Part shown: positions 1-64,000 of the stretch, in pieces
Numbering within the stretch: the first letter of the stretch is position 1
How the letters are laid out: the number at the start of each line of letters is the position of its first letter
From: a virus
Taxonomy: Duplodnaviria; Heunggongvirae; Uroviricota; Caudoviricetes
DNA length: 64,000 nucleotides
Direction: 5' to 3' (one strand)
Virus record (IMG/VR): IMGVR_UViG_3300032093_000003
Position numbers and translations under genes: made by a program
Notes under the pieces: model-generated
What the model saw: only the letters and a program-made list of their open reading frames with translations
Told to the model about the DNA's origin: nothing
The model's database searches: none

Positions 1-904
1 TTTTCTCATAATTTCCAGTAAATCTAATTGATTCGACATCACCTTTGAATGTTATCAATCTACATTTTTCACCCATTTGGTTGTCAACGTTACAGTTCAC
101 CCTTAACGCATCTTTACCTGAATCGGTAAAACTACCTCCCGCAATTATTGCATACGGGTCAATTCTTACTCCTTGAGAAGATAAATCAAAATCAACTCTA
201 GTGATTGCAATTTGACATAACTCTTGGTTGCCCCAAAAAGGATAAACCTCAATAGATTTATCATAACTAACAATTTGTGGTAAAGAATCAATATCCGACG
301 CACTTTTATATGTGTATTTATTTACGAATTTTTCTTCAGATATACCATCGTAAATAAAATCATATGGTACTAATGATTGACATCCCGCATCAGACATATC
401 TAGGTCAATATGTAATGTTTGGTTACCTAATGGTACCCCCCATATCATAAAATCACCCGCTTCATTTGTTTTTACGGTGTACCTATAATATTTTTCAAAA
501 ACCTCTAAAACTTCCTCTCTATTTAAGATGTCAGATTGATCAGGAAATGTACCTGTTGGTACGTGTCCTGTATGTTGTTTTCTAGCCGGTAATAGGTTAT
601 ATCTATAATTTGAATCGTTTCTTTGATCTATTGATCTATAAGGATACAACTCAGATAAAACAGGATCATTTTCATCAACATCTGATATTGGTACAAAAAT
701 AGAAACTCTGGCATTTGGGAGACCAAAACCATTATTAACCGATATTCTACCAACAACAACACCATAATCACCACAAAATGATGAGTAAGCCTCTTGTTGT
801 GAAAATTTTAAAGATAGTATTTCTAGTAAATCGTAGTCTTGTTTTAATTCTACGGTTATTTTTTGATCTACACCTATGTCTGTATAAATTCTATGTTTTT
901 GCAT
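1..904 (-). CDS. Hypothetical, probably virion structural protein (partial, runs off the window start; absent from ORF track)
   Basis: Manual translation from ATG at 904: MQKHRIYTDIGVDQKITVELKQDYDLLEILSLKF...VVVGRISVNNGFGLPNARVSIFVP..., open to base 1. It follows the baseplate genes and has the TATTTAT motif upstream. Confidence 0.8.
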   Translation of the reverse strand, partial: MQKHRIYTDIGVDQKITVELKQDYDLLEILSLKFSQQEAYSSFCGDYGVVVGRISVNNGFGLPNARVSIFVPISDVDENDPVLSELYPYRSIDQRNDSNYRYNLLPARKQHTGHVPTGTFPDQSDILNREEVLEVFEKYYRYTVKTNEAGDFMIWGVPLGNQTLHIDLDMSDAGCQSLVPYDFIYDGISEEKFVNKYTYKSASDIDSLPQIVSYDKSIEVYPFWGNQELCQIAITRVDFDLSSQGVRIDPYAIIAGGSFTDSGKDALRVNCNVDNQMGEKCRLITFKGDVESIRFTGNYEK

Positions 905-961
905 AATTCTTATAATAAATAGAAACTAGTTGATTTTCTATTAATATAAAGAAAAATGTTT

Positions 962-2794
962 TTAGTATGTAGTCGAACCTAATGTTTTTACCCTAACTTT
1001 TATATCTTTATTTGGGAATCTTATTTGATATATTTGATTTGCTTTCATAAAGATGGTTTTATCGGATTGTAGAATTTCCCTTGTTACATCATCTACATAC
1101 GGTTGTGAAACCTCAGCAGTGGAATATTCTCCCCCTAATAAGTTAAATGCTCTAATATCAACAACATTTATTACACCGTTTACATTACCAAGTTCTTTAA
1201 ATAGATCACCCAAAAATAAAGGGTCTCCCATTTTTCTACCATCTATACTAAATGAAGTAATTGTTTTATTTATTGTTTCTTTAATTACTTCTGTCTTGTT
1301 TACGTTCTTATCTATGATTAAGTCTATTTCTAAACCCAAATCTATTACTTGACCACTAACAATATCGATGTAATCATTTATCATTCTAAATTCAGATAAA
1401 TAATTTAAAATATTATTTTTTAATGTATTGGAGACGATATCAATTAAATTACCTCTATCATCATATGATAATAATTTAATTCTAACTTTATTATCTTCTT
1501 CCATAACTTCAACTTTGGCGGGTGCCCCATATGTGGATGGCATTGTTTCAATCAAAGATTTATAGTCATTTAAAGTGACCGCCCTATTTTGTGCGGCAAA
1601 ATTATATGCAATTAAATTTCTTAATTCTTCTATTGTTGGTTGATCGGAACCGCCAACAGCCGGTGTTATATTAGTTACGTTTAATGTGTTAATAACTTGA
1701 TTATTAATTGTACTATTTGGACCATTAACATTGAATTCCACTTCATCAACACTGTTTATTACATTTACACCGAGATTAGTACTTTTACCACCACCAATTC
1801 TATATTTTACAAATAATGTTGTCCCAACCTTGGGTAATGCACCTAATGAAAGATTATTTAGATAAACACCTAAATTTACTTTCATATTATTAGTCATAAA
1901 ATTATCTAAATTATCTAATGGATCAACATTTCCAGACCCAAACGTTAACGAAAAATAACCCTCTGGTGTATATTCCGTAACAAACTTGTTAGTTACATTT
2001 ATATAATTTCCTGCTTTAAAATTATCTCTATCAGATACAGATGTTGGATCGGGAACAAAAACTTTATCTTCAATTAGTGATTTAACCTCATACCATTTAT
2101 TTGTTGACGTATTAAATTCACCAGAATTTGGATTGGATGAGAAACTAGTTCCTTCTTTGTGTATTACTGCAGTAACACCCAAAACATTTTGTTCGGGTAA
2201 ATAAAGTTTTAAAAATGGTTTTTGATCTAACTCATTTATGACTCTTCTAAAAATTCTTGAAACACCATTAACAACTGGTTCTCTTTTAACGATTGTATAT
2301 GATACTAACTGATTATTTGCATCAAAGTTTGGTATTTTCAATCTATTTGGTTCACCTCTATTATTAAACGGATTTGAAAAATCAATATCGTCAATAGTTT
2401 CAAATACCTGTCCCCCACCAGAAACTTGTGCACCCCCTTTTAAAATACCTTCATATCTTTCATCTTCTTTATCACCTCTAACTGGAACTGTTATTGAAAA
2501 ATCACACAACGCAACCGAAGGTCTATTTCCAGGTATTTTTAAACCATATGTTTTAGCAATGAAAAATAGAGATTGTCTTTGTTGTGCAAAATCCAACATT
2601 GTTTCTTGCCAAACTCTATCAATGTGAAAATGTAGGTTATCTGCAACAGCCGCATTTATATCTAATAAAACAGAATATATAGATGCGTCGTTAGTGTTCT
2701 TAATTAGATCGGGATAATAATCTTTGGTCATTCTAACCAATTCTTCTCTTAAACCAGCGAAATCCCTTGTTGCGTATGATATTTTTTTTGCCAT
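962..2794 (-). CDS. Baseplate wedge subunit (T4 gp6 / baseplate J-like)
   Basis: N-terminal 'YATRDFAGLREEL' and 'AQNRAVTLNDYK' motifs typical of gp6/BplJ; adjacent to a gp25-like gene. Confidence 0.85.
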   Translation of the reverse strand: MAKKISYATRDFAGLREELVRMTKDYYPDLIKNTNDASIYSVLLDINAAVADNLHFHIDRVWQETMLDFAQQRQSLFFIAKTYGLKIPGNRPSVALCDFSITVPVRGDKEDERYEGILKGGAQVSGGGQVFETIDDIDFSNPFNNRGEPNRLKIPNFDANNQLVSYTIVKREPVVNGVSRIFRRVINELDQKPFLKLYLPEQNVLGVTAVIHKEGTSFSSNPNSGEFNTSTNKWYEVKSLIEDKVFVPDPTSVSDRDNFKAGNYINVTNKFVTEYTPEGYFSLTFGSGNVDPLDNLDNFMTNNMKVNLGVYLNNLSLGALPKVGTTLFVKYRIGGGKSTNLGVNVINSVDEVEFNVNGPNSTINNQVINTLNVTNITPAVGGSDQPTIEELRNLIAYNFAAQNRAVTLNDYKSLIETMPSTYGAPAKVEVMEEDNKVRIKLLSYDDRGNLIDIVSNTLKNNILNYLSEFRMINDYIDIVSGQVIDLGLEIDLIIDKNVNKTEVIKETINKTITSFSIDGRKMGDPLFLGDLFKELGNVNGVINVVDIRAFNLLGGEYSTAEVSQPYVDDVTREILQSDKTIFMKANQIYQIRFPNKDIKVRVKTLGSTTY

Positions 2795-2795
2795 C

Positions 2796-3245
2796 TTATA
2801 TGTTAATAATTATAAAGTCGGAAGACGAAAATGTACCATTATTTACAGTATAGTCTATTTTTACTTTTGCGGTATATGGTTTTGTAGAATAATCGGAAAC
2901 TCTAAATAGTCTATTGTCTTCATCCTCCATTGATGCAATTGGTCTATCAGGATCATCTTCACCAGACATTATTTTTATTGAGTTTATATCCAAATTTGGT
3001 ATATATTTTCTAACACTTTCTCTAATTTCATCTTCAATTAAATTATATGCAACTATATCATTTTGATCAAAAATGTATTCATATAATCTAGTACCAAAGT
3101 CGGGTAAATAATATCTACTACCCTTCCTTGTTAATAGAAGATGTAATAAATTTGCTCTCACCTCTTTTTCGGTAGTTTCGGTCATTCTTAAAAAATCACC
3201 TTTTCTACTATCTCTAAATGGATAATCTATACCATATGTCGCCAT
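2796..3245 (-). CDS. Baseplate wedge protein, gp25-like (GPW/gp25)
   Basis: 'NLLHLLLTRKGSRYYLPDFGTRLYEYIFD' gp25 signature. Start moved to MATYGIDYPF (3245); the longer track start crosses a terminator and promoter. Confidence 0.85.
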   Translation of the reverse strand: MATYGIDYPFRDSRKGDFLRMTETTEKEVRANLLHLLLTRKGSRYYLPDFGTRLYEYIFDQNDIVAYNLIEDEIRESVRKYIPNLDINSIKIMSGEDDPDRPIASMEDEDNRLFRVSDYSTKPYTAKVKIDYTVNNGTFSSSDFIIINI

Positions 3246-3285
3246 GTTTATAAATATAATGAATATTAAAATGGTAATAAATAAA

Positions 3286-3309
3286 AAATCGCAACATATG
3301 TTGCGATTT
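3286..3309 (-). terminator. Intrinsic terminator (perfect 24-bp palindrome AAATCGCAACATATGTTGCGATTT)
   Basis: Palindrome followed by a T-run on the minus strand, downstream of the RNR operon. Confidence 0.65.
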
Positions 3310-3381
3310 AAAATTTGTGACTTGGATTTCACCCCCTGTATAACCAAATCTTAGATGCTCAAGGTACGCCTTGACGACAGA

Positions 3382-5858
<2,477 letters not shown>

Positions 5859-5888
5859 CTCTGTTTTTAATTTATGTTTTGTTTATTA

Positions 5889-7265
5889 TTATTTTTTAAC
5901 CATCTCCTGTCTCTTCAAAAAGGCTTCTTTGGCTCTATTTTGATTGTTCTGTACCTTTTGTTCTTCATGACCCAAAAGTGTATTCTGAGACTCTGTATCG
6001 ATAAGTAAGAATTGATTATCGAATTTACAGTTTTGGAACACAACACCATCTTTACCTATACGAGATTTAAGTAATGTTAATGTTGCTAAATTATGTTCCT
6101 TTTGTTCTAATGTTTTACCTATTGAAATGATAACGTGACCTATCTGAGCCTTTTTAATTGATCCACCCATTTGATCTGTTGTTACTACTTCAGATGATAT
6201 CGATCCCCTATTACCTTGAGTGGCGGTCCAAATAACAATATCGAATTCTGTAGTCATGGCTTCTAAACTTCTCATTATAGAACCTTCTCCTTTCCATTCT
6301 TCCCCATTTGCAGATCTTTCAGGTGAGATACAATCAACATAATCAATAACCAATAAATCAATATTAAAACCTTCAGATTTGAACTTTCTTATTTTAGATT
6401 TTATTTCACCTATTGTAATATTATCACTCGGTAGTTTTAATATTTTAATTTGACCTTTGGTATTTTCATTAACCTCATTAATTTTTTCAATAACTTCTTT
6501 TTCATTATCCGGTTGATCATCAGGTGCAATACCTGTCCAAATAGTATAGTGTTTTCTTTTAATGTTATTTACATTATCTTCGAAAACTATTTGAAGAACA
6601 TTGAAACCGTATATATATGCAGTGTTAGATATTTTCGTAAGTATTGTTGTTTTACCTGTACCTGTTGGTGCTAAAACAACTCCAAGTTCACCTCTACCTA
6701 AACCACCTTTCAATAAATTATCGATACCATGAATACCGGTTGGAATTGGATGTCTATAGTCTTTTTTAAGAGCATCTTCAATGTTATCCAAAACATCTTC
6801 AACATCATCATTGGTTATACCAACTTGTAATGCCTTTTGAATGATATGTTCGATTTTTGAATATTCCTCAAAATTACCATTCTCAATAATGTTTGTTACC
6901 GTTTTTAATTCTCTTTTTAAATTCTGTTGTTTACAAAAATTAAGTGCGGTATCTTTCACATACATTATATCATCTTCGGTACTGTTTTTAATATTTTCTA
7001 ATGTGTCGATATGAATTTTACCATTATCTTTATTTGTGTGTTCACCCATTATTTTTTGGGCCAAAGTATTGTAATTAGGTATTTTACTATAAGTTCTATG
7101 TAATTCTTTTAAATTTTCCATGATATACTTAAAAGAATTATTATCAAAATACTTACTTTCTATAACATCAATAATTGTATCTCCATATTTTTTATCTTCT
7201 ATAATTGCTTTTATTAACGATTGTTGAAACGATGACCCTAGATGTCCAAAATTTTTTTCCTTCAT
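5889..7265 (-). CDS. Replicative DnaB-like helicase (T4 gp41-like)
   Basis: Walker A 'APTGTGKT', Walker B 'LLVIDYVD', 'WTATQGNR', 'LLKSRIG'. Confidence 0.9.
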   Translation of the reverse strand: MKEKNFGHLGSSFQQSLIKAIIEDKKYGDTIIDVIESKYFDNNSFKYIMENLKELHRTYSKIPNYNTLAQKIMGEHTNKDNGKIHIDTLENIKNSTEDDIMYVKDTALNFCKQQNLKRELKTVTNIIENGNFEEYSKIEHIIQKALQVGITNDDVEDVLDNIEDALKKDYRHPIPTGIHGIDNLLKGGLGRGELGVVLAPTGTGKTTILTKISNTAYIYGFNVLQIVFEDNVNNIKRKHYTIWTGIAPDDQPDNEKEVIEKINEVNENTKGQIKILKLPSDNITIGEIKSKIRKFKSEGFNIDLLVIDYVDCISPERSANGEEWKGEGSIMRSLEAMTTEFDIVIWTATQGNRGSISSEVVTTDQMGGSIKKAQIGHVIISIGKTLEQKEHNLATLTLLKSRIGKDGVVFQNCKFDNQFLLIDTESQNTLLGHEEQKVQNNQNRAKEAFLKRQEMVKK

Positions 7266-7277
7266 AATAGTTTTTTA

Positions 7278-7724
7278 TTAAAGTTCGTATTGTAAATAAG
7301 TTGTTTCTGGTTGAGACATTGACAGAATTTCAGTCAAATCTGACAAAATTACTTTTAGTCTTGGTCTAATATCAACCGTGTACCTAACCTTTGGATGATA
7401 GTAGTGAGCCGGAAACATTCTTTGAATAAATACATCGTCACCGAGCTTAATTTGGATTAAAAAATATTCTTCTAGCTTCTCATTGATATCTTCCACATTA
7501 TCGGAATTCAAAAAATAATTTTGATTTTCACATAGATAATCGGAACTTTTTATTTTTAAATCTTCAGAAATTTTATCTGAAATTTCTTTTACATAATAAT
7601 GTAAATCCATTGATCTCATTGCCTTCGGATTATGATCTTTTACGTTAAAGTACCTTTGACAGATAATGTTTTTACCTAATGTCATTAAAAACTCAAATTT
7701 TGTGATTTCTTGATTGTTAGTCAT
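7278..7724 (-). CDS. Hypothetical protein
   Basis: 148 aa ORF translationally coupled within the replication operon. Confidence 0.75.
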   Translation of the reverse strand: MTNNQEITKFEFLMTLGKNIICQRYFNVKDHNPKAMRSMDLHYYVKEISDKISEDLKIKSSDYLCENQNYFLNSDNVEDINEKLEEYFLIQIKLGDDVFIQRMFPAHYYHPKVRYTVDIRPRLKVILSDLTEILSMSQPETTYLQYEL

Positions 7725-8736
7725 GATTTTTGATTTTGATTATTCTTTTATTTTTTTCTTTTCTGGTTAATCTTAGGAAAGGATTGAAAAATATTGTCCA
7801 CGCATCGTCTCTTTTTGGTAATACCTGAAATAGACCATCTTCCATCATCATTTTTATGGTATTTTTATATGATCTACCTTCAGGATCTAATGTTCCATCA
7901 ATTAACGATTGTATGTCTTCTATTGCTTCTTCGGTTAAAAATGGTTGATCTAAACTAACTACTTTGGTATTTAATTCGTAGAACTCTTCTTCTAAAATAC
8001 CTTTTTTAGTTACCCCACCTAATAAGTTTAATATTGTTTTATTATTCTTATCATTTTCAAAAAGAATATTAGTTTTTTCTCTAATTTCTTCTATTGTAAC
8101 TGGTATGTGTTTGATCTCAGGAAATATAGATATTAATTTTTTAATTCCAAAATTTCTGATACCAAAAACATTATCGGACGAATCTCCACATAGTATTTTA
8201 GCGATCTTTACATTTTTAATGTGGATCTCCTCTTTCAAGTAAAGAATAGTGTCATTCTCTTTGTATAATTTACCGTGACCCGGATTGTAAATTATTGTAC
8301 TATCGGAAACCAATTGAGTTAAATCTCCGTCTGAAGAATAAATAATCTTTTTTTCTTTGGGTGAATTTTGAGTATAATAAGCAATACAGTCATCAGTTTC
8401 ACAAAAATCATACTGACCCTGTCTAACATATATCTCTTCAAGATATTGTTTTATTCTGTTTCTTTGATAATTGTATGAACTTATTTCCTCTTCTGATCTT
8501 AATCTAGACTTTCTGTTTTCTTTATACCCTTCGTATATACGTTTACGTTGAATTGCACCATCTTCACCATCCCAAAAAACGACTATCTTTTCTAAATTAT
8601 ATGTCTCAAAAGATTTTCTAAGTGTATTAAGAAAATGATAGATACCTCCAATGTGTTGACCCTTGTAGAAGTAATTTTTAACACCGTAGAAACCAATTGT
8701 AAGTAAATTGTCACCATCAACAAGTAAGGTTGACAT
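7717..8736 (-). CDS. 5'-3' exonuclease / RNase H (T4 rnh, Pol I N-terminal-like)
   Basis: 'LLVDGDNL', 'FWDG', 'ETDDCIAY', 'SSDGDLTQL', 'GDSSDNVFGI' acidic motifs of the FEN/5'-3' exonuclease family. Confidence 0.9.
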   Translation of the reverse strand: MSTLLVDGDNLLTIGFYGVKNYFYKGQHIGGIYHFLNTLRKSFETYNLEKIVVFWDGEDGAIQRKRIYEGYKENRKSRLRSEEEISSYNYQRNRIKQYLEEIYVRQGQYDFCETDDCIAYYTQNSPKEKKIIYSSDGDLTQLVSDSTIIYNPGHGKLYKENDTILYLKEEIHIKNVKIAKILCGDSSDNVFGIRNFGIKKLISIFPEIKHIPVTIEEIREKTNILFENDKNNKTILNLLGGVTKKGILEEEFYELNTKVVSLDQPFLTEEAIEDIQSLIDGTLDPEGRSYKNTIKMMMEDGLFQVLPKRDDAWTIFFNPFLRLTRKEKNKRIIKIKNHD

Positions 8737-8766
8737 TAATGTTCATATTATTAGTTAAAAATATTG

Positions 8767-9774
8767 TTACCCTTCAATTTCATCATCGTATTGAGAAAAT
8801 GTTTCCGTCAATTTAAAATCACCTCCACCTAATTTATTAGTCCAATATGTGGAATATTTTTCCTTATATTCTTCAAGTGATTCTTTTGTGTCAGGAATGT
8901 ATCCATTGTGTACCGCAATGATTTTACCATCTTTGTACCCCAAACCATTAACGTGATTTTTAAGTATTGAGATTTTTGTTCTAATTGCGTAAGAAACTTT
9001 TCTGCCATCTTTAGTTGCATCAATATGATTGATCCCCGCTTTCTTTTGATTACCAAATAAGAATACTAATGATGACGCTAACCATAATGCTTCCCCACCT
9101 TTAGCCTTAATTTCCGGTTGACCAAATGGATTGTCGGGTAACTCAACCCATGGTTGGTTTACAACAACTAAAGTATTGATTAATGGGTTTTCTGCGGTTG
9201 GGTAATCTTCTTTTTTAGATTTGGAAATTCTTGAATGAATACCCATACCAATTTTATCAGATAATACCGATGCGTTGTGTTGTTTACCACCTTTACCATC
9301 AAATGTCATCTTACAAGGTATTGATCCAATAGAATCCCATAGAAAACATATAGACCTATCAATTTCACCTTTTTCTTGTGCATCTAATACCTCATTAATA
9401 AACTCTGTTGCTTGTTCAATATAATCAAAACTATCATTAAAGATAAAATCACCATCCCATTCACCATTACTATCTTTTTCAGCTTTTAATCCTAACTCGA
9501 CAGCATGATCCCAACTCCATTTTTTTTCTGTAATAATGAATACAGGTAAGTGACCTTTCTTTTGAGCGTCTGCTGCCGTTAATACAAGTGCAGTTGTCTT
9601 AGATGAATTCGAATGTCCTAAAAACATATTAACACCACCCATAACAGGACCGGGTAATCCGCAAGCGTTCATAAAGGCCTCACCACAATAATAGAAATTT
9701 GTTTCCTTATATTTGGTTTTTGAAGAGAATTTCTCTTTGTAATTAAATTCTTTTTTCTTTATACTTTTTGCCAT
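8767..9774 (-). CDS. uvsX: RecA/UvsX-like recombinase
   Basis: Walker A variant 'GHSNSSKTT', Walker B 'FLWDSIGS', 'VVVNQ', 'KGGEAL', 'KNHVNG'. Confidence 0.8.
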   Translation of the reverse strand: MAKSIKKKEFNYKEKFSSKTKYKETNFYYCGEAFMNACGLPGPVMGGVNMFLGHSNSSKTTALVLTAADAQKKGHLPVFIITEKKWSWDHAVELGLKAEKDSNGEWDGDFIFNDSFDYIEQATEFINEVLDAQEKGEIDRSICFLWDSIGSIPCKMTFDGKGGKQHNASVLSDKIGMGIHSRISKSKKEDYPTAENPLINTLVVVNQPWVELPDNPFGQPEIKAKGGEALWLASSLVFLFGNQKKAGINHIDATKDGRKVSYAIRTKISILKNHVNGLGYKDGKIIAVHNGYIPDTKESLEEYKEKYSTYWTNKLGGGDFKLTETFSQYDDEIEG

Positions 9775-9793
9775 TTCTTAAAATTTTTTAGAT

Positions 9794-9843
9794 AAAAAAA
9801 CATGGACACCTACTTGGACATTGTGTCTATGTAAGTGTCCATG
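9794..9843 (-). terminator. Long hairpin terminator between the SSB and recombinase genes
   Basis: CATGGACAC...GTGTCCATG outer stem with an imperfect inner stem, followed by a U-run on the minus strand. Confidence 0.65.
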
Positions 9844-9852
9844 TTCATTAAA

Positions 9853-10689
9853 TTAGAACGGTAACTCTGAATCTACATCTTCACTATCTTGAAGATCGGG
9901 AGTAGATGATTTCGATACACCGATGGTTTCTTCTGCGGTAGAATCGGATACCCATTTTTTACTATCAGAATCCCATCTTGGGGTCTCACCTTTTGCAACC
10001 ATTTCAAGATATTCTACAGGTTTTTTAGAATAAACATCAGACCAAACCAATTCATCATTAATCCATTCTTGAGCGATTGATTCATCACTGTGTAATGGTC
10101 CCACGTCTTCGGGGATCACAGAACTAACCGCCGTATATTCTTTACCATTACCTGATTTTGTAAGTGACAATGTCACGATCAAGTCACGACCTTTTTGTGG
10201 ATCAGTGATATCTCCCTTGTTTCTCCAAATAGGAATAATTTTGTCCAATACCCCCTCACCTTTTATGTTATTTTTAAATCTCCAAAATTTAACACCGTCT
10301 TGTTCGTTTTCTCTGTCAATAACTTTAACAATGTAGAATTTTTTTGACCTGTATTGTCTTGCTAATTCTTTATCAGAAGCAACACCACTCATATTTAATC
10401 CTTCAGCAACTTCATTTAATGGTGAACGATCACCATCTTGTGCTGGATCATATAATTTAAGCCAATTACCATCAACTTGAAGTTCGTGGAACTTTACTTC
10501 AACAAATGGAGAAGAACCATCCTTTGTTGGGAGGATACGAATTCTTTTTTCTTGTGTTTTAACACCTTTAGGTAAGACAGTCGTGAAATACTTTTTCATT
10601 CTGTCTTCTTGTGATACTTTGTTTGAGTTGCCACTTGTGGCTTGTTTGTTTTTCTCGTACTGCGCAAGTACTGAATCTAATGTAGACAT
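9853..10689 (-). CDS. Single-stranded DNA-binding protein, gp32-like
   Basis: 'RIRILP', 'KFYIVKVIDR', 'GVKFWRF', 'DITDPQKGRDL' and an acidic tail ending in 'ELPF'; sits next to the recombinase. Confidence 0.75.
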   Translation of the reverse strand: MSTLDSVLAQYEKNKQATSGNSNKVSQEDRMKKYFTTVLPKGVKTQEKRIRILPTKDGSSPFVEVKFHELQVDGNWLKLYDPAQDGDRSPLNEVAEGLNMSGVASDKELARQYRSKKFYIVKVIDRENEQDGVKFWRFKNNIKGEGVLDKIIPIWRNKGDITDPQKGRDLIVTLSLTKSGNGKEYTAVSSVIPEDVGPLHSDESIAQEWINDELVWSDVYSKKPVEYLEMVAKGETPRWDSDSKKWVSDSTAEETIGVSKSSTPDLQDSEDVDSELPF

Positions 10690-10735
10690 GCTTTAAAATT
10701 TAAATGTTTATAAAATGATTATGATAAAATATAAA

Positions 10736-10763
10736 TAAAAAAAACCAGATTCGGAAATCTGGT
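10736..10763 (-). terminator. Intrinsic terminator (ACCAGATT-TCCG-AATCTGGT plus U-run), probably bidirectional
   Basis: 8-bp stem with A- and T-runs on the flanks. Confidence 0.75.
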
Positions 10764-10790
10764 CTTAGTTTTTTTTAAAAAAAAATTATT

Positions 10791-11162
10791 TTACTCTAAT
10801 GTTAACAAATATTTCATTTTTTGAACTAAACCTAATATTTCATCCCTTAAATTCAACAAATTTGTATCTTCAGGATCTATTTGTGAGGTCATTTGTTTCA
10901 ATGCCTGACATATTGCTTCCGCCATTTCCATTGGTTTAGCCTCTGATAAATTAATTAAATTTATATTTTTTGTTTCATCATCAAGTTTAAATCTACCGTA
11001 TTGACCCATTGCCTGTTCAACAAATTCATCCATTAAATCATCCAATTGTTCTCTAATTTTTGCAAACGATTCGTGTCTGGCGATACTTTTAGTCTGCCAA
11101 TGAAAAATCTTTAATTGTGCATGTAATCCTATAAATAAATTTATATTAGAATTTATATTCAT
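10791..11162 (-). CDS. Ferritin/Dps-like four-helix protein (DUF5856-like)
   Basis: 'FHWQT...RHESF...LDDLMDEFVEQ' resembles the Dps ferroxidase-site pattern HW..H...D..E. Confidence 0.6.
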   Translation of the reverse strand: MNINSNINLFIGLHAQLKIFHWQTKSIARHESFAKIREQLDDLMDEFVEQAMGQYGRFKLDDETKNINLINLSEAKPMEMAEAICQALKQMTSQIDPEDTNLLNLRDEILGLVQKMKYLLTLE

Positions 11163-11793
11163 CTTCTTGTTGATCGGGGTTAAAAGATTGTCTTATTGCA
11201 TCGGTTGAATAACTTTCAACATCACTTTTTGTTAAAACATATTCATTTTTACCTGATGCCCTCATTTGATCTTGTTTATTAGCGAAAAATTGTTGTGGAT
11301 TTTGATTAAATGGATACGAATCTAACGAACGCATTTCAAGTCTTTCTTGTGGAGTTTTTTCTTTCAATGTTTCCATTTTAGAATCCAATTTATTTATTCT
11401 ATCCATCACCATATCCATTTGTGATAATTTTTGTTCTAAATCAGTTAATTTAGAAAAAACATCATCCATTTTATTTATGACAGATGAATTGTCTTGTTTT
11501 CTATCTTCTAATTCTTTTTTAACACTTTTGGTCATATTAACCAAATCAGTTATATCAATTTCTTCCGTATCTGTAGTCGGAGCGGGTCCTGCAGCATCAG
11601 TTGGTGCCCCTCCCGCTGCGGAGTCTGGAGGAGGTATTGCACCGGGTGGTGGTGCACCCGCATCAGGAGGTGGGGGTGCCCCCATATCACCTGGTGGGGG
11701 AGGTGGAACGTCTTGTTCCATTATTAATTTATTTGCGTATCTATTGATACTCCTAAAACGTTCTAATTCTTCTTGTATTGTATTTTTTGCCAT
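11146..11793 (-). CDS. Hypothetical protein with Pro-rich linker and coiled coil
   Basis: N-terminal 'IQEELERFRSIN', a PPPP/GAP-rich segment, then heptad-like 'VFSKLTDLEQKLSQMD'. Confidence 0.75.
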   Translation of the reverse strand: MAKNTIQEELERFRSINRYANKLIMEQDVPPPPPGDMGAPPPPDAGAPPPGAIPPPDSAAGGAPTDAAGPAPTTDTEEIDITDLVNMTKSVKKELEDRKQDNSSVINKMDDVFSKLTDLEQKLSQMDMVMDRINKLDSKMETLKEKTPQERLEMRSLDSYPFNQNPQQFFANKQDQMRASGKNEYVLTKSDVESYSTDAIRQSFNPDQQEDEYKF

Positions 11794-11797
11794 AGTA

Positions 11798-12001
11798 TTA
11801 ATCTTGTAATAATTGTCTACCGTCTTCGGTAATATATTTTTTATTTATTCTTTCTACTATACCATCTTTAGATCTTATCACATAACATTCTCCTGTTTGT
11901 AAATCACACTCTTCTCTTTCCATACCATCACTAGATACATTTTTGATAGTTTTTGGATTTAAAAATTGATCCATTGTTTTGTTTAATTTTGAATTATCCA
12001 T
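11798..12001 (-). CDS. Small hypothetical protein
   Basis: 67 aa ORF in operon; TATTTAT motif upstream. Confidence 0.7.
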   Translation of the reverse strand: MDNSKLNKTMDQFLNPKTIKNVSSDGMEREECDLQTGECYVIRSKDGIVERINKKYITEDGRQLLQD

Positions 12002-12039
12002 AACTTTTTATTATAAATATTCTAAAAACTTGAATATTC

Positions 12040-15000
12040 TCAATATAGTTTAAAATAAACAATATCTCCATCAATTAGTCCCAAATCCCTCATTAGTTTA
12101 TCTGACATACAAATACCGTATCCTTGTAATAATGGACCCACATGTACAGGTCCGGTTACTTTTTTAACTGTGGAATTTAAATCATATGATGGTGATACAA
12201 ATACTTCTTTATTATTTTTAGGATTTATAAATTTAGCATTTGCGGTAATAATTTTAGATCCACTAATAACATTAGGTGTTTGAAATCTAGTACCATAAAA
12301 ATATGAAGTACTACTACTATCTTTTATTTCACCCCATAATAATGGTTTTGGTTTAGGATCTGTTTTAATGTTATTGATAACACCCATTGTCATATCATCA
12401 TCAATTTTATATATCCCTCCACCCATTTTAACTACCGCCGCTCTTAACCATTCATAATTCTTATCAGGAGATGAATAGTTTTTATTTTCAATTAATTGTA
12501 TATATTTTTCACCAGTTGTTTTATTATCACTAAATCCATTATACGGTACACCAAAAATATTAACACCCGACCTGTGTACTAATGTTTCACCATTAAATGA
12601 TTTACCAGATAAGTCTACTGTCACTGTCCTTCCATCTTGTACTGTTAATGATATTTCACTTTCAGGTCTCTTTATTAATGATTCTTTAACCTTTATTTGT
12701 GCTTTATTTACTATGGACTCAAATAAAGGTCTATAGGTTGCCATAGTGGCCTCTTTTGGATCAGGTAAAGACGCGTATGGTATTCTTGTTCCCGTAAAAT
12801 TTGTTGTTATATTATTATTTCTTATAGAATGTGTAACCTCCGTAATCCAATACGTACCTTTAAACATTGGAATATTTTTAAGATAAAAATACATTGTTGG
12901 TTGTATCATGACGTTACCCATAGAACTAACTTGACATGTATATGAAGATTGTCTGTATATGTCATATAACCCAATATCTACTTGATATGCATTTGCACCT
13001 GATTCAGATCTACCTAAATTTTCCATTGCAATAAATGATTCGGTAGTATTTTTTAATGATGATTGGTCAAGTTGTACTCCTTTAAAAATGCCTTGATTTT
13101 GATCACCAAAACTTACCTCGAATGCAACGACTCTATTTGATTTTGATAATTCAGCATTATCAAATACAGCAGGTGCGGTTATTATTAATGGATTTCTATT
13201 TTGATCTTGTATATTAAAACTGTCATCAATAAATTTATAATCTTTATTATATTTGTTAAGATCCAAATGTTTTGATGTTGGTCCAGTATATTGTAAAATT
13301 ACTTTGGGTGACGATTCTTGATAATCAACTTCTAAAAACGTACCAAACAAATTTTTGGCTAATTTTTTGGAAGGAATCAATTTAACTTTATTACTATAAT
13401 TTGCACCATAAAAATTTATATATGAGGGAAGTACTCTCATATCAAATCCGGTACCTTGTATTAAAACAGAAATAACACTGTATAAATTTAATTTTTGATT
13501 TTTTGTGTCACCTAATGGTATTAATTTTTGTATATTAAAATACGCATCAGAACCAATATCTTTGTTTGCCTTATCTAAAAATAAAAATTCTTCAAATAAT
13601 AATCTTTGACCGATTGAATTACCTCCAATCCACTTATCATTAAATGACTTGAAAAAATTATATGTTTCTAGTTTTAATATTTCATCACCAAAACCACTAA
13701 CTGGTGTCATTCTTTGTGCATCTGTTGTTTTTGTTAACTTACTAAACTGTGAAATTAAATTTTGTAAAAATTCGGTATGTCTTTTTGTTAAAGTTGTTGT
13801 TGAATCAATTACTAAAACATTTTTTCTAATATAATCTATAAAATCAGGTTTAGTTGGTGATGCGGTGTTTAAATAATGTCCAGCAAATATTTGTGCTAAC
13901 GATCTAAACTGAATTACATTGTCCTCACTTAACTCAATATCATTTGTTGCAAAAAATTGTAAATATTTATTATCAATATCTTCACCTAAATAAAGATCAA
14001 TATATTTTGAATTGGGCGATACTTGAGCAATATTAAATGTATTATAACTAAATGTACTTCCAGAATTTATATTTGCAAACCCATTAACAACATATGAATC
14101 AATTTCTTTAGGGTTTCCGTTTGTAAATTTTATTAAATTATCTTTACTTAATAATTTTGTATGTATGTTCTGTATCTTGTCTTTTTGTCTATTTTTTATA
14201 TCAATAATAATTTGATCTGTTCTACCAGTATCTGTTGATATTTTTTCTACACTACACAAATCTTTTAAAATAGATTGAAACTTATCATAAAAAACACTTT
14301 CAAATTTTTTATAAGGTAATTCTTCTTTTACTGTCGACGTTGCAAAATTTATGAACATTTCTTCCATTTCGTTCAGAATATCTGGATTAAATGTTGCAAT
14401 TAAATCGATAACTTTTCTATAGTTTGTGTCCATAGAAAATATATTATCATTAGTTGTGGAACCACTATTATAATTTCTGGTATATTGGTATGGGGAAGCA
14501 AATGTTAATCCACTAAAATTTTTAAATAAACCCTCATCCTCCCAAATTATTCTTGTGTATTTTTGTTCTTGTTCAAAAAAATTATTTTGTGGTATATATG
14601 AATTACCCCCATCTGATGGTAATACAGTAAATCTGAGATCTTTCGGGTCGTATTTGGAATTATCAACAAATGTTGTCCAATATCTCATTCCGTTTGTCAC
14701 AACTCGAGCATTACCTATAATCCCACCTGCAACAACATTTACATCAAAAGAAGGACTACCTGAAAATACATCATAATGATTATAACCATTAACTACTTGG
14801 TGAAATATAGCATCATAATATGGATGAATACCTACATCAGAATTATTAGAATATGTCACACCACTACCATTTAATGTAAATGTAAATCCAGAATTATTAT
14901 CAAAAAACTCACTACCATTAAAATTTGTGGTTATATTTGATGTACTTAAAAAACCATCTAATATATCATTATTGTCTAAAATTTTCTTTTTATATCTGTG

Positions 15001-17829
15001 ATATATTGATCCCCATTTTAATAGTAAATGATATGGTATAAAATGTGTTGAACCTATTTCTCTAAATAAAGAAGATACTTTTATGTTATTTGAAAATCTA
15101 TCTTCCAAATCTTTAAAAGGTAATGAATTAAGTAATAAATATGCAGAACCCACATACTTACCAACTCTTCCTGATTTGAAGAAATCGGAATATAATTGTT
15201 TGTGGAAATATGGTGTATTTAAAATATTGACTTTAGTATCTAAACCGAATGTTTGTACCGTACCAGGTACTGGTACTGTAGTGGTACCTAAATACAATTT
15301 ATTTGAAAATATATTATTCTTAAAATTATCTTTAACCCATAATTCGGGATTCACCTCTGTTGAAATAAATCCTTCCGATGTATTGACTTTTAAAGTGTTA
15401 CCAAATTTAAACTCATTATCAGTAAAACTATTTTGTTTTAAATAAGACAAATATGTTTTTGAATTAAATGGATATATTTCTGTTCTATATGTATCTGACT
15501 GATATCTTAATAAATCATCACTTAATTTAACATATAAAGAATCATTATTAACAGGTTTAGGGTTAGTATTATTATTAGAATTCCTGTTAGGGTCGTAATA
15601 TTGTTCAAAAATGTGTGGACTATCTATTATGCTAGAAATATAACCTACTGTTGGTAGTCTATCAACGTAATATGGATATCTATCAAATGGTGATAGACTT
15701 CTCATTAAGTTTAATAAGTCAGGAAAACTTTTAACACTGTCTCTTAATATATCAATAACATCATTGTCATGTTTTATCGACTCGCTTAAGTTTTCAAATT
15801 CAAAATTAGATAATTCTCTTATTGTATTTGAATTAAAAGAATCAAATAATGTTATATAATATGATCTTTCAAATATTTCATATAATATAGAAACTAATGT
15901 TTTTTCTGTATAAGGAATTACACCTAAAGATTTACCAAAACCATTTATTAGTGTGTCAAGTGTACTTATCTTTTTTATTTTACCCTCATCTAAATTATCT
16001 TCAAAAACGTAATCTATTTTACCAATACCACCTTCCTTTTCTGATAATGGGTCATATTTTTTAGTTGTTACCGCAATATAGTCTTCAACAAAATCAATTT
16101 CTGGCCACAATTTCTTATCATTAGTTTTCAATTTTTGTAATAGATCTTTATCACCAGGATATGCCACTACTTTACTTTTACTACCTGAACCTGTACTTTT
16201 TTTAACTTCCGGCCAAGGATATACCGCACCACCACCAGGTGTTTCATCGGAAAATCCGACTAATAAATTTTTTCTAGTTTCGGCATCTTGAAATGCCTTA
16301 TTATGTGTATCTTTTAATAGTCTAATGTAAACTTCTGCATTAGCAAGAACCACAGCAAATATGTTTCTTATTGTTGGTTCAAACCCAATACCCTTTTTAG
16401 GGTCTCTTAAAATTGTATTTATTTCTTTTTCAACATCTTTTTGTAGTGCATCTTTTTGTTTTAAAAATTCATTTACCATTTTTTTATAATCCTCACCAAG
16501 TAAATCAATATTCAACCCAACTTGTTTGTCTTTATAACCAATATAATCATCGATATTTTTAATATCGTTACTTTTCTTTAATTTAGTAAAATCACTACTT
16601 GTCTTGTTTATTACATTATTGGCAAATAAATTAGTTTTAGATAAAAGTTCTTTATACCTATTTAAACCCTTTTCAAGAGTATCGTCTGAATCTCCTTTTA
16701 TTTTTGATTTATCTGTTTTATCGGATATATTTAATAAATAAAATAATTCATCCCCCCTTGTTCCGCCAGTGAAACTAACAGTAGATAAATTTTTCTTTGT
16801 CCATATGTTTATGTATTCACCTAATTTTGATAAACCATCTTCATATTCAACTATACCTGCGAAAACCTTAAAATCTACTTTTTGAAATATTTCGTTTTCC
16901 AGTATTTTATCTAAACTTTCTGAAATTGTAATAAGTTCTTTAAGTGTTTTTACGGGAAAATTTGGATCAATTAATTTTTTTTGTTTTAGTTCATTATAAA
17001 CAGATCTTAAAATTGCATATCCTCTAGATGATTTTGAAATCTTTTTTTCAAAAGTACCACTACCTTCATTAAATGTTGGTCTTGTACTATTTTCAACTCT
17101 AAACATATAAGGACAATTTAACATACCATTTAATGGTATATCAGAAATGTGTGCAAATGTTGCACCAACGAATGTTGCCATACTTTCAAAATTACCAGAC
17201 CCTTCGTTAAATTTTGTTGTAAATTTTACTAAATGTAATCTATATCTAATTGCCTTCCCATAATAACCTTTAACTGTCAAATAAAATATCGGCCAAGGTA
17301 AATGAAAAAATGCTTTATATGGTGAGTTTTCGGGAGACTCAAATAATGTTTTACCTCTAACATCTATAAAGTTTATTGTAACTTGTGGAATTGAGTTCAA
17401 ACCTTTGGTTGTTATTGTTATACTATCAATACCAAAACTTTGTCCGGTTCCATCCGATTGAAAAAATTCACCAGTACCTACATTTATTTTATTACCATTT
17501 ATGTCGGTACTTTTTTTTGTAATTTCTGTTTTTTCTAAAAATGCATTTGTCCATGACGTATCAAAATCATCACCATTTTGATTTCTTAAAAAATTAAGAG
17601 TACCTTTTGCTATAGATATTAAAGTATTTTTATCATTACTAGAAACTAAAATAGATCTGGGAATAATATCCGCCTCCAAATTAACATACATCATCAAATT
17701 TTCAGGACGAATAGATCTAGGTTCTATTTCACCATCCACAACAACACTGTTAGGGTCGACATAAATTAAATTATTTACATCTGATTTAACAAGAATGTCC
17801 TCACTATTTGAAATATCTTTATTCCCCAT
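12040..17829 (-). CDS. Giant baseplate hub-like protein (gp27/late control D-like) with C-terminal RlpA-like domain
   Basis: 'GNVMIQPTMYFYL...GTYWITEVTHSI...TTNFTGTR' matches the C-terminal pattern of phage hub proteins; baseplate gene context. Confidence 0.6.
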   Translation of the reverse strand: MGNKDISNSEDILVKSDVNNLIYVDPNSVVVDGEIEPRSIRPENLMMYVNLEADIIPRSILVSSNDKNTLISIAKGTLNFLRNQNGDDFDTSWTNAFLEKTEITKKSTDINGNKINVGTGEFFQSDGTGQSFGIDSITITTKGLNSIPQVTINFIDVRGKTLFESPENSPYKAFFHLPWPIFYLTVKGYYGKAIRYRLHLVKFTTKFNEGSGNFESMATFVGATFAHISDIPLNGMLNCPYMFRVENSTRPTFNEGSGTFEKKISKSSRGYAILRSVYNELKQKKLIDPNFPVKTLKELITISESLDKILENEIFQKVDFKVFAGIVEYEDGLSKLGEYINIWTKKNLSTVSFTGGTRGDELFYLLNISDKTDKSKIKGDSDDTLEKGLNRYKELLSKTNLFANNVINKTSSDFTKLKKSNDIKNIDDYIGYKDKQVGLNIDLLGEDYKKMVNEFLKQKDALQKDVEKEINTILRDPKKGIGFEPTIRNIFAVVLANAEVYIRLLKDTHNKAFQDAETRKNLLVGFSDETPGGGAVYPWPEVKKSTGSGSKSKVVAYPGDKDLLQKLKTNDKKLWPEIDFVEDYIAVTTKKYDPLSEKEGGIGKIDYVFEDNLDEGKIKKISTLDTLINGFGKSLGVIPYTEKTLVSILYEIFERSYYITLFDSFNSNTIRELSNFEFENLSESIKHDNDVIDILRDSVKSFPDLLNLMRSLSPFDRYPYYVDRLPTVGYISSIIDSPHIFEQYYDPNRNSNNNTNPKPVNNDSLYVKLSDDLLRYQSDTYRTEIYPFNSKTYLSYLKQNSFTDNEFKFGNTLKVNTSEGFISTEVNPELWVKDNFKNNIFSNKLYLGTTTVPVPGTVQTFGLDTKVNILNTPYFHKQLYSDFFKSGRVGKYVGSAYLLLNSLPFKDLEDRFSNNIKVSSLFREIGSTHFIPYHLLLKWGSIYHRYKKKILDNNDILDGFLSTSNITTNFNGSEFFDNNSGFTFTLNGSGVTYSNNSDVGIHPYYDAIFHQVVNGYNHYDVFSGSPSFDVNVVAGGIIGNARVVTNGMRYWTTFVDNSKYDPKDLRFTVLPSDGGNSYIPQNNFFEQEQKYTRIIWEDEGLFKNFSGLTFASPYQYTRNYNSGSTTNDNIFSMDTNYRKVIDLIATFNPDILNEMEEMFINFATSTVKEELPYKKFESVFYDKFQSILKDLCSVEKISTDTGRTDQIIIDIKNRQKDKIQNIHTKLLSKDNLIKFTNGNPKEIDSYVVNGFANINSGSTFSYNTFNIAQVSPNSKYIDLYLGEDIDNKYLQFFATNDIELSEDNVIQFRSLAQIFAGHYLNTASPTKPDFIDYIRKNVLVIDSTTTLTKRHTEFLQNLISQFSKLTKTTDAQRMTPVSGFGDEILKLETYNFFKSFNDKWIGGNSIGQRLLFEEFLFLDKANKDIGSDAYFNIQKLIPLGDTKNQKLNLYSVISVLIQGTGFDMRVLPSYINFYGANYSNKVKLIPSKKLAKNLFGTFLEVDYQESSPKVILQYTGPTSKHLDLNKYNKDYKFIDDSFNIQDQNRNPLIITAPAVFDNAELSKSNRVVAFEVSFGDQNQGIFKGVQLDQSSLKNTTESFIAMENLGRSESGANAYQVDIGLYDIYRQSSYTCQVSSMGNVMIQPTMYFYLKNIPMFKGTYWITEVTHSIRNNNITTNFTGTRIPYASLPDPKEATMATYRPLFESIVNKAQIKVKESLIKRPESEISLTVQDGRTVTVDLSGKSFNGETLVHRSGVNIFGVPYNGFSDNKTTGEKYIQLIENKNYSSPDKNYEWLRAAVVKMGGGIYKIDDDMTMGVINNIKTDPKPKPLLWGEIKDSSSTSYFYGTRFQTPNVISGSKIITANAKFINPKNNKEVFVSPSYDLNSTVKKVTGPVHVGPLLQGYGICMSDKLMRDLGLIDGDIVYFKLY

Positions 17830-18142
17830 AATATAATTTATACAATTCTACGTTTCTTTTGTAATCTTGTAAAGAGGTAACTAGTGGAAATGGTACTCTA
17901 ACTACAAAATTATCAGGTATTTCGAATTCAATACTACCCGCTAATGGGTTGGCCAATAATATTAACCACCCGAAGACAGGAGTACCATAATATTGATCTG
18001 AAATTTTATCTAATCTAGTTTGATTTTTTTTAAAAAAAACATACTTATCTGTCTTTTTTATAGGTATTTCTATGCCAGGTACTATTCTAAACTCACCATC
18101 AATAAGAAATTCGTCATATCTATCATAATAACTTCTACTCAT
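17819..18142 (-). CDS. Baseplate wedge protein, gp53/LysM/tail-X-like
   Basis: 'RLDKISDQYYGTPVFGWLILLANP' LysM-like pattern, located between the tube initiator and hub genes. Confidence 0.75.
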   Translation of the reverse strand: MSRSYYDRYDEFLIDGEFRIVPGIEIPIKKTDKYVFFKKNQTRLDKISDQYYGTPVFGWLILLANPLAGSIEFEIPDNFVVRVPFPLVTSLQDYKRNVELYKLYYGE

Positions 18143-21100
18143 TTCTAAAATAATTTAGTTTTTTATCTACAGGTTGTTTTGTAGAATTTATTTTTGTAAG
18201 TATATCTTTTTCATTGGTGTCGGTAATATCTGATTGTGTACCTGTTTTAAACTTAATTTTTAATGTGTCTTTTCTTTTTGGGTATTTTTTTAATTTAAAT
18301 TTAATATCATCAGGTTTTTCTAAAAATTTATCTAACGACTTGGATAATTTTTCTTTTTCAACATTAGGTCTGAAAACAAGTACATCAGTATATTGATTTA
18401 ATATATTATTTTTATAATCACTTAATAAATTTGAAATCATTTTTATAACTTGTGCGTCTGTTATTGATTGTGGATTATTAAAATTAACTGTGTTAGAAAT
18501 TTTATTAGTTAATCTTACATGGTTATCACTAATATAATCAACGCACGATGAATATTTGTCCAATAAAATATCATATGTAAATCCAGATAAATCAACCTTT
18601 GTGAATTTTTCATTTTCTATTTTTCCATCATGTATATAATAGATTAAATAGTTTAACCCATCTAATGTTTTTATAATTTCATTTCTAGCCAATATTAGAT
18701 CTTTTTCAATTGCCCCAAATTTTTCTGGAATTTCATCAAATATTTTTTTAATTTCTGAACTTAAATATGGTTTTAAAATTTGATCTGAATTTGGGACTTT
18801 AGCATCCGGTATTTTTGCGTCTAATAGGTCTTTTGTTAAACTTGGTATTTTATTTTCAATAACATCAACAAATCTTTCTCTAACGTCTCTCAATATTATT
18901 GGTAATTCTTTACTTTTTTTGTATTCACCTACTAAATCTAAAACAACAGTTTGAGCACCATTTGGTTGTGTATAAACATCATATTTTGTTATTGGTCTAT
19001 ATGTTTCAGAAAAGAATAAACTTGTAATATCTTCACCATATTTTAATAAAGATGTGTTATAAGCACTCTTATATTTTTCAAAATAATTCTCAACTTGTTT
19101 AAATAATCCGTTGACTAAATCATCGTAACTTATTTCTTCACCTTCAGGTTTACCTATAAATTTACCATTAACAATATTATTTCCATTATTAACATCGTCT
19201 TGTCTTTCAGGTGTTTTTGGTGCGTTTTTTTGTATCTTTTCTAAAAAATCTTTTGTAAACTGTTCCGCATCAACACCAGCAATTTTTGTATTTGTTGGTA
19301 TGGATCTCTCATCGTACATTTCGGTATTAGCATAAAAATTAGATGATAGTGCGTTCTGTAATTTTTCAACTGGTTTTTCTAATCCATGTCCACCAATGAA
19401 ACTTAATTGTAATGTGACAGACGCAATCATCGGTTGTACACCAATACCTTCAGGATTAAAATCCCAAACAGCATCATCAAAATTTATACTTATATCTTTT
19501 ATGGCAACTTTTGAATGATAAAAATCCCCAATTCTTATTATACAAATTGGTGGTGGTCCAAATGTTGTGTTTCTGGCATTTAAATCGGCTTCATCTGATA
19601 ATCCTTTTATTGGTAATGTGTCGCCAGGTCTAATACATTGATGTAAAAATGTTAATCTAGCATTTAAACCTTCCGGTGTCATTGAATGAAATGCGGGATG
19701 AAAATATTTTAATTTTTCTTTTAAAGATGAAAATTGTATTGGTGAATCCTCCTCTAATTTTTTGAAATAAAAACACTCCGATAATGTTTTCATTATCAAT
19801 CTTTTCATAACATCAATAGGTGGTTTCTTTATTTCTTTTTTAATTTCAATTTTACCATCTTCTTCTAATGATGTCTTTGGTAAAACAGGTGGATTTGGTG
19901 GTGGTGGAGGTGGTGTTGGTTGTACCTGTTGTTTAATATATCCTATCTTTACTTTTGATTGTCTACAATTAACCGCAACTGGTGCTACAACATCTAATTT
20001 TTCACCTGCAGATACATTTAGCGGATATAAAAAATCTTGTGTTGTACACGAAACACTAGATCCATTTTCTTCTACATTACCATATTCACCATAGTTTGTT
20101 ACTTTTATTTTAAATTTACCATCTATCTCGTATCCAATGTCTCTAAATGTAACAATATCATTAACCCATTGTATTGGGGACTTAGTGTCTTTAATATTAT
20201 TGGTGGTTGGATCTGTTGGAAATACATATTTTAATCTTGTTGTTCTAAACTTTTCCATATCAAACGAAGGATCATTTGCTATTTTTTCAAAAATGTCCTT
20301 TAAGATTGAATATGTTCTTCTAAAAGATAAATTAAGGTTATATTCATTATTTGTTAACGCGGATGTTGATGATCCTATTTCAATTGTAACTTCTTGTACC
20401 GTACCTCCAGATATGTCTACTTTTAATTGATCAATTGTTTTTCTATATGTACTATAATTCTCATCTAATTTACTAAAAATATCTGTTAATCTATTTAAAG
20501 ATATTTGTATTAAACTACTTTTACTTGTACCTCTAACATCTGTCTTACCATATAATAATTTTATATCGTTTAACATGTTTTTATCAGGATTTGTTGTTGC
20601 ACTATATGCGGTTAACAAAAGATTTAAATTTTTTTGTAAAGCATTTTTCTGTTTGTCATAATCTCCAGTTTGTTGTGTGGGTGACGATCCTTTATAATAA
20701 GAATATGCAGTTTCATAACTTTCCGCAGTTATATAATTCTTAGTACTCATTTTTGGATAATCGTTCTCAAATTTTAGATTAACATCTAAATTAATATTTT
20801 GTGGTTGAGTACCTCCACCGCTAGGTGATGTGTTTGGTTCATCTTGTTTAATATCTTCAGTTACTACTTTATATTTTTGTATTAATTCAGTTGATACACC
20901 CGCATTCAAATATCTTTGAATTAGTTTTATATCATCTTCATTTAATGTTGCGTACTTTTTAACTAAATCATATAAGTCAACATCTTGACATCCAGCAAAA
21001 AAGGCATTTATATAATTGTCCGCCTCTTCATCTGACATATCCTTAAAGACTTCTCTAACCAATAAGTTCATTATACTTGGATGGTCGACAATTACTTTAA

Positions 21101-22988
21101 ATGAAATTGTACCTGATCTTGATGTATTTTGATAAGTATAGATTGGTTCAGGTCTACCTAAAAATAAGTTTTCTTCCCATCTTGCATTGTTTGTTTCATT
21201 TACTTTTAAATCATATGGTGGAAACCACATAACTCTACCACCGTTTGGTCCTCTTTCGCAATATGGTAAATCTTGAACTGTAAATCCTTCTCTATTAGAT
21301 GTTTTCCATGCCAAGTTCTCAATTGAAAACATATATTTTTTAGCATAAAATCCACCACCATACGGGTAATTTGGAAATATATTTGACGATCCTTCAAAAC
21401 TTTTATTACCATCGGACATAGGTGCAATATTCAAATTATAAGGTGTTGTTAAAACACTACCTTCAAATTTTCTAATATTAGTCCCTCTTTTCATGGTATC
21501 TGACCTTGTCATGTATGGTCTATCTTTTGTCCACACTCTACAATACTCAACACCACTTTCTTCTCCTGTAAATTTATCTGTATATTTAACTGCAGAACCT
21601 CTAGATATTCTAATATCACCTTCACCAAAAACTCTACTTGTTTGGTCAATAACATTTGCCACATGTGAACGGGCTTCACCACCATTTGTTGGTAATGTAT
21701 TTAATAGTTCTTGTGTTACTCCTAAAATAGAATCTTCTCTAAAATCAAAACCACTCGATAGAGACTGATCGTAATTTGATTTTTGTAAATTAAAAAACTC
21801 GTTGTTCGCACCTATTTTATTTTTTGAATTTTTACTTATCCAAGTTAATTTATTTGAAATCTGTCCTCCCTCACCGATATTTTTTGTTCTTTGAAATAGA
21901 GTTGCTTGTATCTCATCAAACATTAAAGTTAAATAAAAATTACTTTTAACAGGTCTATCATTAAAATCACTCATCGCGTATTTTACATCATTTCCTCTGT
22001 CATCACCGATATATGCGATACCTGCCGGTGCTTCAACACCTAAAACATTTTTAACACCTTGTGCAACATTATCAACAAAATTAAATAATTTAGATGAATT
22101 TTGTGATCTTGCTGTTGTGGTATAATTTGGTGCATATTTTGAAAAAGATAAGTTGTCAAATAATCTTTGTTTCTGACCCTGACCCATATACTCAATAAAA
22201 AGATCAGAAGGTTTCCTGTCTCTTTGTGGTCTTCTTTGAATACCGATTAAAGAACCTAAAGCACCTGTGACATCCTGAAGTATCGCACCTAATTCAGTTC
22301 TTGTATCAGGTCTAACATTTACAGGATTCGCCGGATTACTTAAATAATCACCAGGTATTTCTGTAAATGGGAATTCCACACCGGCAACAGATTGTAAAAA
22401 ATCAATGGCTTTACCGGGTAATGTTTTTGCAACAGTAATTTGATAGTTTGGATCAACTAACGGTTCTCTACCTGTTATTAGATTTATTGCTGTGGTATTA
22501 TTACCTCTTATTGCATCTAATAATCTAACCCTACCTTCTGTTACTCTTTTAAGATTTTGTTCTATTCTAGAATACACGGGACCCTTTTGATCTTTATCCC
22601 TAATATATGATGCCGCAAATTTAAATAATTCAGATTCATTATCGTAATTTGATGTGGTCATTATACCAACTAAATTATAGTTACCACTTCTAAAATATGG
22701 TGTTCCATTATAATATAATAATAAATTTGCTCTTCTTGGAATTGTATCTATCCTATCTTTAACAAAATATTGTAACGGTTTAAATGTGTTAGAATTTTGA
22801 TGTTGTTGTAAATCATTTGCTCTATTTGTATCTACCGCACCCGGATCTACATTTGAAAAATCACTTAGATTTTGTACTGTATAGTTACTTGCATTAAATG
22901 TCTGTGGACCATTTGGTTGTTGTAGTGTTCTAACAATTAACGCATCCCTAAATGTTCTTGTTGTATTAAAATCTAAATATGTTGGCAT
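18135..22988 (-). CDS. Large baseplate tube-initiator-like (gp48/gp54-like) protein with inserted OmpA-like domain
   Basis: 'GRPEPIYTYQNTSRSGTISF' and 'PPPICIIRIGDF...WD...QPMIASVTL' tube-fold halves; 'YNLNLSFRR' OmpA-like motif. Confidence 0.6.
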   Translation of the reverse strand: MPTYLDFNTTRTFRDALIVRTLQQPNGPQTFNASNYTVQNLSDFSNVDPGAVDTNRANDLQQHQNSNTFKPLQYFVKDRIDTIPRRANLLLYYNGTPYFRSGNYNLVGIMTTSNYDNESELFKFAASYIRDKDQKGPVYSRIEQNLKRVTEGRVRLLDAIRGNNTTAINLITGREPLVDPNYQITVAKTLPGKAIDFLQSVAGVEFPFTEIPGDYLSNPANPVNVRPDTRTELGAILQDVTGALGSLIGIQRRPQRDRKPSDLFIEYMGQGQKQRLFDNLSFSKYAPNYTTTARSQNSSKLFNFVDNVAQGVKNVLGVEAPAGIAYIGDDRGNDVKYAMSDFNDRPVKSNFYLTLMFDEIQATLFQRTKNIGEGGQISNKLTWISKNSKNKIGANNEFFNLQKSNYDQSLSSGFDFREDSILGVTQELLNTLPTNGGEARSHVANVIDQTSRVFGEGDIRISRGSAVKYTDKFTGEESGVEYCRVWTKDRPYMTRSDTMKRGTNIRKFEGSVLTTPYNLNIAPMSDGNKSFEGSSNIFPNYPYGGGFYAKKYMFSIENLAWKTSNREGFTVQDLPYCERGPNGGRVMWFPPYDLKVNETNNARWEENLFLGRPEPIYTYQNTSRSGTISFKVIVDHPSIMNLLVREVFKDMSDEEADNYINAFFAGCQDVDLYDLVKKYATLNEDDIKLIQRYLNAGVSTELIQKYKVVTEDIKQDEPNTSPSGGGTQPQNINLDVNLKFENDYPKMSTKNYITAESYETAYSYYKGSSPTQQTGDYDKQKNALQKNLNLLLTAYSATTNPDKNMLNDIKLLYGKTDVRGTSKSSLIQISLNRLTDIFSKLDENYSTYRKTIDQLKVDISGGTVQEVTIEIGSSTSALTNNEYNLNLSFRRTYSILKDIFEKIANDPSFDMEKFRTTRLKYVFPTDPTTNNIKDTKSPIQWVNDIVTFRDIGYEIDGKFKIKVTNYGEYGNVEENGSSVSCTTQDFLYPLNVSAGEKLDVVAPVAVNCRQSKVKIGYIKQQVQPTPPPPPPNPPVLPKTSLEEDGKIEIKKEIKKPPIDVMKRLIMKTLSECFYFKKLEEDSPIQFSSLKEKLKYFHPAFHSMTPEGLNARLTFLHQCIRPGDTLPIKGLSDEADLNARNTTFGPPPICIIRIGDFYHSKVAIKDISINFDDAVWDFNPEGIGVQPMIASVTLQLSFIGGHGLEKPVEKLQNALSSNFYANTEMYDERSIPTNTKIAGVDAEQFTKDFLEKIQKNAPKTPERQDDVNNGNNIVNGKFIGKPEGEEISYDDLVNGLFKQVENYFEKYKSAYNTSLLKYGEDITSLFFSETYRPITKYDVYTQPNGAQTVVLDLVGEYKKSKELPIILRDVRERFVDVIENKIPSLTKDLLDAKIPDAKVPNSDQILKPYLSSEIKKIFDEIPEKFGAIEKDLILARNEIIKTLDGLNYLIYYIHDGKIENEKFTKVDLSGFTYDILLDKYSSCVDYISDNHVRLTNKISNTVNFNNPQSITDAQVIKMISNLLSDYKNNILNQYTDVLVFRPNVEKEKLSKSLDKFLEKPDDIKFKLKKYPKRKDTLKIKFKTGTQSDITDTNEKDILTKINSTKQPVDKKLNYFRNE

Positions 22989-23025
22989 CTATAATTTATA
23001 TTATAAATAGGTTTTAATTAAAAAA

Positions 23026-31640: not shown

Positions 31641-33392
31641 ATGCAGAAAAATATACCAGAAGTAGAAGCCAGAGAAATATTATCTGTTTATGATGGGTTT
31701 AATAACCAACTTTTAGAGTGGAAAGATAAATTTGTAAATGTTAAAAATTTCAAATTAACTAGACCACAATCTGATTATGTATTAAAATATCATACGGTTA
31801 AACCTAAAGTTGCTAGAAAATATCTGAATTTAGTACCAAGTTTTGGTGAAAAAATCAGAGAAGATAAATTATTACCAAAAGTACCTGAAAAGATTTGGTG
31901 TGAAAAATTATTGTGTGAGACAGATAAAGCATATCACATTTGGGGTAAGATTTTAGACACTGAACAAAACCACGCAATGTGGTTACCAAAAGGGGCAATA
32001 CTACAAGAAGAGAAAAAATTAGATAGAATCATTGATTACTCAAAATATGAAAAAAGACCACCATTAGAACATCAAAAAGTGGCGATCGAAAAATTATTGG
32101 CCAACAATAAATTTATTCTTGCGGATGATATGGGATTAGGTAAAACAACATCTGCTGTCATCGCTTCTTTGGAGTCTGAAGCAAAAAAGATTTTAATTGT
32201 TTGTCCGGCTTCACTTAAAATAAATTGGGAGAGAGAAATAAGAAATTATAGTGATAGAAAAATATTAATTGTTGAGGGTAGGAAGTGGGGTTCTACTTTT
32301 GATTATTATATTATAAATTACGATATAATCAAAAACTATCACACAACGGATAATAGTGAAGATAGTGAAGATTATAAATTATTGGTTAACGCAGGATTTG
32401 ACCTTGCAATCGTCGATGAAGCACACTATATTTCAAACAATACAGCACAAAGAACAAGATTGTTAAATGACGTTTTAAGTAAGATACCTAAAGTATGGTT
32501 ATTAACAGGCACACCAATGACATCAAGACCAATTAACTATTATAATCTTTTAAAGATTGTGGAATCCCCATTAACTTTAAATTGGCAACATTATGTTTAC
32601 AGATATTGTAAGGGGTATCAATTCAGGGTTGGTAATAGAAAAGTGTGGAATACAAGTGGCGCTAGTAATTTAGACGAATTACGTGAAAGAACTAAGAATA
32701 TTGTTTTAAGAAGAATGAAAACCGATATTCTTGATCTACCTGAAAAGATAATAACACCCGTTTTCTTGGATTTAAAAAGTACTTTTTATAATGAAGAGTT
32801 AGAAGAATTCATGAGAATATCTAAAGAAAATAAAAAAGAAGAAAGTCTGAGTGTCACGATTAATCGTCTAATGAAAGTTAGACAAATTATCGCACAAGAA
32901 AAAGTACCATACACTTGTGAGTTAATTGACAAATTTATTGAACAAGATAAGAAAGTAATTGTCTTTACTAATTTCACAAGTACATTAGAACTGTTACAAG
33001 AAAAATACAAGAAAAATTCTGTAATATTAGACGGTCGTATGTCTAAACAAAAAAGACAGGAAAGTGTGGATAGATTTCAAAATGAAAGTAAAATAAAAGT
33101 TTTTATTTCTAACATTGTTGCCGGTGGTGTTGGGATCACATTAACTGCGGCTGAAGGGGTTATTATGAATGATCTTTCTTTTGTTCCCGCTCACCATTCA
33201 CAGGCGGAAGATAGGGCGTACAGATACGGACAAAAAAATAGTGTTCTCGTATATTATCCAATATTTGAAAACACTATTGAAATGATAATATATAATATCT
33301 TAAATAAAAAGAAGGGTATTATTGATCAGGTAATGGGTGACGGTGAATATTCTGAAAACTTCAGTACTGAATTATTGAATAATATTCTTTAA
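31641..33392 (+). CDS. SNF2/HARP-like helicase
   Basis: 'ADDMGLGKT', 'IVCPASL', 'DEAH', 'LTGTP', 'GGVGITLT', 'QAEDRAYRYGQ'. Confidence 0.92.
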   Translation: MQKNIPEVEAREILSVYDGFNNQLLEWKDKFVNVKNFKLTRPQSDYVLKYHTVKPKVARKYLNLVPSFGEKIREDKLLPKVPEKIWCEKLLCETDKAYHIWGKILDTEQNHAMWLPKGAILQEEKKLDRIIDYSKYEKRPPLEHQKVAIEKLLANNKFILADDMGLGKTTSAVIASLESEAKKILIVCPASLKINWEREIRNYSDRKILIVEGRKWGSTFDYYIINYDIIKNYHTTDNSEDSEDYKLLVNAGFDLAIVDEAHYISNNTAQRTRLLNDVLSKIPKVWLLTGTPMTSRPINYYNLLKIVESPLTLNWQHYVYRYCKGYQFRVGNRKVWNTSGASNLDELRERTKNIVLRRMKTDILDLPEKIITPVFLDLKSTFYNEELEEFMRISKENKKEESLSVTINRLMKVRQIIAQEKVPYTCELIDKFIEQDKKVIVFTNFTSTLELLQEKYKKNSVILDGRMSKQKRQESVDRFQNESKIKVFISNIVAGGVGITLTAAEGVIMNDLSFVPAHHSQAEDRAYRYGQKNSVLVYYPIFENTIEMIIYNILNKKKGIIDQVMGDGEYSENFSTELLNNIL

Positions 33393-33581
33393 TTCTTCAA
33401 TTTTTTCATCTAACAATTTTACAAAGTTTTTATCTTCATTATTTGAAAAATTTACAATAATTTCTTTTTTAGGTTCTAAAGTGTGATTTATAAAATTATT
33501 CTCACCTTCTCTTTGTAAAATAAAATCAAAATTATTTATTACACATATCCTAAATAGTTCGTCTATTTTTTTATCTATCAT
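33372..33581 (-). CDS. Hypothetical protein
   Basis: Probable start MIDKKIDELF (33581), coupled to the stop of the upstream ORF. Confidence 0.55.
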   Translation of the reverse strand: MIDKKIDELFRICVINNFDFILQREGENNFINHTLEPKKEIIVNFSNNEDKNFVKLLDEKIEELKNIIQ

Positions 33582-34461
33582 ATATTTTTTCTTTATATAA
33601 TAATTTTTTAGGAAAATAAACACCATTGTTTTTTATTTCAATTTTTGATTTATTATTTTCAAAAATAACAATTCTTTTACCGATACATACGAAAACGTAA
33701 TAGTTACATTTTGATGTCTGACTTACACTAACATCAAGAAAATAATAATCGTCATGTTCCTCAATATTACATATACTTTTTATTTGATGTGTTGTTTTTT
33801 TTGATTGATGATTTAACCACAGATCAATACCTTCTTTTCTATCATTATAATCACCTCTACCTTTTGTTGAAACATAATTTACGATATCGTCAAAAAAATC
33901 ATTAATGTTTTCTTCATAAAATTTTTGTGCTTTATCACCAATACCCATCGTTTTATTAAATAATTCAATCAATTCATGGTACATAGGAGAACCTATAAGA
34001 AAAATATCGTTTTTCTTATATTTAACAATTTTTAAAAATTTTTTTATTTTTTCTATAGTTTCACTTTCAGTGTCGTTAATATTAAAAATTATTTGATTTT
34101 TATATGAAAAAATCTCATTATCAATTATAATTTCTTCAATACCTTTTACCCTATAAAGATTAACTAAAAATTTATTACACCTATTAGCAATTATTGTATG
34201 ACAACTGTAATTTGTATCTGCTTGCATTAATGGCGACCATTCATTATTTATTATAACACCAATATCTTTTTTTTCTGATTTCGGGTTCTGTTTCCACATA
34301 CCCAATGGTTCATAAATTTCTCTTAAAATTTTATTTATCTCCTCTCTTAAAAATAATTTTATTCTATTATTTCTTTGCCAACTTTTAGAAATTTCGTCAT
34401 TTAATGACATTTTTAAAAGAGGATCGATTTTTAATGTTTTTAATCTTTCTTGTAATGTCAT
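33571..34461 (-). CDS. Putative PD-(D/E)XK nuclease-like protein
   Basis: 'GDKAQ...NDRKEGIDLWL...THQIKS' pattern. Start moved to MTLQERLK (34461); the track's 5' extension is antisense to the neck gene. Confidence 0.5.
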   Translation of the reverse strand: MTLQERLKTLKIDPLLKMSLNDEISKSWQRNNRIKLFLREEINKILREIYEPLGMWKQNPKSEKKDIGVIINNEWSPLMQADTNYSCHTIIANRCNKFLVNLYRVKGIEEIIIDNEIFSYKNQIIFNINDTESETIEKIKKFLKIVKYKKNDIFLIGSPMYHELIELFNKTMGIGDKAQKFYEENINDFFDDIVNYVSTKGRGDYNDRKEGIDLWLNHQSKKTTHQIKSICNIEEHDDYYFLDVSVSQTSKCNYYVFVCIGKRIVIFENNKSKIEIKNNGVYFPKKLLYKEKIYDR

Positions 34462-34501
34462 AATACCGAAATATAAGATATTTATAGTAAATAAACAAAT
34501 T

Positions 34502-35620
34502 ATGGCGGCGACTATTATAACACCGGAAGAAAAAGACAAATTATTTACCCAAGTTTTACACCTTTTAGGTATGCCAGTTAGAGGAGTAGAGTTAACTGAA
34601 GAACAAATGGATAGTTTTTTACAGCTGGCGATATCAGAATATGAGCAATATGTAAACGATTGGTTAATCGAATCACAATGGTCTGCATTGGCTAATTTGG
34701 ACGTTGATAACAACTCATTAACAAGGGCATTTACAAATAGAAGTTTAGATTATGAAACTCAATACACTTACGCATATTCAAAGATAGTGGGGTTACAAGC
34801 AAACGGTCCATGGGAACTTAAAAAAGATTATTTTGATTTAGTACAAAATCAACAAACATATGTAATCCCCGCAGGACGTGAAATTAATGAATTATTATGG
34901 TTTACAAGGGCCACATTAACCGACTCTATTGTTGACCCATTTTTAGGTGGTTTTGGTGGTCTTGGGGGTGTTGCATTTGGTGGTGTCGGGGGTTTCGCAC
35001 AAGTAGGTGCGTCAGGTTCTTATTTCTTATTACCCGCGTTTGACCTATTATTAAGAATGGGTGATAGGAATTTAAAAAATAGATTAATTGGTGGTGATTT
35101 AACATATAGAATAACTGCAGGTCCAAATGGAACTAAAATAGTACACTTACTTAATGTACCGGGTGGTAAATTTGATTTTGGATCAATAAATAAAAATACA
35201 AGAGTTTGGTATTGGTATTATGATGCCGGTGACAATAGAGATGAATGTTTAGAGAAAAACAAAGATATTATCAGATTACCTTCAGATGTTATGACCGATC
35301 CATTAACTTGGGATGATCTTAATAAACCTTCACAAAACTGGGTTAGAAAATATTTTATTGGTTATTGTAAAGAAGGTTTGGCAAGAATTTGGGGTAAATT
35401 CTCAGGTGACCTTAAAGTTCCTGATAGTGAGGTTAAATTAGATTACTCTTCATTACTTACAGAAGGTAAAGACGAAAGATTAAAACTTGTTGAAGAATTA
35501 ATGGCACGTTTAGAAAGACTCCGCCCCGAAAAACTTTTAGAAAGAAAGAAAAACGAGGCGGAATTCCTTAATGGTTCATTGAAATTTAGAGCAATGCCAA
35601 GTCCGATCAATATTATCTAA
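34502..35620 (+). CDS. Neck protein (gp13-like head-tail adaptor)
   Basis: 'LLGMPVRGVELTEEQMDSFLQLAISEY', 'LARIWGKF'; GATATTTATA upstream. Confidence 0.75.
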   Translation: MAATIITPEEKDKLFTQVLHLLGMPVRGVELTEEQMDSFLQLAISEYEQYVNDWLIESQWSALANLDVDNNSLTRAFTNRSLDYETQYTYAYSKIVGLQANGPWELKKDYFDLVQNQQTYVIPAGREINELLWFTRATLTDSIVDPFLGGFGGLGGVAFGGVGGFAQVGASGSYFLLPAFDLLLRMGDRNLKNRLIGGDLTYRITAGPNGTKIVHLLNVPGGKFDFGSINKNTRVWYWYYDAGDNRDECLEKNKDIIRLPSDVMTDPLTWDDLNKPSQNWVRKYFIGYCKEGLARIWGKFSGDLKVPDSEVKLDYSSLLTEGKDERLKLVEELMARLERLRPEKLLERKKNEAEFLNGSLKFRAMPSPINII

Positions 35621-38514
35621 ACATGATCTGCGTGGTATGCAAAATCATTACCATTCGTTTCAATTATTTCATCTTCATTACTTATAACAGAGTTTTCTTG
35701 TAATGAAACAACTTTTCTATTGTGATCAACCCAATATTGATCAACTAAACTTAAACTATCTTCCACATACATAAAATAAGGGTCACGATTAACTCTATTC
35801 CAAAATATCACCTCACTATCTGAAAGTGTCATAACTTCATCAAAATTATCTTGACCACCTTCTTTTAATGGATGTCCACTGATTAATTCACATTGTGATT
35901 TTGTAAAGTATTGACGATCTTTTGGGTCTTCTATTAATATATCTTCCCTTATCTCAGGTTTAAACACAACTAATAAAGGTTCTATTCTTTTATTAAAATT
36001 ATTAAGATAACGAGGCACATTATAATCACCGGTCATGTCGGGATTATTTTGAATATCTTTTTCTGATATCATGTAGCAATTAACTTCTATGAAATCGTTC
36101 GGCATTTCTACACCATGTTTTTGTAGGTATTCTTCTTGTTGTTTTTTAGTTGGTTTACTTATTTTTTGTACATCACCCGAAGACTTTTTAAGACCATTGT
36201 TGATGTAATATATTGTTTCACCCAAACCGGCAGGATAGTTATTTTGAATAACTAATTCCATATGAGCTTGTCTTGACATCAGTGATCCTGCCTTAGTTGT
36301 TTTCTTTATGTGTTTTTTATAATCTTCCACATTTTGTTTTACACGTGATTTGTTTGCTATTTTAGATAGTGGAATTTCTTTATTATATATCTTTTCAACG
36401 TATGAATAGTATAATTCAACAAATGAATGTCCATCACCATTTAACAAATATTTTAAACCTTCATCTAAAAACTCAACAATATACTGTTGTAATTTTTTTG
36501 ATTTAATCGTATTACCTGTTAATTTTATTTTTTCCTTACCTTTCTTAATTAATTTAATGATGTAATTCTTTCTTGAAACATTGATACAAGATGGGGCAAC
36601 ATAATCAATATCTAACCCCATCTCATTTCTCATAAAAATATCATTAAACTCGGCAGTATCCGCTTCAATACCTTTATACTCTTTTCCTTCTGTAACTAAT
36701 TCATTTAATCCTTTACCGACATAAATATGTTTGTCAATATCTTCAGGTGTTTCAAAGTTAACACCATCAGTGTCCATTACAAGTGGTTTATAACCTTTCT
36801 TCATAAAGAACATAATCATCATACGAAGACATTGTCTACCCACACATGTAATAGTTTCACCCATATTCATATCACCCCACGGAAATACTTGTGGTGCAGA
36901 TAATGAACCAAAATATGCATTGATGAAAATTTTAATAGGTAATTGTTTCCTATCATACATTTCCGCCTCAACAGGATTTGTTTTAGAAAGTTCACCGGCA
37001 AGTCTTTTATATTTGATACGAATATTACGGAAATATTTCAACATTGATTTCTGTACACCCATAACATCGCAATCGGGAAACACATCATATACAAGTTGAA
37101 TTGATGGATAAAGAGATGCATAGTCAAATTTAACAATGTTCTTCGCATAACCTACATTTAATAATCTTGATAACCCACCTGTAATTGCCCTCTTTTCATC
37201 TTTTTCAGGTATTGCCAAATTATTTTCATAAGACCATGCCAACATTATTATTTTCCATAATGTTGCTGTACCCATTGTTGCAACTCTCTCATAAGTGGTA
37301 GGTACTAATTTAGAAAGTAAAAATGTAGACTGACTAAAAGAATCATCAACAATCATCGTTTCATAAAGATCATCATCCAAGTATTGTTCTACAATTCTTT
37401 TACCTGACCATATTTCATATTTACCAGGATATTTTTCCAATAGTCCTTCAGTACCTTTCTCACCAATTTTTTTATATTTTCCCGTTTTTGGATTTACGTA
37501 GTATAATTCATTATCTAAGTAAATTTTGGAAATAAATGGACCGTCAACATAAACACGATTTTCTTTTTCCTTTTCGAGATATTTTGTTATATATTTTAAA
37601 CCCCAAGATTTGATTTCTGAGTTTATCGCCTGAGCTCTTCTTACAGAATGTGCAATATCAATAATATTGAAACCCCAAATGATATGTTGGGTATATGGTT
37701 CGATTTCATTAGCGAGTTTTAATATACCTTCTTTTTCTTTTATTCCCTGTGAGGTTAAAATACTTGTCAACCCTTCAACATTAACACCAAGTATTTCCGC
37801 CCTTTTAAGTATAAACGGAAAGTCAAATGAAGCTGAATTGTATCCACCAATTATTGTTGGTTTTAATTCTTTTATTGTTTTAAAAAACTCTTCGATACAT
37901 CTTTTCTCACCATCATCACCGAAAGCGTCGATTGTTTTAACTAAACCACGATTATCCTTCATACCAATTAAGATTATCTTATTGGTTTCAGGTTCAAGAC
38001 CTGTGGTTTCAATATCAAATACAAGTCTATGTACACCACTATAATCATCGATACCCTTAAACAATCTTTTTTTCTTTTGAATAAGATATTGTTCAACAGG
38101 TGATAATATTGTGAAATATTTTTTAGTTTCATCACCCCAAGGATTTAACCCACCAAACCTAAAAAAATTAATTAATTCTGTATAACCTTTAATACTCTTA
38201 ACAAGAAACTTCATTCCGTTTTCTAATCGTTCATTACCGTGAGTTTCTAATTTTTCGATAATAATACCAAATTCACCCATTTTTTTCTTTTGAGTCATTT
38301 TACTATTACCGTAAAAATTTAATCCATTTAGATCTGAAACCCACAAAAATGGTGTGAACGTGTCGGGAACAACAACTTTACCCTTTTGGGGGTCTTGTAT
38401 AATTTTATAAATTTTATTTGTGGGATAATCGTATTCTACACCAACGATAAATTCTTCGGGATCTGCACCGTTTAGGAAGCTCTCGATAACTTCCTGAGAG
38501 ATAACATCTTTCAT
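35617..38514 (-). CDS. polB: DNA polymerase family B
   Basis: Exonuclease motifs 'FDIETTG' and 'GYNSASFDFPF'; polymerase motifs 'DYASLYPS', 'KIFINAYFG', 'MDTDG'. Confidence 0.93.
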   Translation of the reverse strand: MKDVISQEVIESFLNGADPEEFIVGVEYDYPTNKIYKIIQDPQKGKVVVPDTFTPFLWVSDLNGLNFYGNSKMTQKKKMGEFGIIIEKLETHGNERLENGMKFLVKSIKGYTELINFFRFGGLNPWGDETKKYFTILSPVEQYLIQKKKRLFKGIDDYSGVHRLVFDIETTGLEPETNKIILIGMKDNRGLVKTIDAFGDDGEKRCIEEFFKTIKELKPTIIGGYNSASFDFPFILKRAEILGVNVEGLTSILTSQGIKEKEGILKLANEIEPYTQHIIWGFNIIDIAHSVRRAQAINSEIKSWGLKYITKYLEKEKENRVYVDGPFISKIYLDNELYYVNPKTGKYKKIGEKGTEGLLEKYPGKYEIWSGKRIVEQYLDDDLYETMIVDDSFSQSTFLLSKLVPTTYERVATMGTATLWKIIMLAWSYENNLAIPEKDEKRAITGGLSRLLNVGYAKNIVKFDYASLYPSIQLVYDVFPDCDVMGVQKSMLKYFRNIRIKYKRLAGELSKTNPVEAEMYDRKQLPIKIFINAYFGSLSAPQVFPWGDMNMGETITCVGRQCLRMMIMFFMKKGYKPLVMDTDGVNFETPEDIDKHIYVGKGLNELVTEGKEYKGIEADTAEFNDIFMRNEMGLDIDYVAPSCINVSRKNYIIKLIKKGKEKIKLTGNTIKSKKLQQYIVEFLDEGLKYLLNGDGHSFVELYYSYVEKIYNKEIPLSKIANKSRVKQNVEDYKKHIKKTTKAGSLMSRQAHMELVIQNNYPAGLGETIYYINNGLKKSSGDVQKISKPTKKQQEEYLQKHGVEMPNDFIEVNCYMISEKDIQNNPDMTGDYNVPRYLNNFNKRIEPLLVVFKPEIREDILIEDPKDRQYFTKSQCELISGHPLKEGGQDNFDEVMTLSDSEVIFWNRVNRDPYFMYVEDSLSLVDQYWVDHNRKVVSLQENSVISNEDEIIETNGNDFAYHADHV

Positions 38515-38529
38515 TATTATATTTTTAAA

Positions 38530-38559
38530 TGTGACACATTAGCTTACCGAAAATCGGTA
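38530..38559. promoter_or_regulatory. Two inverted repeats in the polymerase 5' leader (ATGTGACACAT; TACCGA-AAA-TCGGTA)
   Basis: Seen directly, 16-45 nt upstream of the polB ATG. Confidence 0.4.
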
Positions 38560-38603
38560 GTTTGTCTTAACATTAATAAATATAATAAAAATTTTACCCT
38601 AAA

Positions 38604-38972
38604 TCAAAAAATGTTGATAAATAGTTTTTCTTTTAACGGAACAATTAATTTTGTTGTTGGATTCGAATTTGTGTCTAAAAATTGAATGGTAACAATTCCT
38701 TCAAATTTACCTTTTACAGATGTACCTTCTTCTGTAAATCTATATGTAATATAATATTCATCGGTTGTTTGGTCGTATTTCTTGGTTCTTGTGGTTATTA
38801 AACACTGACCATTTAAAATTTGAGGTTCTTCTGTTTTAAAATCATACATATCAAATGTGATATTTGAATTTTCTAACATATCATTAAAAGATGACTTGTC
38901 GTTTTTACCATCATCAATTAATCTTAATTTTAAAATTGGTTCAGTTGCTCCCTGTCTTATATTAAATTCCAT
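38604..38972 (-). CDS. Hypothetical, BppU N-terminal-like beta-sandwich protein
   Basis: 'FNIRQGATEPILKLRL...Y...GKFEGIVTI' pattern. Confidence 0.5.
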   Translation of the reverse strand: MEFNIRQGATEPILKLRLIDDGKNDKSSFNDMLENSNITFDMYDFKTEEPQILNGQCLITTRTKKYDQTTDEYYITYRFTEEGTSVKGKFEGIVTIQFLDTNSNPTTKLIVPLKEKLFINIF

Positions 38973-38994
38973 ATAGGTTTATTTTATAAATATT

Positions 38995-39624
38995 TTACTT
39001 TTGAAAGTATTTCTCAATTCTTTTACTTAATCTAACTCTCGGGTCGTTTATATTTCTACCAAGATCCTCATATTTCAAAATAAATCCGAAACTCAAAAAA
39101 ACTCTTCTTGAATTAAATTCATTTGTCCAGTGTTTATAAAGAGAAGCTTCAAATCCATATAAATCTGTTTCTTGAATTTTTATTGATTCCCTATCAATAA
39201 AAAAATCATAATCCTCAGATAATACACTTATATTACATTTGTAATTAACATAACCATCAATTGACGCATCATAATGTGGATTTATTTTTCCACCTTTATT
39301 CATGTCTACAGCCTGTAAAAAAATATTGTCTTTTGGGAAATTAAATTCTTCAGATATTCTATCTATTATTTTATAGATAAAATCAGGTAAAGGTTCTTTT
39401 GAAACGTCAGATATTGATTGAAATTTTGTGATGTAATTTGTTAAATAGGTATTTGAAATATCGAATATACAAGATTTACCCTTTAATGTTTTTGAAAGTT
39501 CAGTGAGATGGTAATTACTATCATTACCTATATGATTGACAGAATCCAACCAGTTAATTATCTGATTGGATTCGTCCTTTGTGATAAAGTTTTTTTTTAT
39601 TTTATAACAATCCGTATTTTCCAA
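38995..39624 (-). CDS. 2OG-Fe(II) oxygenase superfamily protein
   Basis: HxD 'PHYD', distal His 'KHW', 2OG-binding Arg in 'RRVFLSFGF'. Confidence 0.8.
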   Translation of the reverse strand: MENTDCYKIKKNFITKDESNQIINWLDSVNHIGNDSNYHLTELSKTLKGKSCIFDISNTYLTNYITKFQSISDVSKEPLPDFIYKIIDRISEEFNFPKDNIFLQAVDMNKGGKINPHYDASIDGYVNYKCNISVLSEDYDFFIDRESIKIQETDLYGFEASLYKHWTNEFNSRRVFLSFGFILKYEDLGRNINDPRVRLSKRIEKYFQK

Positions 39625-39862
39625 TTTTTTTAAGATTATGTTTTTCCAAAAATTCTTTTGGATTCATCGCTTCAATTATTGTTAATTCAGCAGAACTAAT
39701 CATTTCTTGTGCTTTATTTTCGGGTATCGCCATAACACACATTTTATGTGTTGCGGGTGATTCTCCGGTTGGTGATAAATCTATGTTTAAGATGTTATCA
39801 TTTTTCATTTTTTCTCTAACTTGTGAAAGTTTAGATACTTCACATAATATACAGATTCTCAT
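39602..39862 (-). CDS. Hypothetical protein
   Basis: 86 aa ORF overlapping the oxygenase start. Confidence 0.65.
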   Translation of the reverse strand: MRICILCEVSKLSQVREKMKNDNILNIDLSPTGESPATHKMCVMAIPENKAQEMISSAELTIIEAMNPKEFLEKHNLKKIGKYGLL

Positions 39863-39888
39863 ATTATTTATTTTTTATTTTTTATTTC

Positions 39889-41046
39889 TTAATTATACAC
39901 TCTTATTTCTATTGATTCTATCGCATCTTGACCAATATCAATATAGTCTCCAACATTTACAATTCCATCATTAAAGACTAACTGAACTTCGTTATTTGAT
40001 ATTCTAACTCCTCCAGGAAATCCTGTATTTCCATTAAGACCATCATGAGTATAAATTATGAATGTTTTATTCTCAGGAAAAGCGTTACTTAAAGTACCCA
40101 AATAATATCCGACATTATTTCTTGTCCAAACTATATCACCAATAGTATTTTCTAAAACAGTAACAACAGGGTCAGTTATTCCAGATTGTCTTAATAAAGC
40201 AGTGTACACTTTATATTTAGGTCCATATGCCGTTGATTGTACCGTATCATCAGGGAAGGTTAGACCTGTAGTAGAAAAACTCCAAGCCGTCCCAACTCCA
40301 TCTGAGAAGTTAATGTTTACGTTTGTCGGATTGGCAACCACTGCACTACCTGGTGCGGATGGTCCACTACTTATTAAGTCGGGAATTGCGGTAGTCTGAA
40401 TAGATCCGTCGGGAAACTCTAAAGATCCGTCTGCACCGAAGGTCCAGTTACTAGCAGTTATTGCTCCGCCAATATAAGTTGATGAAGTTGTTAAAAAATC
40501 ACCTCCTGGTAGAAAGTAGTTACCTACTCCTCCATCTCCTTGTGGTGTTAGTACAGTACCAAATTGTAAAGTATAACCGCCAAGTATTCCAGGACCGTAT
40601 ATTGTCATACCATCTGTAATCGTACCGTTAATCATATCGGTAACATGTAGTGTTGCTCCTGGACCATCACCATATCCATTATCAATGTATCCTATAAATT
40701 CAACTTCTGCATCGGTTGTTTTTATTTGTACCTTATTTAATGAATCGCTTATTAATAGATTATTATTTTCACCACCAATTATTAAATCAGCGTTACTCTG
40801 ATCAATAGTACCTCCGGCTCTAATGTGAATGTGATTAGGACCGGTTGGATCTAAAACAACGTAACGATTATCATCGGTACTTGCGTCAGGTTTTAGGATA
40901 AGTGTAGTCAATCCTGAACCATCACCCGAACTTTCAGGTATTGATTCTATTTGACTACCTTCAGGAAAATTAAGAGGACTTGTTAAATTTATTTGAGGTA
41001 TTGTTTGTCCCGATACGTTATTTACAATATATTTTGTTGTTGCCAT
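39889..41046 (-). CDS. Putative tail fibre / virion appendage protein
   Basis: G/T/S/D-rich beta protein with repeated 'WTFGADGSLEFPDGSIQTTA' / 'WSFSTTGLTFPDDTVQSTA' fibre-like units. Confidence 0.65.
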   Translation of the reverse strand: MATTKYIVNNVSGQTIPQINLTSPLNFPEGSQIESIPESSGDGSGLTTLILKPDASTDDNRYVVLDPTGPNHIHIRAGGTIDQSNADLIIGGENNNLLISDSLNKVQIKTTDAEVEFIGYIDNGYGDGPGATLHVTDMINGTITDGMTIYGPGILGGYTLQFGTVLTPQGDGGVGNYFLPGGDFLTTSSTYIGGAITASNWTFGADGSLEFPDGSIQTTAIPDLISSGPSAPGSAVVANPTNVNINFSDGVGTAWSFSTTGLTFPDDTVQSTAYGPKYKVYTALLRQSGITDPVVTVLENTIGDIVWTRNNVGYYLGTLSNAFPENKTFIIYTHDGLNGNTGFPGGVRISNNEVQLVFNDGIVNVGDYIDIGQDAIESIEIRVYN

Positions 41047-41048
41047 TT

Positions 41049-43577
41049 TTATTCGTTTATATCTTTAATTGTTAATATATCACTTGAATCGTAATATGAT
41101 AATCTTTTATTTCCACCTTGTCTTTCAAAAATATGACAAGTATATGATTCATATACAGATGGATTAGGACTTACGCCGGTTATTGTTATTACAATGTCAC
41201 CATCACCGTCAGAACCACCAATAGCGGAACCTAATATAGTAATTGTGTCTCCAACATTGAAAGACGTTCCTGATGAAACAAGTGACATACTTGTAACCTC
41301 ACCACCAACAGGTGTAAACTGAAAGTCAGAACCAACACCGTTTCCACTATTTATAAATTTAGTAGGTTCAAAAAGTTCAATAATCTGTGTTGACCATGGA
41401 TTATCCGTTCTATTAGTTCCTAAAGCAGTATACGTAAATGATGTTATAATACCATAATTAGTTGTAAAATCAGTCCCACTAACGTCTGTATCAATAACAT
41501 TCCATTGGAAGTAATCACCAATAGTGTTATTTTGGAAGTAATTACCAACTCTATTATTGTAAAAGTATTCTCCAATAATATTATTTTGGAAAATATCACC
41601 AATGTAGTTTTTCTGTGAGTTAAATCCTCCAAATCCGAAACCTTCATCAATTATATTATTTTGGAAGAAACTACCAATTTCATTATGTTGGAAATTTTGT
41701 GCAATTGTATTTCCTTGAAAAGCAGAACCTATGTTGTTACCAACAAATCCGTCACCGATAATATTACTTGTAAATCCATCCTTAATTATATTTGCAAAAA
41801 CATTACCAAAAAAGTCATTACCTAAGAAAAATGAACCGAAAGAATTATCGGCACAAATCCCACTAAATTCATTTCCTGAAACACCCCAACCTGTTTTATT
41901 GGTGTAAAACTCTTGATATATTATATTACCTTTAAATTCATTGAATATTTGGTTATCGTAGAAATGACCATATATTGTGTTATTTTCAAATCGTTCTCCA
42001 ATGATATTGGTATAAAAATCTGAGTTTATTGTGTTATTATAAAAATCATGATCAATTTGGTTTTTATAAATCGATTCGTTAATTGTATTGTTAGAGAATC
42101 TAGTACCTATTCTATTTTCATAAAAATCTCTACTAGAAGGATTCAAAATATCACCTAATGTGTTATTCTCAAAATATTCACCGATAACATTATCATAAAA
42201 CACACAATAAAGGTTATTATTGTTAAATCCGTTACCAATTAAATTTCCATTACCTCCCCAATAAATTTCATTATTATAAAATCCATTACCAATATCGTTT
42301 TTATAAAATTGTTGTTTAATTTTATTATTATTGAACTGACTACCTATTTCGTTATTTTGAAAGTCTCCTCCACTTATTTCATTATCTCGGAAATCATTCA
42401 TAATATTATTTCTATAAAAACTATTTTGGACTATATAGTTGTTATAAAAGTTTTCACCAATTCTATTATATTGGAAATTTGAGGTAATTCTATTATTAAA
42501 AAACTCATTTCCGATAACATTAGCATCAAAGTCATCATCAGTAATGTTGTTAAAGAAATAGTTTCCAATGTTATTATCATAACAATCATCAAAAAATGTG
42601 TTATTATAACAACTATGACCAAATTTATTACCTATAAATCTATTATGAAAAACATTATTAGCTAAAATAAAGTCATTTTCATTCTCTTGATATAAATTGG
42701 CATGATTACCAATATAATTGTTATAATTACCAGTACCGTCAAAAGTATAATACTCTCCAAATAAAGAAGGGTCATCTACATTGTTTTGATAATAACTACC
42801 ATATTCGTCCCAAAAGGTACCATACATTTTAGTATTTGGACCTAAAGTTACGGTTGTTAATCCTGTAATAGCCATTTCGGTATCACTTACAATATTTGTT
42901 ACTTCAAAAACCCTAAAATCATTATTAACCGATTCAAAACCAATCTTATCGCCCACTATAAGAGTACTTAAGAAAATAGTATCAGTACCAAAAACTGTCA
43001 TTTCTGTTGAAGAAATATCCGCAACACTAACAGTTCCTTGATATGGATTGTTTAGTGAAACTTCATAGTATCTATATCTTTTGAATAAAATTGTTCTATG
43101 ATCGTAATCAGTTCTGTTATTAAACTCATCAATTCTTTCTGTTATTCTACCTTTAGCTGGTGATCCAGTTCTTTCTGTCACATTAAATGTTATATCATAC
43201 TTAATACTATCTTTTGGATAAGAAGGTTGATATGCGTTTTCAGATAAAGTTGAATTTGATGTTGCAAACACAATTATTGAGTCAATATCCGCAACTTTAT
43301 AGTTATTTCCGACTATGGAATTTTTATTGTAATCATAATCAGGTTGATCATAACAAGTTTGGAAATCTGTTATTCTATAATAAGAACCGGCAACAAATGT
43401 TGCACCTGTATATTTGTCATATAACTCTGAGTAAGTAATATCCTCAAATGTTAGATTATTAGTTATAGATGAAAAATCTATATGATATGTTGACCCACTT
43501 AATTCTACCGGAAATAATGTGTCCGAAGTGGGATTTGCTAGATTAGTTAATTGACCGATGGTTTTTCCTGTTAACAT
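41049..43577 (-). CDS. Putative tail spike/fibre with parallel beta-helix repeats
   Basis: Many 'N.IG..F.NN.I' repeats (about aa 290-690); N-terminus MLTGKTIGQLTNL. Confidence 0.7.
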   Translation of the reverse strand: MLTGKTIGQLTNLANPTSDTLFPVELSGSTYHIDFSSITNNLTFEDITYSELYDKYTGATFVAGSYYRITDFQTCYDQPDYDYNKNSIVGNNYKVADIDSIIVFATSNSTLSENAYQPSYPKDSIKYDITFNVTERTGSPAKGRITERIDEFNNRTDYDHRTILFKRYRYYEVSLNNPYQGTVSVADISSTEMTVFGTDTIFLSTLIVGDKIGFESVNNDFRVFEVTNIVSDTEMAITGLTTVTLGPNTKMYGTFWDEYGSYYQNNVDDPSLFGEYYTFDGTGNYNNYIGNHANLYQENENDFILANNVFHNRFIGNKFGHSCYNNTFFDDCYDNNIGNYFFNNITDDDFDANVIGNEFFNNRITSNFQYNRIGENFYNNYIVQNSFYRNNIMNDFRDNEISGGDFQNNEIGSQFNNNKIKQQFYKNDIGNGFYNNEIYWGGNGNLIGNGFNNNNLYCVFYDNVIGEYFENNTLGDILNPSSRDFYENRIGTRFSNNTINESIYKNQIDHDFYNNTINSDFYTNIIGERFENNTIYGHFYDNQIFNEFKGNIIYQEFYTNKTGWGVSGNEFSGICADNSFGSFFLGNDFFGNVFANIIKDGFTSNIIGDGFVGNNIGSAFQGNTIAQNFQHNEIGSFFQNNIIDEGFGFGGFNSQKNYIGDIFQNNIIGEYFYNNRVGNYFQNNTIGDYFQWNVIDTDVSGTDFTTNYGIITSFTYTALGTNRTDNPWSTQIIELFEPTKFINSGNGVGSDFQFTPVGGEVTSMSLVSSGTSFNVGDTITILGSAIGGSDGDGDIVITITGVSPNPSVYESYTCHIFERQGGNKRLSYYDSSDILTIKDINE

Positions 43578-43615
43578 GATTTTTTCTTTTTAATATAAAT
43601 ATCTTTTTAAATGAA

Positions 43616-43638
43616 AAACCCTCTAATTTAGAGGGTTT
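43616..43638. terminator. Bidirectional intrinsic terminator
   Basis: AAACCCTCTA-ATT-TAGAGGGTTT with A- and T-rich flanks. Confidence 0.7.
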
Positions 43639-43643
43639 GTTTT

Positions 43644-44687
43644 TTATACTGTTTCAGCAACAAATTTAAATTTATATGTTTTACTTGGATATGTTGCAGG
43701 TATTATAATACCAAAACCATAATATTCATTACTGTACGGGTTAAACACCGCATCAATTGGACCGGCATATGTTGGACCATTTGGATTAAGACTCAAATCA
43801 AGAACTGCACCGAGTGTATTTGAATCACCTATCTGAGTTGGATTATTAACAACAGAAGATCCTGGAGTTACTCTAGTTGTATATGTGTATGGATACCATT
43901 CAATACCAACGAGATCACCACCAATATCAACCCCACCACCTTGAAGACCTGAAGAAGATCCGTTAGGAGAAACTTTTAATGCTTTATATATACCAACAAA
44001 TAATCCATACTTACCATCGGCTTCAGTGTCCAATATATTTGTTGTTACCGTTAATTTACTAATTGATTGTGGTGTTGAAAAACTGTGCCAATATTGACTA
44101 TCAGGATATAAAATTAAACTTGTATCAACATTTATACCTGAACCAATACCTATTGATGGTGCTTGAAAATAATCGTATACACCGAAAGCCTTTGTTTCTG
44201 TTCCACCAGTATGACTAATCTCAAAAATTGGATAATCCGCCACATTTGAACTTAATGGTGTTACAGTTGTTGACCAACCGCCAGGTAATGGATTTTCATA
44301 ACATACAAAATCATATGATATACCATCGTTAGGTACTCTAAAAAATCCGTCTACTATACCATTAATATCACCACCACCATTTGATGGGAATACTCTAATT
44401 GATCTATCGGATTTATTAACAACACTAACTCTCTTACCTTTAATTGGTGTTGTGGGTAATTTTACTGCAAAATTTTCAGTTGTTGCTGTTGTTATTACAT
44501 TAATACCGTAAACCAACACCGCGGTTGTACCACTATCAACACCTTGTGGTATCAAATCTGAAACCTGTTCAACAAATCCTGAATATATCACATGATATGT
44601 TTGACCATCAAGTTGTACTGGTATAAGTGAATCTTGTGTGATTCTGTTTAAATTCGTTAATTGACCAATTGTTTTTCCTGTTAACAT
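43644..44687 (-). CDS. Putative fibre/appendage protein
   Basis: Same N-terminal module MLTGKTIGQLTNL; 'AVKLPTTPIKGKRVSVVN...IRVFP...INGI' fibre-type domain. Confidence 0.65.
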   Translation of the reverse strand: MLTGKTIGQLTNLNRITQDSLIPVQLDGQTYHVIYSGFVEQVSDLIPQGVDSGTTAVLVYGINVITTATTENFAVKLPTTPIKGKRVSVVNKSDRSIRVFPSNGGGDINGIVDGFFRVPNDGISYDFVCYENPLPGGWSTTVTPLSSNVADYPIFEISHTGGTETKAFGVYDYFQAPSIGIGSGINVDTSLILYPDSQYWHSFSTPQSISKLTVTTNILDTEADGKYGLFVGIYKALKVSPNGSSSGLQGGGVDIGGDLVGIEWYPYTYTTRVTPGSSVVNNPTQIGDSNTLGAVLDLSLNPNGPTYAGPIDAVFNPYSNEYYGFGIIIPATYPSKTYKFKFVAETV

Positions 44688-44714
44688 TTTATTTTTTTTT
44701 ATTTTTTTATACTT

Positions 44715-45896
44715 TTATTCAATAAATTGAAGATAAAATCCCTCACCGATTGAAATATATTCATTATTATCTGTTATTATTGGATCTACTAGAACTTCAT
44801 CTAATGGTGGACACTGACAATCACCAACATAAGTTATAGTGTAACTTGGGAATAAATCTAAATAAAAAGTTCCACCTGATATACAACTATTATCAAAAGG
44901 TGTATATTCTGTAACACCAGAATTTATGAGATCATTTTTTTGTTGTCCTGTACAACAATCAGTCCAAAATACATATGTAGAATCTGTAGTTACATCAAAT
45001 TGAACTGATGTATAACAACCTGAAATCGGTGACAGACACGTACCTGATGTAACTATTGGTAAAGGATTTTGTCCCGGACCAGTTAATTCCCACGTAGTAA
45101 CTAAATCAGGTGTTGCAACATTGTCGCTACTAAAATAATAACTAGTTCCTATATTTTTTATAAACCAAAATCCTCCAAATCCTGGCTCCCAAACTATAAA
45201 ATTATTTTCATTTGAATATGAATTTTTACCATCTACAATTCCCACAAATGTGTATGTACCATTAACAATAGATGATCCCGCATCGGACACACAAATTGGT
45301 CCAAATGGATCAATTGTAGGCGTTGGCGTTGGTGTTGGTGTATCTGTTGGTGTTGGTGTAGGTGTATCTGTTGGCGTTGGTGTTGGGGCATTAATTAAAA
45401 AGATTTCTGCAATAGAACCAAGAGGTGCCCCCGATAAAATCGGTTGACCAAATAAAACTTCACCGGTCAAATTACTATATTCTTCATTTATTGTGACAAT
45501 TGTTTGTCCTGTTAAGTTTGAGTGATTTATTGTAACACCAGTAGAAATAGTCACCGAACCACCTGAAAATAAACTTAAAAACATTTCAAAATATAAAGTA
45601 ACGTTACCACTAACTCTACGATTAGAAATTAAGTTAAATTTACCAATTATTGAACCGGGTAAAATTTCTGTTTCTAAACTTAATTCTAATGGTGTTGGAT
45701 CGGGTACCAATAAAGAATATGTGTGATCATATTCCCCAAAGTACAAATCATATATACCATATGGGTTTGTGTCATAATAATTAAATGGAACTGTTTTGAC
45801 ACCCAAATTAAACGATCCACCGGAAGTTGGATTAAAAGTAACATTTGTTGTTTTACCACTCAAATTATTACTTAATATTCTTGCACCTATTGCCAT
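44715..45896 (-). CDS. Putative virion appendage protein with Pro/Thr linker
   Basis: PTPTPTD repeats, Cys-containing beta-domains, C-terminal 'IITDNNEYISI' motif. Confidence 0.65.
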   Translation of the reverse strand: MAIGARILSNNLSGKTTNVTFNPTSGGSFNLGVKTVPFNYYDTNPYGIYDLYFGEYDHTYSLLVPDPTPLELSLETEILPGSIIGKFNLISNRRVSGNVTLYFEMFLSLFSGGSVTISTGVTINHSNLTGQTIVTINEEYSNLTGEVLFGQPILSGAPLGSIAEIFLINAPTPTPTDTPTPTPTDTPTPTPTPTIDPFGPICVSDAGSSIVNGTYTFVGIVDGKNSYSNENNFIVWEPGFGGFWFIKNIGTSYYFSSDNVATPDLVTTWELTGPGQNPLPIVTSGTCLSPISGCYTSVQFDVTTDSTYVFWTDCCTGQQKNDLINSGVTEYTPFDNSCISGGTFYLDLFPSYTITYVGDCQCPPLDEVLVDPIITDNNEYISIGEGFYLQFIE

Positions 45897-45951
45897 TTTT
45901 TATTTTATTTATAAATATCTTTAATTTACTATTTATTTTTTCATATTAAAT

Positions 45952-47418
45952 TTATTCCAAAATTTCGTGATTCAGATCACCGGTTGGTATTATCAAATAA
46001 GACAATTCTCCGTTAGGTATAATTGTATATATTGTATCGTTATTTGGGATTATTAAGTGTGTTAAGTTATTAGGTATTATTAAATAAGACAAATCCCCGT
46101 TAGGTAATATATTATAATTTATATCGTTATTTGGAATTATTAGATATGTTAAATCATTTTTTGGTGCAAATATAAATTCATAATTTATTGTATATTGAGC
46201 ATTAATTGTATTTGGAACAACATTTAATTGATCATAAGATGCTGTGGCATTTAATAAATTGTAATCATCATTCAAATTAACAATCGTACTTCCACTAGTA
46301 CCATTTTGCTCTATTGATACTGAATTTGTTATTGTTATTGGTGATCCCGATATCACACCAAGATTATTAACAAAATTTAATGTTATAGATTCAAATAATG
46401 GTTTATCTGACGTTAATATATATTTTGATTTAATAGATCCTGGAGTGAAAATTGCCTTAAGATTTAAATTAAAATTCGTACCTGAACCAATTAAATTATC
46501 ATCACATTTAACACCACAAATTTCAAAATCAAACTCATTCAGTCTGGTCATAAAATTATGATAAACCTGAACAAAATTTAACGGTTCTTCATAATATTTT
46601 ATTGTTTTTATATTAAATTCAGAAACACCTTCGTGAATACCCATCATTAATGGTGTACCACCTCCCCATGATTGTATGAATGGTTGAACACCTCTATTTG
46701 AAGGTATTACCTCTTCAAAATCTTTTATTTTTGCAATAGGTCTACCATTTAAATATATTTTTAAAATACCCAATCTGTTTTTTCTTTCATTCGCCCATTT
46801 TCTGTTTAAAACTTCAGGATACGAATAATCGGGAGTGGCCCCCGTCATAACATCAAGAGGATTGTTATTTAATGTTCTACCGGTAATTAAATCATTCCAA
46901 CCACCATCATTTTCTAAATTACAATCTGTTAATCTTTTATATCGGTCAAATGTTATTGTAATATTAAAATCTTTATTTAGATCTGTAACACATAATGGGT
47001 CCGTTTGACCATTTGTAACATAATAAGATTCGGTATACCCACTATTTGTTTGACATATACCCAAATAACGAATTGCAGACCATTTTATTCTACCATCATT
47101 TGTAAAACCAAAAGATAGGTTATTGTCTGCATAATTTTTAATGTTGTCATCACCCCTAACACCAATATAATAAAAAATACTACCTTGTGACCAATTTAAA
47201 CCCTCTCTATTGAATACAAAGTCAAGGGTCCATCCTTTTTCTGGTCTTCTTTTTATTATACCATCACAATTATCGGGACCGGCACCACTATCAATTTTAA
47301 ACGCCCAAGGTTTTACACCCGTTTTTGGGGCTTGTGAACAACAATTATCAGGATCAGATAATTTTTCCACACAATCAATAATAGAAACCGAAAATCCCGA
47401 AATATTTAATATTGACAT
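45952..47418 (-). CDS. Putative LamG/ConA-like virion protein with C-terminal 10-aa repeats
   Basis: 'LKIYLNG', 'IKTIKYYEEPL' LamG-like patterns; tail 'NDLTYLIIPN' repeated about 7 times. Confidence 0.6.
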   Translation of the reverse strand: MSILNISGFSVSIIDCVEKLSDPDNCCSQAPKTGVKPWAFKIDSGAGPDNCDGIIKRRPEKGWTLDFVFNREGLNWSQGSIFYYIGVRGDDNIKNYADNNLSFGFTNDGRIKWSAIRYLGICQTNSGYTESYYVTNGQTDPLCVTDLNKDFNITITFDRYKRLTDCNLENDGGWNDLITGRTLNNNPLDVMTGATPDYSYPEVLNRKWANERKNRLGILKIYLNGRPIAKIKDFEEVIPSNRGVQPFIQSWGGGTPLMMGIHEGVSEFNIKTIKYYEEPLNFVQVYHNFMTRLNEFDFEICGVKCDDNLIGSGTNFNLNLKAIFTPGSIKSKYILTSDKPLFESITLNFVNNLGVISGSPITITNSVSIEQNGTSGSTIVNLNDDYNLLNATASYDQLNVVPNTINAQYTINYEFIFAPKNDLTYLIIPNNDINYNILPNGDLSYLIIPNNLTHLIIPNNDTIYTIIPNGELSYLIIPTGDLNHEILE

Positions 47419-47464
47419 TACATTTTTTATATAAATATCAATGAAATAAAAGATTTGATAATAA

Positions 47465-47493
47465 AAAACCCCACATAATACATGTGGGGTTTT
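47465..47493. terminator. Bidirectional intrinsic terminator
   Basis: AAAACCCCACAT / ATGTGGGGTTTT stem. Confidence 0.75.
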
Positions 47494-47515
47494 ATTTTTG
47501 ATTTTTAATCAAATC

Positions 47516-48106
47516 TTATACTGCTAATTTTTTAACATATATTGTTGTTGGGGCACCGTTACTATTTGACGGGAATGGTGCATTTATTGATGGATTTATT
47601 GAAACTGTATAATATGTTGGTGAAGTAATGTTAACAATTGTATGACCATATATTATTTGATCGTCCGAAGTCTCTGTACTTGAATAATCTGAAATCATAT
47701 TACCTACAGTCATTGCACCGTTAGATGTTGTTGAACTATTTAATCTAACACTAACGTCGATACTATTGAATAAGTCAAAAATATGTACACTTGAAGTTAT
47801 TTCATAAAATCCAGGTTCTTTAAAAAATATTCTAGCACCTGTATTACCTGCTTGTGTTGAGTTAACTAATTCAAAAATATCGGTATTACTATTAAGAATG
47901 GTAGTGTCCCATCTAGGATAGTTTTCAACACCATTTGTTAAGTTAGCATAGTTTGTTGTCCAAGAAAAAGATGCAACTGCGGAATCTAAAAAAACAGATC
48001 TGGTTACTTTAAATGTTTCTGTTTCACCACTATTATTCATCACCACGTATGAACCAGTGGTGTCCCCTGTAAATAAGGGTAATTGACTTATTTTAACGTT
48101 AGCCAT
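47516..48106 (-). CDS. Putative fibre tip protein (C1q/TNF-like jelly roll)
   Basis: N-terminal 'MANVKISQLP'; 'IFFKEPGFYEITSSV' resembles the C1q-like 'F..P..G.Y' motif. Confidence 0.55.
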   Translation of the reverse strand: MANVKISQLPLFTGDTTGSYVVMNNSGETETFKVTRSVFLDSAVASFSWTTNYANLTNGVENYPRWDTTILNSNTDIFELVNSTQAGNTGARIFFKEPGFYEITSSVHIFDLFNSIDVSVRLNSSTTSNGAMTVGNMISDYSSTETSDDQIIYGHTIVNITSPTYYTVSINPSINAPFPSNSNGAPTTIYVKKLAV

Positions 48107-48154
48107 ATTCTTTTTTTATATAAATATCATAGATTTATGTTTTTTCAATTTTTT

Positions 48155-49381
48155 TTAATACAAACCTACTTGATAAAATGTTTTACCTGATAAAATTAAT
48201 TTTTCGGTAGAACTTCTACCTAAAACAATATGTGTTTCGGTAATACCTGTATTTGAATAATTAACAGTTTGTCCTGTCCAAGGAGAAATATTTATGGCGT
48301 CTACAACATCATCTATTCTATTGGCGTATCCAAAATATGTAACACCACCAATTAGTCCACCAGCAAATACCAACCCAACAATTTTTCTTGTTCCTGAAAT
48401 ATCAGCAACAAGAGCGGATCCCGAATCACCACCATTTATTGGATATGAACATATACTACCATTCGGTGTTGTAGTTGCACTCGCAATAAATTGTATACAT
48501 CTACCAAATTGAACCACAGTGTCGTTCCCCTGCTTAGTATATGCAATATTAATTGTTACAGGATATGAATTTGTTAAAAGTTTCATTTCACCTTCACCTT
48601 TAGATCCGGTCGTTCTACCCGCACTAAATAAATTGTTTTTATTTGTTAATAATCCGTCAATTTCAGAAGAAGTTGCAAATTCGAGTGGTTGCGTCCATCC
48701 GGTAACACCTTCCATTAAATAAGAAGTACTTATGTTAATATCTGAAGAATTAATGGTTGTTAATGCAACATCTGCATAGTTTATTGAACCACTTGAAATT
48801 GGTTTATATTTTTTTACTTTACCAATTGCATTATTTAAACTTGAATTACCCGATTCATTTGGTTGTGTAACAAAATCATTAAGTATTGATGTTTTTATTC
48901 CACCTAAACTTCTATCTGAATTTAAAAATGCATCGTAAACTAAAACATGATTATTTGATACACCCACCAATGAATTTGTCTCGTTGTCAACAGCCAAAAA
49001 CCCCATCGTCCCAACAAACCCACTTAAATCACTAAAATTTGTTACAGATATACCACATTTTAAAGGTCTTATTTTATTTCTATTGGATGGAGGTGTTGTT
49101 TGCCAATTATAAAAATCAGAAGGACATGTTAATGGTTTTATTTCCAATTCTACCACATCTGTTTTAAATGTCTCACCAGAATATGTTATGGTATTTGGGA
49201 TTAAATCTTTTTCATCCACTTGTTCTATCGGTAATTTTTTCGACACACTGAAAATCAATGATTTTTCTGTTGTTAATAAACCATTTTTTGTTTTATATCC
49301 ATATCCAACACCAATAACATTATCTGAAGTCTCTTGTTGATATTTTATTGTCAATTCATCCAATAATTTCATGTCTTCCAT
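48155..49381 (-). CDS. Trypsin-like (S1/PA clan, Nal1-type) serine protease
   Basis: Triad motifs 'SNNHV', 'ADVAL', 'GGDSGS', plus 'GRTTG' and 'VGLVFAG'; N-terminal prodomain-like region. Confidence 0.85.
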   Translation of the reverse strand: MEDMKLLDELTIKYQQETSDNVIGVGYGYKTKNGLLTTEKSLIFSVSKKLPIEQVDEKDLIPNTITYSGETFKTDVVELEIKPLTCPSDFYNWQTTPPSNRNKIRPLKCGISVTNFSDLSGFVGTMGFLAVDNETNSLVGVSNNHVLVYDAFLNSDRSLGGIKTSILNDFVTQPNESGNSSLNNAIGKVKKYKPISSGSINYADVALTTINSSDINISTSYLMEGVTGWTQPLEFATSSEIDGLLTNKNNLFSAGRTTGSKGEGEMKLLTNSYPVTINIAYTKQGNDTVVQFGRCIQFIASATTTPNGSICSYPINGGDSGSALVADISGTRKIVGLVFAGGLIGGVTYFGYANRIDDVVDAINISPWTGQTVNYSNTGITETHIVLGRSSTEKLILSGKTFYQVGLY

Positions 49382-49384
49382 ATG

Positions 49385-52300
49385 TTATAAATTTGGTATA
49401 AAGATAAATAATGTGTTGACTGTTGAATCAATTATTAAAAAATCAGAATTTTCTGTTAATATATTATCCGAACCTTCCGTTGATAAATAATCTTCAGGGA
49501 CACTTGTCGATGTTGGCGTTGGTGTAGGTGTTGGAGTTGGCGTCTCAGTTGGTGTAGGTGTACTAGTTTCAGTTGGTGTAGGTGTACTAGTTTCTGTTGG
49601 TGTAGGTGTACTAGTTTCTGTTGGCGTTTCTGTTGGTGTAGGTGTACTAGTTTCTGTTGGTGTAGGTGTACTAGTTTCTGTTGGCGTTTCTGTTGGTGTA
49701 GGTGTACTAGTTTCTGTTGGCGTTTCTGTTGGTGTAGGTGTACTAGTTTCTGTTGGTGTTGGCGTCTCCGTAGGAGTTGGCGTTTCTGTTGGCGTAGGTG
49801 TACTAGTTTCAGTTGGTGTTGGCGTACTAGTCTCCGTAGGAGTTGGTGTCTCGGTTGGCGTAGGTGTACTAGTTTCTGTTGGTGTTGGCGTTTCTGTTGG
49901 TGTCTCGGTTGGCGTTGGTGTACTAGTTTCAGTTGGTGTTGGTGACGGTGTTGGGTCAGGACACTCATCCTGTTCTAATGAAATATAATCACTATTCTCA
50001 GTTAATACATAAAACCCATCTTCTTTTGTTAATAATTTTTCACAAGTTTCTATTGGTGTTGGTGTTGGCGTTTCAGTTGGTGTTGGCGTACTAGTCTCCG
50101 TAGGAGTTGGTGTCTCGGTTGGTGTTGGTGTTTCTGTTGCAGTTGGCGTAGGTGTTTCTGTTGCGGTTGGTGTAGGTGTACTAGTTTCTGTTGGTGTTGG
50201 CGTTGGTGTACTAGTTTCAGTTGGCGTTGGTGTACTAGTTTCTGTTGGTGTAGGTGTACTAGTTTCTGTTGGTGTTGGCGTTGGTGTACTAGTTTCTGTT
50301 GGTGTTGGCGTTGGTGTACTAGTTTCTGTTGGTGTTGGCGTCTCCGTAGGAGTTGGCGTTTCAGTTGGCGTTGGTGTACTAGTTTCTGTTGGTGTTGGCG
50401 TCTCCGTAGGAGTTGGCGTTTCAGTTGGTGTTGGCGTACTAGTCTCCGTAGGAGTTGGTGTCTCGGTTGGCGTTGGCGTAATAGTTTCAGTTGGTGTTGG
50501 GGACGGTGTTGGGGTCGGTGTTGCTGTAGGTGTAGGAGTAGGTATTGTCACATACACATAGTTAGTTGAAATTGTGAAACCACTTAAAGTTCCTCCTGTT
50601 GTATTAACAGTAATATTTTCAAATTGAGATTCTAGTGTTAGTTCATTATAATTACCATTTGTTACGATTTGTGTCGTTCCACTTGTTGTACCACTTGATA
50701 ATAATAATGTAACATTATTAATTATCGGACTTCCAGTTGTGGTATATAATACCTCATCAAAATTTAAAGAAATGTCAAAATCATATTGTTGAAATATATA
50801 TGTATTATAATTACTGATTATTGAACCTTCAGTATGTTCAGATTCAATAATTATTGTACCACAATTTCCATCTTCAAATATTATATAATCACCATTTTCA
50901 GTTGTTATTAAATTACCATTTTCACCTTCAACTATTATTTCACATAATGGTAATGTAGGTGTTGGTGTTGGAGTTGGTGTTTCTGTTGGAGTTGGAGTCT
51001 CAGTTGGTGTAGGCGTTGGCGTACTAGTTTCAGTTGGTGTAGGCGTTGGCGTACTAGTTTCAGTTGGTGTAGGCGTTGGTGTTTCTGTTGCAGTTGGCGT
51101 TGGCGTACTAGTTTCAGTTGGTGTAGGCGTTGGTGTTTCTGTTGCAGTTGGCGTTGGGGTTGATGTTGCGGTTGGTGTAGGCGTTGGAATAGGTCCGGGT
51201 TCCGCACCAAAAATACCCCATAAAAGATTTGTTCTAAATTCTATACCAGTAAATGTTAATGTTATTTGACTATGTGTACCTGGGAATCTTATAACACCAT
51301 ATCCTTCATTTGATGATATTTTTTTATTTATTGGATCAACTATTAGTCCATTAAAACATGTCGGATAACATGGATCAAAATTAACAAAATCAACATCGGT
51401 AAAGAATGTTTGAGTTTGTGTCGGCGAACCTAAAGACCAAACACCTAATAATGCGTCTGTTATTTGAGGATTAAATGTAAAGGTTAATTGATTTGGACCC
51501 TCAACTAAATAGGTTATACCAGTACTCGGTTGTGTAACATCAGTACATGTTAAACAATCTGTAAATTGTGCACTTTCTTTACTTACAATTCCCGATCCAC
51601 TATAACTCACTGAAACATCATGAGATTGTGTTGTTGTTATAATTTGACCTTCAGTAACACCTGTATTTATAAAATATTCCCAAACAATATTTTGAATACT
51701 TGGTGTTGGTGGAAGTGTAGGTGTTGGAGGAGTACAATCGTTTATCTCGGTATATATTATACTACCATCTTCTGTTGTTATAATGATATCATTTTCACCT
51801 GACACAACACCAATACAAGTACCTATATTAGTGGTTATACCACCTTCATCATCAATAACACTTGATGCACAGAAATAAACCTGACTATTACCCGAAACTT
51901 CAATTGTGATAGGTGAAGAAGTTAAACAATCCAAATATGTTACAAAACTTGAACTTGGGAAAGTGTTATTTGCTAAATAACAATAACAATTAAGTATAGT
52001 AGGTGTTGGCGTTGGTGTAGGTGTACTAGTTTCTGTTGGTGTAGGTGTACTAGTTTCTGTTGGTGTAGGTGTACTAGTTTCAGTTGGTGTTGGTGTACTA
52101 GTTTCTGTTGGTGTAGGTGTACTAGTTTCAGTTGGCGTTGGTGTACTAGTTTCAGTTGGTGTAGGTGTACTAGTTTCTGTTGGTGTTGGTGTACTAGTTT
52201 CAGTTGGCGTTGGGGTTGATGTTGCGGTTGGAGTACTAGTTGCAGTTGGAGTACTAGTTGCAGTTGGAGTACTAGTTGCAGTTGGAGTACTAGTTGCAGT

Positions 52301-52837
52301 TGGAGTACTAGTTGCAGTTGGTGTTGGAGTACTAGTTGCAGTTGGTGTTGGAGTACTAGTTGCTGTTGGAGTACTAGTTGCGGTTGGGGTTGGTGTAATT
52401 GTGGGTGTTGGGGTTAATGTCGGGCTAGGTGTTGGTGTCGGAATGGCAATACTTAAATAATGAGTTTCTCCCGATATTCCAACATATGTATATATATGAT
52501 TACTTAGTATTATATGAGAATAGATATATTCAGGAACATTAAAATGTGTTACAAATTCATTGTAGTTAAATGTTACAGATAAACCGGAATATATATAATT
52601 AGGATTATTTATCGTATTATCTATCTCAACAAGTGTTATTGTTAAGGTATTACTACTAAAATTTTCTAAACTATCGTCTATTTTTAATGAATTATAAAAA
52701 ATTGGACCACTAAAATCAAGTACCTCTTTATTGTAATCATTACCTATTTTTGATAATTCATAATCGTAATATTCTGAGCTATCCAATTTAACATCTAATC
52801 TAGACCCAAAAAACTTTAAAATGTTCTGATTATTCAT
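49385..52837 (-). CDS. Large mucin-like Pro/Thr-rich virion scaffold protein
   Basis: Four long [14 protein letters not shown] tracts separating globular segments and 'T(E/K)E(N/D)G' peptide motifs. Confidence 0.75.
49505..50540 (-). repeat. Coding tandem repeats (18/24-bp units encoding [14 protein letters not shown]), interrupted by a short motif at about 49960-50050
   Basis: Repeated GGTGTACTAGTTTC(T/A)GTTGG(T/C)GT units. Confidence 0.9.
50950..51190 (-). repeat. Coding Pro/Thr tandem repeats
   Basis: Same unit family as the other tracts. Confidence 0.85.
52000..52440 (-). repeat. Coding Pro/Thr tandem repeats ([14 protein letters not shown])
   Basis: Repeated GGAGTACTAGTTGCAGTT and GGTGTACTAGTTTC units. 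Confidence 0.9.
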
Positions 52838-52842
52838 ATTTT

Positions 52843-52875
52843 AATAAATATCTTTCGAAACGTTTGATATTTATA
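52843..52875. promoter_or_regulatory. Back-to-back divergent GATATTTAT promoter motifs at the strand switch
   Basis: Minus-strand copy at 52843-52852 (GATATTTATT) before 52837; plus-strand copy at 52866-52875 (GATATTTATA) before 52891. Confidence 0.6.
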
Positions 52876-52890
52876 TAAAAAACTGTATTG

Positions 52891-53637
52891 ATGAATAATT
52901 TTATAAAACAAGTTATTGAAGAGAAATTTCTGTCTAAAAAACAACAAAGATTTTTTTATGCAAAAACTTCCGATAAATCTTTACCAAAGAAAGAAAGAAA
53001 GAAATGGTCAAAGTGGGCTAAAGAGTTTTCAGATAAGACAGATTTCAAAAAACTACCTGATGAAGTAAAAGAAAAGGACATCGAAGAAATCGTTGATGGG
53101 TTAGGTAATATTGGTAGAAGTAAAAAATCTAATAATTTTAATACCAAAGGTATCACATCAAATTCAATAACAGATAAAGTGGTTAAAATGGGTGCAGGTA
53201 CAATGGGTACACATGGTGTACATGGTACACACACATCTTTAAGATATTGGGCCGAATCTGATATGAGTAAATCACTTGGATTTGATAAAACCATGGGAGT
53301 AGACGCATCATATGAAGACGCTGAAGACCACTTTGAAGATGAATTAGGTTTAGAACCAGAAGAGGCAAAAGATAGATTAGACCAAATGGGTTATGATAAA
53401 AAATTAAAAGACGATAAAGTAAGATTGGTTGAAAACCCTAAAAAATTTATTGAGGAGTATATTGATAATATTTTAAGTAAAAAAAACCAATCAAATGATA
53501 TCCTTTCAAATAAAGAAATTAATCCTATTATTTTAAAACAAATAAAAGCTTTAAAAAATAGTATGAATAGTAATAATTTATCGATGGAAACAATTGTAAA
53601 ATATCTATCCGATGATGTTGTTAACTTTAAAAAATAA
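52891..53637 (+). CDS. Hypothetical protein (possible internal head protein)
   Basis: Lys/Glu-rich; ATG at 52891 preferred over TTG at 52888. Confidence 0.7.
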   Translation: MNNFIKQVIEEKFLSKKQQRFFYAKTSDKSLPKKERKKWSKWAKEFSDKTDFKKLPDEVKEKDIEEIVDGLGNIGRSKKSNNFNTKGITSNSITDKVVKMGAGTMGTHGVHGTHTSLRYWAESDMSKSLGFDKTMGVDASYEDAEDHFEDELGLEPEEAKDRLDQMGYDKKLKDDKVRLVENPKKFIEEYIDNILSKKNQSNDILSNKEINPIILKQIKALKNSMNSNNLSMETIVKYLSDDVVNFKK

Positions 53638-54131
53638 TGAATAAAGATCTAAAAGGTAGGATATTTGATATACCACAAAATATTTTAGATAAGATTAATC
53701 ACACAATTGTTGGTCTTAATGGTAAACATGCACATGGATTAAATAGGGCAAAAAAGTTACTTTCAGATAAAAAAGTAAAATATGGTCAATTAAAAAGAAT
53801 AATACACGATATTCAAAATACAGATAAAATAAAAGATAGAACTAAATATGATTTATGTGGTGGTGACTTGATGAAAGAATGGAGTAGAAAATTTTTAGAT
53901 GGTGAAAGAGATTTAGTGGGTAAAAGAAAAGATTCTAAAAAAAGAGCGGACGATATAGGTGGTCTAACTGGAAGTAGAAAAAATAGTCATTTAAAGAAAC
54001 ATACTAAAAGATTTGGGTTCAAAATCCCTGTAAATTTAATAAAAAGTAATTCAAATAAAAGTTCAATTTCACCAATAACATCTTTAAAGTTATTTGAAGA
54101 AATTGAAAAAATAAAAAAATTAATGTTATAA
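53637..54131 (+). CDS. Hypothetical basic protein
   Basis: Very Lys-rich; C-terminal 'LFEEIEKIKKLML'. Confidence 0.7.
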   Translation: MNKDLKGRIFDIPQNILDKINHTIVGLNGKHAHGLNRAKKLLSDKKVKYGQLKRIIHDIQNTDKIKDRTKYDLCGGDLMKEWSRKFLDGERDLVGKRKDSKKRADDIGGLTGSRKNSHLKKHTKRFGFKIPVNLIKSNSNKSSISPITSLKLFEEIEKIKKLML

Positions 54132-54132
54132 T

Positions 54133-54792
54133 ATGCCAACACAATTAGAAATTATCGCAAACCAACAAAGAGTTGAACATTTGGCAAGAAATGAATACAA
54201 CTATTCAGACTTATATTCTTCAGTAAACACGAGAGCTTTATCTGATGGTGATGAAGCGGGTAAAGGTGAAAATAATGGTTCTATTGGTTCTTTGACAGAC
54301 ATCAACACAAGAAACGATTTAAAAGGTAGAAACATATATAATGAAAACAATGGTTATTCATCGGTAAACACAAGAGCATTATCCGATGGTGATGAACCAG
54401 GTAAAGGAGAGAATAATGGTAATGTTGGTGGACAAACAGATATATTAACAAGGGTCGATAACACCGGTAGAAATTTATATTCACCTAATAATCAATATTC
54501 TTCAGTAAACACGAGGGCTTTATCTGATGGTGACGAAGCGGGTAAAGGTGAAAACAACGGTTCTATCGGGGGTCAAACAGATATTTTCACAAGAGTTGAT
54601 AATACTGGCAGAAACTTATATTCCCCTAATAATCAATATTCTTCAGTAAACACAAGAGCATTATCTGATGGTGACGAAGCGGGTAAGGGGGAGAATAATG
54701 GATCTGTAGGTTCATTAACAGATATAAACATAAGAGTAGATAATACAGGTAGGAACATTTACGGACTAACAAGACAATATCCTGATTTCTAA
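54133..54792 (+). CDS. Repeat protein, 4 x 47-aa units
   Basis: Unit YSSVNTRALSDGDE(A/P)GKGENNG..G..TDI..R....RN.Y.... Confidence 0.8.
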   Translation: MPTQLEIIANQQRVEHLARNEYNYSDLYSSVNTRALSDGDEAGKGENNGSIGSLTDINTRNDLKGRNIYNENNGYSSVNTRALSDGDEPGKGENNGNVGGQTDILTRVDNTGRNLYSPNNQYSSVNTRALSDGDEAGKGENNGSIGGQTDIFTRVDNTGRNLYSPNNQYSSVNTRALSDGDEAGKGENNGSVGSLTDINIRVDNTGRNIYGLTRQYPDF

Positions 54793-55679
54793 TGAAAATA
54801 AAAAAAATATTATTTAATCTTTTAAATGAACAGGTCGTTCTTCAAAGTACAAGAACGAAACCAATTGTTAATGCAATTAAAAATAGGAATCCGATTACAT
54901 TTTATTATTCTGGACCAAGAAAACCTAAAAAAGATAGTGTAAAACCAGGTAACAGAATAAAAGGTGAGGCAGTCGCAATAGGGTTAAATAAAAAAGGTAA
55001 TTTAGTTATTAGAATGTGGGTCCAACCCCCATCAGTATCAAAAAGAGGATTTGAGGAACATGGTTGGAGAACATTTATGGTTTCAAGAATGAGTAATATA
55101 CAAATATTAACAAACGAAAAGTTTGACACAAAAAGACCACAATATAAAGAAGGTGATGACGGTAGTATGAGTGTCACATATGTTACATCCGATTGGACAT
55201 CAACACCACCAGTATCTAAAAAACCAGAAATAAAACAACCCCAACAACCAACTAATTTACCACAACCTAAACCAGAAGAAAAACCAACTAAAAAACCTGA
55301 ACAATTACCACAACCTAAACCAGAAGAAAAACCAACTAAAGAACCTGAAATAGTTAGTACAACAAAATATGACGTTGATGTTTATACTACACTAAAACCG
55401 AAAATAAAAGATATTAATGGTAAAAAAGTGGTTTCAACACAAGATTATCAAAATTCATTAAATGATCTTTATAAGAAAAAAGAAACAGAATGGATTGATA
55501 ATCAGAAAAAAATTGGCGGGAACATAAGGCCAGGTGAGGGAACAAGAAATAAATTTAAAAAAGATTCTAAATTCGAATTAGATAAGTTATTGTCTAATGA
55601 CAAGATAGAAGTTTCGGACGAACAAGAAACACAACTTAATGAAACTATAAAAAGATTTAAATCTTTAATTTTTTATTAA
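54792..55679 (+). CDS. WYL-like domain protein with Pro-rich linker
   Basis: 'AIKNRNPITFYY...R...AIG....LVIRMW...GWRTFMVSRMSNI' WYL pattern, then QLPQPKPEEKPTK repeats. Confidence 0.7.
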   Translation: MKIKKILFNLLNEQVVLQSTRTKPIVNAIKNRNPITFYYSGPRKPKKDSVKPGNRIKGEAVAIGLNKKGNLVIRMWVQPPSVSKRGFEEHGWRTFMVSRMSNIQILTNEKFDTKRPQYKEGDDGSMSVTYVTSDWTSTPPVSKKPEIKQPQQPTNLPQPKPEEKPTKKPEQLPQPKPEEKPTKEPEIVSTTKYDVDVYTTLKPKIKDINGKKVVSTQDYQNSLNDLYKKKETEWIDNQKKIGGNIRPGEGTRNKFKKDSKFELDKLLSNDKIEVSDEQETQLNETIKRFKSLIFY

Positions 55680-55711
55680 AAAATAATATATTATATAAAA
55701 TATTTAATATT

Positions 55712-56311
55712 ATGTCAGGGAGAGGAACAGTATCGGAAAACGATTTAATGTATAAATTGGTTAACGCCAAAAAAGTAATGAATAAAGTAGAGACAGGATC
55801 TTATCAAAGAGGTAATGTAAATGAAGAAATTTTAAGATCTTCACCAGAAGAAATAATTTCAAATAAACAAATGACGAATCAACCAATATCTAATCAATCT
55901 CATTTGAAACCTGTTAACTCAAATTTGAATGTTGATAAAATCAACCAATCCAAATTACCTGATGCAATTAAAAAAGCAATGATTGAAAATCCAATACCTC
56001 AAATATCTTTAAACGACACGATAGATATGAATTTTGTTCAAGGAGCAAAAAGATTAATGGAACGTGAAGGTATGATATCAAAAAAACCAAAATCACAACC
56101 ACAACAAGTGATTAATGAATCATATGTGTCTTCAGATTTAATATCACAATTAACACCAATAATTGAAAATACAATTAGAAAAGTTTTAGACGAAAAATTA
56201 AATCAATTACTTACAGCACAACAAACAGCAAGTATTAATGAAAACTTGGTATTAAAAGTAGGTGACTCCATTTTTAAAGGAAAAATAACTGGAGTAAATA
56301 AGTCAAAATAA
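55712..56311 (+). CDS. Hypothetical protein
   Basis: 199 aa ORF in operon. Confidence 0.75.
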   Translation: MSGRGTVSENDLMYKLVNAKKVMNKVETGSYQRGNVNEEILRSSPEEIISNKQMTNQPISNQSHLKPVNSNLNVDKINQSKLPDAIKKAMIENPIPQISLNDTIDMNFVQGAKRLMEREGMISKKPKSQPQQVINESYVSSDLISQLTPIIENTIRKVLDEKLNQLLTAQQTASINENLVLKVGDSIFKGKITGVNKSK

Positions 56312-56359
56312 TTTGTTTTTTCATTTTTTTTTCGTATAATTTAGACATATAATATTAAT

Positions 56360-57580
56360 ATGTCAAAAATTAAAATTTTAGCAATTCCATCCGATTCATT
56401 TGGTGTAGGTAAATTCAGGATGTTAGATCCATATAAATTTATTGGTGATAATTATACAGATGAGATACATGTAGACATCGTATATAATGTTCAAAACATT
56501 GACGACGCTTTCAAAGATTACAATATTGTTATTTTCCACTCTTTTATTCACCAATTACCACATGAAGTCAATATTGCAAGAATTAATTGGTTAAAACAAA
56601 GAGGTGTAAAAGTTATAATGGATATTGATGATTTATGGTATGTTGATCATAGACATCCTTTATATTATCACATAATGAAAGAAAAGATCGGTGATAAAAA
56701 AATTCAGATGTTAAAATTGGTTGACTATGTGACAACAACAACACCAATTTTTGCTAAAACAATAAAAGAAAAATTAGGTATTAAAAATGTAGAAATTTTT
56801 CCAAACGCAGTTAACCCAGAAGAAAAACAATTTCAACCAAATCCAATATCATCAGATAAAATAAAGTTTGGTTGGCTCGGAGGATCAACACACTTACACG
56901 ATTTAGATTTATTAAGAAATGGTATATCAAGTTTACATTATTCACATAGAGGAAAAGTACAATTTGTTTTGTGTGGATTTGACTTGAGGGGTACAATGAC
57001 CGAAGTAAATAAAATGACAGGGGAAGTTGTTAGGAGAGACATCAAACCAATGGAAACGGTTTGGTATGAATATGAAAAAATATTCACAGACAATTATACA
57101 ATATTAGATGAACAATATAAAAACTTTTTATTAACATTTGTTAAAACAGATCAGTATTTTTCTGAGATGCCTTATATTAGAAGGTGGACAGAAGATGTTA
57201 GTGAGTATGGTAAAAATTATAACTATTTTGACGTTTCTTTAGTACCTTTAGTTGAAAATGTTTTTAACACAAACAAATCACAACTTAAAGTTATTGAGGC
57301 GGGATTTCACAAAAAAGCAATCATTGCAAATGAAAGTTTACCATATACATTAGATTTAAAATCGGCCTTTAATGATGGTAAGTTTAATGAAACGGGAAAT
57401 GCTCTTTTTGTGTCTCAAAACAAAAATCACAAACAATGGGCACAACAAATGAAAAGATTGGCCGATAATCCAAATATGATTACAGATTTAGGTGAAAAAT
57501 TATATGAAACAGTTAAAGACAAATATTCATTACAGAAAGTTTCTAAAGATAGAGTTGAGTTCTTAAAATCAATAATATAA
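56360..57580 (+). CDS. Glycosyltransferase, GT-B fold (GT4-like)
   Basis: 'MDIDDLW', 'FGWLGGSTHLHDL', 'DVSLVPL...NKSQLKVIEAG'. Confidence 0.85.
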   Translation: MSKIKILAIPSDSFGVGKFRMLDPYKFIGDNYTDEIHVDIVYNVQNIDDAFKDYNIVIFHSFIHQLPHEVNIARINWLKQRGVKVIMDIDDLWYVDHRHPLYYHIMKEKIGDKKIQMLKLVDYVTTTTPIFAKTIKEKLGIKNVEIFPNAVNPEEKQFQPNPISSDKIKFGWLGGSTHLHDLDLLRNGISSLHYSHRGKVQFVLCGFDLRGTMTEVNKMTGEVVRRDIKPMETVWYEYEKIFTDNYTILDEQYKNFLLTFVKTDQYFSEMPYIRRWTEDVSEYGKNYNYFDVSLVPLVENVFNTNKSQLKVIEAGFHKKAIIANESLPYTLDLKSAFNDGKFNETGNALFVSQNKNHKQWAQQMKRLADNPNMITDLGEKLYETVKDKYSLQKVSKDRVEFLKSII

Positions 57581-57599
57581 AAATTAAAATTAAAAAAAC

Positions 57600-57830
57600 A
57601 TGCATTATTTAGTAACTATCGGTTATGAAACCGAACAAATGGACAGAAACGGAAATCCAAGACTTCAAAAATTGAAATACATTGTTGAAGCAGAATCAGT
57701 TGAAGAGGCTACTCTCGTTGCTTCAAAGTATAGATCGGGAGATGTTAGATCTAGTGAAAGTATTTCAATTGTAAAAATGCCAATTGAATGTATTATCGAC
57801 AAGAAAAACACACCTGAATACTATAAATAA
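57600..57830 (+). CDS. Small hypothetical protein (DUF4494-like)
   Basis: 'YLVTIGYE...KYIVEAESVEEA' pattern. Confidence 0.55.
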   Translation: MHYLVTIGYETEQMDRNGNPRLQKLKYIVEAESVEEATLVASKYRSGDVRSSESISIVKMPIECIIDKKNTPEYYK

Positions 57831-57836
57831 AATATA

Positions 57837-58079
57837 ATGGAATTTTATAGTAAAGATATCCAAATTTTGAGACAGTCTCAAAGTAAACTTGCTTTGGAGT
57901 ATTTTAATTCTATGGGTATAATATTATCTGTTGAAGAGTTACAAAGAGTTACAGATGTATTTGTTGAATGTTGTTTAAGACCGTCAGATAATGATTTAAA
58001 AAATAGAATCAAATTACTTGATAAATGGATATTAGATAAACAACAACAAATGAAATTATTATTAGAAGAAAAAAAATAA
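57837..58079 (+). CDS. Hypothetical protein
   Basis: 80 aa ORF in operon. Confidence 0.65.
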   Translation: MEFYSKDIQILRQSQSKLALEYFNSMGIILSVEELQRVTDVFVECCLRPSDNDLKNRIKLLDKWILDKQQQMKLLLEEKK

Positions 58080-58084
58080 ATTAT

Positions 58085-58687
58085 ATGGAAAAACAACAAA
58101 TTGAAGACTATATTAAAAGATTACAACAATTAGAGTCTGACATGAGTGGTGGTGAAGAAGATATAGATCACGATTTTATACAGGATTTAGATAAATTATT
58201 AAAAAATCTAAGTACAGATATCGGATCTTCTTTTGGTCCACAATCATTAAAAATTCCTGTTAGGTTTAAAAAATTACACAATTTGGCAGTCACCCCTAGA
58301 TATTCTAAAGATGGTGATGCTGGCATGGACCTAACAATTACCGATATTATATCAGAAACAAAAAGTGATGTAACATACGGATTCGGAATTGCAATAGAAA
58401 TCCCAAAAGGATATGTCGGATTATTATTTCCGAGATCGTCAATTCGTAAATACGATTTAGCATTAACTAATTGTGTTGGTGTTATTGATAGTGGGTATAG
58501 GGGTGAAATACAAGCAACTTTTAAAAAAACAAGTTGGTTAAAAGGTGAATCATCAGAAAAATACAATGTGGGTGAAAGAGGTGCTCAAATTATTATATTA
58601 CCGTATCCACAAATAGAGTTTATTGAAACCGATAATTTATCGGAAACTGAAAGAGGTGGAGGTGGATTTGGTAGTTCAGGATTGTAG
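58085..58687 (+). CDS. dut: Trimeric dUTPase with N-terminal acidic helical extension
   Basis: 'GDAGMDL', 'PRSS', 'GVIDSGYRGEI', 'AQIII', 'TERGGGGFGSSG'. Confidence 0.95.
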   Translation: MEKQQIEDYIKRLQQLESDMSGGEEDIDHDFIQDLDKLLKNLSTDIGSSFGPQSLKIPVRFKKLHNLAVTPRYSKDGDAGMDLTITDIISETKSDVTYGFGIAIEIPKGYVGLLFPRSSIRKYDLALTNCVGVIDSGYRGEIQATFKKTSWLKGESSEKYNVGERGAQIIILPYPQIEFIETDNLSETERGGGGFGSSGL

Positions 58688-58726
58688 TATATTTATAATT
58701 AAAATAAATAATTTAAAACTAAAAAA

Positions 58727-59449
58727 TTGACAGTTAAAAAAAACACGAGAGCAAAATCAGAACCTCTTATTGAAAAAAAATTAACAGCAAAAGAAAAAAT
58801 AAGATCTTTGGTTAAAAAACCAAAAGAAAAGTTTTTAACCAAATCTCAGGAAGAATATTGGAATATTTTAGGTAATAACCAAATAACCTTTTGTTTTGGT
58901 CCTGCGGGTGTTGGTAAATCATATATCGCAATGAAAAGAGCAGTTGATTTACTTTGGGAAGAAGACAACAAATATGAAAAAATAATAATTGTTAGACCCG
59001 CAGTTGAAGCTGAAGAAAAATTAGGTTCATTACCTGGTGGTATGGAGGAAAAATTAGATCCATATATCTATCCTTCATATTATCTTTTAAATAAAATAAT
59101 CGGTAAAGAAGCAAGGGAAAAATTAAAAGACGAAGGTATAATTGAAGTTGCTGCTCTTGCTTATATGAGAGGATGGAATGTTGATAACACGATCTTAGTT
59201 TTTGAGGAGGCACAAAACGCAACACCGTCTCAAATAAAGTTGTTAATCACTCGTATCGGTTATAATTCCAAATTTTTTATATCTGGAGATCTTGAACAAT
59301 CCGACAAATATAAAGATAAAACAAAATCAGGATTGTACGATGCTAAAAGAAGATTGGAAGGTGTAAAAGATATTGGACTATATGAATTCGGTAAAGAAGA
59401 CATTGTTAGAAATCCATTAATTGGTGAAATATTAAAAAGATACGACTAA
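58727..59449 (+). CDS. phoH: PhoH-like ATPase
   Basis: 'GPAGVGKS', 'RPAVE', 'LGSLPG', 'AYMRG', 'EEAQN', 'GDLEQSD', 'VRNPL'; TTG start. Confidence 0.95.
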   Translation: MTVKKNTRAKSEPLIEKKLTAKEKIRSLVKKPKEKFLTKSQEEYWNILGNNQITFCFGPAGVGKSYIAMKRAVDLLWEEDNKYEKIIIVRPAVEAEEKLGSLPGGMEEKLDPYIYPSYYLLNKIIGKEAREKLKDEGIIEVAALAYMRGWNVDNTILVFEEAQNATPSQIKLLITRIGYNSKFFISGDLEQSDKYKDKTKSGLYDAKRRLEGVKDIGLYEFGKEDIVRNPLIGEILKRYD

Positions 59450-59469
59450 CAATAAAGTCGTTTTTGCAC

Positions 59470-59509
59470 AATAAACCCATACTCTTTATTATAAAAGTAT
59501 GGGTTTATT
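59470..59509 (+). terminator. Hairpin terminator after phoH
   Basis: AATAAACCCATACT / AGTATGGGTTTATT 14-bp stem. Confidence 0.6.
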
Positions 59510-59511
59510 AT

Positions 59512-59540
59512 TTACTTAAAAAAATTTTATTATTATATTT
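59512..59540 (+). promoter_or_regulatory. Possible host-type promoter (TTTACT-N17-TATATT)
   Basis: Spacing counted by eye upstream of 59546. The AT-rich context makes a chance match possible. Confidence 0.3.
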
Positions 59541-59545
59541 TAAGT

Positions 59546-60193
59546 ATGGAAATATTTGTAAGTGTTGATGGTGTATTAAGAAACACAATTCAAAAATTGG
59601 ATTACCATTATAAAGATTTTTATTTTGATTCTGATGTAGAAAATACCGAAAACACAACAGAATTCAAATACGATGTTATTGAACCAGTTTATAATGATAA
59701 TTTATTAAATCATTATAAATTTCAATCTAAAGAAGAATTTGAACATTTTCTTTTTATTGAATTTCCAATAGAAATTTTCGGTCACGCATCCACAAGTTAT
59801 CAAGGTGTTTTTACGGATTTAAATAAAATTATTTATGAAAATAAAGAACATAATATAACAATTGTCGGACTTGATGAATTAGGTAAATCTAAACCCGGAA
59901 CTTTATTCTTTTTATCTAAAAATGGATTTATGGGTAATAACATAAAATTCATAAGGAGTGAAGACATTAAAGATATGTGGGAAAAATGTGATTATTGGAT
60001 CACAGACAATGAAAAAATTATTATAGAATGTCCAAAAGAAAAAACCGTAATTAAATTTAACACATCTTACAATCAATACTTTACAAATAAAAAAGAAATA
60101 ACTAAATTAATACAAATCGAAGAATTATGCTCGAAATTTTTGGAAAAGAATACTACATCGACATTGATAGAATCACAGAAGAATGTAGAATAG
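59546..60193 (+). CDS. HAD-like 5'(3')-deoxyribonucleotidase-like protein
   Basis: 'VSVDGVL' motif I variant, 'WITDN', 'FNTSYN'. Confidence 0.6.
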   Translation: MEIFVSVDGVLRNTIQKLDYHYKDFYFDSDVENTENTTEFKYDVIEPVYNDNLLNHYKFQSKEEFEHFLFIEFPIEIFGHASTSYQGVFTDLNKIIYENKEHNITIVGLDELGKSKPGTLFFLSKNGFMGNNIKFIRSEDIKDMWEKCDYWITDNEKIIIECPKEKTVIKFNTSYNQYFTNKKEITKLIQIEELCSKFLEKNTTSTLIESQKNVE

Positions 60194-60426
60194 AAGTTAA
60201 AGAAAATTCAAATCAGAATGATGAAAATTCTGAAGAAGATACACAAACAATAAATATTTTTAAATATGAACTTTTAAAAATATTCATTGAGAGAATATTA
60301 GGCGAGAATTTTGAAGATGATGAAACAATTGGATCATTTGGGTCGGAAACCACAACATTATCATTTAAAATAGCTTTTAACACTTTAATAAAAAATCAAA
60401 TTTTAATCGAAAACGAAGATGAGTAA
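60127..60426 (+). CDS. Hypothetical protein
   Basis: 99 aa acidic ORF in operon. Confidence 0.7.
   Translation: MLEIFGKEYYIDIDRITEECRIEVKENSNQNDENSEEDTQTINIFKYELLKIFIERILGENFEDDETIGSFGSETTTLSFKIAFNTLIKNQILIENEDE

Positions 60427-64000: not shown

Follow-up and report, generated by a model that had tools for sequence, protein, structure and literature searches.

A block of minus-strand genes in a large, contractile-tailed freshwater phage raises the question of how its long Pro/Thr-rich proteins and their fibre-like neighbours are put together: whether exchangeable heads dock onto sockets in a scaffold, or whether the binding-type domains are joined covalently in single chains. The window, that is, the whole stretch of DNA analysed here, covers 64 kb of a ~287-kb genome and is a myovirus segment that includes sheath, tube, baseplate J, wedge, family B polymerase and UvsX genes. 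The polymerase is only ~25% identical to those of cultured phages, megablast of the block region against cultured phages gave no match, and our literature search turned up no previous account of the block's proteins. With a probability of roughly 55%, we consider the block to be a late-expressed adhesion or host-recognition cluster, which would combine bead-on-a-string multi-domain fibres with conventional, swappable fibres that carry an N-terminal adaptor.

The sequence-only reading had described a 1150-aa protein with short motifs set between Pro/Thr linkers, and both the reading frames and the motifs lie where it placed them. The features of this protein and of the gene that follows it are:

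49385..52837, minus strand: p1150, a Pro/Thr-linked bead-on-a-string protein
52442..52837, minus strand: domain A, the conserved scaffold N-terminal domain (p1150 residues 1-132)
51734..51817, minus strand: TExG mini-domain 1 (residues 341-368, C-x26-C)
51194..51697, minus strand: domain D (residues 381-548), 60% identical over 198 aa to the L001 ORF at 5225-8077
50861..50944, minus strand: TExG mini-domain 2 (residues 632-659, C-x26-C)
49961..50044, minus strand: TExG mini-domain 3 (residues 932-959, C-x26-C), alone between two ~160-aa Pro/Thr linkers
49415..49492, minus strand: TExG mini-domain 4 (residues 1116-1141), without the Cys bracket
49388..49417, minus strand: C-terminal hydrophobic tail of p1150
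48155..49381, minus strand: p408, a trypsin-like serine protease (phrog_20754, E=5e-23) whose start overlaps the p1150 stop

Along p1150 (30% Thr, 16% Pro), globular segments alternate with Pro/Thr tracts. The N-terminal half consists of domain A, a Pro/Thr tract, a Cys-rich domain with TExG, domain D and a further tract; the C-terminal half begins with TExG and a beta-rich domain (631-763) and continues through a tract, the lone TExG and another tract to the last TExG and the C-terminal tail. The five linkers measure 12-168 aa and are imperfect tandem arrays at the DNA level. Domain A is 68% identical to its counterpart in the relative L001 and 50-55% identical to those in L010-L013, is N-terminal in every case, and is likely to be the end that would attach to the virion. 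Domain D reappears in L001, fused behind a p488-like N-terminus; a pattern scan for this domain found no locus. The protease p408 has 84% identity to its counterparts in L001-L003 and 37-41% in L004-L009.

The TExG motif is strikingly regular. Every one of the nine Cys-bracketed copies, counted over the window and L001, has a length of exactly 28 aa (C-x26-C), with invariant positions C5, E12, E20, E28 and C32 and thus a Glu spacing of 8, and TExG is always an island in Pro/Thr linkers or lies at a C-terminus, including extreme C-termini. A regular expression run over 394 ORFs matched Pro/Thr proteins and, spuriously, one other. An HMM found four copies in the window, six in L001/L002 and none in the remaining relative loci, and a word search of 5.8 billion proteins added eight further TExG proteins, in which the element sits between linkers, behind differing N-terminal domains and ahead of differing heads. 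Copies are highly similar within one genome and across otherwise different proteins (the 'YLTDELGNFILTE' type), among them small proteins with heads of their own (p393 and P0197). Judged by these patterns, TExG is a defined mini-domain rather than a chance motif. As invariance is limited to Cys, Glu and hydrophobic positions, it has the look of a structural pattern; AlphaFold2 gave the module a pLDDT of 55 with only a hint of a hairpin. A dockerin- or EF-hand-like identity was considered and rejected, as there was no Pfam hit and the strand-turn period of 8-9 residues is unlike the paired loop-helix units of an EF hand.

Two smaller proteins of the block share this manner of construction:

45952..47418, minus strand: p488, with domain C (6-305), domain B (309-397) and C-terminal IIPNND-type tandem 10-aa repeats (45955-46164)
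44715..45896, minus strand: p393, with an N-terminal module (1-67; 45696-45896), domain B, a short PT linker, a Cys-rich domain and a TExG-like C-terminus (44718-44786)

The C-terminus of p393 does indeed resemble the TExG peptides, as had been proposed, and its N-terminus is conserved on differing bodies. Domain C of p488 is beta-rich and domain B is a beta-sandwich. An AlphaFold2 model of p488 residues 1-420 reached a pLDDT of 52, with moderate confidence for the domain B sandwich, and Foldseek matched this low-confidence model weakly to lectin-like jelly rolls (TM ~0.25); because the model is poor and the TM score low, this gives a weak hint that domain C may have a lectin-like fold. No Pfam family matched p1150, p488 or p393 at E<=0.1, and no signal peptide was seen on the Pro/Thr proteins of the block.

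Comparison with related loci shows how these parts are combined. In L001, a p488-type N-terminus is fused to domain D and the tail of p1150 type, and in L010-L013 domain A, domain C, domain B, repeats and more lie in a single chain of 1221-1621 aa, with p488 corresponding to a stretch inside the giant L010-L012 scaffolds. Laminin_G_3 domains occur in such chains (E=3e-18 in L011 and 7e-9 in L012), and the binding-type domains of the relatives are joined to the chain in cis. The modular Pro/Thr multi-domain proteins postulated from the sequence are thus real and are reshuffled among relatives, and the arrangement of their domains indicates that this modularity acts in cis.

The likeness to a cellulosome scaffoldin fared less evenly. 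Long Pro/Thr linkers between modules are present, and Pfam Cohesin is found above its curated cut-off (31-33 bits) in the positional counterparts of p1150 in the distant relatives L004, L005 and L007. However, Pfam detected neither cohesin nor dockerin in the window proteins, p196, p347 and p842 included; the distant relatives have a single cohesin per scaffold counterpart, no dockerin (PF00404) exceeded the cut-off in the contigs of five relatives, and the modules here are covalent parts of one chain rather than docked. A cohesin and sub-threshold dockerin-like proteins in contig G005 were rejected as parts of the system, as they have signal peptides and their genes form a cluster of their own, host-derived in appearance, outside the fibre locus.

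The remaining genes of the block encode proteins of fibre or spike type, and the associated features are:

47516..48106, minus strand: p196, a small fibre-type protein with a KISQLP-type N-terminal module (residues 1-41; 47984-48106)
47465..47493, minus strand: terminator-like hairpin after p196
43644..44687, minus strand: p347, with a 36-aa N-terminal module (44580-44687) and a unique head
43616..43638, minus strand: terminator-like hairpin after p347, followed by a ATATTTATA element before p842
41049..43577, minus strand: p842, of spike or fibre type, with a 36-aa N-terminal module (43470-43577)
39889..41046, minus strand: p385, the final co-directional gene, whose start abuts the p842 stop; a probable further fibre component

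It had been claimed that three neighbours share an N-terminal module of ~35 aa. For p842 and p347 this holds: their first 36 aa are 67% identical (E=3e-11), with unrelated bodies thereafter, and the near-identity noted at the DNA level is borne out by 30 of 33 identical nucleotides at the 5' end. All four differences within the first 39 nt are synonymous, which points to selection on the peptide beyond mere recent DNA exchange. For p196, in contrast, neither BLASTP nor HMMs found significant similarity to the p842/p347 modules, and hhalign aligned them in register with a probability of 5% (P=0.008). The p842 orthologue in L017 (49% identity over 322 aa, E=2e-83) has a hybrid N-terminus, starting MANVKISELP like p196 and then continuing like p842, and p196 is tied to the p842-type module only through this intermediate. 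Behind its module, p842 has a conserved body and then a long Asn-rich region of ~9-aa repeats, which by eye suggests a beta-solenoid-like structure. No relatives of p347 emerged from a pattern scan, a word search or three related contigs, ESM Atlas look-ups of p347 and p393 returned nothing above noise, and p385 matched no family in Pfam or PHROG.

The module of p196 belongs to a much larger family. With a local HMM, p196 scores 95 bits, and the KISQLP-type module was found in 403 protein clusters, always at residues 1 to ~41 of proteins of 36-1443 aa. The bodies behind it include collagen-like, endosialidase/S74, YadA-head and other types (24 of 129 members run into collagen repeats), and the module matches PHROG tail-fibre families; Pfam has no entry for the family, and no solved structure with the N-module or p196 was found. 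The notion of interchangeable heads is therefore well founded, since a conserved short N-terminal module precedes varied bodies, an adaptor principle already familiar from phage fibres.

The block shares an upstream element with virion genes. An element of the ATATTTATA type lies 17-48 nt 5' of 16 of the 49 genes (1.3 expected), including those for sheath, tube, one baseplate protein, p196, p488, p393 and p842, and TATAAATA precedes p1150. This element, common to sheath, tube and baseplate genes, suggests that the block would be expressed late.

Taken as an adhesion cluster, the block would work as follows. p1150, p488 and p393 would be bead-on-a-string fibres on the virion, each with a conserved N-terminal attachment domain followed by extended linkers along which small beta-rich domains of binding type are strung in cis. 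TExG would be an integral mini-domain of the stalk, made of two or three strand-turn repeats of 8-9 residues with invariant Glu and usually closed by a Cys pair; such units are most likely to be small rigid or metal-stabilised nodes rather than sockets for other proteins. p196, p347, p842 and perhaps p385 would be conventional fibres or spikes, and the short N-terminal module of the first three may act as the adaptor by which a virion site accepts variable heads, by analogy with branched receptor-binding complexes.

The same proteins could be explained in other ways. They might not be tail appendages at all, serving instead as capsid or neck decorations (Hoc-like or whisker-like adhesins) or as non-virion glycoproteins freed at lysis, with p408 processing them via a common C-terminal hydrophobic tail. 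Consistent with this, in every protease-bearing lineage the scaffold encoded immediately 5' of the protease gene ends in a hydrophobic, NT(L/I)F-type tail; tail and protease occur together in two distant lineages, and the tail is missing where the protease is missing. Furthermore, the p196 module is the block's only match to a known tail-fibre family, and the block in the window adjoins the DNA polymerase gene, away from those of the baseplate. However, it shares its upstream element with the sheath, tube and baseplate genes, the sheath gene lies directly downstream of the Pro/Thr proteins and protease in L005 and L007, no signal peptide was found, and fibres attached to virions are usually recognised by just this combination of conserved N-terminal domains and variable bodies; we therefore regard a non-tail role as unlikely. 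It is similarly doubtful that TExG and the IIPNND-type repeats are themselves association units, that is, acidic beta-repeat nodes, perhaps dependent on Ca2+, for binding host glycans or for holding several Pro/Thr chains together in register. Three invariant Glu and Asn/Asp-Gly turns within an exactly 28-aa, disulfide-bracketed unit would suit such a function, as would the similarity of copies across different proteins and the frequent position of the repeats at the very C-terminal end, which is where fibres have their tips. A period of 8-10 residues is also typical of beta-roll or beta-helix repeats, but a beta-helix usually has more than two or three of them, the predicted fold is of low confidence, and Pfam offers no family match.

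The docking idea put forward from the sequence alone, a cellulosome-like appendage in which each TExG socket binds the N-terminal module of p196, p347 or p842 to give a branched structure with swappable heads, is improbable. Each locus has 4-6 copies of TExG, a short, conserved module that lies exposed within flexible linkers, and its conservation exceeds what a passive spacer would need, as would suit a specific interaction. In four lineages (the window, L001, L010 and L017) fibre genes with the N-module come immediately after scaffold genes, and the two may be functionally linked; docking through short conserved N-terminal peptides is established in other phages (PMC6872550, PMC13352976), and a distant lineage has a true cohesin in its counterpart of p1150. 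Against this, the docking role claimed for TExG found no positive support when its co-occurrence with the N-module was checked across relatives: counts do not track, and distributions and copy numbers are out of step. The N-module family is far commoner than TExG, which the strict HMM finds only in the window and L001/L002. L014 and L015 have an N-module fibre and, by HMM, no TExG; L016 has TExG and no N-module gene within 18.8 kb; and the 73-kb contig G001 has six TExG copies to one N-module gene. The related contigs are all incomplete (8-60%), which weakens arguments from absence. Some TExG copies belong to small proteins that already have a head, others lie at the very C-terminus, the invariant positions form a structural pattern, and no dockerin passed the cut-off in the relatives. 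The cellulosome-like version is accordingly a long shot, and the same low odds attach to a broader form in which TExG (and perhaps the IIPNND repeats) would be specific non-covalent nodes on a mucin-like stalk, binding the N-modules of neighbouring fibres or other scaffold chains in a branched, reconfigurable apparatus whose plugs and sockets would be new and have nothing to do with cohesin-dockerin.

If the adhesion-cluster reading is true, a large freshwater phage lineage makes unusually long, mucin-like and probably glycosylated fibres, and the many lectin-type domains strung on their Pro/Thr linkers and freely reshuffled would be an extreme case of virions carrying accessory adhesion domains. 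Fibres of this kind would influence host finding, or sticking to particles and polysaccharide. The KISQLP-type tail-fibre module, being widespread and outside Pfam, is useful for locating receptor-binding genes in metagenomes, and the 28-aa disulfide-bracketed acidic mini-domain, TExG, is a second reusable element.

Known phage systems offer partial parallels. Branched receptor-binding complexes have been described for phage G7C (gp66/gp63.1), for the Klebsiella KP32/KP34 and PhiK64-1 groups and for Ackermannviridae tailspikes, where a conserved N-terminal peptide docks into a socket formed by the T4gp10-like branching domain of the primary receptor-binding protein and the heads can be exchanged (PMC6872550, PMC13352976, PMC11414711). 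The present block resembles these in its clustered fibre or spike genes with a short conserved N-terminus and variable bodies (p842/p347, the p196 module and the L017 variant). It differs in that the N-module is another, more widespread family of 36-41 aa, absent from Pfam, and no T4gp10-like branching domain was matched by Pfam or PHROG among the proteins scanned in the window. Accessory domains are also carried by other virions: carbohydrate-binding modules occur on the tail proteins of lactococcal and Lactobacillus siphophages, and Ig-like or lectin-like decorations such as T4 Hoc are familiar. There, as is proposed here, binding-type beta-sandwich domains sit in cis on structural proteins and raise adhesion to glycans; here, however, up to ~ten domains per chain are strung on mucin-like Pro/Thr linkers of 80-170 aa, extra mini-domains (TExG and IIPNND repeats) are added, and glycosyltransferase genes lie nearby.

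Mucin-like, O-glycosylated linkers are found in glycanases, and glycosylated virions include the capsids and tails of mycobacteriophages and the fibrils of giant viruses. The Pro/Thr linkers described here are probably O-glycosylated as well. The likeness lies in Thr/Pro-rich tracts beside phage glycosyltransferase genes: the window has one GT2 gene next to the Pro/Thr proteins and weak GT4-like genes, whereas a PF11397 polypeptide GlcNAc-transferase-type gene is confined to relatives, adjoining the Pro/Thr proteins in L001 and L016. In L017, the neighbours of the Pro/Thr protein are GT17, GT2, epimerase and GT4 genes.

In our best reading, the fibre block would be a late adhesion and host-recognition cluster with two components: mucin-like multi-domain fibres put together in cis, and conventional fibres with a conserved N-terminal adaptor. 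The genes form one co-directional minus-strand block in the order p1150, p408, p196, p488, p393, p347, p842 and p385 (proteins named by length in residues), including:

49385-52837, minus strand, p1150, Pro/Thr-linked scaffold
47516-48106, minus strand, p196, fibre with a KISQLP-type N-terminal module
43644-44687, minus strand, p347, fibre with an N-terminal module
41049-43577, minus strand, p842, fibre with an N-terminal module

Judging by its genes for tail sheath, tail tube, baseplate J and wedge, baseplate hub, family B DNA polymerase, UvsX-like recombinase, DnaB-like helicase and ribonucleotide reductase, the window (G+C about 30%) derives from a large contractile-tailed phage. Comparison of the window region and the polymerase with cultured phages found no close cultured phage; a second, identical p196 copy was found on a 286,787-bp contig.

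The four short TExG peptides that the sequence-only reading had described in p1150 were found where it placed them, and its observations were largely borne out and are now sharpened. In p1150, globular segments alternate with Pro/Thr tracts (12-168 residues each), the tracts being imperfect tandem arrays at the DNA level. TExG peptides are not loose linear motifs. All nine Cys-bracketed copies in the window and the close relative L001 are exactly 28 residues long, with two invariant Cys and three invariant Glu at a spacing of eight residues, and each copy consists of three strand-turn repeats of 8-9 residues. The bracket is missing from the fourth copy in p1150 and from the end of p393, and a related array, made of 10-residue repeats of IIPNND type, closes p488. 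Scanning 394 ORFs with a pattern and all retrieved DNA with an HMM located the module in Pro/Thr proteins only, and an alignment search added eight further proteins with one to three modules each. Because TExG there sits between Pro/Thr linkers, behind varied N-terminal domains (including homologues of a 122-aa window protein and of the p393 N-terminus) and before varied heads, it appears to be part of the stalk.

The 122-aa protein (38604-38972) is itself conserved and stand-alone, and adjoins the polymerase gene. As it is homologous to the N-terminal domain of the TExG proteins P0193 and P0198 of other phages (E=1e-15 and 1e-13), it may be a domain for attachment to the virion, free in some phages and fused in others. 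By eye, the C-terminal third of P0198 is a Hint-like segment, and a 480-aa Pro/Thr-linked protein in the relative L016 (8819-10261) ends in BspA-type leucine-rich repeats; such ends point to a wide range of heads in the family.

The sequence-only reading had also taken TExG peptides for sockets that dock the N-terminal modules of neighbouring fibres. Two points speak for this: scaffold genes are directly followed by N-module genes in four lineages, and TExG shows more conservation than a spacer would require. However, we found no positive evidence for docking, and several observations speak against it. The N-module family has a far wider distribution than TExG; in an unrelated phage an N-module fibre adjoins the portal gene with no TExG, whereas L016 has a TExG protein with no N-module gene within 18.8 kb. 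Six TExG modules stand against one KISQLP gene on the 73-kb contig of L001, which has no p347-type module. TExG is also carried by small proteins that have heads of their own, and no dockerin was detected in the window proteins or, above the cut-off, in five relatives' contigs. The arguments from absence are weak, since the related contigs are all fragments, and we consider docking very unlikely. The interpretation as a whole is partly supported, with modular exchange in cis via linkers and heads that vary behind a conserved N-terminal module.

Exchange of this kind is visible among the relatives. In L001 and L002, whose protease is 84% identical to that of the window (p408, trypsin-like serine protease), one scaffold gene comprises domain A (the p1150 N-terminus) and three TExG modules, and a second fuses a p488-type N-terminus to a p1150-type domain D (p1150 residues 381-548), a pair of TExG modules and the p1150 C-terminal tail. 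L010-L013 encode a single chain of 1221-1621 aa with domain A (50-55% identical to the window copy), domains C and B (parts of p488), IIPNND repeats, a D-like domain and further segments; the entire p488 aligns to an internal segment, and chains of this type contain Pfam Laminin_G_3 domains. In L004-L008 the protease is about 38% identical, and the protein encoded immediately upstream of it bears a Cohesin domain that scores over the curated cut-off, together with a similar C-terminal tail; the tail sheath gene comes next. Since relatives fuse the window's separate domains into linked chains, and the eight further TExG proteins vary on both sides, modular exchange in the scaffold family takes place in cis, by domain fusion through linkers.

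Hydrophobic and of NT(L/I)F type, the tail always closes the protein encoded just upstream of the protease:

49388-49417, window
8045-8074, L001
end of 698-2371, L004
end of 855-2531, L005
end of 662-2422, L007

It is missing in lineages without the protease (L010-L013, L017), and this co-occurrence suggests that the C-terminus is a recognition or processing site for the protease.

The proposal that three neighbouring fibres share one N-terminal module holds for two of them directly. The first 36 residues are common to p842 and p347 (67% identity, E=3e-11), which show no likeness elsewhere; over the first 39 nt, read from the sequence, all four differences are synonymous. The p196 module has no detectable similarity to theirs by BLASTP, HMM or hhalign, and is linked to it only through an intermediate, an L017 orthologue of p842 (E=2e-83) with a p196-like start and a p842-like continuation. 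When the p196 module was used as a profile in an exhaustive search, 403 cluster representatives matched (184 at <1e-10), in every case over residues 1 to about 41 of proteins of 36-1443 aa. Behind it stand collagen repeats (24 of 129 members scanned) or S74 chaperone, endosialidase, YadA-head, FKBP and tail-tip domains; many PHROG tail-fibre families match its members, and in the proteins P0037 and P0036 the module and the p196 head are each paired with other partners. Found in so many clusters, always N-terminally and on varied bodies, it is evidently a widespread tail-fibre module, one not in Pfam. The conserved N-terminal peptides and anchor domains of branched receptor-binding complexes (PMC6872550, PMC13352976) offer a parallel, and on that analogy the module is most likely an adaptor for attachment to the virion; it was found in no solved structure. 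Residues 1-67 of p393 form a further conserved N-terminal module, seen on different bodies. In p842, about residues 290-690 are some 400 residues of Asn-rich repeats (unit roughly 9 aa, N-x-I-G-x-x-F type) that matched no family and by eye resemble a long beta-solenoid shaft.

Glycosyltransferase genes regularly adjoin those of Pro/Thr proteins, which fits, without proving, glycosylation of the linkers. A promoter-like element, ATATTTATA in the sense direction and sometimes TATAAATA, precedes the start codon by 17-48 nt in 16 of 49 window genes (1.3 expected by chance), for example at:

23002-23009
26445-26452
29587-29598
38985-38992
43594-43601
45906-45917
47430-47437
48119-48126
52868-52875

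Genes with the element, probably the late promoter of this phage, include sheath, tube, a baseplate gene, p196, p488, p393 and p842, and so most of the fibre block; its presence before both fibre and tail genes suggests that the block is co-regulated with structural genes.

Between the p196 gene and the 122-aa gene lies a variable island (window 39889-47418; L001 10048-17328), with five fibre-type genes in the window and, in L001/L003, a PF11397 polypeptide GlcNAc-transferase-type gene, a TylF methyltransferase plus HtrL/GT2 protein and other enzyme-like genes. Transcribed divergently from the scaffold gene is a conserved 219-aa protein (window 54133-54792; L001 734-1399; L010 8052-8711) of four repeats with an acidic Gly-rich motif, ALSDGDE.GKGEN. 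Finally, a 203-kb relative (L018, contig G005 139000-157000) carries a minus-strand cluster of signal-peptide proteins in Bacteroidota style (ORFs 12850-15156 and 15149-16813), one of which matches cohesin above the cut-off, shows a dockerin-like match below threshold and has, by eye, a C-type-lectin-like segment; the cluster looks like host-derived surface proteins and hints at a Bacteroidota host.
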